64,000 nt of DNA from Phyllosticta citribraziliensis (taxonomy: Eukaryota), in contig NW_027117346.1 of NCBI RefSeq assembly GCF_038025025.1, forward strand, positions 372,001 through 436,000, written 5' to 3'. The position numbers and the translations under genes are program-made. Below are positions 1 through 64,000 of this stretch, in pieces. The notes below the pieces were generated by a model. The model was given only the letters and a program-made list of their open reading frames with translations, ran no database searches and was not told the origin of the DNA. Each line of letters opens with the position of its first letter. The first letter of the stretch is position 1.

Positions 1-2402
1 GTAGTATAAGGCTCTAGCTATATAATACTAACTACTAGATAGATTTTTATATTATTAGGGAGCTTAAGCTTATATACTAGCTTAAATCTAGTATAGGCCT
101 TAATATAGAAAGGTCTAATAAACTGGTAGGTGAATTTCTTACTAATATTTCTATATATATAGTATCTATAATGTAGATAGAGTCTTACCTATAATCTAAC
201 TAGAAGGTAGATAAGCTTATACCTTTAGTTATATATATACTTATAGGAAGTATTTATAAAAGTAATACCTTTATAAGCTTAGTCCTAGAAATAAGCTCTT
301 ATAACCCCTAGTTTAGTATCTAGTAGCTCCTACTAGATTATTATTATTAGGTTAACTTATAGCTAGAATCTAAGGTATATCTTATCTAGAGTCTAGCCTG
401 TTACTATATTAGGGGAAGAGTTTATTATAGCCTAAATTATAGGAAGGGTATTAGTCTACTATAGCTTAGTATTTACTATAATAAAGTAGTATAAGGTAAT
501 TTTAACTATTTAATTTATCTACTTACTCTAGCTATTTATCTAGGGATGGTATACTATGCTGGCTATAAAGTTAATCCTAAGATACTTAAAAATACTATCT
601 ATAAAGTTAGAGAGCTAATAGCTATCCCTATCTAAAATTATAACTAAAGGGAGTCCCTAGCTAAGTACTAGGATGGTTTTAATAAAAATACCTCCCTATT
701 TACTAGCTATCTAGGTCTCCTATCTAGGGACTAAGGCTATATACTTAGTAAATTTATAGGTAACTATTAATAGTATATTAAATACCTCTATAGTAGGGGG
801 TATCCTAGTAATAAAATCTGCTATAATAGTATAGAAAGGTAATTTTAGGCTAATAATTAGGTATAGAGATCTATATAGCTTATACCTAGGAGTCCTATTC
901 TATTTATAATCTAGATAGTTATAGATATATTTAGATAATTATAAGTTTAAGTTATAGATAAAGTAAGCTAGATAGATATAGCTAAGTACCCTATTAATCC
1001 CCTAGTAGCTATACTTATTATAGGCCATCTTAAAGATATCCTTCTTATAACTTAGTAGGATATATAGGTACTCTTATTTATTAACTTAATCTTAAAAGTA
1101 TACTAGGCCATTATAGATAAAGAACTATAGACTACTAGAAGGAGCCTCTACTAGGATATAGTTCTCTAGAGGTATATTATCCTAGTTAGCCTACTACTCC
1201 TATTTAACTATTATAACTATCCTAGACTACTTTTAGTCTTTAGTATAGCTAGTATAGATCTTAGCCTTAAAGGTATTAGAAAGTTCTACTAAGGTAACTT
1301 AGAATATAAAGGTTTAGTTATCTTCTAGAACTATATAGTTATTATTAGAGGATAGATATTCCTTAGTATCTAGATAGCTAAGTATATCTAGGATAATATA
1401 GTTTTACCTAGCCCTATAGTATAGCTCTAAGTAGAACTAGCTTAGGAACTAGGATCCTTATATAAGCTTTATATTTAGGTATTTTATAGAATCTATACTT
1501 AGGAAATAAGTCTAGGTAGTAATAGCTATAAGAGCTAAGTAGTCTATAAAAATAATTATATACTTTATAGATTCTATATAGAGATAAAGCTTATAGATAG
1601 CCTAGACTATTCTAGCTATCTTAAGCTTAGTAGGCTAGTATCTAGATTCTATACCCTTTACTTATTTAGATAGGAAGATGATTAGCTATACTAATATCTT
1701 AGGAAAATATTTAGTATACTTAAGCTATTTAATTAATAGATCCTAGACTAAGCCTAGTCCTACCTAGATACTATCTAGTTACTTAATAGCCTAAGTATAT
1801 AGGGCTTATCTATCCTATACTACTAGTACCTAAGGCTCTATTTTAGGCTTAGGATCCCTAATAATATAGTAGGCTATTACTCCTATACTATATTCCTTAC
1901 TTATATTAATATTAATATATAATAGTCTCTCTAGGTTATAATATACTAGCTAATCTATATTATATAGAGTCTCTTTAATTACTTTAAAAGTATCTAGCTA
2001 GTCTAGGCTAGGGTTATTATATTTCTTAGCTACTACCTACTAGTATATACTTTTAGTCTTAGGGATCCCTTTAAGCACCTTAGCTAGTAAGGCAGTTTTA
2101 GTAGCCTCTAATAGTTCTATAAGATAGGTATAGTATAGTATATACTATTATAGCTATCCTATAAGTCTAAGGAAGGTTTCTAGCTTCTAGAGAGTATTTA
2201 GAAAGGTAAGGTCCTTAATAGTATAGATCTTATCTTTATAGGTAATTACTCTATAGCTATAGATATACTAACCTAAGTATAAAACTAAAGGGTATCTAAG
2301 TAGTATCTTCTTAGGTAATAATAAGATCTATCTATTATCTAGTACCTTTAGTATAGAGTCTAGGTACTTAAGGTAGTTATTAAAAGTTTTAGAGTATATT
2401 AG
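1..2402 (-). mobile_element. Family A host copy A2, 3' part of pol (RT C-terminus, RNase H, integrase); continues beyond the window
   Basis: The reverse complement aligns with A1 positions ~7223-9625 (e.g. window start versus 9475-9625). Confidence 0.93.
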
Positions 2403-2589
2403 TATAGTAGTAGATCCTATAGGGATCTAGTATAGCTGTAGGATCTAGTATAGCTGTTAGATACTAAGGGTAAGCTTAGCAAGCTTGGCAGTTATAGGGG
2501 ATAGGTACTTTAGCCATATAGATAGCCTAAGTAATAGGATAACTCTTACACCTAAATTAGTACTATAAATATCTAGTTAGATTATTATA
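2403..2589 (+). repeat. 5' LTR of A1
   Basis: Near-identical to 13312-13498, differing by transitions. The termini TA...TA are RIPped TG...CA; TG is intact in the host copy at 18308. Confidence 0.95.
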
Positions 2590-5500
2590 TATAGTAGCTA
2601 AAAAGGGTTATTCTATAAGTTAAAACCCCTTTTTATACTACTTCTATTACTACTATACTAGCTACTTAGATCTAAATATGTAATATATCTTCTACTATAT
2701 TAATAGTATATTAAGATCCTCCTATACCTAGAATCTAACCTAATCTACCTTAATAACTATAGAGTAATAAAAACTACCTATAAGACTTTAACTACTTACT
2801 TAGTAATTATAGAACCTCTTAGATACTAGTCTATAGTCCCTCTAGGATCTACTCCTTACCCTAACCTAATAATTAATCTTTACCTTTATATAATAGTTTA
2901 ATCCTCCTAAGATCTAGGCTAGTATAAGGAATCTAGCTAATAGGGCTCTTCCTAGATACCCTATTATTTAGAACTCTATAGTTAAGGGCTAATAGGCTCT
3001 CTTATATACTATATAGGAGTTTATTAATAAGTATACTACTTAGGTTACTAGGATTAGTATACTAGCCTATAAGAATTAATTATAAGGCTCTACCCTACTA
3101 CCTATTATTATAAGCTTACTACTTAGTTCTTCTAGCTAATCCTAGATAATTATAGGCTAGATACTAGTATTAATAAGCTAATCTATAGATGCTATATATT
3201 CTATAGTAGGTATTATAAGTATACTATCTATACTAGTACCTATATCTTTAACCCCTACTACTCCTTAATATATTATAATACTATATATATCTACTCTAGT
3301 CTACCCTTTAATACTATAAGTACCCTTAGTATAATAGTCTTCCTAGAGTATAATTAAGGAGTATAGTATAATTACCCTCTATAGGTTTAGTCTATATAGA
3401 TCTACTAGTTATAAAGATAGTATATAATAACTAGGTACTATAGTAACTAAGTAACTATAATAGTAGTTACTATACTAGATCCTAGGCCCTAATATAGGTA
3501 TAACATACCTACTATTACCTACCTAGAAATCTACTAGTCCTTTAATACCTAGTTATACCTAATAATAACTATTTAATACTCCCTCCTTTAATATATCCTA
3601 TAAATATTTAACTTTACTATATATACCTTCTAATCTTTTTTACTACTCTTATATATTAAGCTATAAATCCTACTTTATAGATCTAAACCTATACTAATCT
3701 AGCTACTATAGAGCCTTTTATTTCTCTAACTATTATAATATAAGTAGTAATAACCTCTCTTCAGATTTATATAGTAGATCCCTTAATATAATTATCTAGT
3801 ATAATACTAACTACCTAGATACTTAATTCCCCTTACTAAAACCTTTCTAGTTACTATAATATAACTAATATAAGCTACTTCCTATACTCCTACTCCCTAG
3901 AGTACCTAAATACTATCTTATAAGCTAATTAAGTATAGGTTCTTAATACTACTAAAGAGTTATAATATTTAGGGCTAGTAGATCTAGTAAAGGATCTAGA
4001 AGTAGTAGATAAGATAATATAGAGGACCTACTAGCCTTTACTAGGGCCTAAGCTAAGTACCTTAATACTAACTTTAGTACTTAGGATATAGCTATTACTA
4101 ACCTAATATAATAATTAGGTAAATAATCTAAGCTACTAGGCTAGTAGGGAATAAGGCTTATAGTAATTAATACTAGTATAAGTAAAATTAATATATAATT
4201 AGGTAAACTATTCTAAACCCTAGAGTTATACTACTAAACCTAAGAGGATACTACCTAGGAAGCCTAAATTAATTAAAATAGCCTAAGAGTTATAATCTAG
4301 TATATAGATTATAAAAGAAAGGCTATAAAATACCTAGATAATACTAGTCTATAGACTACTCTAGATCTAGATTAGTAGTTTCCTCCTTAGTAGTAGTAGC
4401 TACTAGTACTAAAGTTTAGCCCTAAGGAGGTTAGATTCTTTAACCTATACCTCCTAGAAGCTAAATTTAAGCCTAGTAATATTATAATTAAGGGAACCTA
4501 GACCTACTACTAGGATATTAAGTAATTTATTAAAGCTATAGATATATCCTTATAATATATTCTAGTATAAGTTATATATAAAAATCTAGGATAATACCTT
4601 AAAGGATAAGCTACTAAATAGTATATCTAGTAGTTAATAAAGGCTTATTAGGATATACTCCTAGATAGTAATAGTATTAATAATTAGGTATAAGTACTAT
4701 AGGAGTAGTAGGGATTACTAGTCTATAAAGCTATAAGGTAGCTAGATAAAATAAAGTTTAATAAATATAGTATATATAATAATATTCTAATAGTAGATTT
4801 TATATTAGATTATATCTATTATAGTAAGGTATCTAGACTTACTAGGGTCTGTAGCTAATTAATATAGGCTTAGAATAAGATAGAGGTATAATACTATATA
4901 CTTATCCTATACCTATAAGTAGATACTACTATAGAAGAATTTATCTAGAATATTAAGTTATACTAGTATATATAGTATAAGCTATATAATAAGGTATATC
5001 TATAAGTAAGTAAGTAACCTTTTATATATAATACTAATTAGTAAGGATTCTTATAAAATCCCTATAATAATACTAATAACTCCTATTAAGGGGGCTAGGG
5101 TTATATAAGTAATACTATAGCTAAGAAGTAGATTATATATCCTAAGAAAAAGGCCCTACCTACTCTACCTAAGTATACTAGAAATGCTACTAATTTAAAA
5201 TCCTAATACTAGAACTAGAAGGGTAAGGGCCTAGCTAAGGTATAGCCTAATTACTATACTAGTAGCCTAGATAGTAGTAATAGTAATAAAGAAGAAGGAG
5301 ATATATTAGTTAGTAGCCTAGATAAAGGTAATAAGGTATTAGTAGATAAAGATACTATAGAGGAAGATATAGCCTATTATTATTATAAGGATTTTATACT
5401 TTTTATTAACCTTACCCTATTAGGCCTATTAGCTAGTACTAGTAATAAGACTCTAGATAATACTTAACTAGTCTTACTATATAGATACTAGTTCTATCTA

Positions 5501-8500
5501 ATATATTTTATATTATATAATAAGCTATTTATATATTTAAAGGACTATTCTACTAGGGTATAGGGTAGGTCTAAGAGTAATAAAACTAAGTAGTATAATT
5601 ATTAGCTTAATAAGATACTATAAGTACTTAATACTATCTTTACTATAAGTATATAGGATCTATAGATAATTAGTTCTTTAATAAATATAGTAGATATCTA
5701 GGTACCTCCCTATTTCCCTATATACTAATTAGTAGAAATAAGTTTCTAGCTTATACCTAAGGGATTCCTTAATATAGCTTACTTAAATATAGGAGTATCT
5801 TTATCCTTAGTAGTAAGAAGCTTCTTATATAATAAACTACCTAATATTAAGATCTAGACCTTACTAATAGTAGGTACTATTTATAGAGTAGTAGGTAAAC
5901 CTATAGTATCTAATAAGTATATCCTTTTACTACTCTACTTACTAGGGGTACTGCCTAATAGATTATAAGCTATAGGGATAGTATAATACTATATAAGGGT
6001 AGTTAATAATATGCTAATCCTACTACTTATTAGTATAAATATTATCTAACCTTAAGGGGTCCTAATTAATAGCTTATAAAGTATAGTAATATAGCCTTTC
6101 TACTATAACCTATAGACTAAGGTAGTCCTATAGAAGTGTACTATACTAGTATATAGGGTTATTAAGGCTATATAGTAGGTAATTATTAAGCTATATTTAT
6201 TAGTACTAATTAGTATAATAGCTAGTAAGGATCTCCTTAACTAGCTATATAAATTTTAACCTAACTAGTAAACTAGCTAGATCCTATTCCTAGTTTAAGG
6301 TAGTATCCTATATTATATAGTATATAATTTAGATTTTAGCTAGCTCTTTACTTATAATAATATAGATAAGCTACTTATAATCCTATAATAAGTAAGGCTT
6401 AGATACTTAGTTACTATAGAAATTAATAGCTACTACTAGGTATCTAACTACTCTATAGTAGGTATATTCTATAATAGGATCCTACTAGAGCTAGAAATTA
6501 CTCTTAATAATAGTATTTATATCTATAGTCTACTAGATTATATTAATACCTTTTAGAAGATCTTAAAGAAATATCTACTACTTTTTATAGATTAATATAC
6601 TATAGTTAATATACCTAAGGAAGACTAGATACCTATTAACCTAATAGATAATTAGTAAGATAAGCTAGGATATCTCCTACTAATTTAGATATATAGTATA
6701 TCCTATAAGGGTAAGTAGGTTCTAAATAAGACCTTTAAAGACCTATATAACTAGATTACTATAGATAGAATACCTAAAATATTATAGATAGATAAGCTAA
6801 TAGAGTTTACTTAGCTAGCTTTTATTATTTAGAAGGATAAGTATTACTAGCTTCCCTAATTAGGAGATAGGCCCCTATAGGTCTAGTATAAGTATAAAGG
6901 TTATAGAATTATAGATATCTAGGGTCTAAATACCCTAATATACTATAATAAGTATACCTTAAAAACTATCTAGGACTTAGTAAGTTATCTATAAGGATAT
7001 CTATATACCTTACTTATTAATAGGTGATCTTTCTTCTATTAATAGTTAATTAAGTAAGCCTACTAGTACTATATAATAATCTAGAGTTACTATAGCTAGG
7101 AAACCCTAGTAGTAGCTCTTATAGGATTCTATAATAGTATACTATATATCTAGTACTAATTTAATAACATCCTATACTATATAGGCTGCTAGGACTTTAC
7201 TTTTATATATATTAATAATGTACTAATATGCTCTAAAACTTTTAATAAATACCTTATATACCTAGACTCTATACTAAAGGTACTAGATAATAGATAGATC
7301 TCCTTATTACCTAAGAAGATACTACTTAGATACCTATTAGTTTTATACTTAGGTTAGTATATCTATAGCTATAGAGTAATTACCTATAAAGATAAGATCT
7401 ATACTATTAAGGACCTTACCTTCCTAAATACCCTCTAGAAGCTTAAAACTTTCTTAGGGCTTATTAGATAGTTATAGTAGTATATACTATACTATACCTA
7501 CCTAGTAGAGCTACTAGAGGTAACTAAAATAGTACTACTAGCTAAGGTACTTAAAGGTATCCCTAAGACTAAGAGCACATACTAGTAAGTAGTAGCTAAG
7601 AAGTAGAATAACCCTAACCTAGACTAGCTAGATACTTTTAAAGTAATTAAGGAAACCTTATATAATATAGACTAGTTAGTATATTATACTCTAGAAAGGC
7701 CTTTATATATTAATATTAATACTAGTAAGGAATATAGTATAGAAGCTATAGTATACTATATTATTAGGGATCCTAAACCTAAAATAGAACCTTAGGCCCT
7801 AGTATTATAAGAAGGGCTAGTACTATATATATAGGAGGTTAAGTAGCCTAATAGTATCTAGGTAGGACTAGGATCTATCTAGGATCCTTCTATTAAATAG
7901 CTTAAGTATACTAAATATTTTCCTAAGGTATTAGTATAGCTAATCATCTTCCTATCTAAATAAGTAAAGGGTATAGAGTCTAGGTATTAGCTAACTAAGC
8001 TTAAAATAGCTAGGGTTATCTAGGCTATCTATAAGCTATACCTCTATATAGAATCTATAAAATATATAATTATCTTTATAGACTATTTAGCCCTAATAGC
8101 TATTACTACCTAGATATATTTCCTAAGTATAGATTTAGTAGAGTACTTAAATATAAAGCTTATATAGGGATCCTAGTTCCTAAGTTAGTTCTACTTAGAA
8201 CTATACTACTAGGTAGGATAAAACTATATTATCCCTAATATACTTAGCTACCTAGATACTAAGGAATAACCAGCATCTAATAATAACTATATAGTACTAG
8301 AGGATAACTAAACCTTTATATTTAGAGTAGTATTAGTAGAACTTTCTAATACTTTTAAGGCTAAGATCTAAGTAGGTTATACTAAAGACTAAAAGTAGTC
8401 CTAGATTATAGTAATAATCTAGTATAAGTAGGATATTAACTAAGATAATGTGCTACCTAAGGGATAAATCCCTATAGAGGCCCCTTTAAGTAGCCTATAA

Positions 8501-10469
8501 TTCTTTATCTAAGATGGGCTAGTATACTTCTAGGACTAAGTAGATAAGTAGGAGTATCTATATATCCTACTAAGCTATAAAAAGGATATCTTTATAATGG
8601 CCTATAATAAATATAGCTACTAAGAAATTAATAGAGTACTAAGCTATATCTAGCCTACTTACTTTATTTATAACCTAAATTTATAACTATCTAAATATAT
8701 TTACCTATATCTAGATTATAAGTAGAATAGGACCTCTAGGTATAAACCTTATAGATCCCTATACCCTATTATTAGCCTAAAGCTACTATTCTATATAATT
8801 ATAATAGACTTTATTACTAGGATACCTCCTACTATAGAGTTATTTAATATATTACTTATAGTTACCTATAAGTTTACCAAGCGCATTATATTAGTACCTA
8901 GATAGGAAACCTAGATAGCTAGTAAATAGGGTAGTATTTTTATTAAAACTATCCTAGTACTTAGTTAGGGACTCCTATTAATTATAATCTTAGATAGGGA
9001 TAGTTACTAGCTCTCTAACTTTATAGATAGAGTTTTTAAGCACCTTAGGATTAAGTTTATAGCTAGTATAGTATACTATCCCTAGATAAATAGCTAAAAT
9101 AAGTAGATAAATTAAATAGTTAAAATTACCCTATACTATTTTATTATAGTAAATACTAAACTATAATAGACTAATACCCTTCCTATAGTCTAGGCCATAA
9201 TAAATTCCTCCCTAAATATAGTAATAGGCCGTACCCTAGATAAAATATACCTTAGTTTTTAGCTATAGGTTGACCCTATAATAATAATCTAGTAAGAACT
9301 ACTAGATATAGACCTAGGGGTTATAAGGGCCTACTTCTAGGACTAAGCTTATAAAGGCATTATATTTACTAATATAAGTTATAAATATATATATAACTAG
9401 AGGTATAAGCTTATCTACCTACTAGTTAGATTCTAGGTAAGACTTTAACTATACTATAGATACTATATATATAGAAATATAAGTAAGAAATTTACCTACT
9501 AGTTTATTAGACCTTTCTATATTAAGGCCTATATAGGATCTAAGCTAGTATATAAGCTTAAGCTCCCTAATAATATAAAAATCTATCTAGTAGTTAGTAT
9601 TATATAACTTAAGCCTTATACTATACTAGGAGTAGACCCTTATAGCTAGGATATTCTATTTCTAAGACCTTTAGAGGTTATAACTAAGGGTAAGATAGTA
9701 CTAGAATATAAAATCTAAGTACTATTATTATAGTACTATAATCCCTACTTAAAGAAGATCTAATACTTAGTTAACTAGTAAGGATAGGGAGCTAAATACT
9801 ACTAATAAATAAACCTAGAGGACCTTTATAATACCTAAGACCTAGTTAAGAAGTATAATATAAGGATTAATATAGAAACCTATATAACTAAGTAATATAC
9901 CTCTACTAGGTATCCTTAGGGTCCTACTAATACTACTATTAGTATCCTAGTATTAGAAGAGACTACTAGTATCTAGGAACCTATAGAAATTATAGTAAAT
10001 AAAGACCCCTTATAAGCCTATAATAATATTACTAATAAGGGTAAAGTAGCCTATTAGTATAATAAGTATAGGGGCTACTATACTAGGAGTCCCTATATAG
10101 TAATCCTATACTATACCTAAATAGGTACTCTTCCTTTATTATTATCCTATATTATTTTCCTTATATATATATCTAGGGATATTTTCTTTATACTAGCCTA
10201 GAGCTAGTAAGAGTAGATAAAGATATAGATTCTAGTAATAGTAATAAGAATATAATAAGGAGGTTATTCTAAGGAATTTTATTTATTAAGGAGAAGATAT
10301 AATATAGAGGATATTATAAAGAGTTCTCTTTATCTTTCTTTATTTATTTTCCCTTTATTTTTAGGCTAGGATATAGGGATACTAGTAGGTATAATTATAT
10401 TACCTAGATATTTAAGGCCTAAACTATAATTATCTATTATTATACCCTTATCTTTTTTAATATCTATTA

Positions 10470-13170
10470 CTATACTCTTACCCTTTTAATATCTATTATA
10501 TCTTAGCTTAATATACTTATTAATTATTATACCCTTAGGCTAGCTTATACTAAGGTAGTCTACTAGGATTATAGCTTAAGTAAAATAAAAATTTAAGGCT
10601 TATAGTATTACTACTATTATAAAATATAAACCTAGTAAAGATAAATATTTAGTAACTAATATATATAACTAGGGTCCTATCCTTAATACTAATATACCTT
10701 TAGGTAAAGAGATAATATCCTTTCTATTTAAGGATAAGGCTTTAATATCTATATTTACCTATCTACTAGTAAAGAGCTCCTATAGTAAAGGAGAGGATAG
10801 TAAATTAATAAGAACTATTAATCTAGCTACTATAGATTCTATAGTACTTTTTAATAGTATTTAGACTATAGTTATATATACCTATAGTCTTCTACCCTAT
10901 AAATATAACTTATTATTATATATAGAGGGATAGCTCTACTTATTAGTAGAATAATTAATAGCTAGTAACCTCTAGCTTATAAATATTAATAAGTACTATA
11001 TTTATACCTATATAAAGGGCTTATTAAATCCCTACTATAGGCTCTATAGTAGAGCTTTTATAGTAAAGATTAGTAATACCTTCTACTATACTAGGATCTA
11101 TAAGTATAAGATACTAGGAGGAGATAAGATATATACTACTATTATAGCTAAGAATCCTAGTAAGGACTTAAATAAAGAATATATTTAAAGCTACTAAGCT
11201 AATAAATAGAGGAATATATCTTTTAGTAGTAGGGTAGTACCTATTATTATTTAGAATAAGAAGGTTCTAGACTATTTTACCCCTAATAAGGAGTATTTTA
11301 CCCTAATTAAGCTAGTCTAGGTCCTAGGCCTCTACTTTAAAGTATATACCTACTTATAGTACTAGTACTATTTTAATATCCTATACTAGTATATAGCCCT
11401 ACTTACCTTTAATAATAGCTATTAAGTTATAAAGACTAGTTAGGATACTATCTATATTTTTTAGTATAAAATTAAGGATAATAATATAGTTAAACCCTAT
11501 AAATCTAATATTATAATACTCCTCTAGGGTTTTTATACCTTTAATAATACTAATTTCTAGATTAATATATCTAATAAGGCTTTCTAAGCTATATACTAGG
11601 CTACCTATAACTATAATATTATAAGGCTACCTCTACCTTTTATTATTAAGAAGGGTTATAAATAGGAAGTTACTAAGATACTACCTATTATTACTAGCTA
11701 TATTAATAAGGTTAAGCTAGTTATTATTCTACTATCTAAAGTAGAAAATAGATAATCCCTATAAAAAGGATACTTTAAAGGAAGTAATATTACTATAGCT
11801 AGTAGTATATAGTATAAATAGATAAAGGAAGACCTATTTTAATTTAAGGATTTAATAGTACTATATACTATAATATACTATAGTATCCTACTCTATAATT
11901 ATCTCTAGATAGAAGAGGTCTATATAGTATTCTAGTATATAGGTCTAGAATATATCTATCCCTTTAATAAGTATTTCTAGACTTTAGATAGTATAGGTAA
12001 CCTACTACTAAACCTAATTAAATTATAGACTTATTAGATACTAGGCCTACTATCTTATATAATCCTAGTACTACTTAATAACTATACTCTCCTATATTAT
12101 AGTTTTACTACCTAGTTATTAACTAAGATTAGATTACTATAGAAGATAGCTAGGTCTATATTATATACTACCTTATTAAGGGATTTCTATACTAAATAGA
12201 ATATTATAAATATCTAGTATAATCTAATACTCTATAACTATAACTATATACCTATAGGCCCCTAGTACCACCTAGTAAACTTATTTAGGGCCTAGATTAA
12301 AGAAGGTCTAGCTAAAGAGTAGGTAAGGAAGGATACTATAGAATAAAAGAAGAAATACTATATAGTAGAGGTATAGAATTAGCTAGACTATTAATACTAT
12401 AGAACCCTACTTATACTTAGATTATAGAAGTACTCTCCTTTATATCCTACTACTAACCCTAGTAATAATATCTTTAATATAATTAATCCTAATAAGATTA
12501 TTAACCCTAATTTATACTTTTATCCTAGCTCCTTATCTACCCTAATACCTAGTAAATCTAGTATTATAATACTAATACTATAATACTAGGGTATATTTAC
12601 TAGTATACCTAGATATAGTATAGTTAGTAAACCCTAGTATAGCTTAAAAACTATTAATAGTAAGGGTCCTAATAATAAGGATCCTAAGAATAAGGATCCT
12701 AAGAACTCTATAACTATAATTAAGCCTAAGAAGAAGTAAATTATAAGAATTAAATTAAACCCTAATAAGCTAAGTCCTAAATAATATAGGATTACTAGTT
12801 ACCCTAGTATAATAGATAATAAGGAGGTTATTAACCTTAAGGATAAGATATTAGCCCTAATTAATCTACTTAATAAAGAAGATAAGTCTAATACTAATAG
12901 TACTACCTATAAAAAGGATAGTACCATATATAAGGCTATCTATAATATAGTATATAAGATATATAGATAAACTAAGGGTAATAGAGTAATTAATATTAAT
13001 AACTAATTAGAATCTAAGTACTTAAGTAGTAAGTAATCCTAGGATAATAAGGTAATAGCTATAATTAGGGTAAAGTAGGATACTAAGGCTATAGGCTCCT
13101 ACCTCTTAGATACTAGAGATAAATAGGTTAAGACTCTAGAGTAGATAGTAATAGATAATAATAAGGAGTA
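10470..13170 (+). pseudogene. Putative extra sense ORF (ORF3-like) of unknown product in the 3' region of A1
   Basis: About 3 kb lies between the chromodomain and the 3' LTR. One frame reads consistently over ~10680-11380 with only TAG/TAA stops of the RIP-derivable type. An acidic DEDP-like repeat lies at ~12670-12705. Boundaries are approximate. Confidence 0.5.
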
Positions 13171-13311
13171 AAGCTTCCCCTATTTTTCCCTTTCTTTTCC
13201 TTTAGTGGGTCATAATTACTGCATAGATTGGATCTATAGATTTAGGAGTATAGATTAGGACTAGATAGTAGATATAGGTAAGGGTGCCTATAAACTACTT
13301 TAGCTACTACC

Positions 13312-13498
13312 TATAGTAGTAGATCCTATAGGGATCTAGTGTAGCTGTAGGATCTAGTATAGCTATTAGATGCTAAGGGTAAGCTTAGCAAGCTTAGTAG
13401 TTATAGGGGATAGGTACTTTAGCTATATAGATAGCCTAAGTAATAGGACAACTCTTATACCTAAATTAGTACTATAAATATCTAGTTAGATTGTTATA
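13312..13498 (+). repeat. 3' LTR of A1
   Basis: Direct repeat of 2403-2589, followed by TSD ATTAG. Confidence 0.95.
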
Positions 13499-16400
13499 AT
13501 TAGTATATTATTAATATATATAAAGGTAAAATCCTAGCAGCCTATATAGTATAGGATATTATTAAATTAGTACTAAATATATAGTATACTATTATAGAAT
13601 CCTATAAGAGCTACTACTAGGGTTTCCTAGCTATAGTAACTCTAGATTATTATATAGTACTAGTAGGCTTACTTAACTAATTATTAATAGAAGAAAGATT
13701 ACCTATTAATAAGTAAGGTATATAGATATCCTTATAGATAACTTACTAAGTCCTAGATAGTTTTTAAGGCATACTTATTATAGTATATTAGGGTATTTAG
13801 ACCCTAGATATCTATAACTCTATAATCCTTATATTTATACTAGACCTATAGGGGCCTATCTCCTAATTAGGGAAGCTAGTAGTACTTATCCTTCTAGATA
13901 ATAAAAGCTAGCTAAGTAAACTCTATTAGCTTATCTATCTATAATATTTTAGGTATTCTATCTATAGTAATCTAGTTATATAGGTCTTTAAAGGTCTTAT
14001 TTAGAACCTACTTACCCTTATAGGATATACTATATATCTAAGTTAGTAGGAGGTATCCTAGCTTATCTTACTAGTTATTTATTAGGTTAATAGGTATCTA
14101 GTCTTCCTTAGGTATATTAATTATAGTATATTAATCTATAAAAAGTAGTAGATATTTCTTTAGGATTTTCTAAAAGGTATTAATATAATCTAGTAGACTA
14201 TAGATATAAATACTATTATTAAGAGTAATTTCTAGCTCTAGTAGGATCCTATTATAGAATATACCTACTATAGAGTAGTTAGATACCTAGTAGTAGCTAT
14301 TAATTTCTATAGTAACTAAGTATCTAAGCCTTACTTATTATAGGATTATAAGTAGCTTATCTATATTATTATAAGTAAAGAGCTAGCTAAAATCTAAATT
14401 ATATATTATATAATATAGGATACTACCTTAAACTAGGAATAGGATCTAGCTAGTTTACTAATTAGGTTAAAATTTATATAGCTAATTAGGGAGATCCTTA
14501 CTAGTTATTATACTAATTAGTACTAATAAATATAGCTTAATAATTACCTACTATATAGCCTTAATAACCTTATATACTAGTATAGTATACTTCTATAGGA
14601 CTACCTTAGTCTATAGGTTATAGTAGAAAGGCTATATTACTATACTTTATAAGCTATTAATTAGGACCCCTTAAGGTTAGATAATATTTATACTAATAAG
14701 TAGTAGGATTAGTATATTATTAACTACTCTTATATAGTACTATACTATCCCTATAGCTTATAATCTATTAGGCAGTACCCCTAGTAAGTAGAGTAGTAAA
14801 AGGATATACTTATTAGATACTATAGGTTTACCTACTACTCTATAGATAGTACCTACTATTAGTAAGGTCTAGATCTTAATATTAGGTAGTTTATTATATA
14901 GGAAGCTTTTTACTACTAAGGATAAAGATACTCCTATATCTAAGTAAGCTATATTAAGGAATCCCTTAGGTATAAGCTAGAAACTTATTTCTATTAACTA
15001 GTATATAGAGAAATAGGAAGGTACCTAGATATCTATTATATTTATTAAAGAACTAATTATCTATAGATCCTATATACTTATAGTAAAAATAGTATTAAGT
15101 ACTTAGGGTATCTTATTAAGCTAATAATTAGACTACTTAGTTTTATTACTCTTAAACCTATTCTATACTCTAGTAAGATAGTCCTTTAAATATATAAATA
15201 GCTTATTATATAATATAAAATATATTAGGTAGAACTAGTATCTATATAGTAAGACTAATTAAGTATTATCTAGAGTCTTATTATTAGTACTAGCTAATAG
15301 GCCTAATAGGGTAAGGTTAATAAAAAGTATAAAATCCTTATAATAGTAATAGGCTATATCTTCCTCTATAGTATCCTTATCTACTAATACCTTATTACCT
15401 TTATCTAGGCTACTATCTAATATATCTCCTTCTTCTTCTTTACTATTACTACTATCTAGGCTACTAGTATAATAATTAGGCTATACCTTAGCTAGGCCCT
15501 TACCCTTCTAGTTCTAGTATTAGGATTTTAAATTAATAGTATTTCTAATATACTTAGATAGAGTAGGTAGGGCCTTTTTCTTAGGATATATAATCTACTT
15601 CTTAGCTATAGTATTACTTATATAACCCTAGCCCCCTTAATAGGAGTTATTAATATTATTATAGGGATTTTATAAGAATCCTTATTAATTAGTATTATAT
15701 ATAAAAGGTTACTTACTTACTTATAGATGTACTTTATTATATAGCTTATACTATATATACTAGTATAACTTAATATCCTAGATAAATTCTTCTATAGTAG
15801 TATCTACTTATAGGTATAGGATAAGTATATAGTATTATACCTCTATCTTATTCTAAGCCTATATTAATTAGCTATAGACCCTAGTAAGACTAGATACCTT
15901 ACTATAATAGATATAATCTAATATAAAGTCTACTATTAGGATATTATTATATATACTATATTTATTAAACTTTATTTTATTTAGCTACCTTATAGCTTTA
16001 TAGATTAGTAGTCCCTATTACTCCTATAGTACTTATATCTAGTTATTAATACTATTACTATCTAGGAATATATCCTAGTAGGCCTTTATTAATTATTAGA
16101 TATACTATTTAGAGGTATGACCCTTAAGGTATTACCCTAAGTTTTTATAGACTATATATACTAGAATATATTATAAGGATATATCTATAGCTTTAATAAA
16201 TTACTTAATATCCTAGTAGTAGGTCTAGGGTCCTTTAATTATAATATTACTAGGCTTAAATTTAGCTTCTAGGAGGTATAGGTTAAAGAATCTAACCTCC
16301 TTAGGGCTAAACTTTAATATTAGTAGCTACTATTATAGATAAGGAGGAAACTACTAATTTAGATCTAGAGTAGTTTATAGACTAATATTACCTAGGTATT

Positions 16401-18308
16401 CTATAGCCTTTCTTTTATAGTCTATATACTAGATTATAGCTCTTAGGCTATTTTAATTAGTTTAGGCTTCCTAGGTAGTATCCTCCTAGGTTTAGTAGTA
16501 TAACTCTAGGGTTTAGAATAGTTTACCTAATTATATATTAATTTTATTTATACTAGTATTAATTACTATAAGCCTTATTCCCTACTAGCCTAGTAGCTTA
16601 GATTATTTACCTAATTATTATATTAGATTAGTAATAGCTATATCCTAAGTACTAAAGTTAGTATTAAGGTACTTAGCTTAGGCCCTAGTAAAGGCTAGTA
16701 GGTCCTCTATATTACCTTATCTACTATCTCTAGATTCTTTACTAGATCTACTAGCCCTAGATATTATAACTCTCTAGTAGTATTAAGAACTTATACTTAA
16801 TTAGCTTATAGAATAGTATTTAGATACTCTAGGGGGTAGGAGTATAAGAAGTAGCTTATATTAGTTATATTATAGTAACTAGGAAGGTTTTAGTAAGGGA
16901 AATTAAATATCTAGGTAGTTAGTATTATATTAAATAATTATATTAAGGGATCTACTATATAAATCTAAAGAGAGGTTATTACTACTTATATTATAATAGT
17001 TAGGGAAATAAAAGGCTCTATAGTAACTAGATTAGTAAAGGTTTAGATCTATAGAGTAGGATTTATAGCTTAATATATAAGAATAGTAGAAAAGATTAGA
17101 AGATATATATAGAGAGGATAAATATCTAAGGGATATATTAAAGGAGGGAGTATTAAATAGTTATTATTAAGTATAACTAGGTATTAAAGGACTAGTAGAT
17201 TTTTTAATAGGTAATAGTAGGTATATTATACCTATATTAGGGCCTAGGATCTAGTATAGTAACTACTATTATAGTTATTTAGTTACTATAGTACCTAGTT
17301 ATTATATACTATCTTTATAACTAGTAGATCTATATAGACTAAACCTATAGAGGGTAATTATACTATACTCCTTAATTATACTTTAGGAAGACTATTATAC
17401 TAAAGGTGCTTATAGTATTAAAGAATAGACTAGAGTAGATATATATAGTATTATAATATATTAAGGAGTGGTAGGGGTTAAAGATATAGGTACTAGTATA
17501 GGTAGTATACTTATAATACCTACTATAGAATATATAGTATCTATAGATTAGCTTATTAGTATTAGTATCTAGCCTATAATTATCTAGGATTAGCTAGAAG
17601 AACTAAGTAGTAAGCTTATAATAATAGGTAGTAGGGTAGAGCCTTATAACTAATTCTTATAGGCTAGTATACTAATCCTAGTAACCTAAGTAGTATACTT
17701 ATTAATAAACTCCTATATAGTATATAAGAGAGCCTATTAGCCCTTAACTATAGAGTTCTAAATAATAGGATATCTAAAAAGAGCCCTACTAGCTAGATTC
17801 CTTATATTAGCCTAGATCTTAGGAGGATTAAACTATTATATAAAGGTAAAGATTAACTAATAGGTTAAGGTAAGGAGTAGATTCTAGAGGGACTATAGGC
17901 TAGTATCTAAGAGGTTCTATAATTACTAAGTAAGTAGTTAAAGTCTTATAGGTAGTTCTTATTACTCTATAGTTATTAAGGTAGACTAGATTAGATTCTA
18001 GATATAGGAGGATCTTAATATACTATTAATATAGTAGAAGATATATTATATATTTAGATCTAAGTAGCTAGTATAGTAGTAGTAGAAGTAGTATAAAAAG
18101 GGGTTTTAACTTATAGAATAACCCTTTTTAGCTACTATATATAATAATCTAACTAGATATTTATAGTACTAATTTAGGTATAAGAGTTATCCTATTACTT
18201 AGGCTATCTATATAGCTAAAGTACCTATCCCCTATGACTATTAAGCTTGCCAAGCTTACTCTTAGCATCTAACAGCCACTCTAGATCCCTATAGGATCTA
18301 CTGCTGCA
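13499..18308 (-). mobile_element. Family A host copy A2, 5' LTR + gag + protease + RT up to YIDD
   Basis: The reverse complement aligns with A1 2403-7227. The 5' LTR is at 18140-18308 (169 bp, starts TGCAGCAG on the minus strand). YIDD codons at 13507-13518. Confidence 0.93.
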
Positions 18309-18805
18309 GCCTCTAAGCTAATTAAACCCTTACTACCTACTTAAATATTATCTTAGGTATTATAGCTTAGTATAGTCTACCTACCTATATCTATAGCTAG
18401 TATGCTACTACCTATAACTATAACTATAACTCTCCTCTAGACTAGTAGCTAGTTATCTAATAACTACTCCTTACTACTATTACTATCTATAAATAATACT
18501 GCCTTATCCCTACTATAGCCTACTACTATAACTCCTATTAAGATCTTATACTATAGTAAACCTCTCTATAACAATTTACTAATCTCTCCTATGTAAGTTA
18601 GTACTAAGCAAGTCGGCCAGCTATACTAGTTAATATATTATAAGGTAGGCTAGCTAAGAGAGCTCACTTAATTATAGTACTACTACTAAGCACCTAAGGA
18701 TATCTCTATTATTAAGGAGACTATAAGTTAGCTTAATAAATAGAGTTATTCCTAGGTAAGCTTATTAGCTAATATTATACTAATTAAAGCTTTTAATATA
18801 GTCCT

Positions 18806-19390
18806 TATTACAGGTTGGCTAAAAACCTATAATTATATTAAATACTACTTAGTATTAAGTACTAGGTATACCTATACTATAACTACTAGCTATAACTATA
18901 AGCTATATATACTAAAGTCACCTAACTCCTTAAGAGCTATAGCTACTTAGATAATTTAACCCTAGTACCTATATATATATTACTAATATAATAATAGAAA
19001 TAAGAATAGAACCTCCTATACCTATAGTAGGGACTTAGCTAAGTAGTTAGTTTTAAAAAGTATATTACTACTAATAAGCTAGTAAACTACTATATAATTT
19101 AGGATTAAGATAAGGTCTCTTCTCTTATAGTACCTACCTTCCTTTAGTTATAATTCCTAAGGTAAGTTAGGTAATAGAATATAAAAGGATCTTATTATAT
19201 AAATACTATAGATAGCTATCTTTATTTTCTTATAATTAATACTCCTAAGTAGACTCCCTACTAACTTAACTTATACCTTATTATATACCCTTCTTACTTA
19301 GCTTTATCTCCTATACTTATACACCTTATTATTAACTAGATAGTTACTTAGAACTAGCCTACTAATTAGGTAACCTATTAGCCTATAATA
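18806..19390 (+). repeat. 5' LTR of B
   Basis: Direct repeat of 35360-35944; the differences seen are transitions. Confidence 0.95.
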
Positions 19391-22300
19391 GAAAAATAAA
19401 GATTATTAAGTTACTATATCTTTTCTTATACTAACTCTCCTAATACCTAGGAAGGTCTAAAACATCCCCTACTAAAAATACTAGGTATATATTCTAGGAA
19501 TAATACCTATACTAGTTAGCTAAGCCCTACTCTAAGTCTTATAGTATAAGTACTAGTAGATACCTCTATAAGCCTAGAGGACCCCTAGGTATATAGCTAG
19601 AGCTACTTTATATAAGAAGTAGAGATTAGTATATAAAGAGAATATAGGTAGTCTCCTACTCTAAAACCCCTATAAGTAATAAGGTTATATTATATAGATT
19701 AGACTAAATTAAGAACTAGTTAATTATAGCTAATCTAGGATCTAGCTAAGAGGGTAGAGTAATAAGGTTAACTTCTATAGCTCCTTTAATCCCTTCTATA
19801 TAAATAGAAGGAAACCCTAATAACTCTCCTTTAGAACTAGAGGAGAATCCTATCCCCCTATAAATTTATAAAGTTAGTTTAAAGAATCTAAAGCTATTTA
19901 AGGTAGTAATAGAATAGGGGCCCTATATAAAAGTTATTCCTAAGCTCTTTAATAAACTTTTAAGATCTAAGGAGATACCTAGTAAGAGTTAGTATAATAA
20001 GACTTATAAGGTAGAGATTATTAAGTTACTCCTTAATAAGAAGTACTAAGTAGCTACTATAAAAGAAGTAATCTCCTACTATAGATAGTTTATAGACTAC
20101 TATAGAAATAAGATTTTAGTAATCCTACTAGTCTATATAATAGATAAAATTACTAAAGAATAAACCTACTATAAATACTTATCTTATAAAGGAATTATAT
20201 TCTCCTATAATTTAGCTTATACTACTACTAGCTAGCCTACCTAGAAGTATTATATTAAGATCCTAGATCTATCTCTCCTTATAGATAGAAAAGTACCTAA
20301 GTACTAGGTCTAGCTCTACTAGGTTAAGAATAAAATTTAGACTAACTATAACTAATTTATCTTAGATAACCCTATAGATACTAAGGTAGTAATTATAGTA
20401 TATATTATATCTAGAATAAGTAGTAAAGTAGCTAATTACCTTCTTCTATTCCTTAATACTAAAGAAAAAGAAGAATTACTTATTACTAATACTAATTTAT
20501 ATACCTTTCTAGGGGATAAGTTTAATAATCCCTTTAAAAGAAAGGAAGCTAAGGATAGTCTCTAGTACCTATACTTCTATATTAGTAATAATTTCTAATT
20601 ATATATTACTAAATTTATAGCTCTAATTCTAAATATAGACCTATCCTAGTCCTAATAGAAGGAAGAGTTTTATACCTCTTTAAACCCTTAATTAAAAATA
20701 TATATAATACTCTATAAGGATAATAACTATATTAAGTTCTAGGACTATATTAATAAGGTATCTACTATTATATATAACCTAAAGGACTACTAAGCTTCTT
20801 ATATATAAGTAAGTAAATCTAAAGCTAAATAATAGTAGGAGGAATATTCTAGAAAGAAAGCTAGTATTAGCTCTACTACTCCTAAGAAACCTAGTTATAC
20901 TAGTACTTCCTTATATACTACTAAATCTAAGGAACCTAAGAAACCTATAGATAATAGTAAAAAGGATACCTACTATAATTATAGGAAAGAAAGATACTAG
21001 GTATAAGATTATATAATTTCTATTAAGGAAATAGATATATAGCCTAAAGAAGATAAGCTAGTACTTAAACTAGAAGAATCCTCTAAGAGTAGTAACTTAA
21101 AAAACTCCCTTTTCTAAACTCTAGGCCTACCCTAGAGATAATAATTAGGACCCTCTAGTTTAAAGGTATAGATATTAGAATTAATAATTTTATAGGAGAA
21201 TAAGCCTTTACTATACCTATTAAGATCTATAAAGATAGGAAAGCTCTCTATACTAAGGTACTAGTTAATACTAGTACTTTTAGGACCTACTTTATCTACC
21301 TATAACTTATATAATACCTTAATACTCTTAGTATATATAAATATAAAATTACTAGGGGTATACTTAAGGCCTTAGGATTTAATAGATAAGTAGCTACTAA
21401 ACTAAAATATACCTATTTCCTTACTCTTACCCTTAACTAAAAAATATATAAAATATAGGCCTTTATTATAATAATTAGTTATAATAATCTTATACTTAGG
21501 AAATATTTCTTTTCTTAGAATAACCTTTTACTAGATTATAAAAAATATAAGCTTCTTAGCTAGGATAATAAAGCTCTACCTATTTATAAAAAAATACTTC
21601 CCCTAGTTTATTTAGTAGTGTACTAATAAGGAAAAATCTTAGAAATATACTAAAAAGACCTAGAAAGAAGAGAAAAAGCCTAAAAAGATATAGAAGAGAA
21701 AATAGATAATCTAGGGATTAACTCCTTATTTATTCCTTTAAACTCTCTTTTTATATAGGATAAAAGCTTAGAAGTCTAAGTTATTACTCTCTAAGAAGTT
21801 AATATAAGAATTTAAGAACTTACTTTACTTAAAGAAGATAAAGAAACTATATAACTCCTTAATAAATACCTCCTACTATAGTATAAGGAATACTAAGATA
21901 TCTTTTCTAAATAATAATTAGATACCCTACCCCTATACTAGCTAGGTATTAATTATAGGATTACTATTAATAGAAATAAACCCTTTTCCCTCCCTCTAAG
22001 TCCCTTATATAGAATAATAATTAAATAACTATAAGCTATAAAGAAGTATATCCTTAAAAACCTTAAAAAAGGCTTTATAGTTAAAAGTACTATACTATAT
22101 ATATTACTAATTCTTATAGTCTAGAAGGGTAGTAGTAACTAGAGATTCTATATAGACTACTAATATCTTAATACCTATACTAAGAAAGACCTATACCCTC
22201 TACCTCTTATCTAAGAAATTCTCTAAAGAATTACTAAGGGTAAAGTATATATAAAGCTAGATATCTAATAAGTATTTTACTAAATTCTTATAGACCTAGA

Positions 22301-24503
22301 ATCCTAGGACCTAATAACCTTCTATATATAGTATAGATATTTTAAGTATACTATACTCCCCTTTAGACTCTATAATAGTCCTACCTTATTCTAGTACTTT
22401 ATTAATAAAGAACTTATACTATACCTAGATAATTTTATTATTACTTTTATAGATAACCTACTTATTATCTTAGAGAACCCTTAGGAGTATAAGTAATAGG
22501 TTAAGAAGGTACTTAAATAACTATAATATACTAACTTATAGGTAGATATTAAGAAATCTAAATTCTCTATTACCTATATAAAGTTTTTAGGATATATTAT
22601 CTCTACTAATAGAATCTCTATAGATCTAGATAAGATATCTACTATATATAAATAGAACCTATTAATAACCCTTAAAGGACTTTAAGCCTTTTTAGGGTTT
22701 TATAATTTCTACTAAAACTTTATCCCTAAATATAGTAGAATAGCTAGACTACTAGAGAAACTCTACTCTAAATAGAAATTTTATATCCTTAATAATTTTA
22801 AGGTCTAGATATTCTAATAACTAAAGAAGATAATAACTAGCTCCCTAGTAATAATATACTATAATCTTAGGCTAGTTATATATATAGAAATAGATATAAG
22901 TAATAGAGTAGTAGCTAGAGTCCTATTATAGTATTAAGAAACTAGAGAATAGAGGCCTATAACTTTCTACTCTAAGTTAATATTAGATATAGAACTCTAG
23001 TATAAAATCTATAATAAGGAGTTCCTTACTATTATATATAGATTTAAAGAATAGAGAAGTATACTCCTAGGCCTATATTAGCTATTTATAGCTATTATTA
23101 ATTACTAGGCACTTAAATACTTCTCTACTAAATACTAACTTAATACTTAATAAGCCTAATAGTTAGAGAAACTTGCTAAATACTACATTAAATTTATATA
23201 TAGGCTAGGAAGAGATAACATTATTACTAATACTCTTACTTAAAAATAAGAAGAGCTATAAACCTAGAAGAATAAGAGTATTATTAGGTATATAATATAA
23301 CTAGTAGCTAAAGACTAGATCCTTAACCTAAATACCCTTAATATTACTTTTAGTAGCTTATTCCTAATCCTAGATAAAGTACTAGAAGTAAATAAAAAGT
23401 CTACCTTATTAGAAGAATAGTATATATAAGCCTATAAACCTAATAAGAAGGATTAGACCTTCTATAATAACTACCTCTTCTTTAAAGAGCGACTAGTTAT
23501 TCCTAAGTAAGATATACTATATATAGAGCTTATAAATAAAATTTACTTATTACCCTTAATTATATATACTAGATAAAATAAAACTTAGGAAGTAGTAAGA
23601 AGATACTACTACTAGCTAGATATCTCTTAGTAGATTAATAATATTATAAAAGTATACTATATATACTAAAGGAATATAAACTTCTATAATAAGAAACTAG
23701 GACTACTTTAACCCCTTCTAATCCTAGACTAGGTATAGTAGTATATTACTATAGACTTTAAGGAGATACCTAAGGATAAATCTAGGTATAATATAATTTT
23801 AGTATTTATAGACTAGCTAAGTAAGTAAACCTTTAGCCTTCCCTACTATAAGGTAATTAATACTAAGGGTATTACTTAACTATACTATTAGTATATCTAG
23901 AGAATATATAGTATGCCTAAATTAGTAGTTTCTAACTAAGGACCCTAATTTATTTTAGATTTCTAGAATAAGCTATATATAATTATAGGAGTTAAGTAGA
24001 AGCTTACCTTAGCCTACTACTCCTAGATAAATAGTACTACTAAAATTATAAACTAGGTTATTAACCTATACCTATAACTATATATTAACTATTTTTAGGA
24101 TAACTAGGTAGAAAGGCTCCTAGTACTAGACTTTATATAAGTTATACTCCTATATAAATCTATAGGCATATCCCCCTATAAGTTAATCTTTAGCTACTAG
24201 CCTAGTTTCCTATTTAATTAGGAGAAATATACTATATATCTAGAACCTATAGAGAAACTATCTTATATTACTATATAAAGATTTACTAAATATATATAAG
24301 AAAGTATATAGTAGGCTAAATAATAGCTAGATCTTACCTAGGAATAAATAGTATAAGCTATAAACTAATTCTAGTAGGAACCTAACTTTAAGGAAGGTAA
24401 TAAGGTATATATCTCTATATAAGGTATAAGTACTAACTAACCTAGTACTAAGCTTAATACCTAGAACTAAGGGCCCTACTATATTATTAAGAAAAAGGGA
24501 TAC

Positions 24504-24926
24504 TATCACGATAGGCATACACGCACCTATATAAGTACTAGGGCCAGCACGGATAAACCCAGCATTATATAGTTACAGGAAGCACAAGCCTCACCTTAGG
24601 TAGCAGCCTACTACAGCTCAGGCTAAAACCTATAGGCTAGTACTAGCTACTACAGCCTAGCACCAGCCACTACAGCCCTAGGCAGATACTATATAATAGC
24701 CTATTAATACCTCACCTTTATAACTTACCTAATAATAACTAAGGACCCTTATATAAAGGACGAGAGGTAGAATAGTATAAAGAAAGGACTAGGAAATATA
24801 TAGGTAGTAAGTATCTTTTATATTTTATTCTTTTAACTTATTATATTTAATTAAGATATATATATATTCTCTAGCAGTTTGCCTTTAGCCCTTACCTATA
24901 TAATAAGAAATCTATAAGTTATAATA
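24504..24926 (+). repeat. 5' LTR of C
   Basis: Direct repeat of 32314-32736; contains a short internal ~20-bp tandem repeat (ctagcaccagccactacagc-like). Confidence 0.95.
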
Positions 24927-27900
24927 GATATAAAAGATTATTCTAAGTTTTAGCTCTATCCTACTTCTTTACCTATAAAGGTATTATAATATTTGACCTA
25001 AGTGACATTATATACAGCTATAGTCTTATATAAGACTGCTTATTACTTTTCCTTAGTAAACCTAAGTTATCTTTATTAGGCGCATCAGTATTATCTAAGG
25101 ACTAAGGAGCATTAAGTATATATTAACTATAGAAGTCTTTAGTTAAGGCTATAGGGTAGTATATAAATATTTAAGAGGCGTCCTATCTATAACCTACTTA
25201 AGGGATATTCTAAGTAGAAGACTATAAAGACAGTATAGCTAAGAATAAAGCTAATACATCTAGTACTACTAAAGGTATTAGTACTAGTTAATTAACCTAA
25301 TAAGATTCGCGCGAAGGAACTAAAGATTTGTATAATACTAGATACTTATTAAATAATAATAAGAGAGGACCTACCCCTATTCTCCTATATAATTTCTACT
25401 TAGTCTTAGTAGTAGAGGTAAAAGAACGTACCTAAGACCTAGGGTCAACTTGTACTATTTAAGCTCTAGTTATAGAGGCGTTTATAAAGGTACCGCGCTT
25501 AGATATTAATTAATTTAAATCTAAGATTACATCCTTAAATAAGTCTTAAGTGTAGTAGTAACTAAACTATGCATAAAGGTAGAACTAGGCTCTTAAGTAA
25601 ATGCTCTTAAACTATACTAATAGACTAAGGGAAGCCTTAAGGGAAGGATATATTAGGCCCTCTCTATTAGCTTAGTACCTAAGACCTATTACCCTCTCTT
25701 AAGATCCTTCTACTAGTAGAGTAATAAGGACTCTTAGACCTCCTCTAACCTATATAAGGGAAACTACTACTAAAACCTCTACTTTATCTTTAAGTAGTAA
25801 GAAATACTAAAGTAGTAAGGTTCCTAATCCTCCTCTTCTTACTAATAGAGAAGACCCCTTATATAAATACTAGACCCTCCTTATATAAAATAAAATTAAA
25901 TAAAACCATGATTACTTTACTAAAGATATAGTAGAGGAGACTAAATAGAATATTATAGGTTATATTATTTCCTATATTAGTAGAGAAGTCTTATATTACC
26001 TAACTCCTTTCCTTACTTCTTATATAAAGGCTAATAAAGTTACTCTAGATAAGAATATCTTTAAATTCCTAGATAACCTCCTTTAGAGTCTATATAAATA
26101 TAAGGATATAAAGAAGTAGTTATACTCTCTTATATACTATATTCCTATAGACCTTTAGAAGTTTTAATTAAACTTTATATAATTAGCCTTAGATGTAGAT
26201 CTTCCCTAAGAATAGTAGAAAGAGGACTTTTATAATGTAATAGATCCTCTCCTTTAAACCTATATAGTTACTATAGAGTAAGATAAGGATGTTAACTTTT
26301 ATAAGTACCTCTAATAAGCCTACCCTATTACTTAAAGTCTTAGTAACTACCATTCTAACTATAGAAAACTAATACTTACGTCGCGCGAGGAATAAGTAAA
26401 GAAGAGATAATAAGAATAAGTAAAGATAACTGCCTTAGGCAGTATAAGTACTTTATCTTCTAGTTATACCTAGGCGCGATCTATATCTAGGGCTCCCTTA
26501 TATAATATAACCTGTAAAGGTAAAGTAGAAGTCTATATAGAGATTAGACTGTATAATTACTATAGCTAGTTTAGCTATTTATAGAGATAATGCCTATAAC
26601 TAGAGATAAAGGCAATAGAGTTAGTTAAAGAAGAAAGCGCTAAAGATGTCTATATAAATAAAGGAGATTAGTCTTTATTAGAAAATAATAAGACCTAGGT
26701 AAAGTCTCCTGCTATAGGTCTAAACTTAGAGTAATACATATTAAGGGTTCTTATATAAATCTTAGTTACTTTATTAGAGGTGTACCCTTTACTATACGAA
26801 CCTTAATTATATCTAATAGCCGCGCCTTAGAAATTTATGCCCTAGCTAATACTAGTACTAGTTATATAAGTTTTATTTACCCTAAGCTACTACTAACTCT
26901 CTAGTCTATAGGTGCTATAAAAAAGAGAATAATAGGTAAAGGGCTTAATATTACTAGGTTTAACTAATATATAAATAAGAAAGTTAATTTTTACTTTTAT
27001 CTTTAACTCTACTTCTAGGATTAAATGGTTTCTACTTATACTTTTATTTATAATATTAGCCGCAATAACATGATTCTTAGGTAATAGTTTTTTAACTAGT
27101 ACGATGTTCTTCTAGACTATAAATAATATAAACTAGTCTAGAGATAGCTACTAGTTAACTAATCCTTTTAGCATCTTTTATACCTACTAAAAGTCTCTAT
27201 ATAAAGTAATAAACTACAGAAAGAACATTAAGTAGATATAGACTATAGAGATAAAAACTTTAATAAACGCCTTCTTCCCTTAGTATAGGTTATTAAGGGA
27301 ATTAAATTTTAAACTTAAGATGCTTTTAAGCTTTCTATCTATAAAATACAAGTTATACTAATAGAGATCTATACTATCAACCTTATACAAGTTTAAGCAG
27401 CTCTTAAAGATAAAGAAACTAAGGAATTATTAGCTTCTAAGCTACTAGCTACTTATAAGGAATTTTAAGATGTGTTTTCTAAAATAGAGTCTAATAAGCT
27501 ACCACCGTATTATATAGGAGTTAATTATAAAATATCTCTTATATATAATAGTCTACTAGAGCTTCTGCCTAGCCCTCTCTATAGAATGTCTCTAGAACAG
27601 CTTAAGGCTGTAAAAGAGTATATTATTAAGAATATTTAGAAAGGCTTTATTACTAAAAGCTTTACTACTTACGCTTCTCCTATTCTAGTAGTAAAAAAGC
27701 CTAGTAGGGGATAGAGATTTTATATAGACTACTAATAGCTTAATAAATAAACTACTAAGGATTCGCACCCCCTCCCTCTTATTATAGAGTTACTTTAGCG
27801 CGTTAGAAAGGGCAAGATTTATACTAAGCTTAATATTTAATAAGCTTTCTACTACATCTATCTTACTAAGGATTCTAAAGATAAAACCACTTTCTATATA

Positions 27901-30549
27901 AGATATAGGTTATTTAAATACCGTGTCTTACCTTTTAGATTAAGTAACAGACTAGTAGCCTTTTAACATTTTATTAACCAGGTCTAATTTAAGTATTTAG
28001 ACAATTTCATTATAGCTTTTATAGATAATATACTTATTATCTCTAAAAACCCTGCAGAGCACGAGGAATAAGTAAAAAAAGTACTAGTAAGACTATAAAA
28101 GGCGGGACTATAGGTAGATTTAAAGAAGAGTAAGTTTTTAGTTACTTATATAAAGTTCCTTAGATACATTATTTCTATAGAAGGCATTTAAATAGACCTA
28201 GATAAGGTAGAACCTATATAAAACTAGCTAATACCTAAAACCCTTAAGGCTCTTTAATCCTTCCTAGGTTTCTATAATTTCTACTAATAATTTCTCCCTA
28301 ACTATAGATAAATCAGCCGGCTATTAGAGAAACTATACTCTAAGGCAAAATAGTAATAACTAGGACCCCTAGAAGAAGAGGTAATTTAATAACTTAAGAA
28401 GCTAATATATAGTAATACACTCCTAGCTAATTATAACCCTACTCTTAACACTCATATAGAGACTAATATAAGTAATAGAGTTACTACTAGCGTTTTAATA
28501 CAGCTCTAGCAACCTTTATATAATTAGAAACTAGTAGCATTCTACTCTAAGGTAATGGCGGACGCAGAACTTTATTATAGAATTTTAGATAAAGAACTAC
28601 TAGCTATTAAGAATAGACTAGAAGAATAGAGACTAATACTTATTAGCCTTAAAAAACCTTTTCTTATAATTACAGACTATCAGGCATTAGAGTACTACTC
28701 TACTAAACGACAACTTAATTAATAATAAGCTAGATAGTCTAAGTTTTTTATAGAGTTCCATATATAATTCTCCTATTAACTAGGAAAGGAAAATATTATT
28801 ACTAATTACCTTACTTAAAAATAAGAAGACCTAAAGACTTAAAAAGAAAAAGTAAGGGCTATATAAGAGATATACCTTATCCTACTAGAGACTATTATCC
28901 CTCTTTCTATTTTAGAATAAGAACTTCCTCCTCTAGTATTATTTTTAGATAAACTCCTCTATGCAAACTAGGAAGATTCTAAATTAGAACTCTAGAGATA
29001 GAAAGCCCTCTTAAAGGACCTTAAATAAAGAAATAGTTAGGAACTAAAGGATAGTCTTTTACTATAATATAGTATACTCTTTATATTAGATCGCGACAAC
29101 CTCCGCGTAAGAATACTTAATACTTTATATACTACCTATATAACCACCTATCCTAGTATTATAAAGATGTAAAAACTCCTTAAGTAATATTACTATTAGC
29201 TAGCTATAAATCGTATAATTAATATTTATAGGCGAGGATGCCATATTTGCCGCTAAATAAAAGAGTTTTATAATAAAGACCTAGGCCTTCTATAACTCCT
29301 AGAGATTCCTACTTAACCCTGGCAATACTTAGCTATAGATTTTAAAGAGATGCCTAAAGACTAAAAGGGCTATAATGTAATTCTAGTTATTATAGACTGG
29401 TTAAGTTGAAGAACCTTTAGTTTGCCTTATATAAAAAAGATTAATACTAAAGGAGTCTCTAGGCTCTTTTATAAATATATCTACTATATTTATAGAAACC
29501 CTAAGTCTATTCTATCTGACTAAGGCCCTTAGTTCATCTCAGCATTTATAAATAAACTATATAAGCTAACTAGTATAGAGTAGTATTTTAACTTATCCTA
29601 CTACTCTTAAACTAATAGTATTATAGAGATTGTTAATTAGTATCTTATATAAAGATTAAGACCTTTTATTAATTACTTTTAGAATAATTAGTCTAATCTT
29701 CTACTATTAATAGACCTCGCACAAGTAACACTTCCCTATAAAGCTACTAGACTTTTACCTTTTAAGATTAAGTTAGGATATTCCCCTTAATTATACTATA
29801 ACTAGTAATAAAGAACTAAAACCCCCTAGCAACTAGAGAAAATAGCTTACACGGTAGTATAAATACTATAAAAGAGAAGATAAGAAGCTTTTAAATTTAT
29901 AAAGAATCTTATTCTTAAATCCTAAGAGCGTATATACTAATAAGCTAATAAATACTGTCGCGTACTAGACTTTATAGTTAGAGATTATATCTATATTAAG
30001 AAAACAGGATGGTCTACTAATTAGCTAAACCTTAAATTAGACTTTCCTAATACTAGACCTTTTAAGATTATAGGAATAGAAGGACCCTCCTATATCCTTA
30101 ATCTTCCCTTATATATAAAGATGGTTAACCTTTTCCACGCTAATAGGCTATATAAGGCTAAAATAGAACAGCTTCCTAGTTAGGAATATACTAAACCTAA
30201 ACCTAAGATTATTTAAGATGAGCCTAAGTGGGAAGTAGACTATATTTAAGCTAGTTAAGTCTTATATAGGAAGCTTTAATACTAAGTTAAATAGACTAGA
30301 TATAACTAAGATGACTAGTAGTATAATGCAAGTTCTTTTAGTAGCGCACTATAGAAAATTAAAGAATTCCACTTATTACACCCTACTATAGTAGGACTAC
30401 TAAAAAATCTAGAAAAATAGAAAACTGCCTTCCTTTAAGAAGAACCCTAGATTAAAAGAGAAAGTAATAATAAAACAAGTTACTTAGGCCTATAGTAAAT
30501 ATTATAAAGATATAGAAAGTAGACTAATTAGTTTACTATCTACCCTTAT

Positions 30550-31900
30550 ATAAATACTATTAATCTTAACTTCTACTTTCTAGTCTCTCCTTTTTATTAC
30601 TTATTCCTTACTATCCCTTCCTTTACTTCCTTCCTTTTCCCTTCTTCTTATTATAACTATTATTATATAAGATAGTCTCCTCTAGATCCTCTAGCTTATT
30701 AGGCAGGATGTCCTACTTAGCTAAAGCCTAATTAGTTTAATCCTCTACCCTAGCTTAATAGTATAAGTTCTAGAACTCCTCTATATAAATTTTATCTTCA
30801 CACCTCTTATAATAAGCAGGCAGCTTAGCACCCTTTAAGTTACTAATAGTATAGTCTAAGTTGCCTATACCCTAAAGGCAGTTGGCGCAGCGGCCCTATA
30901 AGAAACTAGGCAGGTAGTAATAACTAATAAATGCATAAGTATTAGTATTATCGCAACACTTAGTGCAGCTAACAGGGTTATTAATTCTAGTATACTAGAT
31001 AAGAAAAGTATCGCGCGAGCTAGCTTAAGTTTTAACTAATAAGTAGTTAAATTGCTAAGCAGAAACTATAATATATAAGCAAGGCATACTATTACCTAAG
31101 GCCAAGATGTATTTAGCGCGCTCTTATACTTTAGAACTACTAAGGTGCACCTATATAGTTAGTTAGATAAGAATCCCTTATATTAGTAAGATAAACTTAC
31201 TTACGCGACACTCTCTATATTCTTATAAGGAATATAAAGCGTCAACTTAAAGTCCTACTTAATAGGCACCTTATTAGAGCTAACTAGCAACGTAGCAACA
31301 TAAATCTTACTATTACTACTATTATATAAAGCAGCAGGCAGTAAGTACTTAGCTGCTAGAACCTAACAAGCCGCAGGATTATAATAATAGTATATATAAG
31401 TAGGCTCTTTACCTTCTTCCTCTAAAACAGGCTGCATAACAGTAAACCAGCAGCAATATAGCATAATGTGCTAGTTAGTAGCAGGCTATATAGCCGCGGA
31501 CGACGAACCTCACGCGATAACTAATAATACTAATTAAGTAGAACCTAACACTATAGTATACTATAGGTAAAGTAACAAGCCTATAGCTATTCCTAGCTAA
31601 ATAAGTAAAGCCTAGCCTAACTAAGTCTTTATATAAGTATCCTCCTCTACAATTATATCAGTCAGCAAGACGGGACGATAAAGTAGTAAAACCTAGATAT
31701 ATAATACTACTTAATAGCCTAGATAATAATTAGTAATAGTCTAAAGAGATAGAATTAAAGTTTACTTATCTTAGAACTCTATATAATAGTCCTTATAGAT
31801 ACTACTAGCTAAAACAGCTCTTTAAGTAAGCGGCGACTATAACAGATCGCAAATAATACTATATAATAACAACTTAATACTACAACTCTTATATAATAGT
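30550..31900 (-). pseudogene. Antisense accessory gene in element C with a DUF3716-like Cys motif (RIP-inactivated)
   Basis: Minus strand 31006-30851 reads (de-RIP) FLIQxTGIxNPVSCTKC...AFxxCxxLPGFLxGRCANCLWG...C. The codons TGC ACT AAG TGT and CGC TGC GCC AAC TGC are intact. A GTAAGT...CTAAC...TAG intron lies at ~31200/31204-31151. Outer limits are approximate. Confidence 0.65.
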
Positions 31901-32313
31901 AATAAGTCCTAATAGACTAGACTATAATAAGTAGCAGATATATTAAGTGTACGGCAGCTAGGAATGTCTACTTTACTATTAGTAGGGTATAAATTATTTA
32001 AATTATTAGAACCTTTACACGCGACAGTTAGTTTACTAGATTATAGCTAAATTAGACTAGGGCAATAATATACTTTAATAGGGAGCTTTAGATATAGCTA
32101 AGTAAGATAGCAACCTTCTATAGGTCGCGCAGTAAAAGAGATAGTAATAGAAAGAGATAGTATAGTAGTAGACCTAGACTAATAATTATACTTTATAACT
32201 ATATAGAACGCTTAAATTACTAAATCACCACTATTATATATTATAAGTCTATACCTATACGAGCGCCTATAGCTACTAATTCCTATAATTTTAGCTTCTC
32301 TTTAAGGGGGGCA

Positions 32314-32736
32314 TGTTATAATAGACATATATGCGCCTATATAAGTACTAGGGCTAGTATAGATGAACCTAGTATTATGTAGTTATAGGAAGCATAAGCC
32401 TCACCTTAGGTAGTAGCCTACTATAGCTTAGGCTAAAACCTACAGGCTAGCACTAGCCACTATAGCCTAGCACCAGCTACTATAGCCCTAGGTAGATACT
32501 ACATAACAGCCTATTAATACCTCACCTTTATAACTCACCTAATAATAACTAAGGACCCTTATATAAAGGATAAGAGGTAGAATAGTATAAAGGAAGGACT
32601 AGGAAATATATAGGTAGTAAGTATCTTTTATATTTTATTCTTTTAACTTATTATATTTAATTAAGATATATATATATTCTCTAGCAGTTCACCTTTAGCC
32701 CTTACCTATATAATAAGAAATCTATAAGTCGTAATA
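32314..32736 (+). repeat. 3' LTR of C
   Basis: Starts TG right after the PPT; followed by TSD GATAC. Confidence 0.95.
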
Positions 32737-33199
32737 GATACTCCTATAAGCTAGACCTCCTAGTATATACTAAGGTTATAAACCTCTTCTATATAGACTA
32801 CTTATAGAAGGCTTATCCCCCTCTACTAGGCTAGATCCCTATTCCTAAACCTCTAACTATCTACTAGAACTAAGAAGAATATAAAGTTAACTTTATATAT
32901 AATAGTAAGGTAGAATAAGGTACCCTAAAGTACTAAGTTTAGTAGAAGGGATATAACTAAGATAATATATAGTATAAGGCCCTAGATATAGTTAGTATCC
33001 CTAATTAAATTAAGGAGTACTATACTAAGTTCCCTAAAATACTAGGACTACTAAAATACTTATAAGACTAGAAGAATATAGTAGTATATAAGCTAGATTA
33101 TAAAGGTATTATAAAGGATAATAAGCCTACTCCCTAAGCTACTAACTAAAACTATACCCTCTAATACTACTAGAAAAAGTAGGATACCCCTAGGAAAAC

Positions 33200-35100
33200 C
33201 TACTATATACTAAGAAAGTAGACTATTAAGGCTCTTCCTCCTCTCTCTCCTATAAACCCTTAGCCTTAGACTAATAGGTAAGAGCCTTAGCCTAAAGCTA
33301 ATTACCTAGACTATATAATAGTAGAGGTATACCCTAGTAGTTTATAAAGGTATTATTACTAAAGAAACTAACTAGGGAACCCTAAAGGGTAATAATTTAG
33401 GTATAGGTATAGGTATAGATAGGTACTATAGGAGTAGGTAATAGTAATAATAAGGAAGATAAGGAGGATATCTTAGGACTAGAAACTAATAATAGTATAG
33501 TAATAGAGGAACTAGGAATAGGTAGAGAAGCTATATATACTAGTAGGCTAGTACTACTATAGCTAGATATACTAGATAAAGAAGAAGGGCTAGACTCCCT
33601 AGATAAGGAAGAAGGACCTAGCTTATTAGAAGGAATATACTTACTAGGTATAGGTAAGGATAAAGAAGAGTAGGCTACTAAGGGGACTATAGAAACTATA
33701 TAACTAGAATAACCTATAGGTATATATAGAACTATTACCTCCTACTTAGGAAGAGCAGCACTACTAGGTAAAGAAGTAGTAGATATAGTAGAAGTAGTAG
33801 AAGTAGAACTAGTAGATAGAATAGCTAGTATATATATAGATAAAGGTATATTAATAAATAGACTAGTAGGGCTAGCCTTAGTCTCTTTAGATAAAGAAGC
33901 TCTAGTATCTAGTATAGGCTTATCCTCTAAGGATAAACTACTAAAACTAGCTATAAAGTTATCTAAGTAGTTAGGGACCTTACCTAATAGATTATACTAG
34001 TTATTATAAATATAGTTATTAGAGTTATATATACTATAAGAGGAAGTACTATTATCCTACTTATAGTTACTATAGCTACTACTAAAGGAACCTAGGACCT
34101 AGTAATAACTAATAAATAGATAGTAAATACTACCTAGTAGTACTATATATATATATAGTACTTATAACCTATAGCCTATAGGATACTAGTAAACTAGATA
34201 GCTATAGTAGAAGCTTAAGAATAATAATACGCCAGGTTATTTACTAAAATAGAGGGAACTATAAAAATGCCTATATAGCTATAGGGTAATAATAGGAGCT
34301 CCTTATATATACTATAAGTAATATTACTTCCTAGAGCCTAGGATTCTATTAGTATAACTCTAAGCTAAAGAATAGATAGATTACTTACCCTACTTAAAGT
34401 AGCCTAAACCTCCCTTAAGTATAGGATATATATACTACCTTTATTAAATCCTTTAGGTTTAGGTTCTAGTAAAGATAAGCCTAAAGAACCCCTACTAGAA
34501 CTCTTAGAACTAGACTCTTCCTTAGCTCTTCCCTTTCCTTTATATATAGGTAAGGGCTACTAGTAAAGGTAATAAGGTAAAGGTAGGTAGTTAGAAGGGC
34601 CTATAACTAGACTAATAGAGCTATAGGAAGGACTAATACTAGGATATATATACTTAGGTTAATAAGCCTAAGGATAATAGTAAGTAGTAGTAGAAGTACT
34701 ACTAGAGGGAGTAGTATAGCTATATAGTATAGTATATATAGATAAAGTAACTAAGTAGGTAGGAGTATATATAGGACTAATAGTATAAGGCTAGCTAGTA
34801 GGAGTAGGTATTAAAGGATATAAAGATATAAACTCTAAAGATCTACTAGAGGAACTATTACTACTAGCTATATAAATTATTAGTACTAAATACTTAAACC
34901 TTAAGGATAAGGCTTTACTTACCTTATAAACTACTATCTATACTACTAGAATAACTAGAACTACTAGAACCTATAGGATAATTAATTAGGGTAAAGCTAA
35001 TTATAATAAAGGCCTTAGATTATTAGTTAGTTAAGGCTATACTATAGGCTAAGGGTAAACTTACTAAAGAAGATAAGAGGTAGGGTATAATAAGTATAGT
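33200..35100 (-). pseudogene. Antisense accessory gene in element B with a DUF3716-like Cys motif (RIP-inactivated)
   Basis: Minus strand 34202-34036 reads (de-RIP) AIQFTGIxxAxGCxxC...PFxxCxxVPGSFGGSCGNCKWxDxxSSCS, with a 2-nt slip in a (TA)n run. Three candidate ~50-bp GTAAGT introns at 35064-35014, 34922-34868 and 34388-34338. Ser/Pro-rich C-terminal region. Outer limits are approximate. Confidence 0.6.
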
Positions 35101-35359
35101 AATAAAGGTTAGAGCTAGAGGTAGGGGTAGAAAGCCTTTATACTAGACTTATACCTATAGGTATAGCTATAGGCACGCCTACTAGAGTACCTACTCTAGT
35201 ATTCTAGGTATATAGAAGCTTTAAGATAAACTAACTCTCTATATAGAGCTAAATACTTAAACCTAATCTATACCTACTAAGGTACTAAGGTATAATACCT
35301 AAATAAAATAACTACTCTTATCTATAGGTATACCTTAGGCTAAACCTAGAGGGGGGTAA

Positions 35360-35944
35360 TATTATAGGTTAGCTAAAAACCTATAATTATATTAAATACT
35401 ACTTAGTATTAAGTACTAGGTATACCTATACTATAACTACTAGCTATAACTATAAGCTATATATACTAAAGTTACCTAACTCCTTAAGAGCTATAGCTAC
35501 TTAGATAATTTAACCCTAGTACCTATATATATATTACTAATATAATAATAGAAATAAGAATAGAACCTCCTATACCTATAGTAGGGACTTAGCTAAGTAG
35601 TTAGTTTTAAAAAGTATATTACTACTAATAAGCTAGTAAACTACTATATAATTTAGGATTAAGATAAGGTCTCTTCTCTTATAGTACCTACCTTCCTTTA
35701 GTTATAATTCCTAAGGTAAGTTAGATAATAGAATATAAAAGGATCTTATTATATAAATACTATAGATAGCTATCTTTATTTTCTTATAATTAATACTCCT
35801 AAGTAGACTCCCTACTAACTTAACTTATACCTTATTATATACCCTTCTTACTTAGCTTTATCTCCTATACTTATACACCTTATTATTAACTAGATAGTTA
35901 CTTAGAACTAGCCTACTAATTAGGTAACCTATTAGCCTATAACA
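35360..35944 (+). repeat. 3' LTR of B
   Basis: Ends ...ATAACA, followed by TSD GTCCT. Confidence 0.95.
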
Positions 35945-38900
35945 GTCCTACTCTAATAACAGCTTAGTACTAAAGCTTACTCTATCTATACCTTTACTCC
36001 TATTAATAATTTAGAGTATACTAAACTTTATTTATTAGAGCCTATCTCTTAAGCCTTTAGTATTAGTAGTAATAAACCTTACCTCTATTATACTATCCCT
36101 TATAAATATTATAACCTCTTAGATATATTTTATAATACTAACCTACTCCCTTAAGCCTATCTATAGACTAACTTCTATATAGAACTAAAGGATAGTACTA
36201 AACCTAAGGACCTTAGCTATATACTACTATAATATACTAATAATATCTAGTTAGCTAAGATTAAGTAGTATATATAAGAAGGTATTAATCTTAGTATATT
36301 AGAGCCTAGTAAGGTAGGTATAGCCTTACCTATTTTACTTATAGCTAAGCCTAATAGTAGTATTTATTTCTATATTAACTATTATAAGCTTAATAAACTT
36401 ATAAAGAAGGACTACTATCCCCTCCTATTACTAGATAAGATAATTAGCTAGATAAGAGGAGTTAAATATATTACTAAGCTTAATATTAAGTAGGCCTTTT
36501 ACTAAATCTATATTATAGACTAGTAGACTAAGGACCTACTTATATTCTAGACCTACTATAATACCTATAAGTACTTAGTTATACCCTTTAATATAGCTAA
36601 TAGCCCTAGTACCTAGTAATAGTTAATTAATAAGTACCTATTCTACTATCTTAGTAAGTATACTACTATATATCTTAATAATATCCTTATTTATAGCTAA
36701 ATACTTATAGATTACTAATAGTATATTAGAGAGGTTCTTACTTAGTTATATAAGTATAGTTTATAAGTTAATATTAATAAGTATAAGTTCTATATCTAGG
36801 AAATCTAGTTTTTAGGTATTATTATCTCTATTAATAGTATTTATATAGACCCCTCTAAGATTAATATAATTATATCTTAGGAGTAGCCTATAATAGTAAA
36901 GTAGGTCTAGTCCTTTCTTAGTACTACTAATTTCTACTAGTAATTTATTAAGGACTATAGTAAGACTACTAGGCTATTAATATAACTAATATATAAGGGT
37001 ACTAATTAGTAGTAGACTAATATTAAATAATAGTTATTTAATAGTCTTAAGTATACCCTTATAATAGTACTAGTCCTTACCTACTTTAACCTATCTTATA
37101 AGATAGTTATAGAAATAGACTTATCTAATTAGACTAATAGTAGCCTTCTCTCTTAGTATAATAATAAGTAATATCTTTACCCTATTATATACTACTCTAA
37201 GATTATAGTACTAGCTAAGCTTAATTATACTATCTATAATAAGGAGCTCCTAGCTATTATTTATACCTTAGAGTTATAGGAGCCTAATCTTAAGGCCTAT
37301 TAGATACTATTTATAGTATTTATAAATTACTAGATATTATAATACTTTACTATAATTAAGTAGCTAACTTATTATTAAGCCTACTAGGCTAAACTCCTCT
37401 TAGAATATAACTTTAAGATTATATATTACTCTAGCTATACTAATATTAAGGCTAATATACTTACTTATTATCTTTAGGATACCCCTACTACTAATAACCC
37501 CTAATAGTAAATATAATACTAAACCTTACTCCTAGCTAATAAGCTCTTAGCTAGAATATATAAGGACTAGAAGCTAGCCCCTATTAATAATAATAATAAT
37601 AATATATTTATACTCTAGTAATTACTTATAGCTAATACTATAGATAATACTAAAATAAATAACTAGAGGTATTATACTAATAAGCTAGACTTACCCTTTA
37701 TTATTAATAGGTAATATAATATCTTTATAAATAGTTATCTTATTATATCTATTAAACTCTAGCTACTCCTTATCTATTATATCTATAAGTAGCTACTTAC
37801 TAGCTACCCTAGCTAAACTTAGCTATATAACCTTCTAGTACCTTAATTTTAATTTTTATACCTTATCTTACTTATATCCTAAGTTATAGATAACTATCTA
37901 AACTATATCTATATTTATAAAGCTTACCTAGCTATTTTAGGCTAGCTATAGCTACTACCTATTCTATTATAGCTATAGTAGTATATTACTATAGACTTTA
38001 TTAGCCTACTACTATATAGTAAGGGTATAGATACTATCCTAGTTATTTATAATTATTTTAGTAAAGTATAATATCTTATTACTATAGATATAATAAATAA
38101 TAGGACTATAGCTAAGGCTATAGCTTATATACTTATAAACTATATCTTTACTATATATAGTTTCCCTCTCTCTATTATCTTAGACTATAGTAACTAGTTT
38201 ATCTCTTACCTATAGAAAGGCCTTACTTATATTATTAGTATTAGCCTAAAGCTATCTACTAGCTATTATCCTTAAACTAATAGCTAGATTAAATAAGCTA
38301 ATTAGGACCTTAAGAACTACTTAAGATAGTTTATTAGGTTCTATTAAGATAATTAGTAACTACTACTATCTATTACCTAGTTTATAGCTAATAGTATACT
38401 ATATAAGAGCCTTAATAGCTACTCCCCTTTTTATATTTATTATAGCTATAAGCTATAATTTAATTTTAATACTAAAGCTACTATTTATAGTATTTATAGA
38501 CTAATTATAGATACCTATTCTATATAACTATAAACTACCTAAGCTATTACCTATACTATATAATAAGTATAGGATAAGACTAAGTATAGCCTTATAGTTA
38601 TATAGTAGTAAATAGCTATCTAAGCTAACTACTAGTATTAGGATTATATTATTAAACTAGATAAGTATATATATATTTATATAGACTATATATATATACT
38701 CTATAGCTATCCTACTATACTTAATTTTTATAATAATAGTCTATATTAAGTTATTAATATATATAGTAACTAGGCTATATTATAACTACCTACTAGTTTA
38801 TATACCTATAATAAATTTAATATCTTATACCTTATTATTACTAGTAATAACCTATTACCTAGCTAATAACTAGCTAATAGCCTAGCCTTATAAGATAATA

Positions 38901-39161
38901 ATAATAAGAATAAGGATACTAATTAGGAAGTAGAGGAGATTATAGGTTATTAGATACTAGCTAATAAGAAGCTCTAGTTTAGGGTAAACTAAACTAATTA
39001 TCTACTAGACTAAATATTTTATAATACTAATAATAGTAAATTTAATAATACTTATAATATTATCTTATACTATTATAAAAGGTACCTAAACCTTTACCTA
39101 CTAGCTAGTTAGACTAATAACTTAGTAATAAGGATATTACTTACTAGGAGGGGGGGGGTAG

Positions 39162-39552
39162 TATTATATACTATAGTATATATAGCTTATATTTCTTAGT
39201 ATCTAGTATTTAGTATTTACTTCTTCTATATATACTAGCTACTTCTAGTTAGCTTAAGAGTAGATAGTTATTCTATATAGAATATATAATAACTACTCTT
39301 ACTCCTTACCTATTAATTATTAGTAGTCTATATTAATTTACTCTACTAGGTACTATTATGGTGCCTAGTAGAGTAAATCAATATAGACTACTAATAATTA
39401 ATAGGTAAGGAGTAAGAGTAGTTATTATATATCCTATATAGAATAACTATCTACTCTTAAGCTAACTAGAAGTGGCTAGTATATATAGAAGAAGTAAATA
39501 CTAAATACTAGGTACTAAGAAATATAAGCTATATATACTATAGCACGCAACA
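39162..39552. repeat. 391-bp palindrome at the 3' LTR position of element D
   Basis: Arms 39162-39356 and 39358-39552 are reverse complements around a single base (39357). The unit begins 3 bp after the PPT and ends ...GCACGCAACA. Confidence 0.95.
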
Positions 39553-39971
39553 TACTTACTTAGATGGTATTTTAGTAACTAGGGATAGGGGCCCTAGGTT
39601 TACCTTATAAAAACTCTACTAAATACTAGGTGTAAAGTACTAGTATAATTCTAGAGTATAGAGTAAGATAAGTACTAAAAAATAAGCCTACTTTTAAGGT
39701 AAAAAGTAGTAGTTATAGGGGGGAGTTATTACTATAAAAATAGTAAGTTATAGGCTATTTTAGTGATAGAGAATTACTAAGTGAGTCCTATATGCCCTTA
39801 GACACGCCCCATGTAGTCGGGCGCGCGGCTGAGTCACCCGCTGAGATAAGTCCAACCCCACATTCCATGACGTCCGTTTTTTGAGCTAGGAACCGCCCGC
39901 CCGCCGCAGCTCAAGGACCGGCCCGCCGCCCTGGACTCCTCAGTCCTCACCTACGCTACCTTACAGAAAAT

Positions 39972-40919
39972 ATGTCGACCCTCGGCAAAGTCATCATCGT
40001 CACTGGCGCCTCGAGGGGTAAGCTTCGCCATCCCACCATGACTTCCCGTCGCTTGTCTGAAAATGTTCACCCGCAGGCATTGGCCTCGCCATCGCCCAAT
40101 TCCTCCTGCAAAAGCAATGCAGGCTCGTCGTCGTGGCCAGGTCCAAGGAGCCACTCGAACGCCTCCGCGCTGAGCACCCCGACCGAGTCTTGACCCTGTC
40201 GGGAGACTTGGCCGACTTCTCCATTGGCGCCCGCGCTGCAGAGATTGCGACCTCGACCTGGGGTCGCATTGACGGCCTGGTCGTCAACCACGGCGTGCTC
40301 GAGCCCGTCAAGAAGATCAGCGACACCGACGCCGACGAGTGGAGGACTGCCTTCGACATCAACGTCTTTTCCGCCGTGTCCCTGGTAACGTTGCACGAGT
40401 CCACCTGGCGCTGAGCAACCCACCATCTGACAAGTCTCCGCGCCCACAGGTCAAGGCTGCGCTGCCCGCGCTGCGCACCTCCAATGGCCGCATTGTTCTC
40501 GTCTCGTCTGGCGCGGCCGTAACGTCTTATCCAGCATGGGGCGCCTATGGAGCAACCAAAGCTGCCATCAATCACATGGCTCAGACGCTTGCAAACGAAG
40601 AACCCGACGTCACCACCGTGTCCATTAGACCCGGCGTCGTCGACACTGACATGCAGACAAACATTAGGTCAACCCATCACAAGAACATGGATCCCAAGGA
40701 CGCAGAAAATTTCTTGGGTCTGAAATCAGGTGGGAAGTTGCTGAAGCCCGAACAGCCGGGAAATGTCATGGCTCGATTGGTTCTAGATGCCCCCAAAAGT
40801 CTCTCCGGCCAATTCCTCACGTACGTGGTCTTGTCCCACCCAACCTTGGGACCCTGCCAGCTAATAATCCCTTTTTCAGCTGGAACGATCAAGCCATTGC
40901 GGCTTTTCAAGAGCCTTGA
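39972..40919 (+). CDS. Short-chain dehydrogenase/reductase (sepiapterin reductase/benzil reductase-like, yeast YIR035C/IRC24 type)
   Basis: Exons 39972-40017, 40077-40384, 40450-40820, 40880-40919 with GT-AG introns. Motifs TGASRGIG, NHG, SSGAA, YGATK (YxxxK), RPGVVDT. Confidence 0.93.
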
Positions 40920-40999
40920 TGTGGCAGGTAACCTGGGCTTGGGCATCGTTAGCCAAGATTCAAACACAAGTGGAATACTGGTAGAGAATCTGTTGCGTG

Positions 41000-41095
41000 G
41001 CTCAGGTGAAAGATGAAAAGTCTCGACACGTGTAACAGCATTAGGCGTAAAGCCTTCTGGCTTAGCATGGAATGTGATCTTTTGTCATCACTGCG
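41000..41095 (-). ncRNA. Box C/D snoRNA, snR53-like
   Basis: C box GTGATGA 41091-41085, D' CAGA 41059-41056, D CTGA 41005-41002. The D' guide ATTCCATGCTAA is complementary to conserved SSU rRNA TTAGCATGGAAT (yeast Am796 region, from memory). The D guide CTTTTCATCTTTC is complementary to LSU GAAAGATGAAAAG. Confidence 0.8.
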
Positions 41096-41235
41096 ACTCG
41101 GAGGGAAGGAAGAGAAAAGACTTACCATGCAGATGCAATGTCCAGATAACCTACTGCCTAGCCGGGTTGCATGGATTAGCGTCACCGCCACACGTACACA
41201 TCTCATCAGTGTCGATGGGTCAGGAGAGGTCAGGT

Positions 41236-41310
41236 CATCAGTCAAGGATGTTCGTCACAAGACGTGTCTGAATTTGATAGTACTCTTTGATCTTTTCGAT
41301 CATCACATTG
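41236..41310 (-). ncRNA. Box C/D snoRNA guiding SSU rRNA methylation (5' domain, Um121/Um123-equivalent region)
   Basis: C GTGATGA 41306-41300, D' CAGA 41270-41267, C' GTGACGA, D CTGA 41241-41238. The D' guide GTACTATCAAAT is complementary to fungal SSU ATTTGATAGTAC. The D guide AACATCCTTG is complementary to SSU CAAGGATGTT (both recalled). Confidence 0.75.
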
Positions 41311-41831
41311 CTCGTGTGGAGAACAATATCGGCATGCGGAGAAGAGTGGGGAGCACCTACACCCTCGTCTGAGATTCATGGGGTGGGCAGAATGCGGGCG
41401 GGAAGCCGATGGAGCGGGCCGCTCTGCAGACATCGTATGATCTCCCGGCATGGCGCCACGCAGCAACTTGTTGCTGACGGACAGCAGTGACGATGTTTGA
41501 CGAGTCCCTAAGCCGTGCTGCACTTGTTCAATGGCGTCGGAGTACACGCGGACGACGAAGGCGCCAAGCCATGGGCTCACGCGACCGTCTTGAGTGGGTT
41601 CCGTGTTCAAAAGCCTTTCGTCTGCACATTGCAGACGCGACAACGAAAAGTCGTCTTTCCAACGAAAATTGTGCACGAGGGCGCCTGAGCCTGGTCTTCG
41701 TTGGCTGATACGTCGATTGCTGACATCGTCGAGCGGTCGCATTCTTCAACCGTTGGACGGCACTACGAAAAATTCTGAGAGGCTATTAGCTTGGGCTCTC
41801 GACACCAATTGCTGAAAATGGTAATGGTGAA

Positions 41832-41915
41832 AATTCTCAGATAGTCCGTTTGGCTAGGACGTGTAATCAACAGAATAATTCTGATAGGGGCGACACGAAT
41901 GCTCATCTTGGAATT
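41832..41915 (-). ncRNA. Box C/D snoRNA with an snR60/U80-type LSU guide
   Basis: Variant C box AAGATGA 41909-41903, D' CAGA 41883-41880, D CTGA 41840-41837, terminal stem AATTC/GAATT. The guide TCGCCCCTAT is complementary to LSU ATAGGGGCGA (yeast Gm908 region, recalled). Confidence 0.7.
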
Positions 41916-42290
41916 GAAGGGGAAGAGAAGGGGGAGAAGAGCGTACCTTTTGACGAGACATGGCTGAACAGGTTGGCAACCATGTTTCGCTGAAGAATCG
42001 TCGCGGACGACTTGGGTTGGGTTGTGGAGGGAAAGAAAAAAAAGTTGAGCGGATCCTTGACAAAGTAAGGCGTCGGCGGAATGGATTCGCCGGCCCCGAG
42101 AAGCTCGCCCGCGCCGGGCCCGTGCGCCCGCGGAAGTTGCGGTGCGACCATGAGATGCAAATAGCATTTAAAGAAACCCAGTCCGTGAAGGCCATCAAGA
42201 TGGCTCGCGATCCCCTGCTACCCCGACCATCCCCACCACCCAGCTTGTCCTGAGCTCTCGTCACCGTCCGCACTCCACCGCACCGCAACA

Positions 42291-42988
42291 ATGTCTGACC
42301 GCGAATTCGGAGGTTCGTTCGATTCCACCCACCTGCCTGCTGGCCAAACTTGACCACGGGCACGCGCAACCGCGTCGCAACAACGTCAGACTGACTGTGG
42401 ACACAGGCAACGATGACCTCTCGCTGCCCAAAGGTACGCGCTCCCCCCGAGTCGCCCTGGAATGAAGACGCGCCGTCAACAAGCACAACACTCCCTTGCG
42501 GCGGTCTTGGTCTCCTCAGCGGCTTGCGCTAACCACGGTACAGCCACCGTCCAAAAGATCATCAACGAGATCCTGACCAACGACCCTGGCGTCTCGTTTG
42601 CCAAAGAAACTCGCGACCTGCTGATTGAGTGCTGCGTCGAATTCATCACCATGATCTCCTCCGAGGCGAACGACATTGCGGAGAAGGAGGCCAAGAAGAC
42701 AATCGCATGCGAGCATGTCAAGACAGCGCTGGAAGAGTTTGGCTTTGGCAACTACGTCGACGAGATTATGCAAGTCGCAGCAGATCAACGCAAACAGCAG
42801 GCGGTGCGTCCCATCCTCAGTGCTCCGCTTTGTCTGAGCCTGGCTAACGGGTGCTGCAGAACCGGGAGAAGAAGCAGAGCAAGATGGAGCAAAGCGGCCT
42901 CAGCACAGAGGAGCTCATCAGGCAGCAACAGGAACTGTTCAGATCAGCGACGGACAAGTTCAACTCGGGGCCCCACGAAGAATCATGA
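42291..42988 (+). CDS. NCB2: Negative cofactor 2 beta subunit (Dr1/NC2-beta, histone fold)
   Basis: Exons 42291-42312, 42407-42433, 42544-42803, 42860-42988. Reads MSDREFGGNDDLSLPKATVQKIINEIL...FAKETRDLLIECCVEFITMISSEAN...SGLSTEELIRQQQELF. Confidence 0.95.
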
Positions 42989-43440
42989 ATCTAACGACGG
43001 CGGGACATGGGTGCTGAGATAGAGGGAGAGCTCTGGCGTTATGTGTGGGGATGCATTTGGCGTTCGGAGTTAGGGCCAGGCCAGGCGGTCAAAGGGGCAC
43101 GCATACAGGATTTGGGCATACCAGACACATGGCTTCGTACCTCGCTTTTTCTAAACAAGCACATGGATGATTTACAGCGATATGGATCCAGAAGGACAAG
43201 GGGCGTGTGACCGGCAGAAGACCGAGAGGAAAGCTTCGGGGAGCCGCTTGGCGCCCGATGACGTTTCCGAAGCGAGCGCCGCGTCTGGGCGAGGGACGCT
43301 CCATTCCGCTTCAGCCCAGGTGCCTCTACAACCCAAGACGCTAGTTTCTGCAAAGAAAGCTTCAACCTCAGCTGCCTCGATAACAATCTTCACCTTGCAC
43401 TCCTCATCTCGCCATCACCACCCCTCGGCGTTTGCTCACC

Positions 43441-44333
43441 ATGTCCGGTCTCGAAAAGGCCCTCTTCAACCTCAAGGCACGTCCTCCGCTCTCTCCACCG
43501 AGCCATGCGTGCGACCCCGCGCTAACCAGCCCTACCACATCGCAGTTCACCGCGAAGCAGCTGAACCGACAAGCTGCAAAGGCAGGAAAAGATGAGCAGT
43601 CCGAGAAGACGCGGCTTGAAAAAGTACGAGCCCACCATCCTTGACTCCCCGCCGGCGCTGCGAGCAGATCAGCACCGCAAAGATACGGGCGCATCGGCGT
43701 TGGGAAACAGATAGCAACGAAGGCAGCACGCTGACGAGCTGCAACACTAGGCCATGAAAGCAGGACACAACGATATTGCCCGCATCTATGCCCAGAACGC
43801 GATCCGCAAGCAAAATGAGAAGCTGAACCTGCTGCGCCTGGCGTCGCGCATCGATGCCGTGAGCAGCAGGGTACAGACGGCCGTCACGATGCGCCAGGTG
43901 ACGGGCAGCATGGCCAACGTGGTCAAGGGCATGGACTCGGCCATGAAGAGCATGGATCTGGAAAAGGTATGCCGCCACGCAACGCCATCCAACCACTCTC
44001 TCAGTGTCCCCAAGACTCCCGCGGGGTTGTCTATCTGCATATTCGTTCCCTCGTTGACTTGTCCGCCAGATCTCCGCCGTCATGGACAAATTCGAGACGC
44101 AGTTTGAAGACCTGGACGTGGCGACGGCCTACTACGAGAACGCCACCTCGTCGGCCACGGCCGTCGGCACGCCCCAGGAAGACGTCGACAGGCTCATGGC
44201 CCAGGCGGCAGACAATGCGGGAGTCGAGATCACCCAGGAGCTCAACAGTGCTACGCCAGCGAAGACGAAGGTCGGGCCCACGGAGGAGATGGAAGACGGC
44301 TTGAACGAGAGACTCCGGGCCTTGAGGAATTAG
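43441..44333 (+). CDS. DID2: ESCRT-III-associated protein Did2/Vps46/CHMP1 (Snf7 family)
   Basis: Exons 43441-43476, 43546-43623, 43751-43966, 44070-44333. Reads [22 protein letters not shown]...[11 protein letters not shown]...C-terminal MIM-like [10 protein letters not shown]. Intron 1 has a GC donor. Confidence 0.95.
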
Positions 44334-46759
44334 CCGCCTCGACAACGAAGGAGAATAGGACAGTGAAGACGGAGGCCGCGCAGAGCGGCATGGGCGGGGC
44401 TTGTGATACCTCGAATCATTGGCGTTTGCGGTGCGGCGTTCGGGATGGGCCCATGGAAGGTATCATGAGAAGTTTGTCGTCAACTAAGAACTCAGTACAG
44501 GTCAAGACACATATCATTTTGCACGCAATTACACTCACTCTTGAACCAATGCTGCTGTTGCAGCACCCAACGCATTGCGATTCTCCAGGCGCCATCCCCG
44601 TGCAGAACAACCCTGAGCTAGAAACGGCGGTCTGGCGAGGAGGTTGGGACCGTGCGGGACAAGACAAAACCCTGGTTGTCAGGTTGCACGTACAGGTCTT
44701 CCAAGATCTTGGCCGTGTCCATCTGCTGCTTCACGCGATATTGACACATGGGGCCCGGCCAAACAGACCACCAGGAGTTTTCCATTCGATTCAGCCATTT
44801 CAGCATTAGCGCACAAGAACAGTCCGCTCAACACCACCTGTTTCTCTTCTTTCTCTCCTGTCTTATGCCCGAGCTTAACATTGTCTTCAGATGAAAATTC
44901 AAAACAGCAAAAGAGGGAGACAGAGAATGGGTGCGTGTGACGCGGCAGTGAGGGAGTGGGCACAGTTCGGGTACAGACTTCTTCATGTCGCAGACTCTGC
45001 ATGTAAATGCAGCCTTGCGAGATGATCGCCTCGGCATACACCCTGGACTGCTCCGATTGGGATACCTCAACAGTTCCACAGCTCTGATGACGCGGAGCGT
45101 TTCTGATGCTGCTAAGATGGTCGAGGAAGAAACAATTCTTCCACCAAACGCAATGAAAGACTCTGCAAATCGCGTCGCTTTGCTTCGCACCAACAACGCA
45201 ACGGCAAAACCTCCTGGGTCTCGCATGCAACTTGAGTTCTAAGGTCTGGCCACCGGAAAACATCTCCATCACACAGACTCTGGATCTGCTCAAGCAGCAC
45301 CCTGTCTGCCTTCCCTTTACTGCCAGTCGAGGCATTCACCGGTGTCGGAACGGATCATTGCAGCGGGAAAGTCGCAGTGACCGGAAGTGAGTCGTTACGA
45401 AGGAGATTCGCCTCCCCAACAGTGGCAGGTGTTGTTTGGTCTCCCAATGCCTCTTCTCGATGGTTCAAGTATAAGAATCTTGCTTCTCGCCTCTCCCCTC
45501 CTCTCTGTCTCTTTTTCTCATCAAAAACTTTCAAAATCCAAAAATATGTTCTCGTTCATCCTTGTTCTTGTCACAGTCGATTTCCCTGCCATTCTCTCGT
45601 ATTTTTCTAATTGTCCTGATCTCTCCCTCTGTTCGTCATGTTTTGGTTGTCGAAGTGTTGAACGAGCCCTGCTGTATTCCTCACACACACACACTTTCTC
45701 TCTCTCTCCTCTTCCTGCTGTATTTTTGCCACTCATTACCATTTGTGACGGCTTGCCTTTTCCTTTGTTGTCGTATATATACAACCTCCATCCGCCCTCC
45801 ATCCTCCATGCCAACCAGTCAATCAACCAATCAAAGACCATGCCTTTTCGGTCTCTTTGGGTGGGCTTCAACCCAAGACTTGCTTGTCTGACTGGGGACG
45901 TTCCTCCTCCTCCTCCTAGGGGATCTCCGCTGGGCAACCTGCACTTGGATCTCTGTTTGCGCGTGGCGCTTGCCACCTCCATCCCGTGTAAGCCAACCAG
46001 ACCCTCTTGGCGCCTTTCGACTAACTTTCCCAGGCCAGTCTCGTGGACAGCCTCCAGGGTCTCCCTACGCGGGTGGGGCATTCTTCCAGCCATCTCAGTG
46101 AGCCAGCCAGGGTCTCTTGACGCCGCCAGCCAACCAGCCTGTCAGTCAAGCCGAAGACCTCGAACGCGAGGCCTGACTTCTGGGCAGCAATCTGCATCGT
46201 CTGCAGGCCGGCTCACCGCACGTCGACATCCCGAACCTTCTCAAGTCAACCGGATACAAGCGATACCGGATACTGATGACGAGATGGAAGAGGGGCCCGG
46301 GATGTACCACGCACTGGCGGCGTGCTGGTTCTTCCCCGGCACACCTTTCAACGCGCAAGCCGCCGCCGGCGATGCCAGTGAGAAGGTTGTGAATGTGGGC
46401 ATGATGGATTCAGCCGCCCCAAGTTCCTCTAGTTAGCCCAATAGGAGCAGCCACACAGTCGTTGATGAGCTTCCCCAAGCCTCATCCTTCTTCTCTAGCA
46501 GTCACGGCACAGGAGTCACCAGCGATGCAGCAACTTCATCAATCAATGCCGCCGCCGCCACCTCCACCGCTGCCAATCCAGCGGAGATCCACGCGCTCGA
46601 GACACCCCGCTTATCGCTGAATGCTGTGCTCAAAAGAGGACAGGTCCCAAAGGAGTGCAGTGCTCCAAAGACCGCAGGTCCCGGGCGCTCACCTGTGGGT
46701 CACACAAGAGCATGGAGGCCTTCAGGTTGGTTGATGAAGGGGCGAAGGTTTGGATGGAT

Positions 46760-47640
46760 TGGTCGGTTGGAGACGAAGAGGCGGAATGGAGCATCCTCGC
46801 CCTGAGCAGACCGAAGCCGTGCGGATCTACAACCGCAACCAAGTCGTCGACGCTGTCACCGACGGGCACATGCAAAGGTCTGGCAACCCCGATTTTTCCA
46901 TAACCGCCGGGAGCAACCACGACCGCCCTCAACCCTTTCGACGAGGCAGGCCAGCTCCACCAACACTGTGTTCTCTCCTGTCCGCCAAGGGCGTCGATGT
47001 TTGGTTTGGCGGCCTCGGCGTCCTCCTCGTCGGCCTCCTCGTCGGTGACTTTGTGCAGCTTCTCCCAATCGGCGGGTCTCCCCTGTTCACCAGCAACCCT
47101 GAGCACCAAGTTGAACGTCTCAGTCGGGCGGCTTATGAGCAGTTTGCTGTCCAAGTCCGGCTGACTGAACCCATGCGGCAGCAGGGCGCCGCCCAGGAAG
47201 CCTTTCACCGTGCTCTAGGTGGGCTGCGCGACCACAGCCTGACAAGGGAAGATTTTAACACGCTCGCCTCCCGCGTTTCCATACAGCCAACACCATCAGA
47301 CGTCCTCCGGTTGTATAGCCAAAAGGACGTCGTTGACGGGTACAACGAGATGCTGATGAGGCGCTGTGACAAACCGGTCATCACCATCCGCGCCTTTCAC
47401 CCCGCCCGGGACAGACTGGCCGCCAGCGCGAGCTTCGACCAGGCCGGTCGCTTGAAGGAGGATTTTGGCACGCTCGCATCCCGCGTCGCCACGCAGCCGA
47501 CGCCATCCGACGTCCTCCGGCTGTGCAGTCAAAAGGATGTCGTCGACGCGTTCAACGAGACGCTCATGAGGCGCTGCAACAAGAGGTCCAGAAACCCAGT
47601 CCTCTCCATCAACGCGCTCCACAGCGCTGCTATTACCACC
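46760..47640 (+). pseudogene. PIF1-like helicase fragments, probably Helitron-derived
   Basis: FGGLGVLLVG..GDFVQLLPIG (motif III), LTEPMRQ (motif IV), 'F..AL..LR', 'LRLY...VD.YN'. No Walker A/B; internal duplications. Confidence 0.75.
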
Positions 47641-48399
47641 GCCAACCTTAACTTTTTGAGAAGGCAAGGTACCTTGACACCGCCTCCGAGGATGACGATG
47701 TATTCGTCAGAAATTCTTCTGTGGCCTCCGGGGCAGCCACGATCAAACCTCGTATATTTGACTGGTTTACCGGTCAGTATATATATGTAGTGAGTTCCCC
47801 TGCTACCTTCATCTGCCCACTTGTTCGACGCTGACGGCTTGCCCAGTATTCGTGCACTCAAAATGAGTCCACTACTTTTATATGTACGTTCACCCAACCC
47901 CTGATGCACTCCGTGTCTAATGAACGTAGAGATTTCTCCAACCATCTAGTATATATGTTTCTCGTCGAAATTTCGAGTCCGGTGCAGTAGCATCTGAAGG
48001 ACCAGAGGACCACACCGCTCCTTGCGGCATGCAAGATCGAAGGCATTGCGCGGCATCTTGTCCTGGAGACCATTTAGATGGCTTCGTTGCTTCCTCCGGA
48101 GAAGTTGCGCCAGATCAGCGCCAACTCCTCGCTGCAAACGACTGGTCGACATGATTTTTCATCCGCGACTCTATGATCAACTCCAGCGGCCTACATTCCT
48201 CGCCACCGCATGTCCGTCCACACTGCGACCTGAGTGCTGCCAACAACCATCCCGAGCTCGGCGAGATTGTAGAGCTGTTGATCGCTCAGGCACAGGTCGT
48301 CGTGACAGCTCGACAAATTCGAGGCCTCGAGCACGACTTTCGCGGCCACGTCGTCCGTTTCCCTCGGGAGAATGTCTCGTTAGTTGATCGGTACAACGT

Positions 48400-48830
48400 C
48401 GATGGTCACGACTCGTGGCTGTCGCCAAGGGGAGGGACGTCTCTGACCAGGAGGTCTGTCACTCCCTGTTGAACCTCCAGCTCGTCGACTCGTCGAGGGA
48501 GGTCGTCCAGCTGGACTGTCGCCTTCCCGACCCACTCGGGCGCGGTCCGTCTTCTCTCATCCGGCGGTACATGCGCCGCGAGACCACGGTTCCAAGCCTC
48601 AAGGATGCCACCCTGTTGCAGGTCGCTCGAGACTGGATCACCAAGGGTGCCAGCTTTGGGTGGAGTCGTCGCGTCCGAGGACTGCCGCGCATCGTGTCAC
48701 GACCCCGAGGAAAAACACATGCAGAGAGGTCCACGGCCATCTCTCAGACGACGTCCTGCCGCCTGACGAAGACGACCGAGACTGGCAAAGTCTGTCTCAT
48801 GTCACAGCTTGCCAATCAGACCGTGGCAGA
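48400..48830 (+). pseudogene. Helitron-like Rep-helicase linker fragment
   Basis: RDVSDQEVCHSLLNLQLVDSSREVVQLDCR resembles the R[DE]xSAQExxHxLLxLPLxxSSR motif recalled from Helitron Rep/Hel proteins. It is followed by 'W..R.R..PRIV' and a frameshifted 'CREVHGH...DWQSL'. Confidence 0.65.
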
Positions 48831-49610
48831 GATTCTCCGAGCCGGACAGCGACCGGACGATGTGGCATACGACTGGCTTGATGGTGTACGATGCAAGAAG
48901 AGCAGCCCACACAACGTCCGTTGTCACCACCACCGACTCCCATCTACCCCCCTTCGTCAGGTTAGTCGCCACCAGCGACCCAACCAAGTGTCATTCGTTT
49001 TGCTGACTTTTCTTTTCTTTGTGAAGCCGAAGGCCATGGATGAAGATCTCATGATCATGCTCGCACAAAAGAAGAGAGAGGAACTCAGGGCCATGGGTGA
49101 AGATCTCGATCCCGCAGACCACGTTGGTCATGTCTGAGTTCCTATTGACTGCGTTGTCGACCGCCAAACAAGTCTGGCCCAGCCCTCAGCACGTCGGCGC
49201 CGCGCTGAATCCCTCTCGACTAAACGTCAAATAGACTATCCCCTTCCGCCATGTCGTCGAGCATTTCCAAACTGGTGGTGACGACTCTCCCGGTGGTCCG
49301 CGCTTTCATGTACGGAGGCTCGAGGTGTCACTTTTCGCGACTACGCTGATGGCCATCACCAAGTTCTCCATAGGGCGACCAGGGTTACTGCCCACAGCTA
49401 CGATACCCGCGATGACGGCTTGGAACCACCAGATGCAATGGCCAAACGAAAAGGCGGCCAAGGTTGATGGTCTTGAACGCCAGCTCCAAAAGAACCAAGT
49501 TCCATTTCAATATTTGCGGACATGTCACGTACTACCGCTCGTCTATCATCTGCTGCATTCAATGCATGACCAACATTGAGCAGCTACATAGTTGAAATCT
49601 ACCAAACAGA

Positions 49611-50744
49611 CTACAAATGTTGCGCGTGCGGCGTGATTCTGATCCCATTCTGATCCCACTCAATCTTCTTCCCCGTGCGCAAACTCTCCTGCAGCGCCGA
49701 CGCGACCTCCATGCCCTTGACGGCGACGTCCAATTCATACGGCAGCGGCTTGTCGTCCAAGATGACGTCGGCGAACAGCTTGAGCTCCGTTACAAACGCC
49801 TTCTCGTAGCGCTCGTAGAAATCGGGCATGACGTCGTTGCCGACGCCTCTGCTGTCGCCCGTGACGACCAAATCGCGATGCGGATGCAGATTGATCTTGA
49901 GCGTGCCGGCAGTCCCAATGATTTCGGTCGGGTTGTCGAAGCCGTGCTCCTCGATGCGGGAGAAGAAGTAGTGCGAGATGGGCGCCGGGGCGCCGTCGGC
50001 CAGCGGATACCACTCGACGATGCCGGTGGCGTTGTCGACGTCGGCGATCTGCGAGAGCATCTTGTGTCGCGCAATGGTGCCAATGGCGGAACACGACTTG
50101 GGCCGCAGGCCGTCGCCCAGAAAGGCGAACGTCAGGTCGATGTCGTGGACGGCCGTGTCGATGAAGATGCCCGGGTTGGCCATGACGTAGCGGTGGTAGA
50201 ATTCCGAGTCGTCGTATTTGTCGCGCGTCTCGCTGCGTACGACGACGGGAGTTCCAATTTTGCCTTCTTTGATGGCGCGTTGCGCCTTGAGGTACGAGTC
50301 GTCGAAGCGCCGCGAGAAGGCCGTCATGACTTTGACGCTGGCGAACACTGGCTTACGCGCGAGTTTGACAATGTCTTGAGATTCGGCCACGTTCATAGCG
50401 AGCGGCTTCTCGCAGAGCACGTGCAGTCCCTTTTTGATGCATTCCTTGACCTGGACGTGGTGGACTTTGGTGGTTGAAGCAATGATGAGGGCTTCGAGGC
50501 CTGGCTCGGCAATCATGTCTTCGAACGACCTGTAGACGTTGACGCCGAAGGGGACGAGGTGCTCATCTGCCCATTCGAGATCAGCAGGAGCAGGCGAGCA
50601 GGCGGAAACGAGCTTGGTCCGCCAAACACCATGAAGCGCATTCAGGCAATGCTGGCGTCCTATTCGGCCAATGCCAACGACGCCGAGGGCAAGTCTGCGA
50701 GGTTCAGGCTTCTTGGCCAACGTGGGAGAAGTGTTGGTTGTCAT
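49611..50744 (-). CDS. Gfo/Idh/MocA family oxidoreductase (myo-inositol 2-dehydrogenase-like)
   Basis: Intronless ORF with first ATG at 50744. Motifs GVVGIGRIG, HVLCEKPL, FSRRFD, GIFIDTAVHDIDL. Confidence 0.92.
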   Translation of the reverse strand: MTTNTSPTLAKKPEPRRLALGVVGIGRIGRQHCLNALHGVWRTKLVSACSPAPADLEWADEHLVPFGVNVYRSFEDMIAEPGLEALIIASTTKVHHVQVKECIKKGLHVLCEKPLAMNVAESQDIVKLARKPVFASVKVMTAFSRRFDDSYLKAQRAIKEGKIGTPVVVRSETRDKYDDSEFYHRYVMANPGIFIDTAVHDIDLTFAFLGDGLRPKSCSAIGTIARHKMLSQIADVDNATGIVEWYPLADGAPAPISHYFFSRIEEHGFDNPTEIIGTAGTLKINLHPHRDLVVTGDSRGVGNDVMPDFYERYEKAFVTELKLFADVILDDKPLPYELDVAVKGMEVASALQESLRTGKKIEWDQNGIRITPHAQHL

Positions 50745-51641
50745 TTCTGGAGTCAAAGTGTGCAAAGAACAGGGTAAACTGGTTCCAAAGTTGATTGTGT
50801 TGGAAGGGGGTTGGAGAGGAAAAGACTCTGCTGGCTCTCAGGGAGACCACATAGTTATAGACCAGGACAGGCATCCTTTCACGTGGCTCCGTGGTCAAGA
50901 ATTGGACATTGTCGGCATAGCCATGGAGTTGTAAGGCATGTCTTTGGGGAGGAGCTGTGGTTTCGTGTGGAGTTGTGAGGGGAAGTGTGGTTGCCGCATT
51001 CGCTTAATGGTCGAGTATGGACCGCGGCAATGACTTTTTGCGGGAGAGCTTTGATCGGCATGCAGTCAGCGAGCATCTAGCCAAAGACGTCGCCTTTTCT
51101 ACCATCATCACTCTCAATATCCTTTCAAGCGTTCATCAGTTGCAGCAGCTCCTCATTAAAGTGGGAATTTTGTCCCTGCCTCGCACTCATCTGATGCCGT
51201 GAAATATCCCTCACGTCTGTCACGGCTCTACGACGTCGAGCGGCCGACCGTAAGTGGCAGGCCGGCTCGACATGCCCCCGCAGAGCTGAGATTCTGGGGC
51301 AAAGCTGGGGAACTACTGATAAGCAGCGCCTATCACGCTGGCTTCAAAATCAGCAGTCGACCACGCATTTGCAGACGGTGCATTGATAACCGCGCAGTCC
51401 AGCCTGAATGCCGTCCACGCTGGGCGTCGGATTGGATTCTCGCTCTCACCTCACATATGCTCGGGTCTATGTACCTCGACCTAGCGAGAACTCCAGGGCC
51501 GCTCCTTCATCCACCAAAACATCCTGACTGTCAACTAGAATTGTGATGTTGATAGCCCACCGCCCGTATGAGGCTTGCATTCTCTCTGTACGTTCGTGGC
51601 ATTCGCACCCGCCCACCAGCCGATCGTCCTGCCACAACGAT

Positions 51642-51999
51642 TCATTTCTGAGAGCCTTCCAGCTCCTTCTTCACGTCCTCGATGGCCTTGTCTTCCAGTT
51701 CCATTCCCTTGATGAGTTCAAGACATTGGCCTCCGGCGGCGTCTTCCTCCTTCTTGGCTTCAGCGTCCATGATGTCGAGCATCTTCCCAAGGCTCCGAAT
51801 GACTACCTGCCACAAACACCATCAGCACTGCCGTTGAAAAGCAAGATACTGGGGCACATACCTCAGGATCTTGACCCCTCAGCATCTCCTTGATCGAGTC
51901 AACCGTGTCCTCGATTTTCTTCTCGTCGACTTTGGTACCACGAAGCTGCTTCATCAATACTTCAACTTCGGCGTCCACGTCCAAGTTGCCAGGAGCCAT
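51642..51999 (-). CDS. Small acidic/charged hypothetical protein (100 aa, two exons)
   Basis: Exon 1 51999-51862 (MAPGNLDVDAEVEVLMKQLRG...QDPE). GTATGT..GCTGAT..CAG intron 51861-51807. Exon 2 51806-51642 (VVIRSLGKMLDIMD...KKELEGSQK*). Good start context (CACCATGG) and fungal codon bias. Confidence 0.75.
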
Positions 52000-53352
52000 G
52001 GTGAATTTGGCTGAATGAGAGCGTGTGGGACTTGGATTGGGTTGACTGCTGATGTGGAGAATGTTGGAGGGTGTGTTAAGGTACCAAGGCGATGGAGCCA
52101 GATGTGACTTGTGCCTGTTCAGGGTGATGTTGGCAGCGGACAATCCAAAGATGATGACTGCAGGTTCTGGGTGTGGTGATGAGGAAGTGGAAGAAGCTAG
52201 AAGGCGGAAGCTGCTGTTGAAGCTCCGGGCAGGACTCAGCCCTTTGAAAAGGTCGGCAAATGTCACGAGCGCTCCCCAAGACCAGATCAAGGGCGAGCAG
52301 GTGATTGTGCGTCGTGGACGGTCTGCCAAGGAGCAGTCGAAAGAGAGCGGGGAATGCTCGAGGAAGGAGTGGTGGGTCGGATGAAGAGGTGATGTGGTGC
52401 AAGCAGTTGGGTGGAATGAGAGGCGAATGCTCGATGAAGAGGTTTTGGGATGGTTGACAAGTGGAAGTGCAAAGGCAATTATGCGAATTTGTTGCCTGGT
52501 ATGACTTTGAGAGCCTGAGATCTCGAGAGCGCATTCACTTTCATGGTGTGAGCAGACCAGATCAAGACAGTCTGCGAACTCAACACAAGAACTTGAGCTC
52601 ATGACAAAAGGGCCCTGATTTGAAGCTCTCTCCTTGTGCACCTTGCTTTCACCTTCACCCGAAGACACTTGTACCGACAAACGCTGTTCCAGCCCATTTC
52701 AGCGTGGTAAAGTTTAAAGCACCTTTCGTTCTCTACGATTGCTTCGCTTCATTCGAGGTCACTGAAAAGCCAGACGTGCTGAGCAAAGACAGACCAAGTC
52801 TCTGACGATGTGACGGTGAGCATCGGAAGAACTAGGTTCAAAAGTCGGACCAAGCATTTGTGTCGCCTTGGGCATGCCAATCCCTTTCATCGAATAAAAG
52901 CATCATTCACCGGCCTTTCAGATGCCGTACACATTAGACATTGATCAATTCTTTGACTTTGAGGTTCAAAGTACATGACAGTACGATACACAAATCCACC
53001 AAGCGACAATCAAACGACAAAAGAAAAAGAAGAAGCGAAGGGAAGAAGTCATTGTGGCAGTAACCCACACTTAAACCAGCTTTCAGAATTTAAAAAGGCG
53101 GAGAACCAGCAAAAGTGCAGCACGTGGCAGTGTGTACGGCGGGGTAGATGGGAGCGATGGGAACGAATGGTATCTTTCTCCATGCAATCAAATCACTTCA
53201 CCCCACAGCCAGTGACCAGACAGCAACACCAGCTCGTCGTAGCGACGCAAAGCTCCATGAAACGCCCGCATGCCATTTGAAATGTCCAACCTACCGCACG
53301 CTTGTTGATGGATCAGTGCAAGAACCTCAACGCCGGCTCCTTTGTAGGGGGC

Positions 53353-56300
53353 TTAGAAGAGCAGCAGAGCTGCCAATCCACCAGCCACGCCACCGACGAC
53401 CTTGCCCGCCTTGTTGTTCGCGTTGGCCGCTCCCGTGAAGATGGGCTGCGTTGGTTGAGCGGCCGTGCCAGTCGGCGGAGGACCGGGCCGGAACGTTGGC
53501 GAGAGCGTGCCGATGCCGCCCTCTGCGGTGCCGAAGCCGCCAAACGGTGGAAGTGCTTCTGTGCCCGAGGGGGCGGGAGGCGGCGGCGGGCCGGGGACGA
53601 GGCTGGCCTCGATTTCGGGACGGCCGCCAGGCCCAGGGAGCGTGGTGACGTCGAAGCGGACTTGCGGGACTGTGATGATCTTGGAGATGATGATTGGAGT
53701 CGTGGGCAAGGGGGGGCCGGGAGTCGTCGGAATGCCGGTTGGGGTCGAGACGGGCACCTCGACTGTTGTGACAATAGAGATGACGGTGACGGGCACCGTT
53801 TGGACAAGCGGAATAGTAGCAGGAATTCCGGGAACGACTGGCGGAGGCTGTTGCCCAGACTCGGGTTGACCGGGGACCTGGGGAACGATCGGCTGCTTGG
53901 GAATCTCGGGTGGAGGTTGTTGTCCGGACTCGGGTTGACCGGGGGCCTGGGGAACGATGGGCTGCTTGGGAATCTCGGGCGGAGGTTGTTGTCCAGATTC
54001 TGGCTTGCCAGGGTATTGAGGAACAGTTGGAACGACTGGAATCACTGGCGGCTTTTGTTCTTGTGGAACCTCTGGACATGTAGGACCTTGCATTCCAGGC
54101 GTTTCCGACTCGGGCGGCTTGACTCCGATAGGAATACAGGGCTGTTCGGGTTTTGTGGGCGGTGGCTGCTGTCCAGATTCTGGTTGGCCAGGGTATTGAG
54201 GAACAGTTGGGACAACGGGAACGACAGGCGGCTTTTCGGCTGGTGGCTGTTGTCCAGATTCGGGCTTTCCGGGAACTTGGGGAACGACGGGGACAACAGG
54301 GACAACAGGGGGCTTTTCGGGCGGTGGCTGCTTGCCAGACTCGGGTTGCCCAGGGACTTGAGGGACGACAGGGACAACAGGGGGCTTTTCGGGTTGTCCA
54401 GGAGGTGGCGGCAACGATGTAGGCGGGGGCTGCTGAGCAGGTGGCTGTTGCGCAGGAGGCTGGGCAGGAGGCTGCTGGGCAGGAGGCTGCTGGGCAGGAG
54501 GCTGCTGGGCAGGAGGCTGAGCAGGAGGCTGCTGGGCAGGTGGCTGCGCAGGAGGCTTGACCGGGACATTGACAGGCGGTTGTCCGGGAGCGGGAGGCGT
54601 CGTCTCGGTTGGAGGACCGGGTTTGACGGGCACATTGACTGGGGGCTGTCCGGAAGGCGGCTGTTGATTGGGAACGTTGACAGGCGGCTTCTCTTGGGAA
54701 GGAGGCTGGCCCGAAGGCGGCTGTTGGTTGGGAACATTGACGGGAGGCTTTTCCTGAGTTGGAGGCTTCTCCTGGGGTGGGTAGATGTTTCCACCGCCAG
54801 AGGGAATCAGGGGCACAGGAACGTTCGGAGGAGCCTCGTTCTTCGGTGGAACAGTCGCAGGAGGCGGGACGTTCTGAGCTGGTGGCTGATTGACGTTGCC
54901 GCCGCCCTGAGGAATGAGAGGCACGACAGGCGGGGATTCTTTGCCTCCGCTGGGCTGTCCGGGAACCTCGACCTTGGGTGGTGGAACTTCTTTACCTCCG
55001 CTAGGCTGTCCAGGGACTTCAACCTTGGGTGGCGGGACTTCTTTGCCGCCGCTGGGCTGTCCAGGAATTTCAATCTTCGGCGGCGGACCCAAATTGGTAT
55101 TGGGCGGAAGATTGATGACAATGCCTGGGTTCTTGGGGATGAAGCTGGCGCAAATGCCGACGAAGTAGGACAGACCAATGTCAATCTCGAGTTTGGAACA
55201 ACCTCTGGCGTTGACGCAGTCAATGACCAACTTGGTGTACTCGTAATGCTGGCAGTAACAAGCAAAGTCCGTGTTTCCAGCACATTTCGTGACATGAAGC
55301 CAAGTGGCCAAACACTTGGGAACAACGGGCGGACACTCGCCAGGCACGGGCTGGCATGGGGTGCCAGGGGGACCTGGGGGCCCAGGAGGACCAGGAGGGC
55401 CTGGCGGACCTGGCGGACCTGGAGGCGGAGAAGAAGTAGGAATAGGGGGACCTGGAGGGCCGGGCGGGCCTGGGGGTGCAGAAGACGTGGTGGGAATAGG
55501 GGGGCCGGGCGGACCGGGCGGGCCTGGCGGAGGAGAAGAGGTAGAAGTAGGGGGCCCAGGAGGAGGGGGCAATGTGCCAGTGGGGAAGAAGCCGGTGGGG
55601 ATAGGAGGGAAAACGCCCGGAACACTGCTGCTGCTGCGTGGTGTCCCAATGGGAGGACCGCCGCCTGGCTTGGTACTCTGCTCTGGTGGTGGTGGCCGAG
55701 GTACGTTCGATGTAGTTGGAAATGGGCCCGGGGGCGGGGCAGTTCCGATAGTGAATGTGGGCGTACCAATTGGAGGTCCCGGGAAGGTTTGGCTGGTGTT
55801 GAACTTGGGCGGAGGGGGCGGAGGAGGAGGAGGAATAATGCCGGTTGGGGGAGGAAGAATGCCCGTGGGGATGATTGGTGTGCTGGATGTCGTCGGCTTG
55901 GGAGGTATGATGGTAGGAGGGAAAATTCCTGTGGGCGTTCCAAAAGTAGTCGGGTATGGAGGTGGAGGTGGTGGTTTGAAACCGCCGCCGCCGCCGCCGC
56001 CGCCGCCGCCTCCTCCACCGCCGCCGCATTCGTAGATGATTTGGAAAATGTTCAGTTCGACGTCAATCTCGATGGTCTCTACGGCTTTGAAGCTAACGGA
56101 TACAGCTCCACCGCATTGTTGATTTTCAATGACCGATAAACCGGTGCCAGCATTAGAGGTGTGCTTGCAGATCGATCCGTCTGTCATGGTATAACTGAAT
56201 TCGACTGAGACCTTGATGCTCGCCGAGACGTGGAGAGCGGAAATCGAGAAACCGTTTCCAGCATATTCGTCGACACGGGTAATCCTGACGGCTTCGGATA

Positions 56301-56660
56301 CGGATTTCTTGAGGTAGGCTACAGCGCATTTCTTAGAAGTGCCGTCGACAGTGCATCCTTCCTTGACTTGGAGTCCGGTCACGGAAAACCCCGCGTAGAG
56401 AGAGGAGACCGCAGTCCCGGCAGAAAGGCTGTCGAATTTCCAGCCATCCTGCATAGGTTGTGTACAATGGTGCTGGATGTATGAACATGAACATGTATAT
56501 GGTTGAACATCGCTGCCCCAGAGGTTGGCATTGGCTAGAGTCTGTGATTTTGTTAGGATCGGGGTGTTCCAAGACAAGCAGCAACGAAATGGGAACTCAC
56601 AGCGGCTGCTCTTTGTACAGCGAGACTACTCGCGAGGAGCGAAAGGGTGGCCAACCTCAT
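53353..56660 (-). CDS. Secreted, probably GPI-anchored CFEM-domain proline-rich cell-wall protein/adhesin (Mad1-like architecture), ~1082 aa
   Basis: Signal-peptide exon 56660-56601 (MRLATLSLLASSLAVQRAAA), intron 56600-56542, exon 2 56541-53353. Cys-containing N-terminal domain, poly-G/poly-P, CFEM (CPPVVPKCLATW...CAGNTDFACYC...CVNARGC...GIC), Pro/Gln repeats, hydrophobic C-terminus after 'FTGAA'. Confidence 0.9.
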
Positions 56661-59600
56661 GGTGACCGAGGGGAATGTAGACTGTTACTGAAGATGGCAG
56701 TCACAGGCGGAAGCGAGGGGTAGGATATATGCTTTGGTAAGAATAGGGCTATGGGAAATGAGAAATGAGCCTCCAAACCAGACAAGCGAATGACTTTGGC
56801 TCCCGGAGAGACTGTTGACTCGAAATAGGTATGGGTATGGTAGCAAAGATTGAAAACGGACTCTTAGAGACATGGGAAACTTGGCCTACATATAACTGGC
56901 CACTGCACCAGTCAGTGCAGAGACCTGGGGCGGCATACATGATCGTCCCGGAGGCGCGGGCATTCTCAAGAAAGAAACATTACATTGGAAAGGCAGCCGA
57001 TGGACCGAAGGCTAGCCACAGGACGAATGTGGCATTGTTGGGTTAGTGCGCGAAGCAGCCAACGGCTTCTCACTGGTAGAGGGTCCTGACGGTGACAGGG
57101 TCAAGGTATCGAGACCCCTGCAGGAATATCCCCGCTACTTACCAGGCTAATGCAGGAACTTGTTATGCTACCGACACAGGAATGTTCTCCGGGAGCCATG
57201 GATAGACAGTACCGTCCTTTTACCTTCTCGTGTTCTTATTCCCCTGAGACACCAACCGACAAAGCAACGATCTCGTCAACAGCCGAACGACTTGACAGAG
57301 GAGATGGGGAAGCAGAGCACCCCTGCCACACGTGTTGCCAATATTGGTTGTGCTGTGAGTTGACGGCATTCTGCGTCCGCACAAGCTGATCAAGCTTTGC
57401 TTCCTCTTCTACTTGTCCACGACACGGATTGCGGCGAGGAACTCGAGGAGACTTTTGGATGCAACGCAAGGGGCGGCGGTGCTTCGGGGCGAAGACAAGG
57501 AGGGACCATCGAACTGCAGAGAAGAGGGTACAGGGTGTTCAGTCGAGGGTCAAAGAAGCGTCGAGCATGCCGGGAGTTTCGAGGCGTGGAGGAGAAGCTG
57601 ACTCGCGATCTACATGGTGTTCCGTCAGAAGCTCCCACTAGCGTTGATGGCTGCTGGGATGGTCCTTTGTCGTGACAGTTCAACACTTCACCTCCAAATG
57701 TTTATTTAGGTTTTTTAGTCTCCTTATTGGCCGACCAGCCAGGGGCCTTGCATGCTCAAAGCAGACCTGTCCTTGTCAAGCCTTCTATAATTGTCAGCTC
57801 TGGTGTCATTACAACTTCGCCTTCTTCTCGCGTCCGACAGCCTGCCCTAGCTGGACTATAGGCTCAAGCCATCGTTTTTGGGCCTCTCAAGGCCACTCCT
57901 GCAGCTGTTCACGCAGCAGGGCTTCGAAGCGGTGGCAGTGTCTTCCCCGGATGATCCGACGCATGTAATGCCAAGTGACTGCACATTTTCTCGCGGCTGT
58001 TGCGCCGCGACCCGGCAGCCGTTACGGGACTGGCCTTGTCTGGCCTTGGGGATGGATAAACTCCGCCTCTGGACTTGCGCATATCGGCGACTAGCCAGCT
58101 GCTATTGCGCTTCTGTTGTGGTGGCAGCCGAAGGGCGGACGTCCAAGCGTGGCCGTTCATCTCCCCTAAATGCTAATTTTTGGACACTAACGGCGCGACC
58201 ACTCAGTGCGTTTCGCGATCCCCATCTCGACTTTGAATCGTCTGATCCGAAGGCGGTATACTTGGTGCGTTGTGCGGAGTCTGAGTCCGGAGAGAATAAC
58301 CTTTCTTTGAGATCCATACGAGCACTAGTCGAAATCAATCTTTTGGCTGCAGCTAGGCAACCCAGGAACATCACTGACAGTTGAGCAGTGAGCCTTTTTC
58401 GAGACCATGGACGCTAGAACTGATCAGGACAGACGAGTGGCAATTAACCATTGCATCATGATTCTGTGTGGTCATAAATTAGCATGATGGCGACGTATCC
58501 CACGGGCAAAAGCTTCCAGCCGCCAGGGTCCGGACAGGGTGGTTCCGTAATGGGAATTTTTGCTGAGTGCACCTCTCGAGGGTTGAGAACCTTTGTCCAG
58601 CCAATTTAACCATACGTGCGCCTCTTTGAAGGATCCAAGCAGCACCGACGAGCAACCGATCTTGATGTCAATAAATATTCAGATCGTGCGCGACAAGACC
58701 CTCATTGATTCTCTGATTGAGCGCAGTGGTTCTTTTCCGTCAACTTCCTCAACACCGGATATGAATATCAACGGCACACTCGACAAGGTGTCTGTCCCAC
58801 GAGAAGGGGTCCGAAGGAAGTCTGTTGCTATAGCCGTCCGGCTCGATCCCCGGCTACGTGGGCGAATGAAGTTGCTGAGGCTGACGCGTAGCTCCTCTCA
58901 CGATACGGGGAGACTTGAAGGTGGAAGTGGACCAATCGCGTGAAGGGCGGCGGTGGCCGAACCATGAGCCGCTCTGCAATATCGGCAGAGTTGAGGCTGG
59001 TCTAGTCCAGTGTATGGCGTGAAGACAGCCGGGTTACGCCATCGTGATTGGTGAAGCGGACCGTTGGGGGTGAAATGATTAGAAACGGTTCCGAAAATAG
59101 TCAAAGTAACGGTGTCGGAGAACATCACGGAACAGGAAGCGGCAAAGGATATTTTGGTCCTGTACGAGGAGAATATGGTAGAATGGAGTCGTGAGAGGAT
59201 GGGTGTTGGAGCGCCTCGATTTCGTCAAAGGCTCGTCATGGTGTTTGGTTGTCCAGTATCTGCAGACCAGACTAGATAATCTCGATGAACTACGTGGCTC
59301 TGAGCGTAGGTTGCGGTGGTGCGTGTTTGCCTTTTAGTACATTTTGATCGGCGTCTGCTCAGTGGCAGATTCAAATCACCTCAAAGGCTGTTGGTCCGTT
59401 GGCAAGTTGAAGCGATGCGGCGCGCGGATGCCTGTCGCGTCAACGACGCATGAATTGCGAGGAGGACATGCTGCCGGGGGTCAACAAAGAAGGTATCGGG
59501 ACGGGTACAGTACGAGGGCTTGTGCAATAAAGACATGAGGTCGTGGATGGGTCCGTCAGGCGCCCGCGGGTTGATAATGCGGTGGAACCCGCTGATTATC

Positions 59601-60373
59601 GCACTGGCGTCTGATTGGCGGACGACAAAATCGTCAAGACATTATCGCTCTGATAGATATGCGAGCCAGATATTTTGGTGGTTGTGCCGTTCTTCTTTCA
59701 ACCGCGCCGGCAAAAAGAAAGGTCAAGTCGAGACAAAACGGAGCCCAACCAAACGTGCCCAAGGAACCGCAGGAAATGTGAGCCTCGGAGCCTCGCCCTC
59801 GCCGCCCTGGGCTCCGGCTCCGGCTGACGCTTGGCGCGAGACCGCCCGGACGATCGCTCCCCTCGCTCGCTCTCGGTGGCCCCGGCCTCGAACGAAACTT
59901 CGACTGCGCCGTCTGCCCTCTCCACTCAACAACCACGCCATCGTCCACACCTGTTTTCGCCCGGAATATCGAGAGATATCCTCCTGGCGACCGTTCTCTC
60001 TTCGACTCCGACAGCTCAACAACCATCTATGGGATCCTCTGGCTCCGCGACAGTCTCCTTCGTCTCGCGCTCCTTCGCGACTGCCCTGTTCACCTCCCCT
60101 GCCCTGACCTTTGGCGTCGGACTCTTCCAGACTGAGGCCAGCTTCGCCTCGCTGCTTTGGGTACTGGCGGTTGGTCCGCCTTGAACGGGCGGACGGTAAA
60201 CACTTGGGGCTGAAGAACAGGCTGAGAAGTGCGTGCACCCAGACACCTTCACACCTTCACTCCCTCGCGCCCTTCTGACCCTTGTGCTCTGCAGCTTAGT
60301 TACATTTGGATCCTTTATGGAATCTCCTTTCTCCCTCTCGCGTTTCCCGAATAACCTTTGAACGACCACCACC

Positions 60374-62176
60374 ATGGTCTTCGCCTTTGATCCCAACGAC
60401 AAGCACCTACCGCAGGTGGCTGGGGCCGACCCGCTGACCGACCCCATGCAAGATGCTGTCAACGCCGCTCCGGCTGGCGCTGAAACCGACGTCAACATGA
60501 CCGACGCGAGCACTACCATCGTCGACCATGCTGCGCGCCTTGCGCGCAACCTCGATCGCTCAACGCCCATCAGTGTCGCATCCCAATCTCCTCATCGCCA
60601 TTTGCCGGCCAGGGATGTGAGACACGCCGAAGCCTTGGGAGAAAAGCTCAACTTTGAAGTTGTGCGCAACAACGCAGCCAAAAAGAAGAAGAAGAAAAAG
60701 GCCTCCAAGGCCACTGCTGCGCCCGCTGTGCAGACCATTCGCGGATTTCATACACCTGCCACTTCAGAGGCAGAAGAGACGGATGTTTCAGCAGCAAACA
60801 CGCCTGCATTCGGGCCTGTTGTGCGCGACATTCCAAGCGTCACGAGCAGCCCTGCGCTCCGTCCTACTTCGTCTTCGGGTGGCATTTCCTCTATGAGGGC
60901 GCAACTGGACAGGCTTGACCTTGGACCACCAAGCCCAGCAAAGCTGACATCCTCGGCCACGGGAGCATCCAGCAGCGTTAGCGTCGCTTCTGAAATGTCC
61001 AGCACCAGCGAGAGGACTGAGATGGAAACCTACGATGTTGATATCGTTGAAGATTTCACCAGCTCGCAGGCTGTTGATGGTCAGAGTGGGGACGCTGACG
61101 TACGTCTGAGCTCACTCACGCGGAAGATGACAGCCGACGATTTCCAAAACCTCACCTGCCTTGGCAAGGGATCGTACGGCACCGTCCATCTGGTGAAGCA
61201 CAAAGCCACCGGGCGTTTGTTTGCCCAGAAGCAACTCAAAAAGGCCAGGTTGACTGTCACCAAGAAGTTGGTGCAACAGACCAAGACGGAGCGCGCCATT
61301 CTGGAAAATGTCAATCGACACCCCTTTGTGGTCAAGCTTTTTTATGCGTTTCAGGACCACGAGAAGCTCTACTTGATTCTGGAATACGCCCAGGGCGGCG
61401 AGCTGTTTCACCACTTGGCCATGGAGCGCATGTTCACCGAGGAAGTCGCTGCATTCTATATGGCGGAAATGATTCTCGCGCTCGACCACTTGCATCGTGA
61501 CGTCGGCGTGGTTTATCGGGATTTGAAGCCGGAGAACTGCCTCTTGGACGCCGAGGGTCATTTATTGTTGACCGACTTTGGACTTTCCAAAGTCGCCGTT
61601 GACGAGAATGACAAGTGTAACTCCATGTTGGGCACTGCAGAGTACATGGCGCCCGAGGTCATCCAGGGCAAAGAGTACAGCTTTGCAGTCGACTGGTGGG
61701 CCCTCGGAGCTCTGGGCTGTGACCTTCTCACTGGCTCTCCACCATTTACTGCAAACAATTACTCCAAGACGCAGGAGAAGATTGTCAAGCAAAAGGTCCA
61801 GCTTCCATACTTCCTGAGCCCGGACGCAAAGGACCTCTTGACGCGTTTGCTGCGCAAGGAACCAAACAAGCGCCTCGGTTCCAACATGCCCAAGGACTTG
61901 CAGACAATCAAGAGTCACCGCTTCTTCCGCCGGATTGATTGGAAGAAGCTGGAGAAGCGTGAGCTGGAGCCGCCGATCAAGCCGCTCATCACGGACCCTG
62001 AGCTTGCAGAGAACTTTTCAACCGAATTCACCGACCTCCCTCTGAGCCCGGTGGCTTCGTTCAAGGATAGCTCATGCTTTGAGAATGGCTCGGCCGAAAC
62101 GAAGCCTAATCCTTTTGGCGGGTTTAGCTTCGTCGCCAGCTCAAGTCTGCTCGAGACTGGTGGATGGGCATTTTGA
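60374..62176 (+). CDS. psk1: AGC-family Ser/Thr kinase, Psk1/Ypk3 (ribosomal S6 kinase-like)
   Basis: Intronless 600-aa ORF. Motifs GKGSYG, FAQKQLKKA, HPFVVKLFYAFQD, YRDLKPEN, DFG, YMAPE, and the AGC hydrophobic motif FGGFSFV. Confidence 0.92.
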   Translation: MVFAFDPNDKHLPQVAGADPLTDPMQDAVNAAPAGAETDVNMTDASTTIVDHAARLARNLDRSTPISVASQSPHRHLPARDVRHAEALGEKLNFEVVRNNAAKKKKKKKASKATAAPAVQTIRGFHTPATSEAEETDVSAANTPAFGPVVRDIPSVTSSPALRPTSSSGGISSMRAQLDRLDLGPPSPAKLTSSATGASSSVSVASEMSSTSERTEMETYDVDIVEDFTSSQAVDGQSGDADVRLSSLTRKMTADDFQNLTCLGKGSYGTVHLVKHKATGRLFAQKQLKKARLTVTKKLVQQTKTERAILENVNRHPFVVKLFYAFQDHEKLYLILEYAQGGELFHHLAMERMFTEEVAAFYMAEMILALDHLHRDVGVVYRDLKPENCLLDAEGHLLLTDFGLSKVAVDENDKCNSMLGTAEYMAPEVIQGKEYSFAVDWWALGALGCDLLTGSPPFTANNYSKTQEKIVKQKVQLPYFLSPDAKDLLTRLLRKEPNKRLGSNMPKDLQTIKSHRFFRRIDWKKLEKRELEPPIKPLITDPELAENFSTEFTDLPLSPVASFKDSSCFENGSAETKPNPFGGFSFVASSSLLETGGWAF

Positions 62177-62584
62177 CTATTCGAATCATTTATGGACATG
62201 TTCTTGGAGACGATGGGCGGCCGCGAGGTTGGGCTGGTGGGAAAGTGGAGATTCGGCATTTTTCCGTCCAACGGACATTTTCGGTTCCTGTCCATAGAGG
62301 CGTTAGAATGCACCTTTGTCGATATTCGTTCCTTTGAATCCAAGTGCTCAGCTCGAAGACATGCCAAAAAGGCATTTGAGGCTGAATCCGATCCGCCCTG
62401 GCACTTAGTGAGCCGGAAAAGTTTCGGCTAAATTACAGGGCACGTCTCGTCTGCGCGCGCCATCGCGACGGGAACCATTACTCGTCAACCGCGCAGCTGT
62501 ACAAGCTTCAAATTTGACATCTTTGCCATTCTTCTTCATCCACCAGCCCGTTCCGACCTTTGCTTCCGCCGTCCAGCAATTCAA

Positions 62585-63878
62585 ATGTCTTCTGGCTCGC
62601 CATCGGGCAATCGAAGCCCAGGGCGGGGCCGGTCCCGCACCCGTTCGGCATCGCCAGCCCATTCACGCTCGCCGCGCCGCTCCGTGTCACCTCGCTCAGT
62701 GTCGCGTTCTCGTTCAAGGACTCCGAGTCGCTCCCCTACACCGCGCAGCGACCGCCACAGCAGGCGCAATGGTCGGGGCAGGAGCTTCAGCAGGACTCCT
62801 TCAAGAAGCGTCACACCGGACCGCAGCTCGAGGCGCAACAGGAGACGAAGCTACAGTCGCAGTGTCAGTCGTGGGAGTGCAACACCACCGAGGAGCTCAA
62901 AGGTAAGTCGCAATTCTCGCGCGATGGCTTATGTGGGTCATGGAGGTGCTGGTCGAATTCTAACGCGGCGCAGATTGTGGTCGAGAAACTCACCAAGAAC
63001 GTCAACGAAGAGCACTTGCGCGAGATATTCAGCAAGTATGGGCACATTCAAGACTTGGACATGCCCATCAACCGCTCATGTATGACAACCTCCATCTTTT
63101 GAAAGCCTATACTGACTTCTGGGTAGTCATGACCAATCGGGGCACAGCCTACATCATGTTTGACACCACAGAGTCGGCCGAATCTGCCATTGCCCACATG
63201 CACGAAGCCCAACTCGATGGCGCCTTGATCAACGTCTCGATCGTCTTGCCTAGACGTCGCTTTTCACGCTCGCCTCCGCCCTCGCGCCGACCGCCTCCTC
63301 CCCCAATGTTCAACGACCGGCCGCAAGACCGCTACAATGACCGTTTCAACGACCACCCGCGCAACTACGGTCCTCCGCCTCATCGCGGTGGCTGGCGCGG
63401 AGGCCCACCGCCCCCTTCATATCCATCCAACTCACGCTTTCGCTCCCCACCGCCCTATCGCCGAGCGCGCTCCCCATTGCCCCCACCATCGCGGGGCTAC
63501 GGCGGCCCATCAGGTCCGCGCGGCAGAGGAGGCGGCGTTGGTGGTCCTCATGGCGAGTACAGCTACCGTCCACGCTCGTACTCGCGTTCGCGGTCTCGTA
63601 CGCGCTCGCCGCGCCGCAGCCGCAGTCGCACCCGGAGCTATTCGTCGCGTTCGCCTTCGCGCACACCGCCCACGTCGGCTAGGAGAGGCCGCGGTGGTGG
63701 TGTTGGTGGTGGTGGCGGAGGCAGCTTTAGGGGAAGCCCCGGTCCTGGCTATCCGCCACCTTCGAGGGGCAGCGGCGGCGGTGGAAGTGCGAGGAGGCGT
63801 CGTAGCCCGAGTTACAGCAGCTACAGCAGCTACAGCAGGAGCAGGAGCAGGAGCCCGAGAGGACGAGGGAGAAGGTAG
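62585..63878 (+). CDS. RNPS1-like SR-rich RRM protein (exon junction/ASAP complex)
   Basis: Exons 62585-62902, 62974-63079, 63127-63878. RS-rich N-terminus, RRM IVVEKLTKNVNEEHLREIF...NRGTAYI...AIAHMHEAQLDG, RS/P/G-rich C-terminus. Confidence 0.9.
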
Positions 63879-64000
63879 ATAAATCATGGAGGGGACTGGC
63901 GAAGATCACTTACGAGGTGACCCACGGCGGCATGCGCAGCCTTTGAGCAAATCGACGCGCAAGAGGCTGCGAGTGAGCGAAGAAGCAGCCTTCGCTGGCA

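Follow-up and report, generated by a model that had tools for sequence, protein, structure and literature searches.

Do two distinct Ty3/Gypsy retrotransposons nested in the genome of the fungus Phyllosticta citribraziliensis carry the same accessory gene on the strand opposite to their pol? Both lie in a stretch of 64,000 nt (from here: the window) of contig NW_027117346.1. An earlier note on this DNA had proposed that elements B and C each possess an antisense gene with a six-cysteine motif resembling DUF3716 (PF12511), located in a gap of about 2 kb between the chromodomain and the 3′ LTR. The DUF3716 family is large, fungal and without an assigned function. Such a layout recalls HBZ of HTLV-1, a minus-strand protein encoded near the 3′ LTR, as an analogy of layout alone; protein and host are unrelated.

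Comparison of the LTR pairs placed element C inside element B (Table 1). The two elements have separate LTR pairs of 586 nt (B) and 420 nt (C), and from pol to the 3′ LTR extends a spacer of ~ 2.3 kb in B (33063–35359) and ~ 1.8 kb in C (30481–32320), in agreement with the gap described before. Reverse transcriptase, RNase H and integrase domains were recognized in element C by Pfam; Pfam Chromo had no match on the decayed B and C tiles, and the chromodomain-like end of the C pol was identified by eye alone. The stretches bearing the gene are covered, in B as in C, by contigs from four other runs, indicating that the elements are multi-copy. A third element, Gypsy D, had been said to lack such a region. 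A RIP-aware profile detected no gene in the D sequence of the window, which contains no D LTR and whose AT-rich tract with D ends near 39900.

Table 1 Features of elements B and C, given as positions in the window
Feature	Position	Strand	Remarks
Element B 5′ LTR	18806–19391	+	99% identical to 35360–35945; 4-nt flank TCCT repeated at both outer ends
Element B pol, portion before the C insertion	21162–24275	+	tblastn with C pol, 40% identity
Element C relic palindrome sites Y-YRTAYR-R	24504–32740		54 sites, mean spacing 154 nt
Element C 5′ LTR	24511–24930	+	92% identical to 32321–32740; start possibly ~ 7 nt earlier; ends inspected
Element C pol	26731–30480	+	Pfam RVT_1, RT_RNaseH, Integrase_H2C2, rve; extent from tblastn
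Element C decayed DUF3716 domain	30851–31009	−	Pfam PF12511, own HMM, RIP-aware profile
Element C intron-like string	31151–31204	−	GTAAGT at 31204 and 31200, CTAAC, AG at 31151; not demonstrated as intron
Element C 3′ LTR	32321–32740	+	Polypurine run AAGGGGGG directly upstream, 32304–32311
Element B pol, C-terminal portion after the C insertion	32742–33062	+	tblastn, query C pol residues 1120–1227
Element B domain, second half and acidic tail	33991–34119	−	RIP-aware match to C 28.5 bits; profile 44.6 bits
Element B domain, first half (IQxxG-x6-CxxC spacing)	34155–34208	−	Different frame; 11.4 bits, ungapped, family spacing
Element B intron-like string	34338–34388	−	51 nt, in frame; not demonstrated as intron
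Element B 3′ LTR	35360–35945	+	Polypurine run AGAGGGGGG upstream, 35348–35356

Both elements are heavily RIP-mutated, dead copies. The TpA/ApT ratio of the region is 1.84 and its (CpA+TpG)/(ApC+GpT) ratio 0.10; taken for the spacers alone, the latter is 0.02 for B and 0.41 for C. Since both copies are dead, no working protein is expressed from either. At TpG, RIP converts TGY into TAY; the resulting decay of cysteine to tyrosine conceals such genes from standard searches, while short tiles and RIP-aware scoring recover them.

On the minus strand of the C spacer, IQxxG is found at 31000–30986 and TGY is kept at four of the six cysteine positions (30967, 30958, 30889 and 30880). The other two (30922 and 30853) read TAT, and TAG occupies the positions of the glutamine (30997) and the tryptophan (30874). 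Among 24,736 Pfam families, PF12511 was the best match of a 56-residue tile (E 0.014), which none of 100 control tiles matched; with 15.7 bits it lies below the Pfam gathering cut-off of 22 bits. The B tile had no match, nor had longer tiles from B and C. The relics are therefore classed as decayed remains of a PF12511 member and not as members by Pfam’s rule. With an HMM built from 21 intact ORFs, the C relic was the sole match when 40 kb were searched in six frames (i-E 9e-4), and against a RIP-aware family profile it reached 44.8 bits. The pattern through which the members of this profile were collected came itself from B and C, which makes its 13 columns circular; when these were zeroed, C still scored 23.5 bits, a value that 0 of 100 column-shuffled window maxima attained (mean 18.0, sd 1.4). 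Hence, the assignment to DUF3716 suggested by the cysteine pattern is borne out for C by Pfam, our own HMM and the RIP-aware profile together. Searches with the relic by phmmer against 1.8 billion representatives returned a spurious repeat protein alone, and word-based searches returned no match.

In element B, all six cysteine positions are TAY (34107, 34074, 34065 and 34038 in the second half), TAG stands at the tryptophan (34059), and every cysteine codon kept in C (four to five were counted) faces TAY. The spacing is that of the family except for a frameshift near 34148, which splits the motif; in contigs from runs X7 and X9, 2 nt are missing at this position, which would join the two frames. 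Copies of B and C with fewer mutations exist in the organisms from which these two runs came. The minus-strand motif is present in both elements, in B without a single cysteine codon and in two frames. Support for the B relic comes from our RIP-aware scoring. When the 30-codon half-motif of C was used as query against six frames of positions 1–40000, B was the best match at 28.5 bits (next 19.4), and 0 of 300 shuffled queries reached this score (maximum 27.5); plain blastp between B and C, on the other hand, was blank. In the family profile search, the next window match after B and C stood at 22.3 bits. With the pattern columns neutralised, the B flanks scored 15.5 bits, the top value for the sub-profile, yet within the window-wide null (mean 14.1, sd 1.2, maximum 17.1). 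The score of the first half of the B domain is to be read against 3636 22-codon blocks, 168 of which reach 10 bits and 37 of which reach 12. Outside the domain, the ORF displayed no detectable similarity between B and C, and N-terminal homology to the family was found for neither.

Introns upstream of both domains had been suggested as well. Intron-like strings do exist at these places, but GTAAGT...YAG strings on the minus strand occur at chance frequency in 40 kb (15 observed, 14.5 expected). The B string is 51 nt long, so the frame is kept and splicing is unnecessary; the acceptor-like end of the C string overlaps a relic palindrome site (31151–31158).

Intact relatives were obtained by a degenerate scan of metagenome contigs with one pattern, which yielded 36 loci, 30 of them with a PF12511-positive ORF (28 and 2 in two rounds). 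In locus L019, a Gypsy pol with a chromodomain (Pfam Chromo, E 6.7e-9) ends at 3782 and is followed on the minus strand by a DUF3716 gene (3982–4506), open from Met to stop in a single frame; the polypurine tract (~ 4831) and the LTR start lie beyond the gene. In L015, a gap of 336 nt separates a Gypsy pol from a DUF3716 gene convergent to it. B, C, L019 and L015, whose pols share only 27–40% identity, agree in the strand of the gene and in its place behind pol and ahead of the polypurine tract (among the relatives, this tract was located in L019). These data support the proposed antisense accessory gene of Gypsy elements, which lies inside the LTR pairs of B and C and is found again in two intact relatives distant from each other.

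The proteins of intact relatives have ~ 175–220 residues and comprise an N-terminal region with the conserved elements GQxLAPxxH, RAVLALPG and SHRPSYINAxLIQSRG, a DUF3716 domain with six cysteines and two histidines (CxxC-x9-C-x10-CxxC-x8-C) and an acidic tail. The cysteines C88, C91, C101, C112, C115 and C124 are each present in 66–69 of 70 sequences. For the predicted DUF3716 fold (pLDDT 86), no PDB match was found. Among the DUF3716 homologues of the L019 gene, those of Botrytis hyacinthi (contig of 6.7 kb) and B. cinerea (contig of 4.1 kb) are 60–61% identical to it; none of the matches was a protein named BRTN.

The same gene subfamily is not confined to Gypsy. In L030, a hAT transposase and a DUF3716 gene lie together between perfect inverted repeats of 17 nt, further copies adjoin helicase/OrsD and NDC10-like ORFs, and a divergent member adjoins a Plavaka ORF. 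Judged by these contigs, several transposon classes carry a DUF3716 passenger gene, mostly with a dense array of a short palindrome. The earlier note had assumed vertical inheritance in a chromovirus lineage; exchange between transposons fits these contexts at least as well.

Three other readings of the spacers have to be weighed at this point. The resemblance might have arisen by chance, from reading tyrosine as cysteine and stops as tryptophan or glutamine in low-complexity RIP-mutated DNA, where Tyr and stop codons are plentiful and standard blastp, phmmer and long-tile Pfam scans stayed blank. We consider this very unlikely, as C keeps true cysteine codons at four family positions, PF12511 came out on top with clean control tiles, the shuffle and whole-window controls argue against it and both matches fall at the single place and strand where intact relatives have the gene. 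Even less credit is due to a coding plus strand, with a C-terminal pol extension or a third sense ORF of which the minus-strand motif would be the mirror image. While positions 33400–34000 of B are purine-rich on the plus strand and one plus frame is fairly open, all matches to the family fall on the minus strand, and in intact L019 the plus frame of pol stops where pol ends, with the minus-strand ORF open. An unlikely but more substantial alternative is that the DUF3716 stretch is not Gypsy’s own, and that a small unit in its own right, or a piece of a gene, entered the 3′ spacers of B and C independently as nested insertions. The association of the subfamily with hAT, helicase/OrsD and NDC10-like ORFs means that the gene clearly moves between contexts, and the spacers exceed the size of the gene. 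Against it stand the identical position and strand in four elements with such divergent pols and the lack of inverted repeats or duplications flanking the DUF3716 stretch of B or C within the window; moreover, other-run contigs hold the motif stretch together with the adjoining pol end, though they are short and stop before bridging it.

The DUF3716-bearing elements are studded with the sequence (T)CGTACG(A), which is 32-fold enriched and occurs about every 110–260 nt. CGTACG reaches at least five times its expectation in 27 of the 30 PF12511-positive loci; no array accompanies the gene in L014, L006 and L011. In L030 and L013 the array ends at the element boundaries. The relic sites of element C are mostly TTATATAA and CTATATAA, with half-preserved sites at 29211 (TCGTATAA) and at 26792 and 32255 (CTATACGA), and we read them as the RIP fossil of such an array. 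The density of Y-YRYRYR-R is unaffected by RIP and amounts to 7.4–12.2 per kb in intact members against a background of 2.4–3.9 per kb. With 7.7 per kb and 66% of sites with Y..R flanks, element C lies in the range of intact members, and its YRTAYR count differs from that of the window’s repeats other than B and C (Fisher P 8.7e-8). Element B is at background (3.0 per kb, 22% with Y..R flanks) and has no footprint. Both gene and footprint are missing from Gypsy D and from the remaining RIP-mutated repeats in the window. We propose to group these elements as CGTACG-studded DUF3716-bearing transposons, which element C fits and element B does not. This array and its RIP-proof footprint on C are the new observation of this analysis.

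Whether the transposon-borne protein reads this array is a separate matter. The palindromes could instead serve a host factor, e.g. a transcription activator, or a role at the RNA level, and the DUF3716 protein, though truly transposon-borne, would then have an unrelated task. Reduced fungicide sensitivity of Pseudocercospora fijiensis goes along with additional copies of a 19-nt promoter element that contains TCGTACGA, and the six-copy promoter form was validated by targeted reverse genetics according to the authors (PMC6637983). The gene without array in element B and in L014, L006 and L011 points the same way. Conversely, gene and array co-occur on unrelated transposon classes and in the great majority of loci, the array stops at the ends of L030 and L013, and the window’s RIP-mutated repeats without the gene, Gypsy D included, are also without the footprint. 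We take the host-factor reading seriously, though on balance we lean against it.

Parts of the arrangement have been in print, so the locus does not represent an undescribed system. The antisense gene brtn, located between pol and the 3′ LTR of the fungal Gypsy element Boty, was reported for Boty-like elements of Botrytis cinerea and Sclerotinia (Zhao et al. 2011, Virology 417:248, as summarized in the citing papers PMC8365987, PMC7264820, PMC4227169 and PMC5987419). According to these papers, Boty is a fungal Ty3/Gypsy element with a chromodomain (a chromodomain-like sequence is seen by eye alone in B and C) and has an extra opposite-strand gene in this place; in B, C and intact L019, too, the gene is internal to the element, on the opposite strand and in the stretch that separates pol from the polypurine tract or 3′ LTR. 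In 2021, the DUF3716 genes REP9-1 and REP9-2 were described within the class II (IS3EU-like) transposon REP9 of Zymoseptoria tritici, and altered REP9-1 expression changes pycnidia formation (PMC8232023). REP9 shares the DUF3716 passenger genes with B and C but is a DNA transposon, and the accessible text reports neither an antisense-to-pol layout nor a palindrome array. In plants, the LTR retrotransposons Grande, RIRE2, Retand and PvRetro13 have additional antisense ORFs that also lie between pol and the 3′ LTR and are conserved within families; unlike in B and C, their hosts are plants, and their proteins have no known kinship with those of B and C, nor does the review report a DUF3716 domain for them (PMC7264820).

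The account we favour, and hold to be probable, is that B and C are different RIP-killed Ty3/Gypsy elements that each formerly carried an opposite-strand DUF3716 gene between the end of pol and the polypurine tract or 3′ LTR. The gene may have had a promoter of its own, located in the spacer or provided by the LTR in reverse, and any introns would outlive retrotransposition, being antisense to the genomic RNA. Zinc and double-stranded DNA might be bound by the DUF3716 domain. Indirect support is provided by Neurospora crassa NCU05718, which directly binds double-stranded TTAGGG (PMC4650311) and is called an orthologue of the Fusarium graminearum DUF3716 protein PSC58 (PMC10776026). According to PMC10776026, NCU05718 and PSC58 share the DUF3716 domain, and NCU05718 is the only experimental hint of DNA binding in the family, with a DNA-binding part not mapped to DUF3716; both are single-copy host genes, in contrast to those of B and C. 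The protein would act on its own element’s DNA, most simply by binding the palindrome array, and could thereby favour expression of the element or shield it from silencing.

More tentatively, and in a form that we consider rather unlikely to hold in full, DUF3716 could be the DNA-reading half of a portable two-part module, consisting of a small element-encoded zinc protein and the (T)CGTACG(A) array, that was acquired by Gypsy, hAT, helicase/OrsD, NDC10-like and perhaps IS3EU elements. Its sites would run through coding and non-coding sequence alike, roughly one per nucleosome length, and the protein would coat or tag the element that encodes it, for expression or escape from genome defence.

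The DUF3716 homologues in Botrytis make a link to brtn possible; suggestive as it is, this link hints at the nature of that long-known, unexplained gene of Boty. DUF3716 recurs as a passenger in at least four transposon classes, together with a palindrome that is 32-fold enriched and confined to those elements, and so provides a bench-testable hypothesis of a self-recognising DNA binder. If true, this would be a transposon that fits its entire sequence, down to the codons, to a single short DNA word.

Over its first 40 kb the window has a G+C content of 24–33%, and over the remainder one of 50–63%. The RIP indices TpA/ApT and (CpA+TpG)/(ApC+GpT) were 1.84 and 0.10 in the AT-rich part but 0.47 and 1.27 in the GC-rich one; hence, the AT-rich part is marked by repeat-induced point mutation (RIP). 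It contains the decayed Ty3/Gypsy elements B and C, with C nested in B, and a third fragment, D (see table below). The interior of C matched the Pfam families RVT_1, RT_RNaseH, Integrase_H2C2 and rve on the plus strand, and the spacer downstream of pol that the earlier note had claimed for both elements is borne out. The Pfam family Chromo was not matched by the decayed tiles of B and C. Window positions 1–18288 hold more RIP-mutated repeats in inverted orientation (2441–7227 vs 18288–13499, 96%; 2–2412 vs 9623–7213, 86%), in which no Gypsy pol similarity, DUF3716 signal or palindrome footprint was found. The G+C content switches sharply at ~39900, and ordinary genes follow across 39900–64000.

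Positions of the features in the window and in the metagenome-contig loci (L numbers)
Sequence	Feature	Position	Remark
Window	Element B LTR pair	18806-19391 / 35360-35945	586 nt, 99% identity (self-comparison)
Window	Element C LTR pair, nested in B	24511-24930 / 32321-32740	420 nt, 92% identity (self-comparison)
Window	Element B pol	21162-24275, resumes 32742-33062 behind C insertion	found with C pol as query
Window	Third Gypsy fragment, D	36251-38353	found with C pol as query
Window	C spacer, pol to polypurine tract/3' LTR	30481-32320	1.8 kb
Window	B spacer, pol to polypurine tract/3' LTR	33063-35359	2.3 kb
Window	Short-chain dehydrogenase	40273-41016	
Window	CBF/NF-Y histone-fold protein	42417-43022	
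Window	GFO/IDH/MocA oxidoreductase	49611-50837	minus strand
Window	CFEM-domain ORF	53353-56625	minus strand
Window	Protein kinase	60362-62176	
L019 (Gypsy)	pol ORF	690-3782	RT, RNase H, integrase, SH3_Tf2-1, Chromo
L019 (Gypsy)	DUF3716 gene	3982-4506	minus strand
L019 (Gypsy)	Polypurine run	~4831-4845, then TGTTACGGG	beyond DUF3716 gene
L015 (Gypsy)	pol	330-3857	
L015 (Gypsy)	DUF3716 gene	4193-4684	minus strand
L030	Compact hAT element	4008-7343	zf-BED/hAT transposase and convergent DUF3716 gene
L022	Helicase ORF	418-4806	
L036	Helicase ORF	3357-8024	
L032	Helicase ORF	1457-3853	
L010	Helicase ORF	3-1337	

The minus strand of the spacer in C translates to ..LI*YTRINNPVSCTKCCDNTNTYAFISYYYLPSFL*GRCANCL*GIGNLDY.., that in B to ..AI*FTSIL*AIGYKYY.. 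in one frame and to ..LFISYY*VLGSFSSSYSNYK*DNSTSSY.. in the other (asterisks, stops). RIP converts TGY (Cys) codons to TAY (Tyr) and TGG or CAG to TAG, so that tyrosines and stops are the expected decay of a Cys/Trp/Gln-rich domain. The same decay also lets such a pattern appear by chance, and controls are therefore required. We used a RIP-aware scoring, in which each pair of codons is weighed by the odds of homology between the residues they may have encoded before RIP, and scanned the six frames of positions 1–40000, with C masked, using the 30-codon half-motif of C (30851–30940) as the query. The best match was the half-motif of B ending at 34038 with 28.5 bits (next, 19.4 bits), a score reached by none of 300 codon-shuffled C queries (mean 19.3, maximum 27.5), and all five cysteines surviving in C stand opposite TAY in B. 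The homology between the antisense regions of B and C claimed in the earlier note is supported for the half-motif. No match was found by blastp between the frames of B and those of C, and no similarity could be demonstrated by RIP-aware comparison over the remainder of both spacers: neither the putative exon 1 of C, nor the N-terminal part of its putative exon 2, nor the tail retrieved B, and the whole-spacer comparison was dominated by long low-density diagonals, with controls scoring equally high. A candidate third copy of the motif near 36143–36403 (minus strand) failed on closer examination.

Sequencing runs of other organisms, of which the comparison covered 4 out of 16 listed, contain related contigs. 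Two nucleotides at 34148 are missing in contigs of two of these runs, X7 (three contigs, depth 502 of 2179) and X9 (one contig); with this difference the two halves of the motif in B would share one frame. A>G and T>C differences are numerous in both runs (112 and 99 places in X7), hence both carry less mutated copies. Over window positions 30400–35360 the X7 and X9 contigs represent less mutated copies of both families at high summed depth, and none of them spans 31230–31561. On the minus strand of B at 33400–33990, one Ser/Thr/Leu/Pro-rich frame stays open for ~200 codons past the domain with a single stop, and the plus strand there is purine-rich with a fairly open acidic frame as well. The minus-strand frame may represent an extended tail of the antisense protein, or it may reflect base composition.

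For a 56-residue tile of C (30836–31003, X at stops), PF12511 (DUF3716) ranked first among 24,736 Pfam families, with an E value of 0.014 and 15.7 bits, under the cut-off of 22, over profile positions 11–48 of 59. Of 100 equally long control tiles drawn from the two strands of the AT-rich part, none matched PF12511; three matched other families at E values of 0.025–0.058 and one matched a true RT. Pfam gave no match for the B tile or for relic reads of 132–173 residues. Word-based protein searches with the relic found no homologue, either at near or at longer lengths, and phmmer with the C relic gave a sole match among 1.8 billion proteins; this match, a repeat protein aligned through GEANCLKSLGDLQ-like repeats, was judged spurious and rejected.

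Intact relatives were obtained from metagenome contigs by a scan with a degenerate DNA pattern for P-G-x-[LF]-x-G-x-C-[AG]-N-C-x-W, yielding 36 loci. At 30 of these a PF12511-positive ORF was present (E values 2e-8 to 8e-17 against Pfam), 28 directly and two (L011, L021) once read in the right frame. L017 and L033 are partial, L001 lacks an open frame across the match, and L023, L025 and L027 were rejected as chance matches with stops around the match. The positive ORFs share ..SHRPSYINAxLIQSRG-x6/7-CxxC-x8/9-PFxEC-xx-[LV]PGHFGGxCGNCKW-x6-C.. and an acidic tail; the cysteine pattern described in the earlier note accordingly recurs in intact relatives, including its IQxxG part, which was absent from the scan pattern.

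A family profile built from 21 intact ORFs of these loci was returned to the window. As a plain HMM in six frames it matched C only (i-E 9e-4), and under RIP-aware scoring C reached 44.8 and B 44.6 bits, the next match 22.3 bits. Since the 13 pattern columns had been used for fishing and are circular, they were set to zero as a control. C remained at the top with 23.5 bits, reached by none of 100 column-shuffled profiles, and the flanks of B scored 15.5 bits, the top of their own sub-profile and not significant window-wide. The first half of B scores 11.4 bits in an ungapped fit to the family spacing; among 3636 22-codon blocks, a score of 10 bits is reached by 168 and one of 12 bits by 37. 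The N-terminal family columns matched neither B nor C. The proposed likeness to DUF3716 stands for C by the HMM and, below the cut-off, by Pfam; for B it is carried by RIP-aware scoring and not by Pfam. We conclude that the relics do derive from an antisense accessory gene of the DUF3716 family that belongs to these Gypsy elements.

Locus L019 has the layout of the window in intact form, and L015 is a second Gypsy element with the gene on the minus strand. Their pol identities are low (L015 vs L019, 30%; L019 vs C, 37%; L015 vs C, 27%). The same gene subfamily also occurs in other transposon contexts. In a hAT context (L002, L004, L030, L034, L035) it is convergent to the transposase, with gaps of 183–201 nt. 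In L030, perfect 17-nt terminal inverted repeats (4008–4024, 7327–7343) flank transposase and gene, and AATATTGGCA-like subterminal repeats are present; an 8-nt target duplication adjoining the inverted repeats was not found. OrsD/DEAD-helicase ORFs adjoin the gene in L010, L022, L032 and L036; these long ORFs combine an OrsD-like N-terminus with a DEAD/Helicase_C core, accompanied by an array of the palindrome CGTACG. NDC10_II ORFs adjoin it in L013, and L014 has a divergent member beside a Plavaka transposase. A search with the L019 gene returned 64 proteins, all PF12511, including entries from Botrytis, Histoplasma, Blastomyces, Aspergillus and Penicillium; none of the 64 is named BRTN.

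Modelled with AlphaFold on 70 sequences, the L019 protein has a confident predicted fold, with a mean pLDDT of 86.3 and a pTM of 0.66. The six cysteines are present in 66–69 and two histidines in 44–50 of the 70 sequences, which together would make eight putative ligands, enough for two zinc ions. Against the PDB, the protein gave no match by sequence profile, none by Foldseek at E ≤ 10 and no chain at Z ≥ 2 in a wide VIA-align search.

The introns claimed for the antisense gene were not confirmed. Intron-like strings do exist at the places claimed, but strings of the type GTAAGT..branch..YAG occur at chance frequency along the 40-kb minus strand (15 vs 14.5 in Markov shuffles), the 51-nt string of B is in frame, and the 3' end of the string of C coincides with a palindrome relic. 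The latter string, 50 nt from the second GTAAGT, connects the motif frame with an upstream one that is more open, but the family columns provide no N-terminal homology to anchor it. In L019 the gene is a single open frame from Met to stop, matched at 99% by a 175-residue predicted protein; its presumed 5' leader contains a 67-nt intron-like string. Several relatives (L005, L018, L030 and L007 among those seen) have no Met in the open frame, and show an ATG, a few bases and a 43–47 nt intron-like string directly before ..RALVLYNAA... These strings make a 5' intron in the family plausible, which would be placed elsewhere than the introns claimed.

The palindrome CGTACG is strongly overrepresented in the intact elements, with 41, 35, 41 and 24 observed sites in L019, L015, L022 and L002 against 1.2, 1.1, 1.7 and 0.9 expected. 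It reached at least 5 times the expectation in 27 of the 30 PF12511-positive loci, the exceptions being L006, L011 and L014, and the three chance loci had 0, 1 and 2 sites. Pooling ten element bodies (42.7 kb), CGTACG was the top enriched hexamer (528 vs 16.4 expected, 32-fold), with the extended consensus T-CGTACG-A. The array ends with the element, its spans including L030:4008-7343, L013:7300-11000, L036 and L010; 17 of 19 sites of L030 lie between the inverted repeats and 25 of 26 sites of L013 within 7316–10961. Mean spacing is 112–258 nt, and a coefficient of variation of 0.39–0.84 makes the sites more even than random. Within ORFs they occur in each of the three codon phases (56, 19 and 49 sites), which argues that it is the nucleotide sequence that is kept.

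Under RIP this site would become T-TATATA-A, so that the window can be tested by a feature that RIP cannot erase. YRTAYR sites carried Y..R flanks in 46 of 68 cases in element C vs 66 of 215 in the repeats other than B and C (Fisher P 8.7e-8), and half-preserved palindromes are left in C (TCGTATAA, CTATACGA). Purine/pyrimidine-coded sites amount to 7.7 per kb in C and 7.4–12.2 in intact DUF3716 elements, compared to 2.4–3.9 in flanks, the GC-rich half, D and other repeats; element B, at 3.0 per kb, is at background and has no footprint. Hence, element C (24504–32740) keeps a RIP-proof fossil of the CGTACG array, and B is without it. Our literature searches found no report of a CGTACG array in fungal transposons. 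Among the matches listed for TCGTACGA, the one relevant item was a promoter element: according to the cited passages, a 19-nt promoter element of Pseudocercospora fijiensis contains TCGTACGA, and the presence of this element in multiple copies goes together with reduced sensitivity to fungicide (PMC6637983). This hints that some factor may read TCGTACGA in fungi.

The layout itself is not new. An antisense gene between pol and 3' LTR of a fungal Gypsy element is known from Boty, where it is named brtn (Zhao et al. 2011, as cited in passages of PMC8365987, PMC7264820, PMC4227169 and PMC5987419), so the suggestion of an undescribed system does not hold with regard to layout. The relics of B and C share this layout with brtn; what is new here is an example identified by family, DUF3716. 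Such an identity is not stated for an antisense Gypsy gene in the searchable literature, and the terms 'brtn' and 'DUF3716' are absent from the supplements of PMC8365987. For DUF3716 genes elsewhere, the cited passages describe two in the class II transposon REP9 of Zymoseptoria (PMC8232023), the Fusarium graminearum protein PSC58, said to be orthologous to Neurospora crassa NCU05718 (PMC10776026), and direct binding of NCU05718 to double-stranded TTAGGG (PMC4650311). The wider pattern is worth following up: several transposon classes share one gene subfamily, usually together with the CGTACG array.
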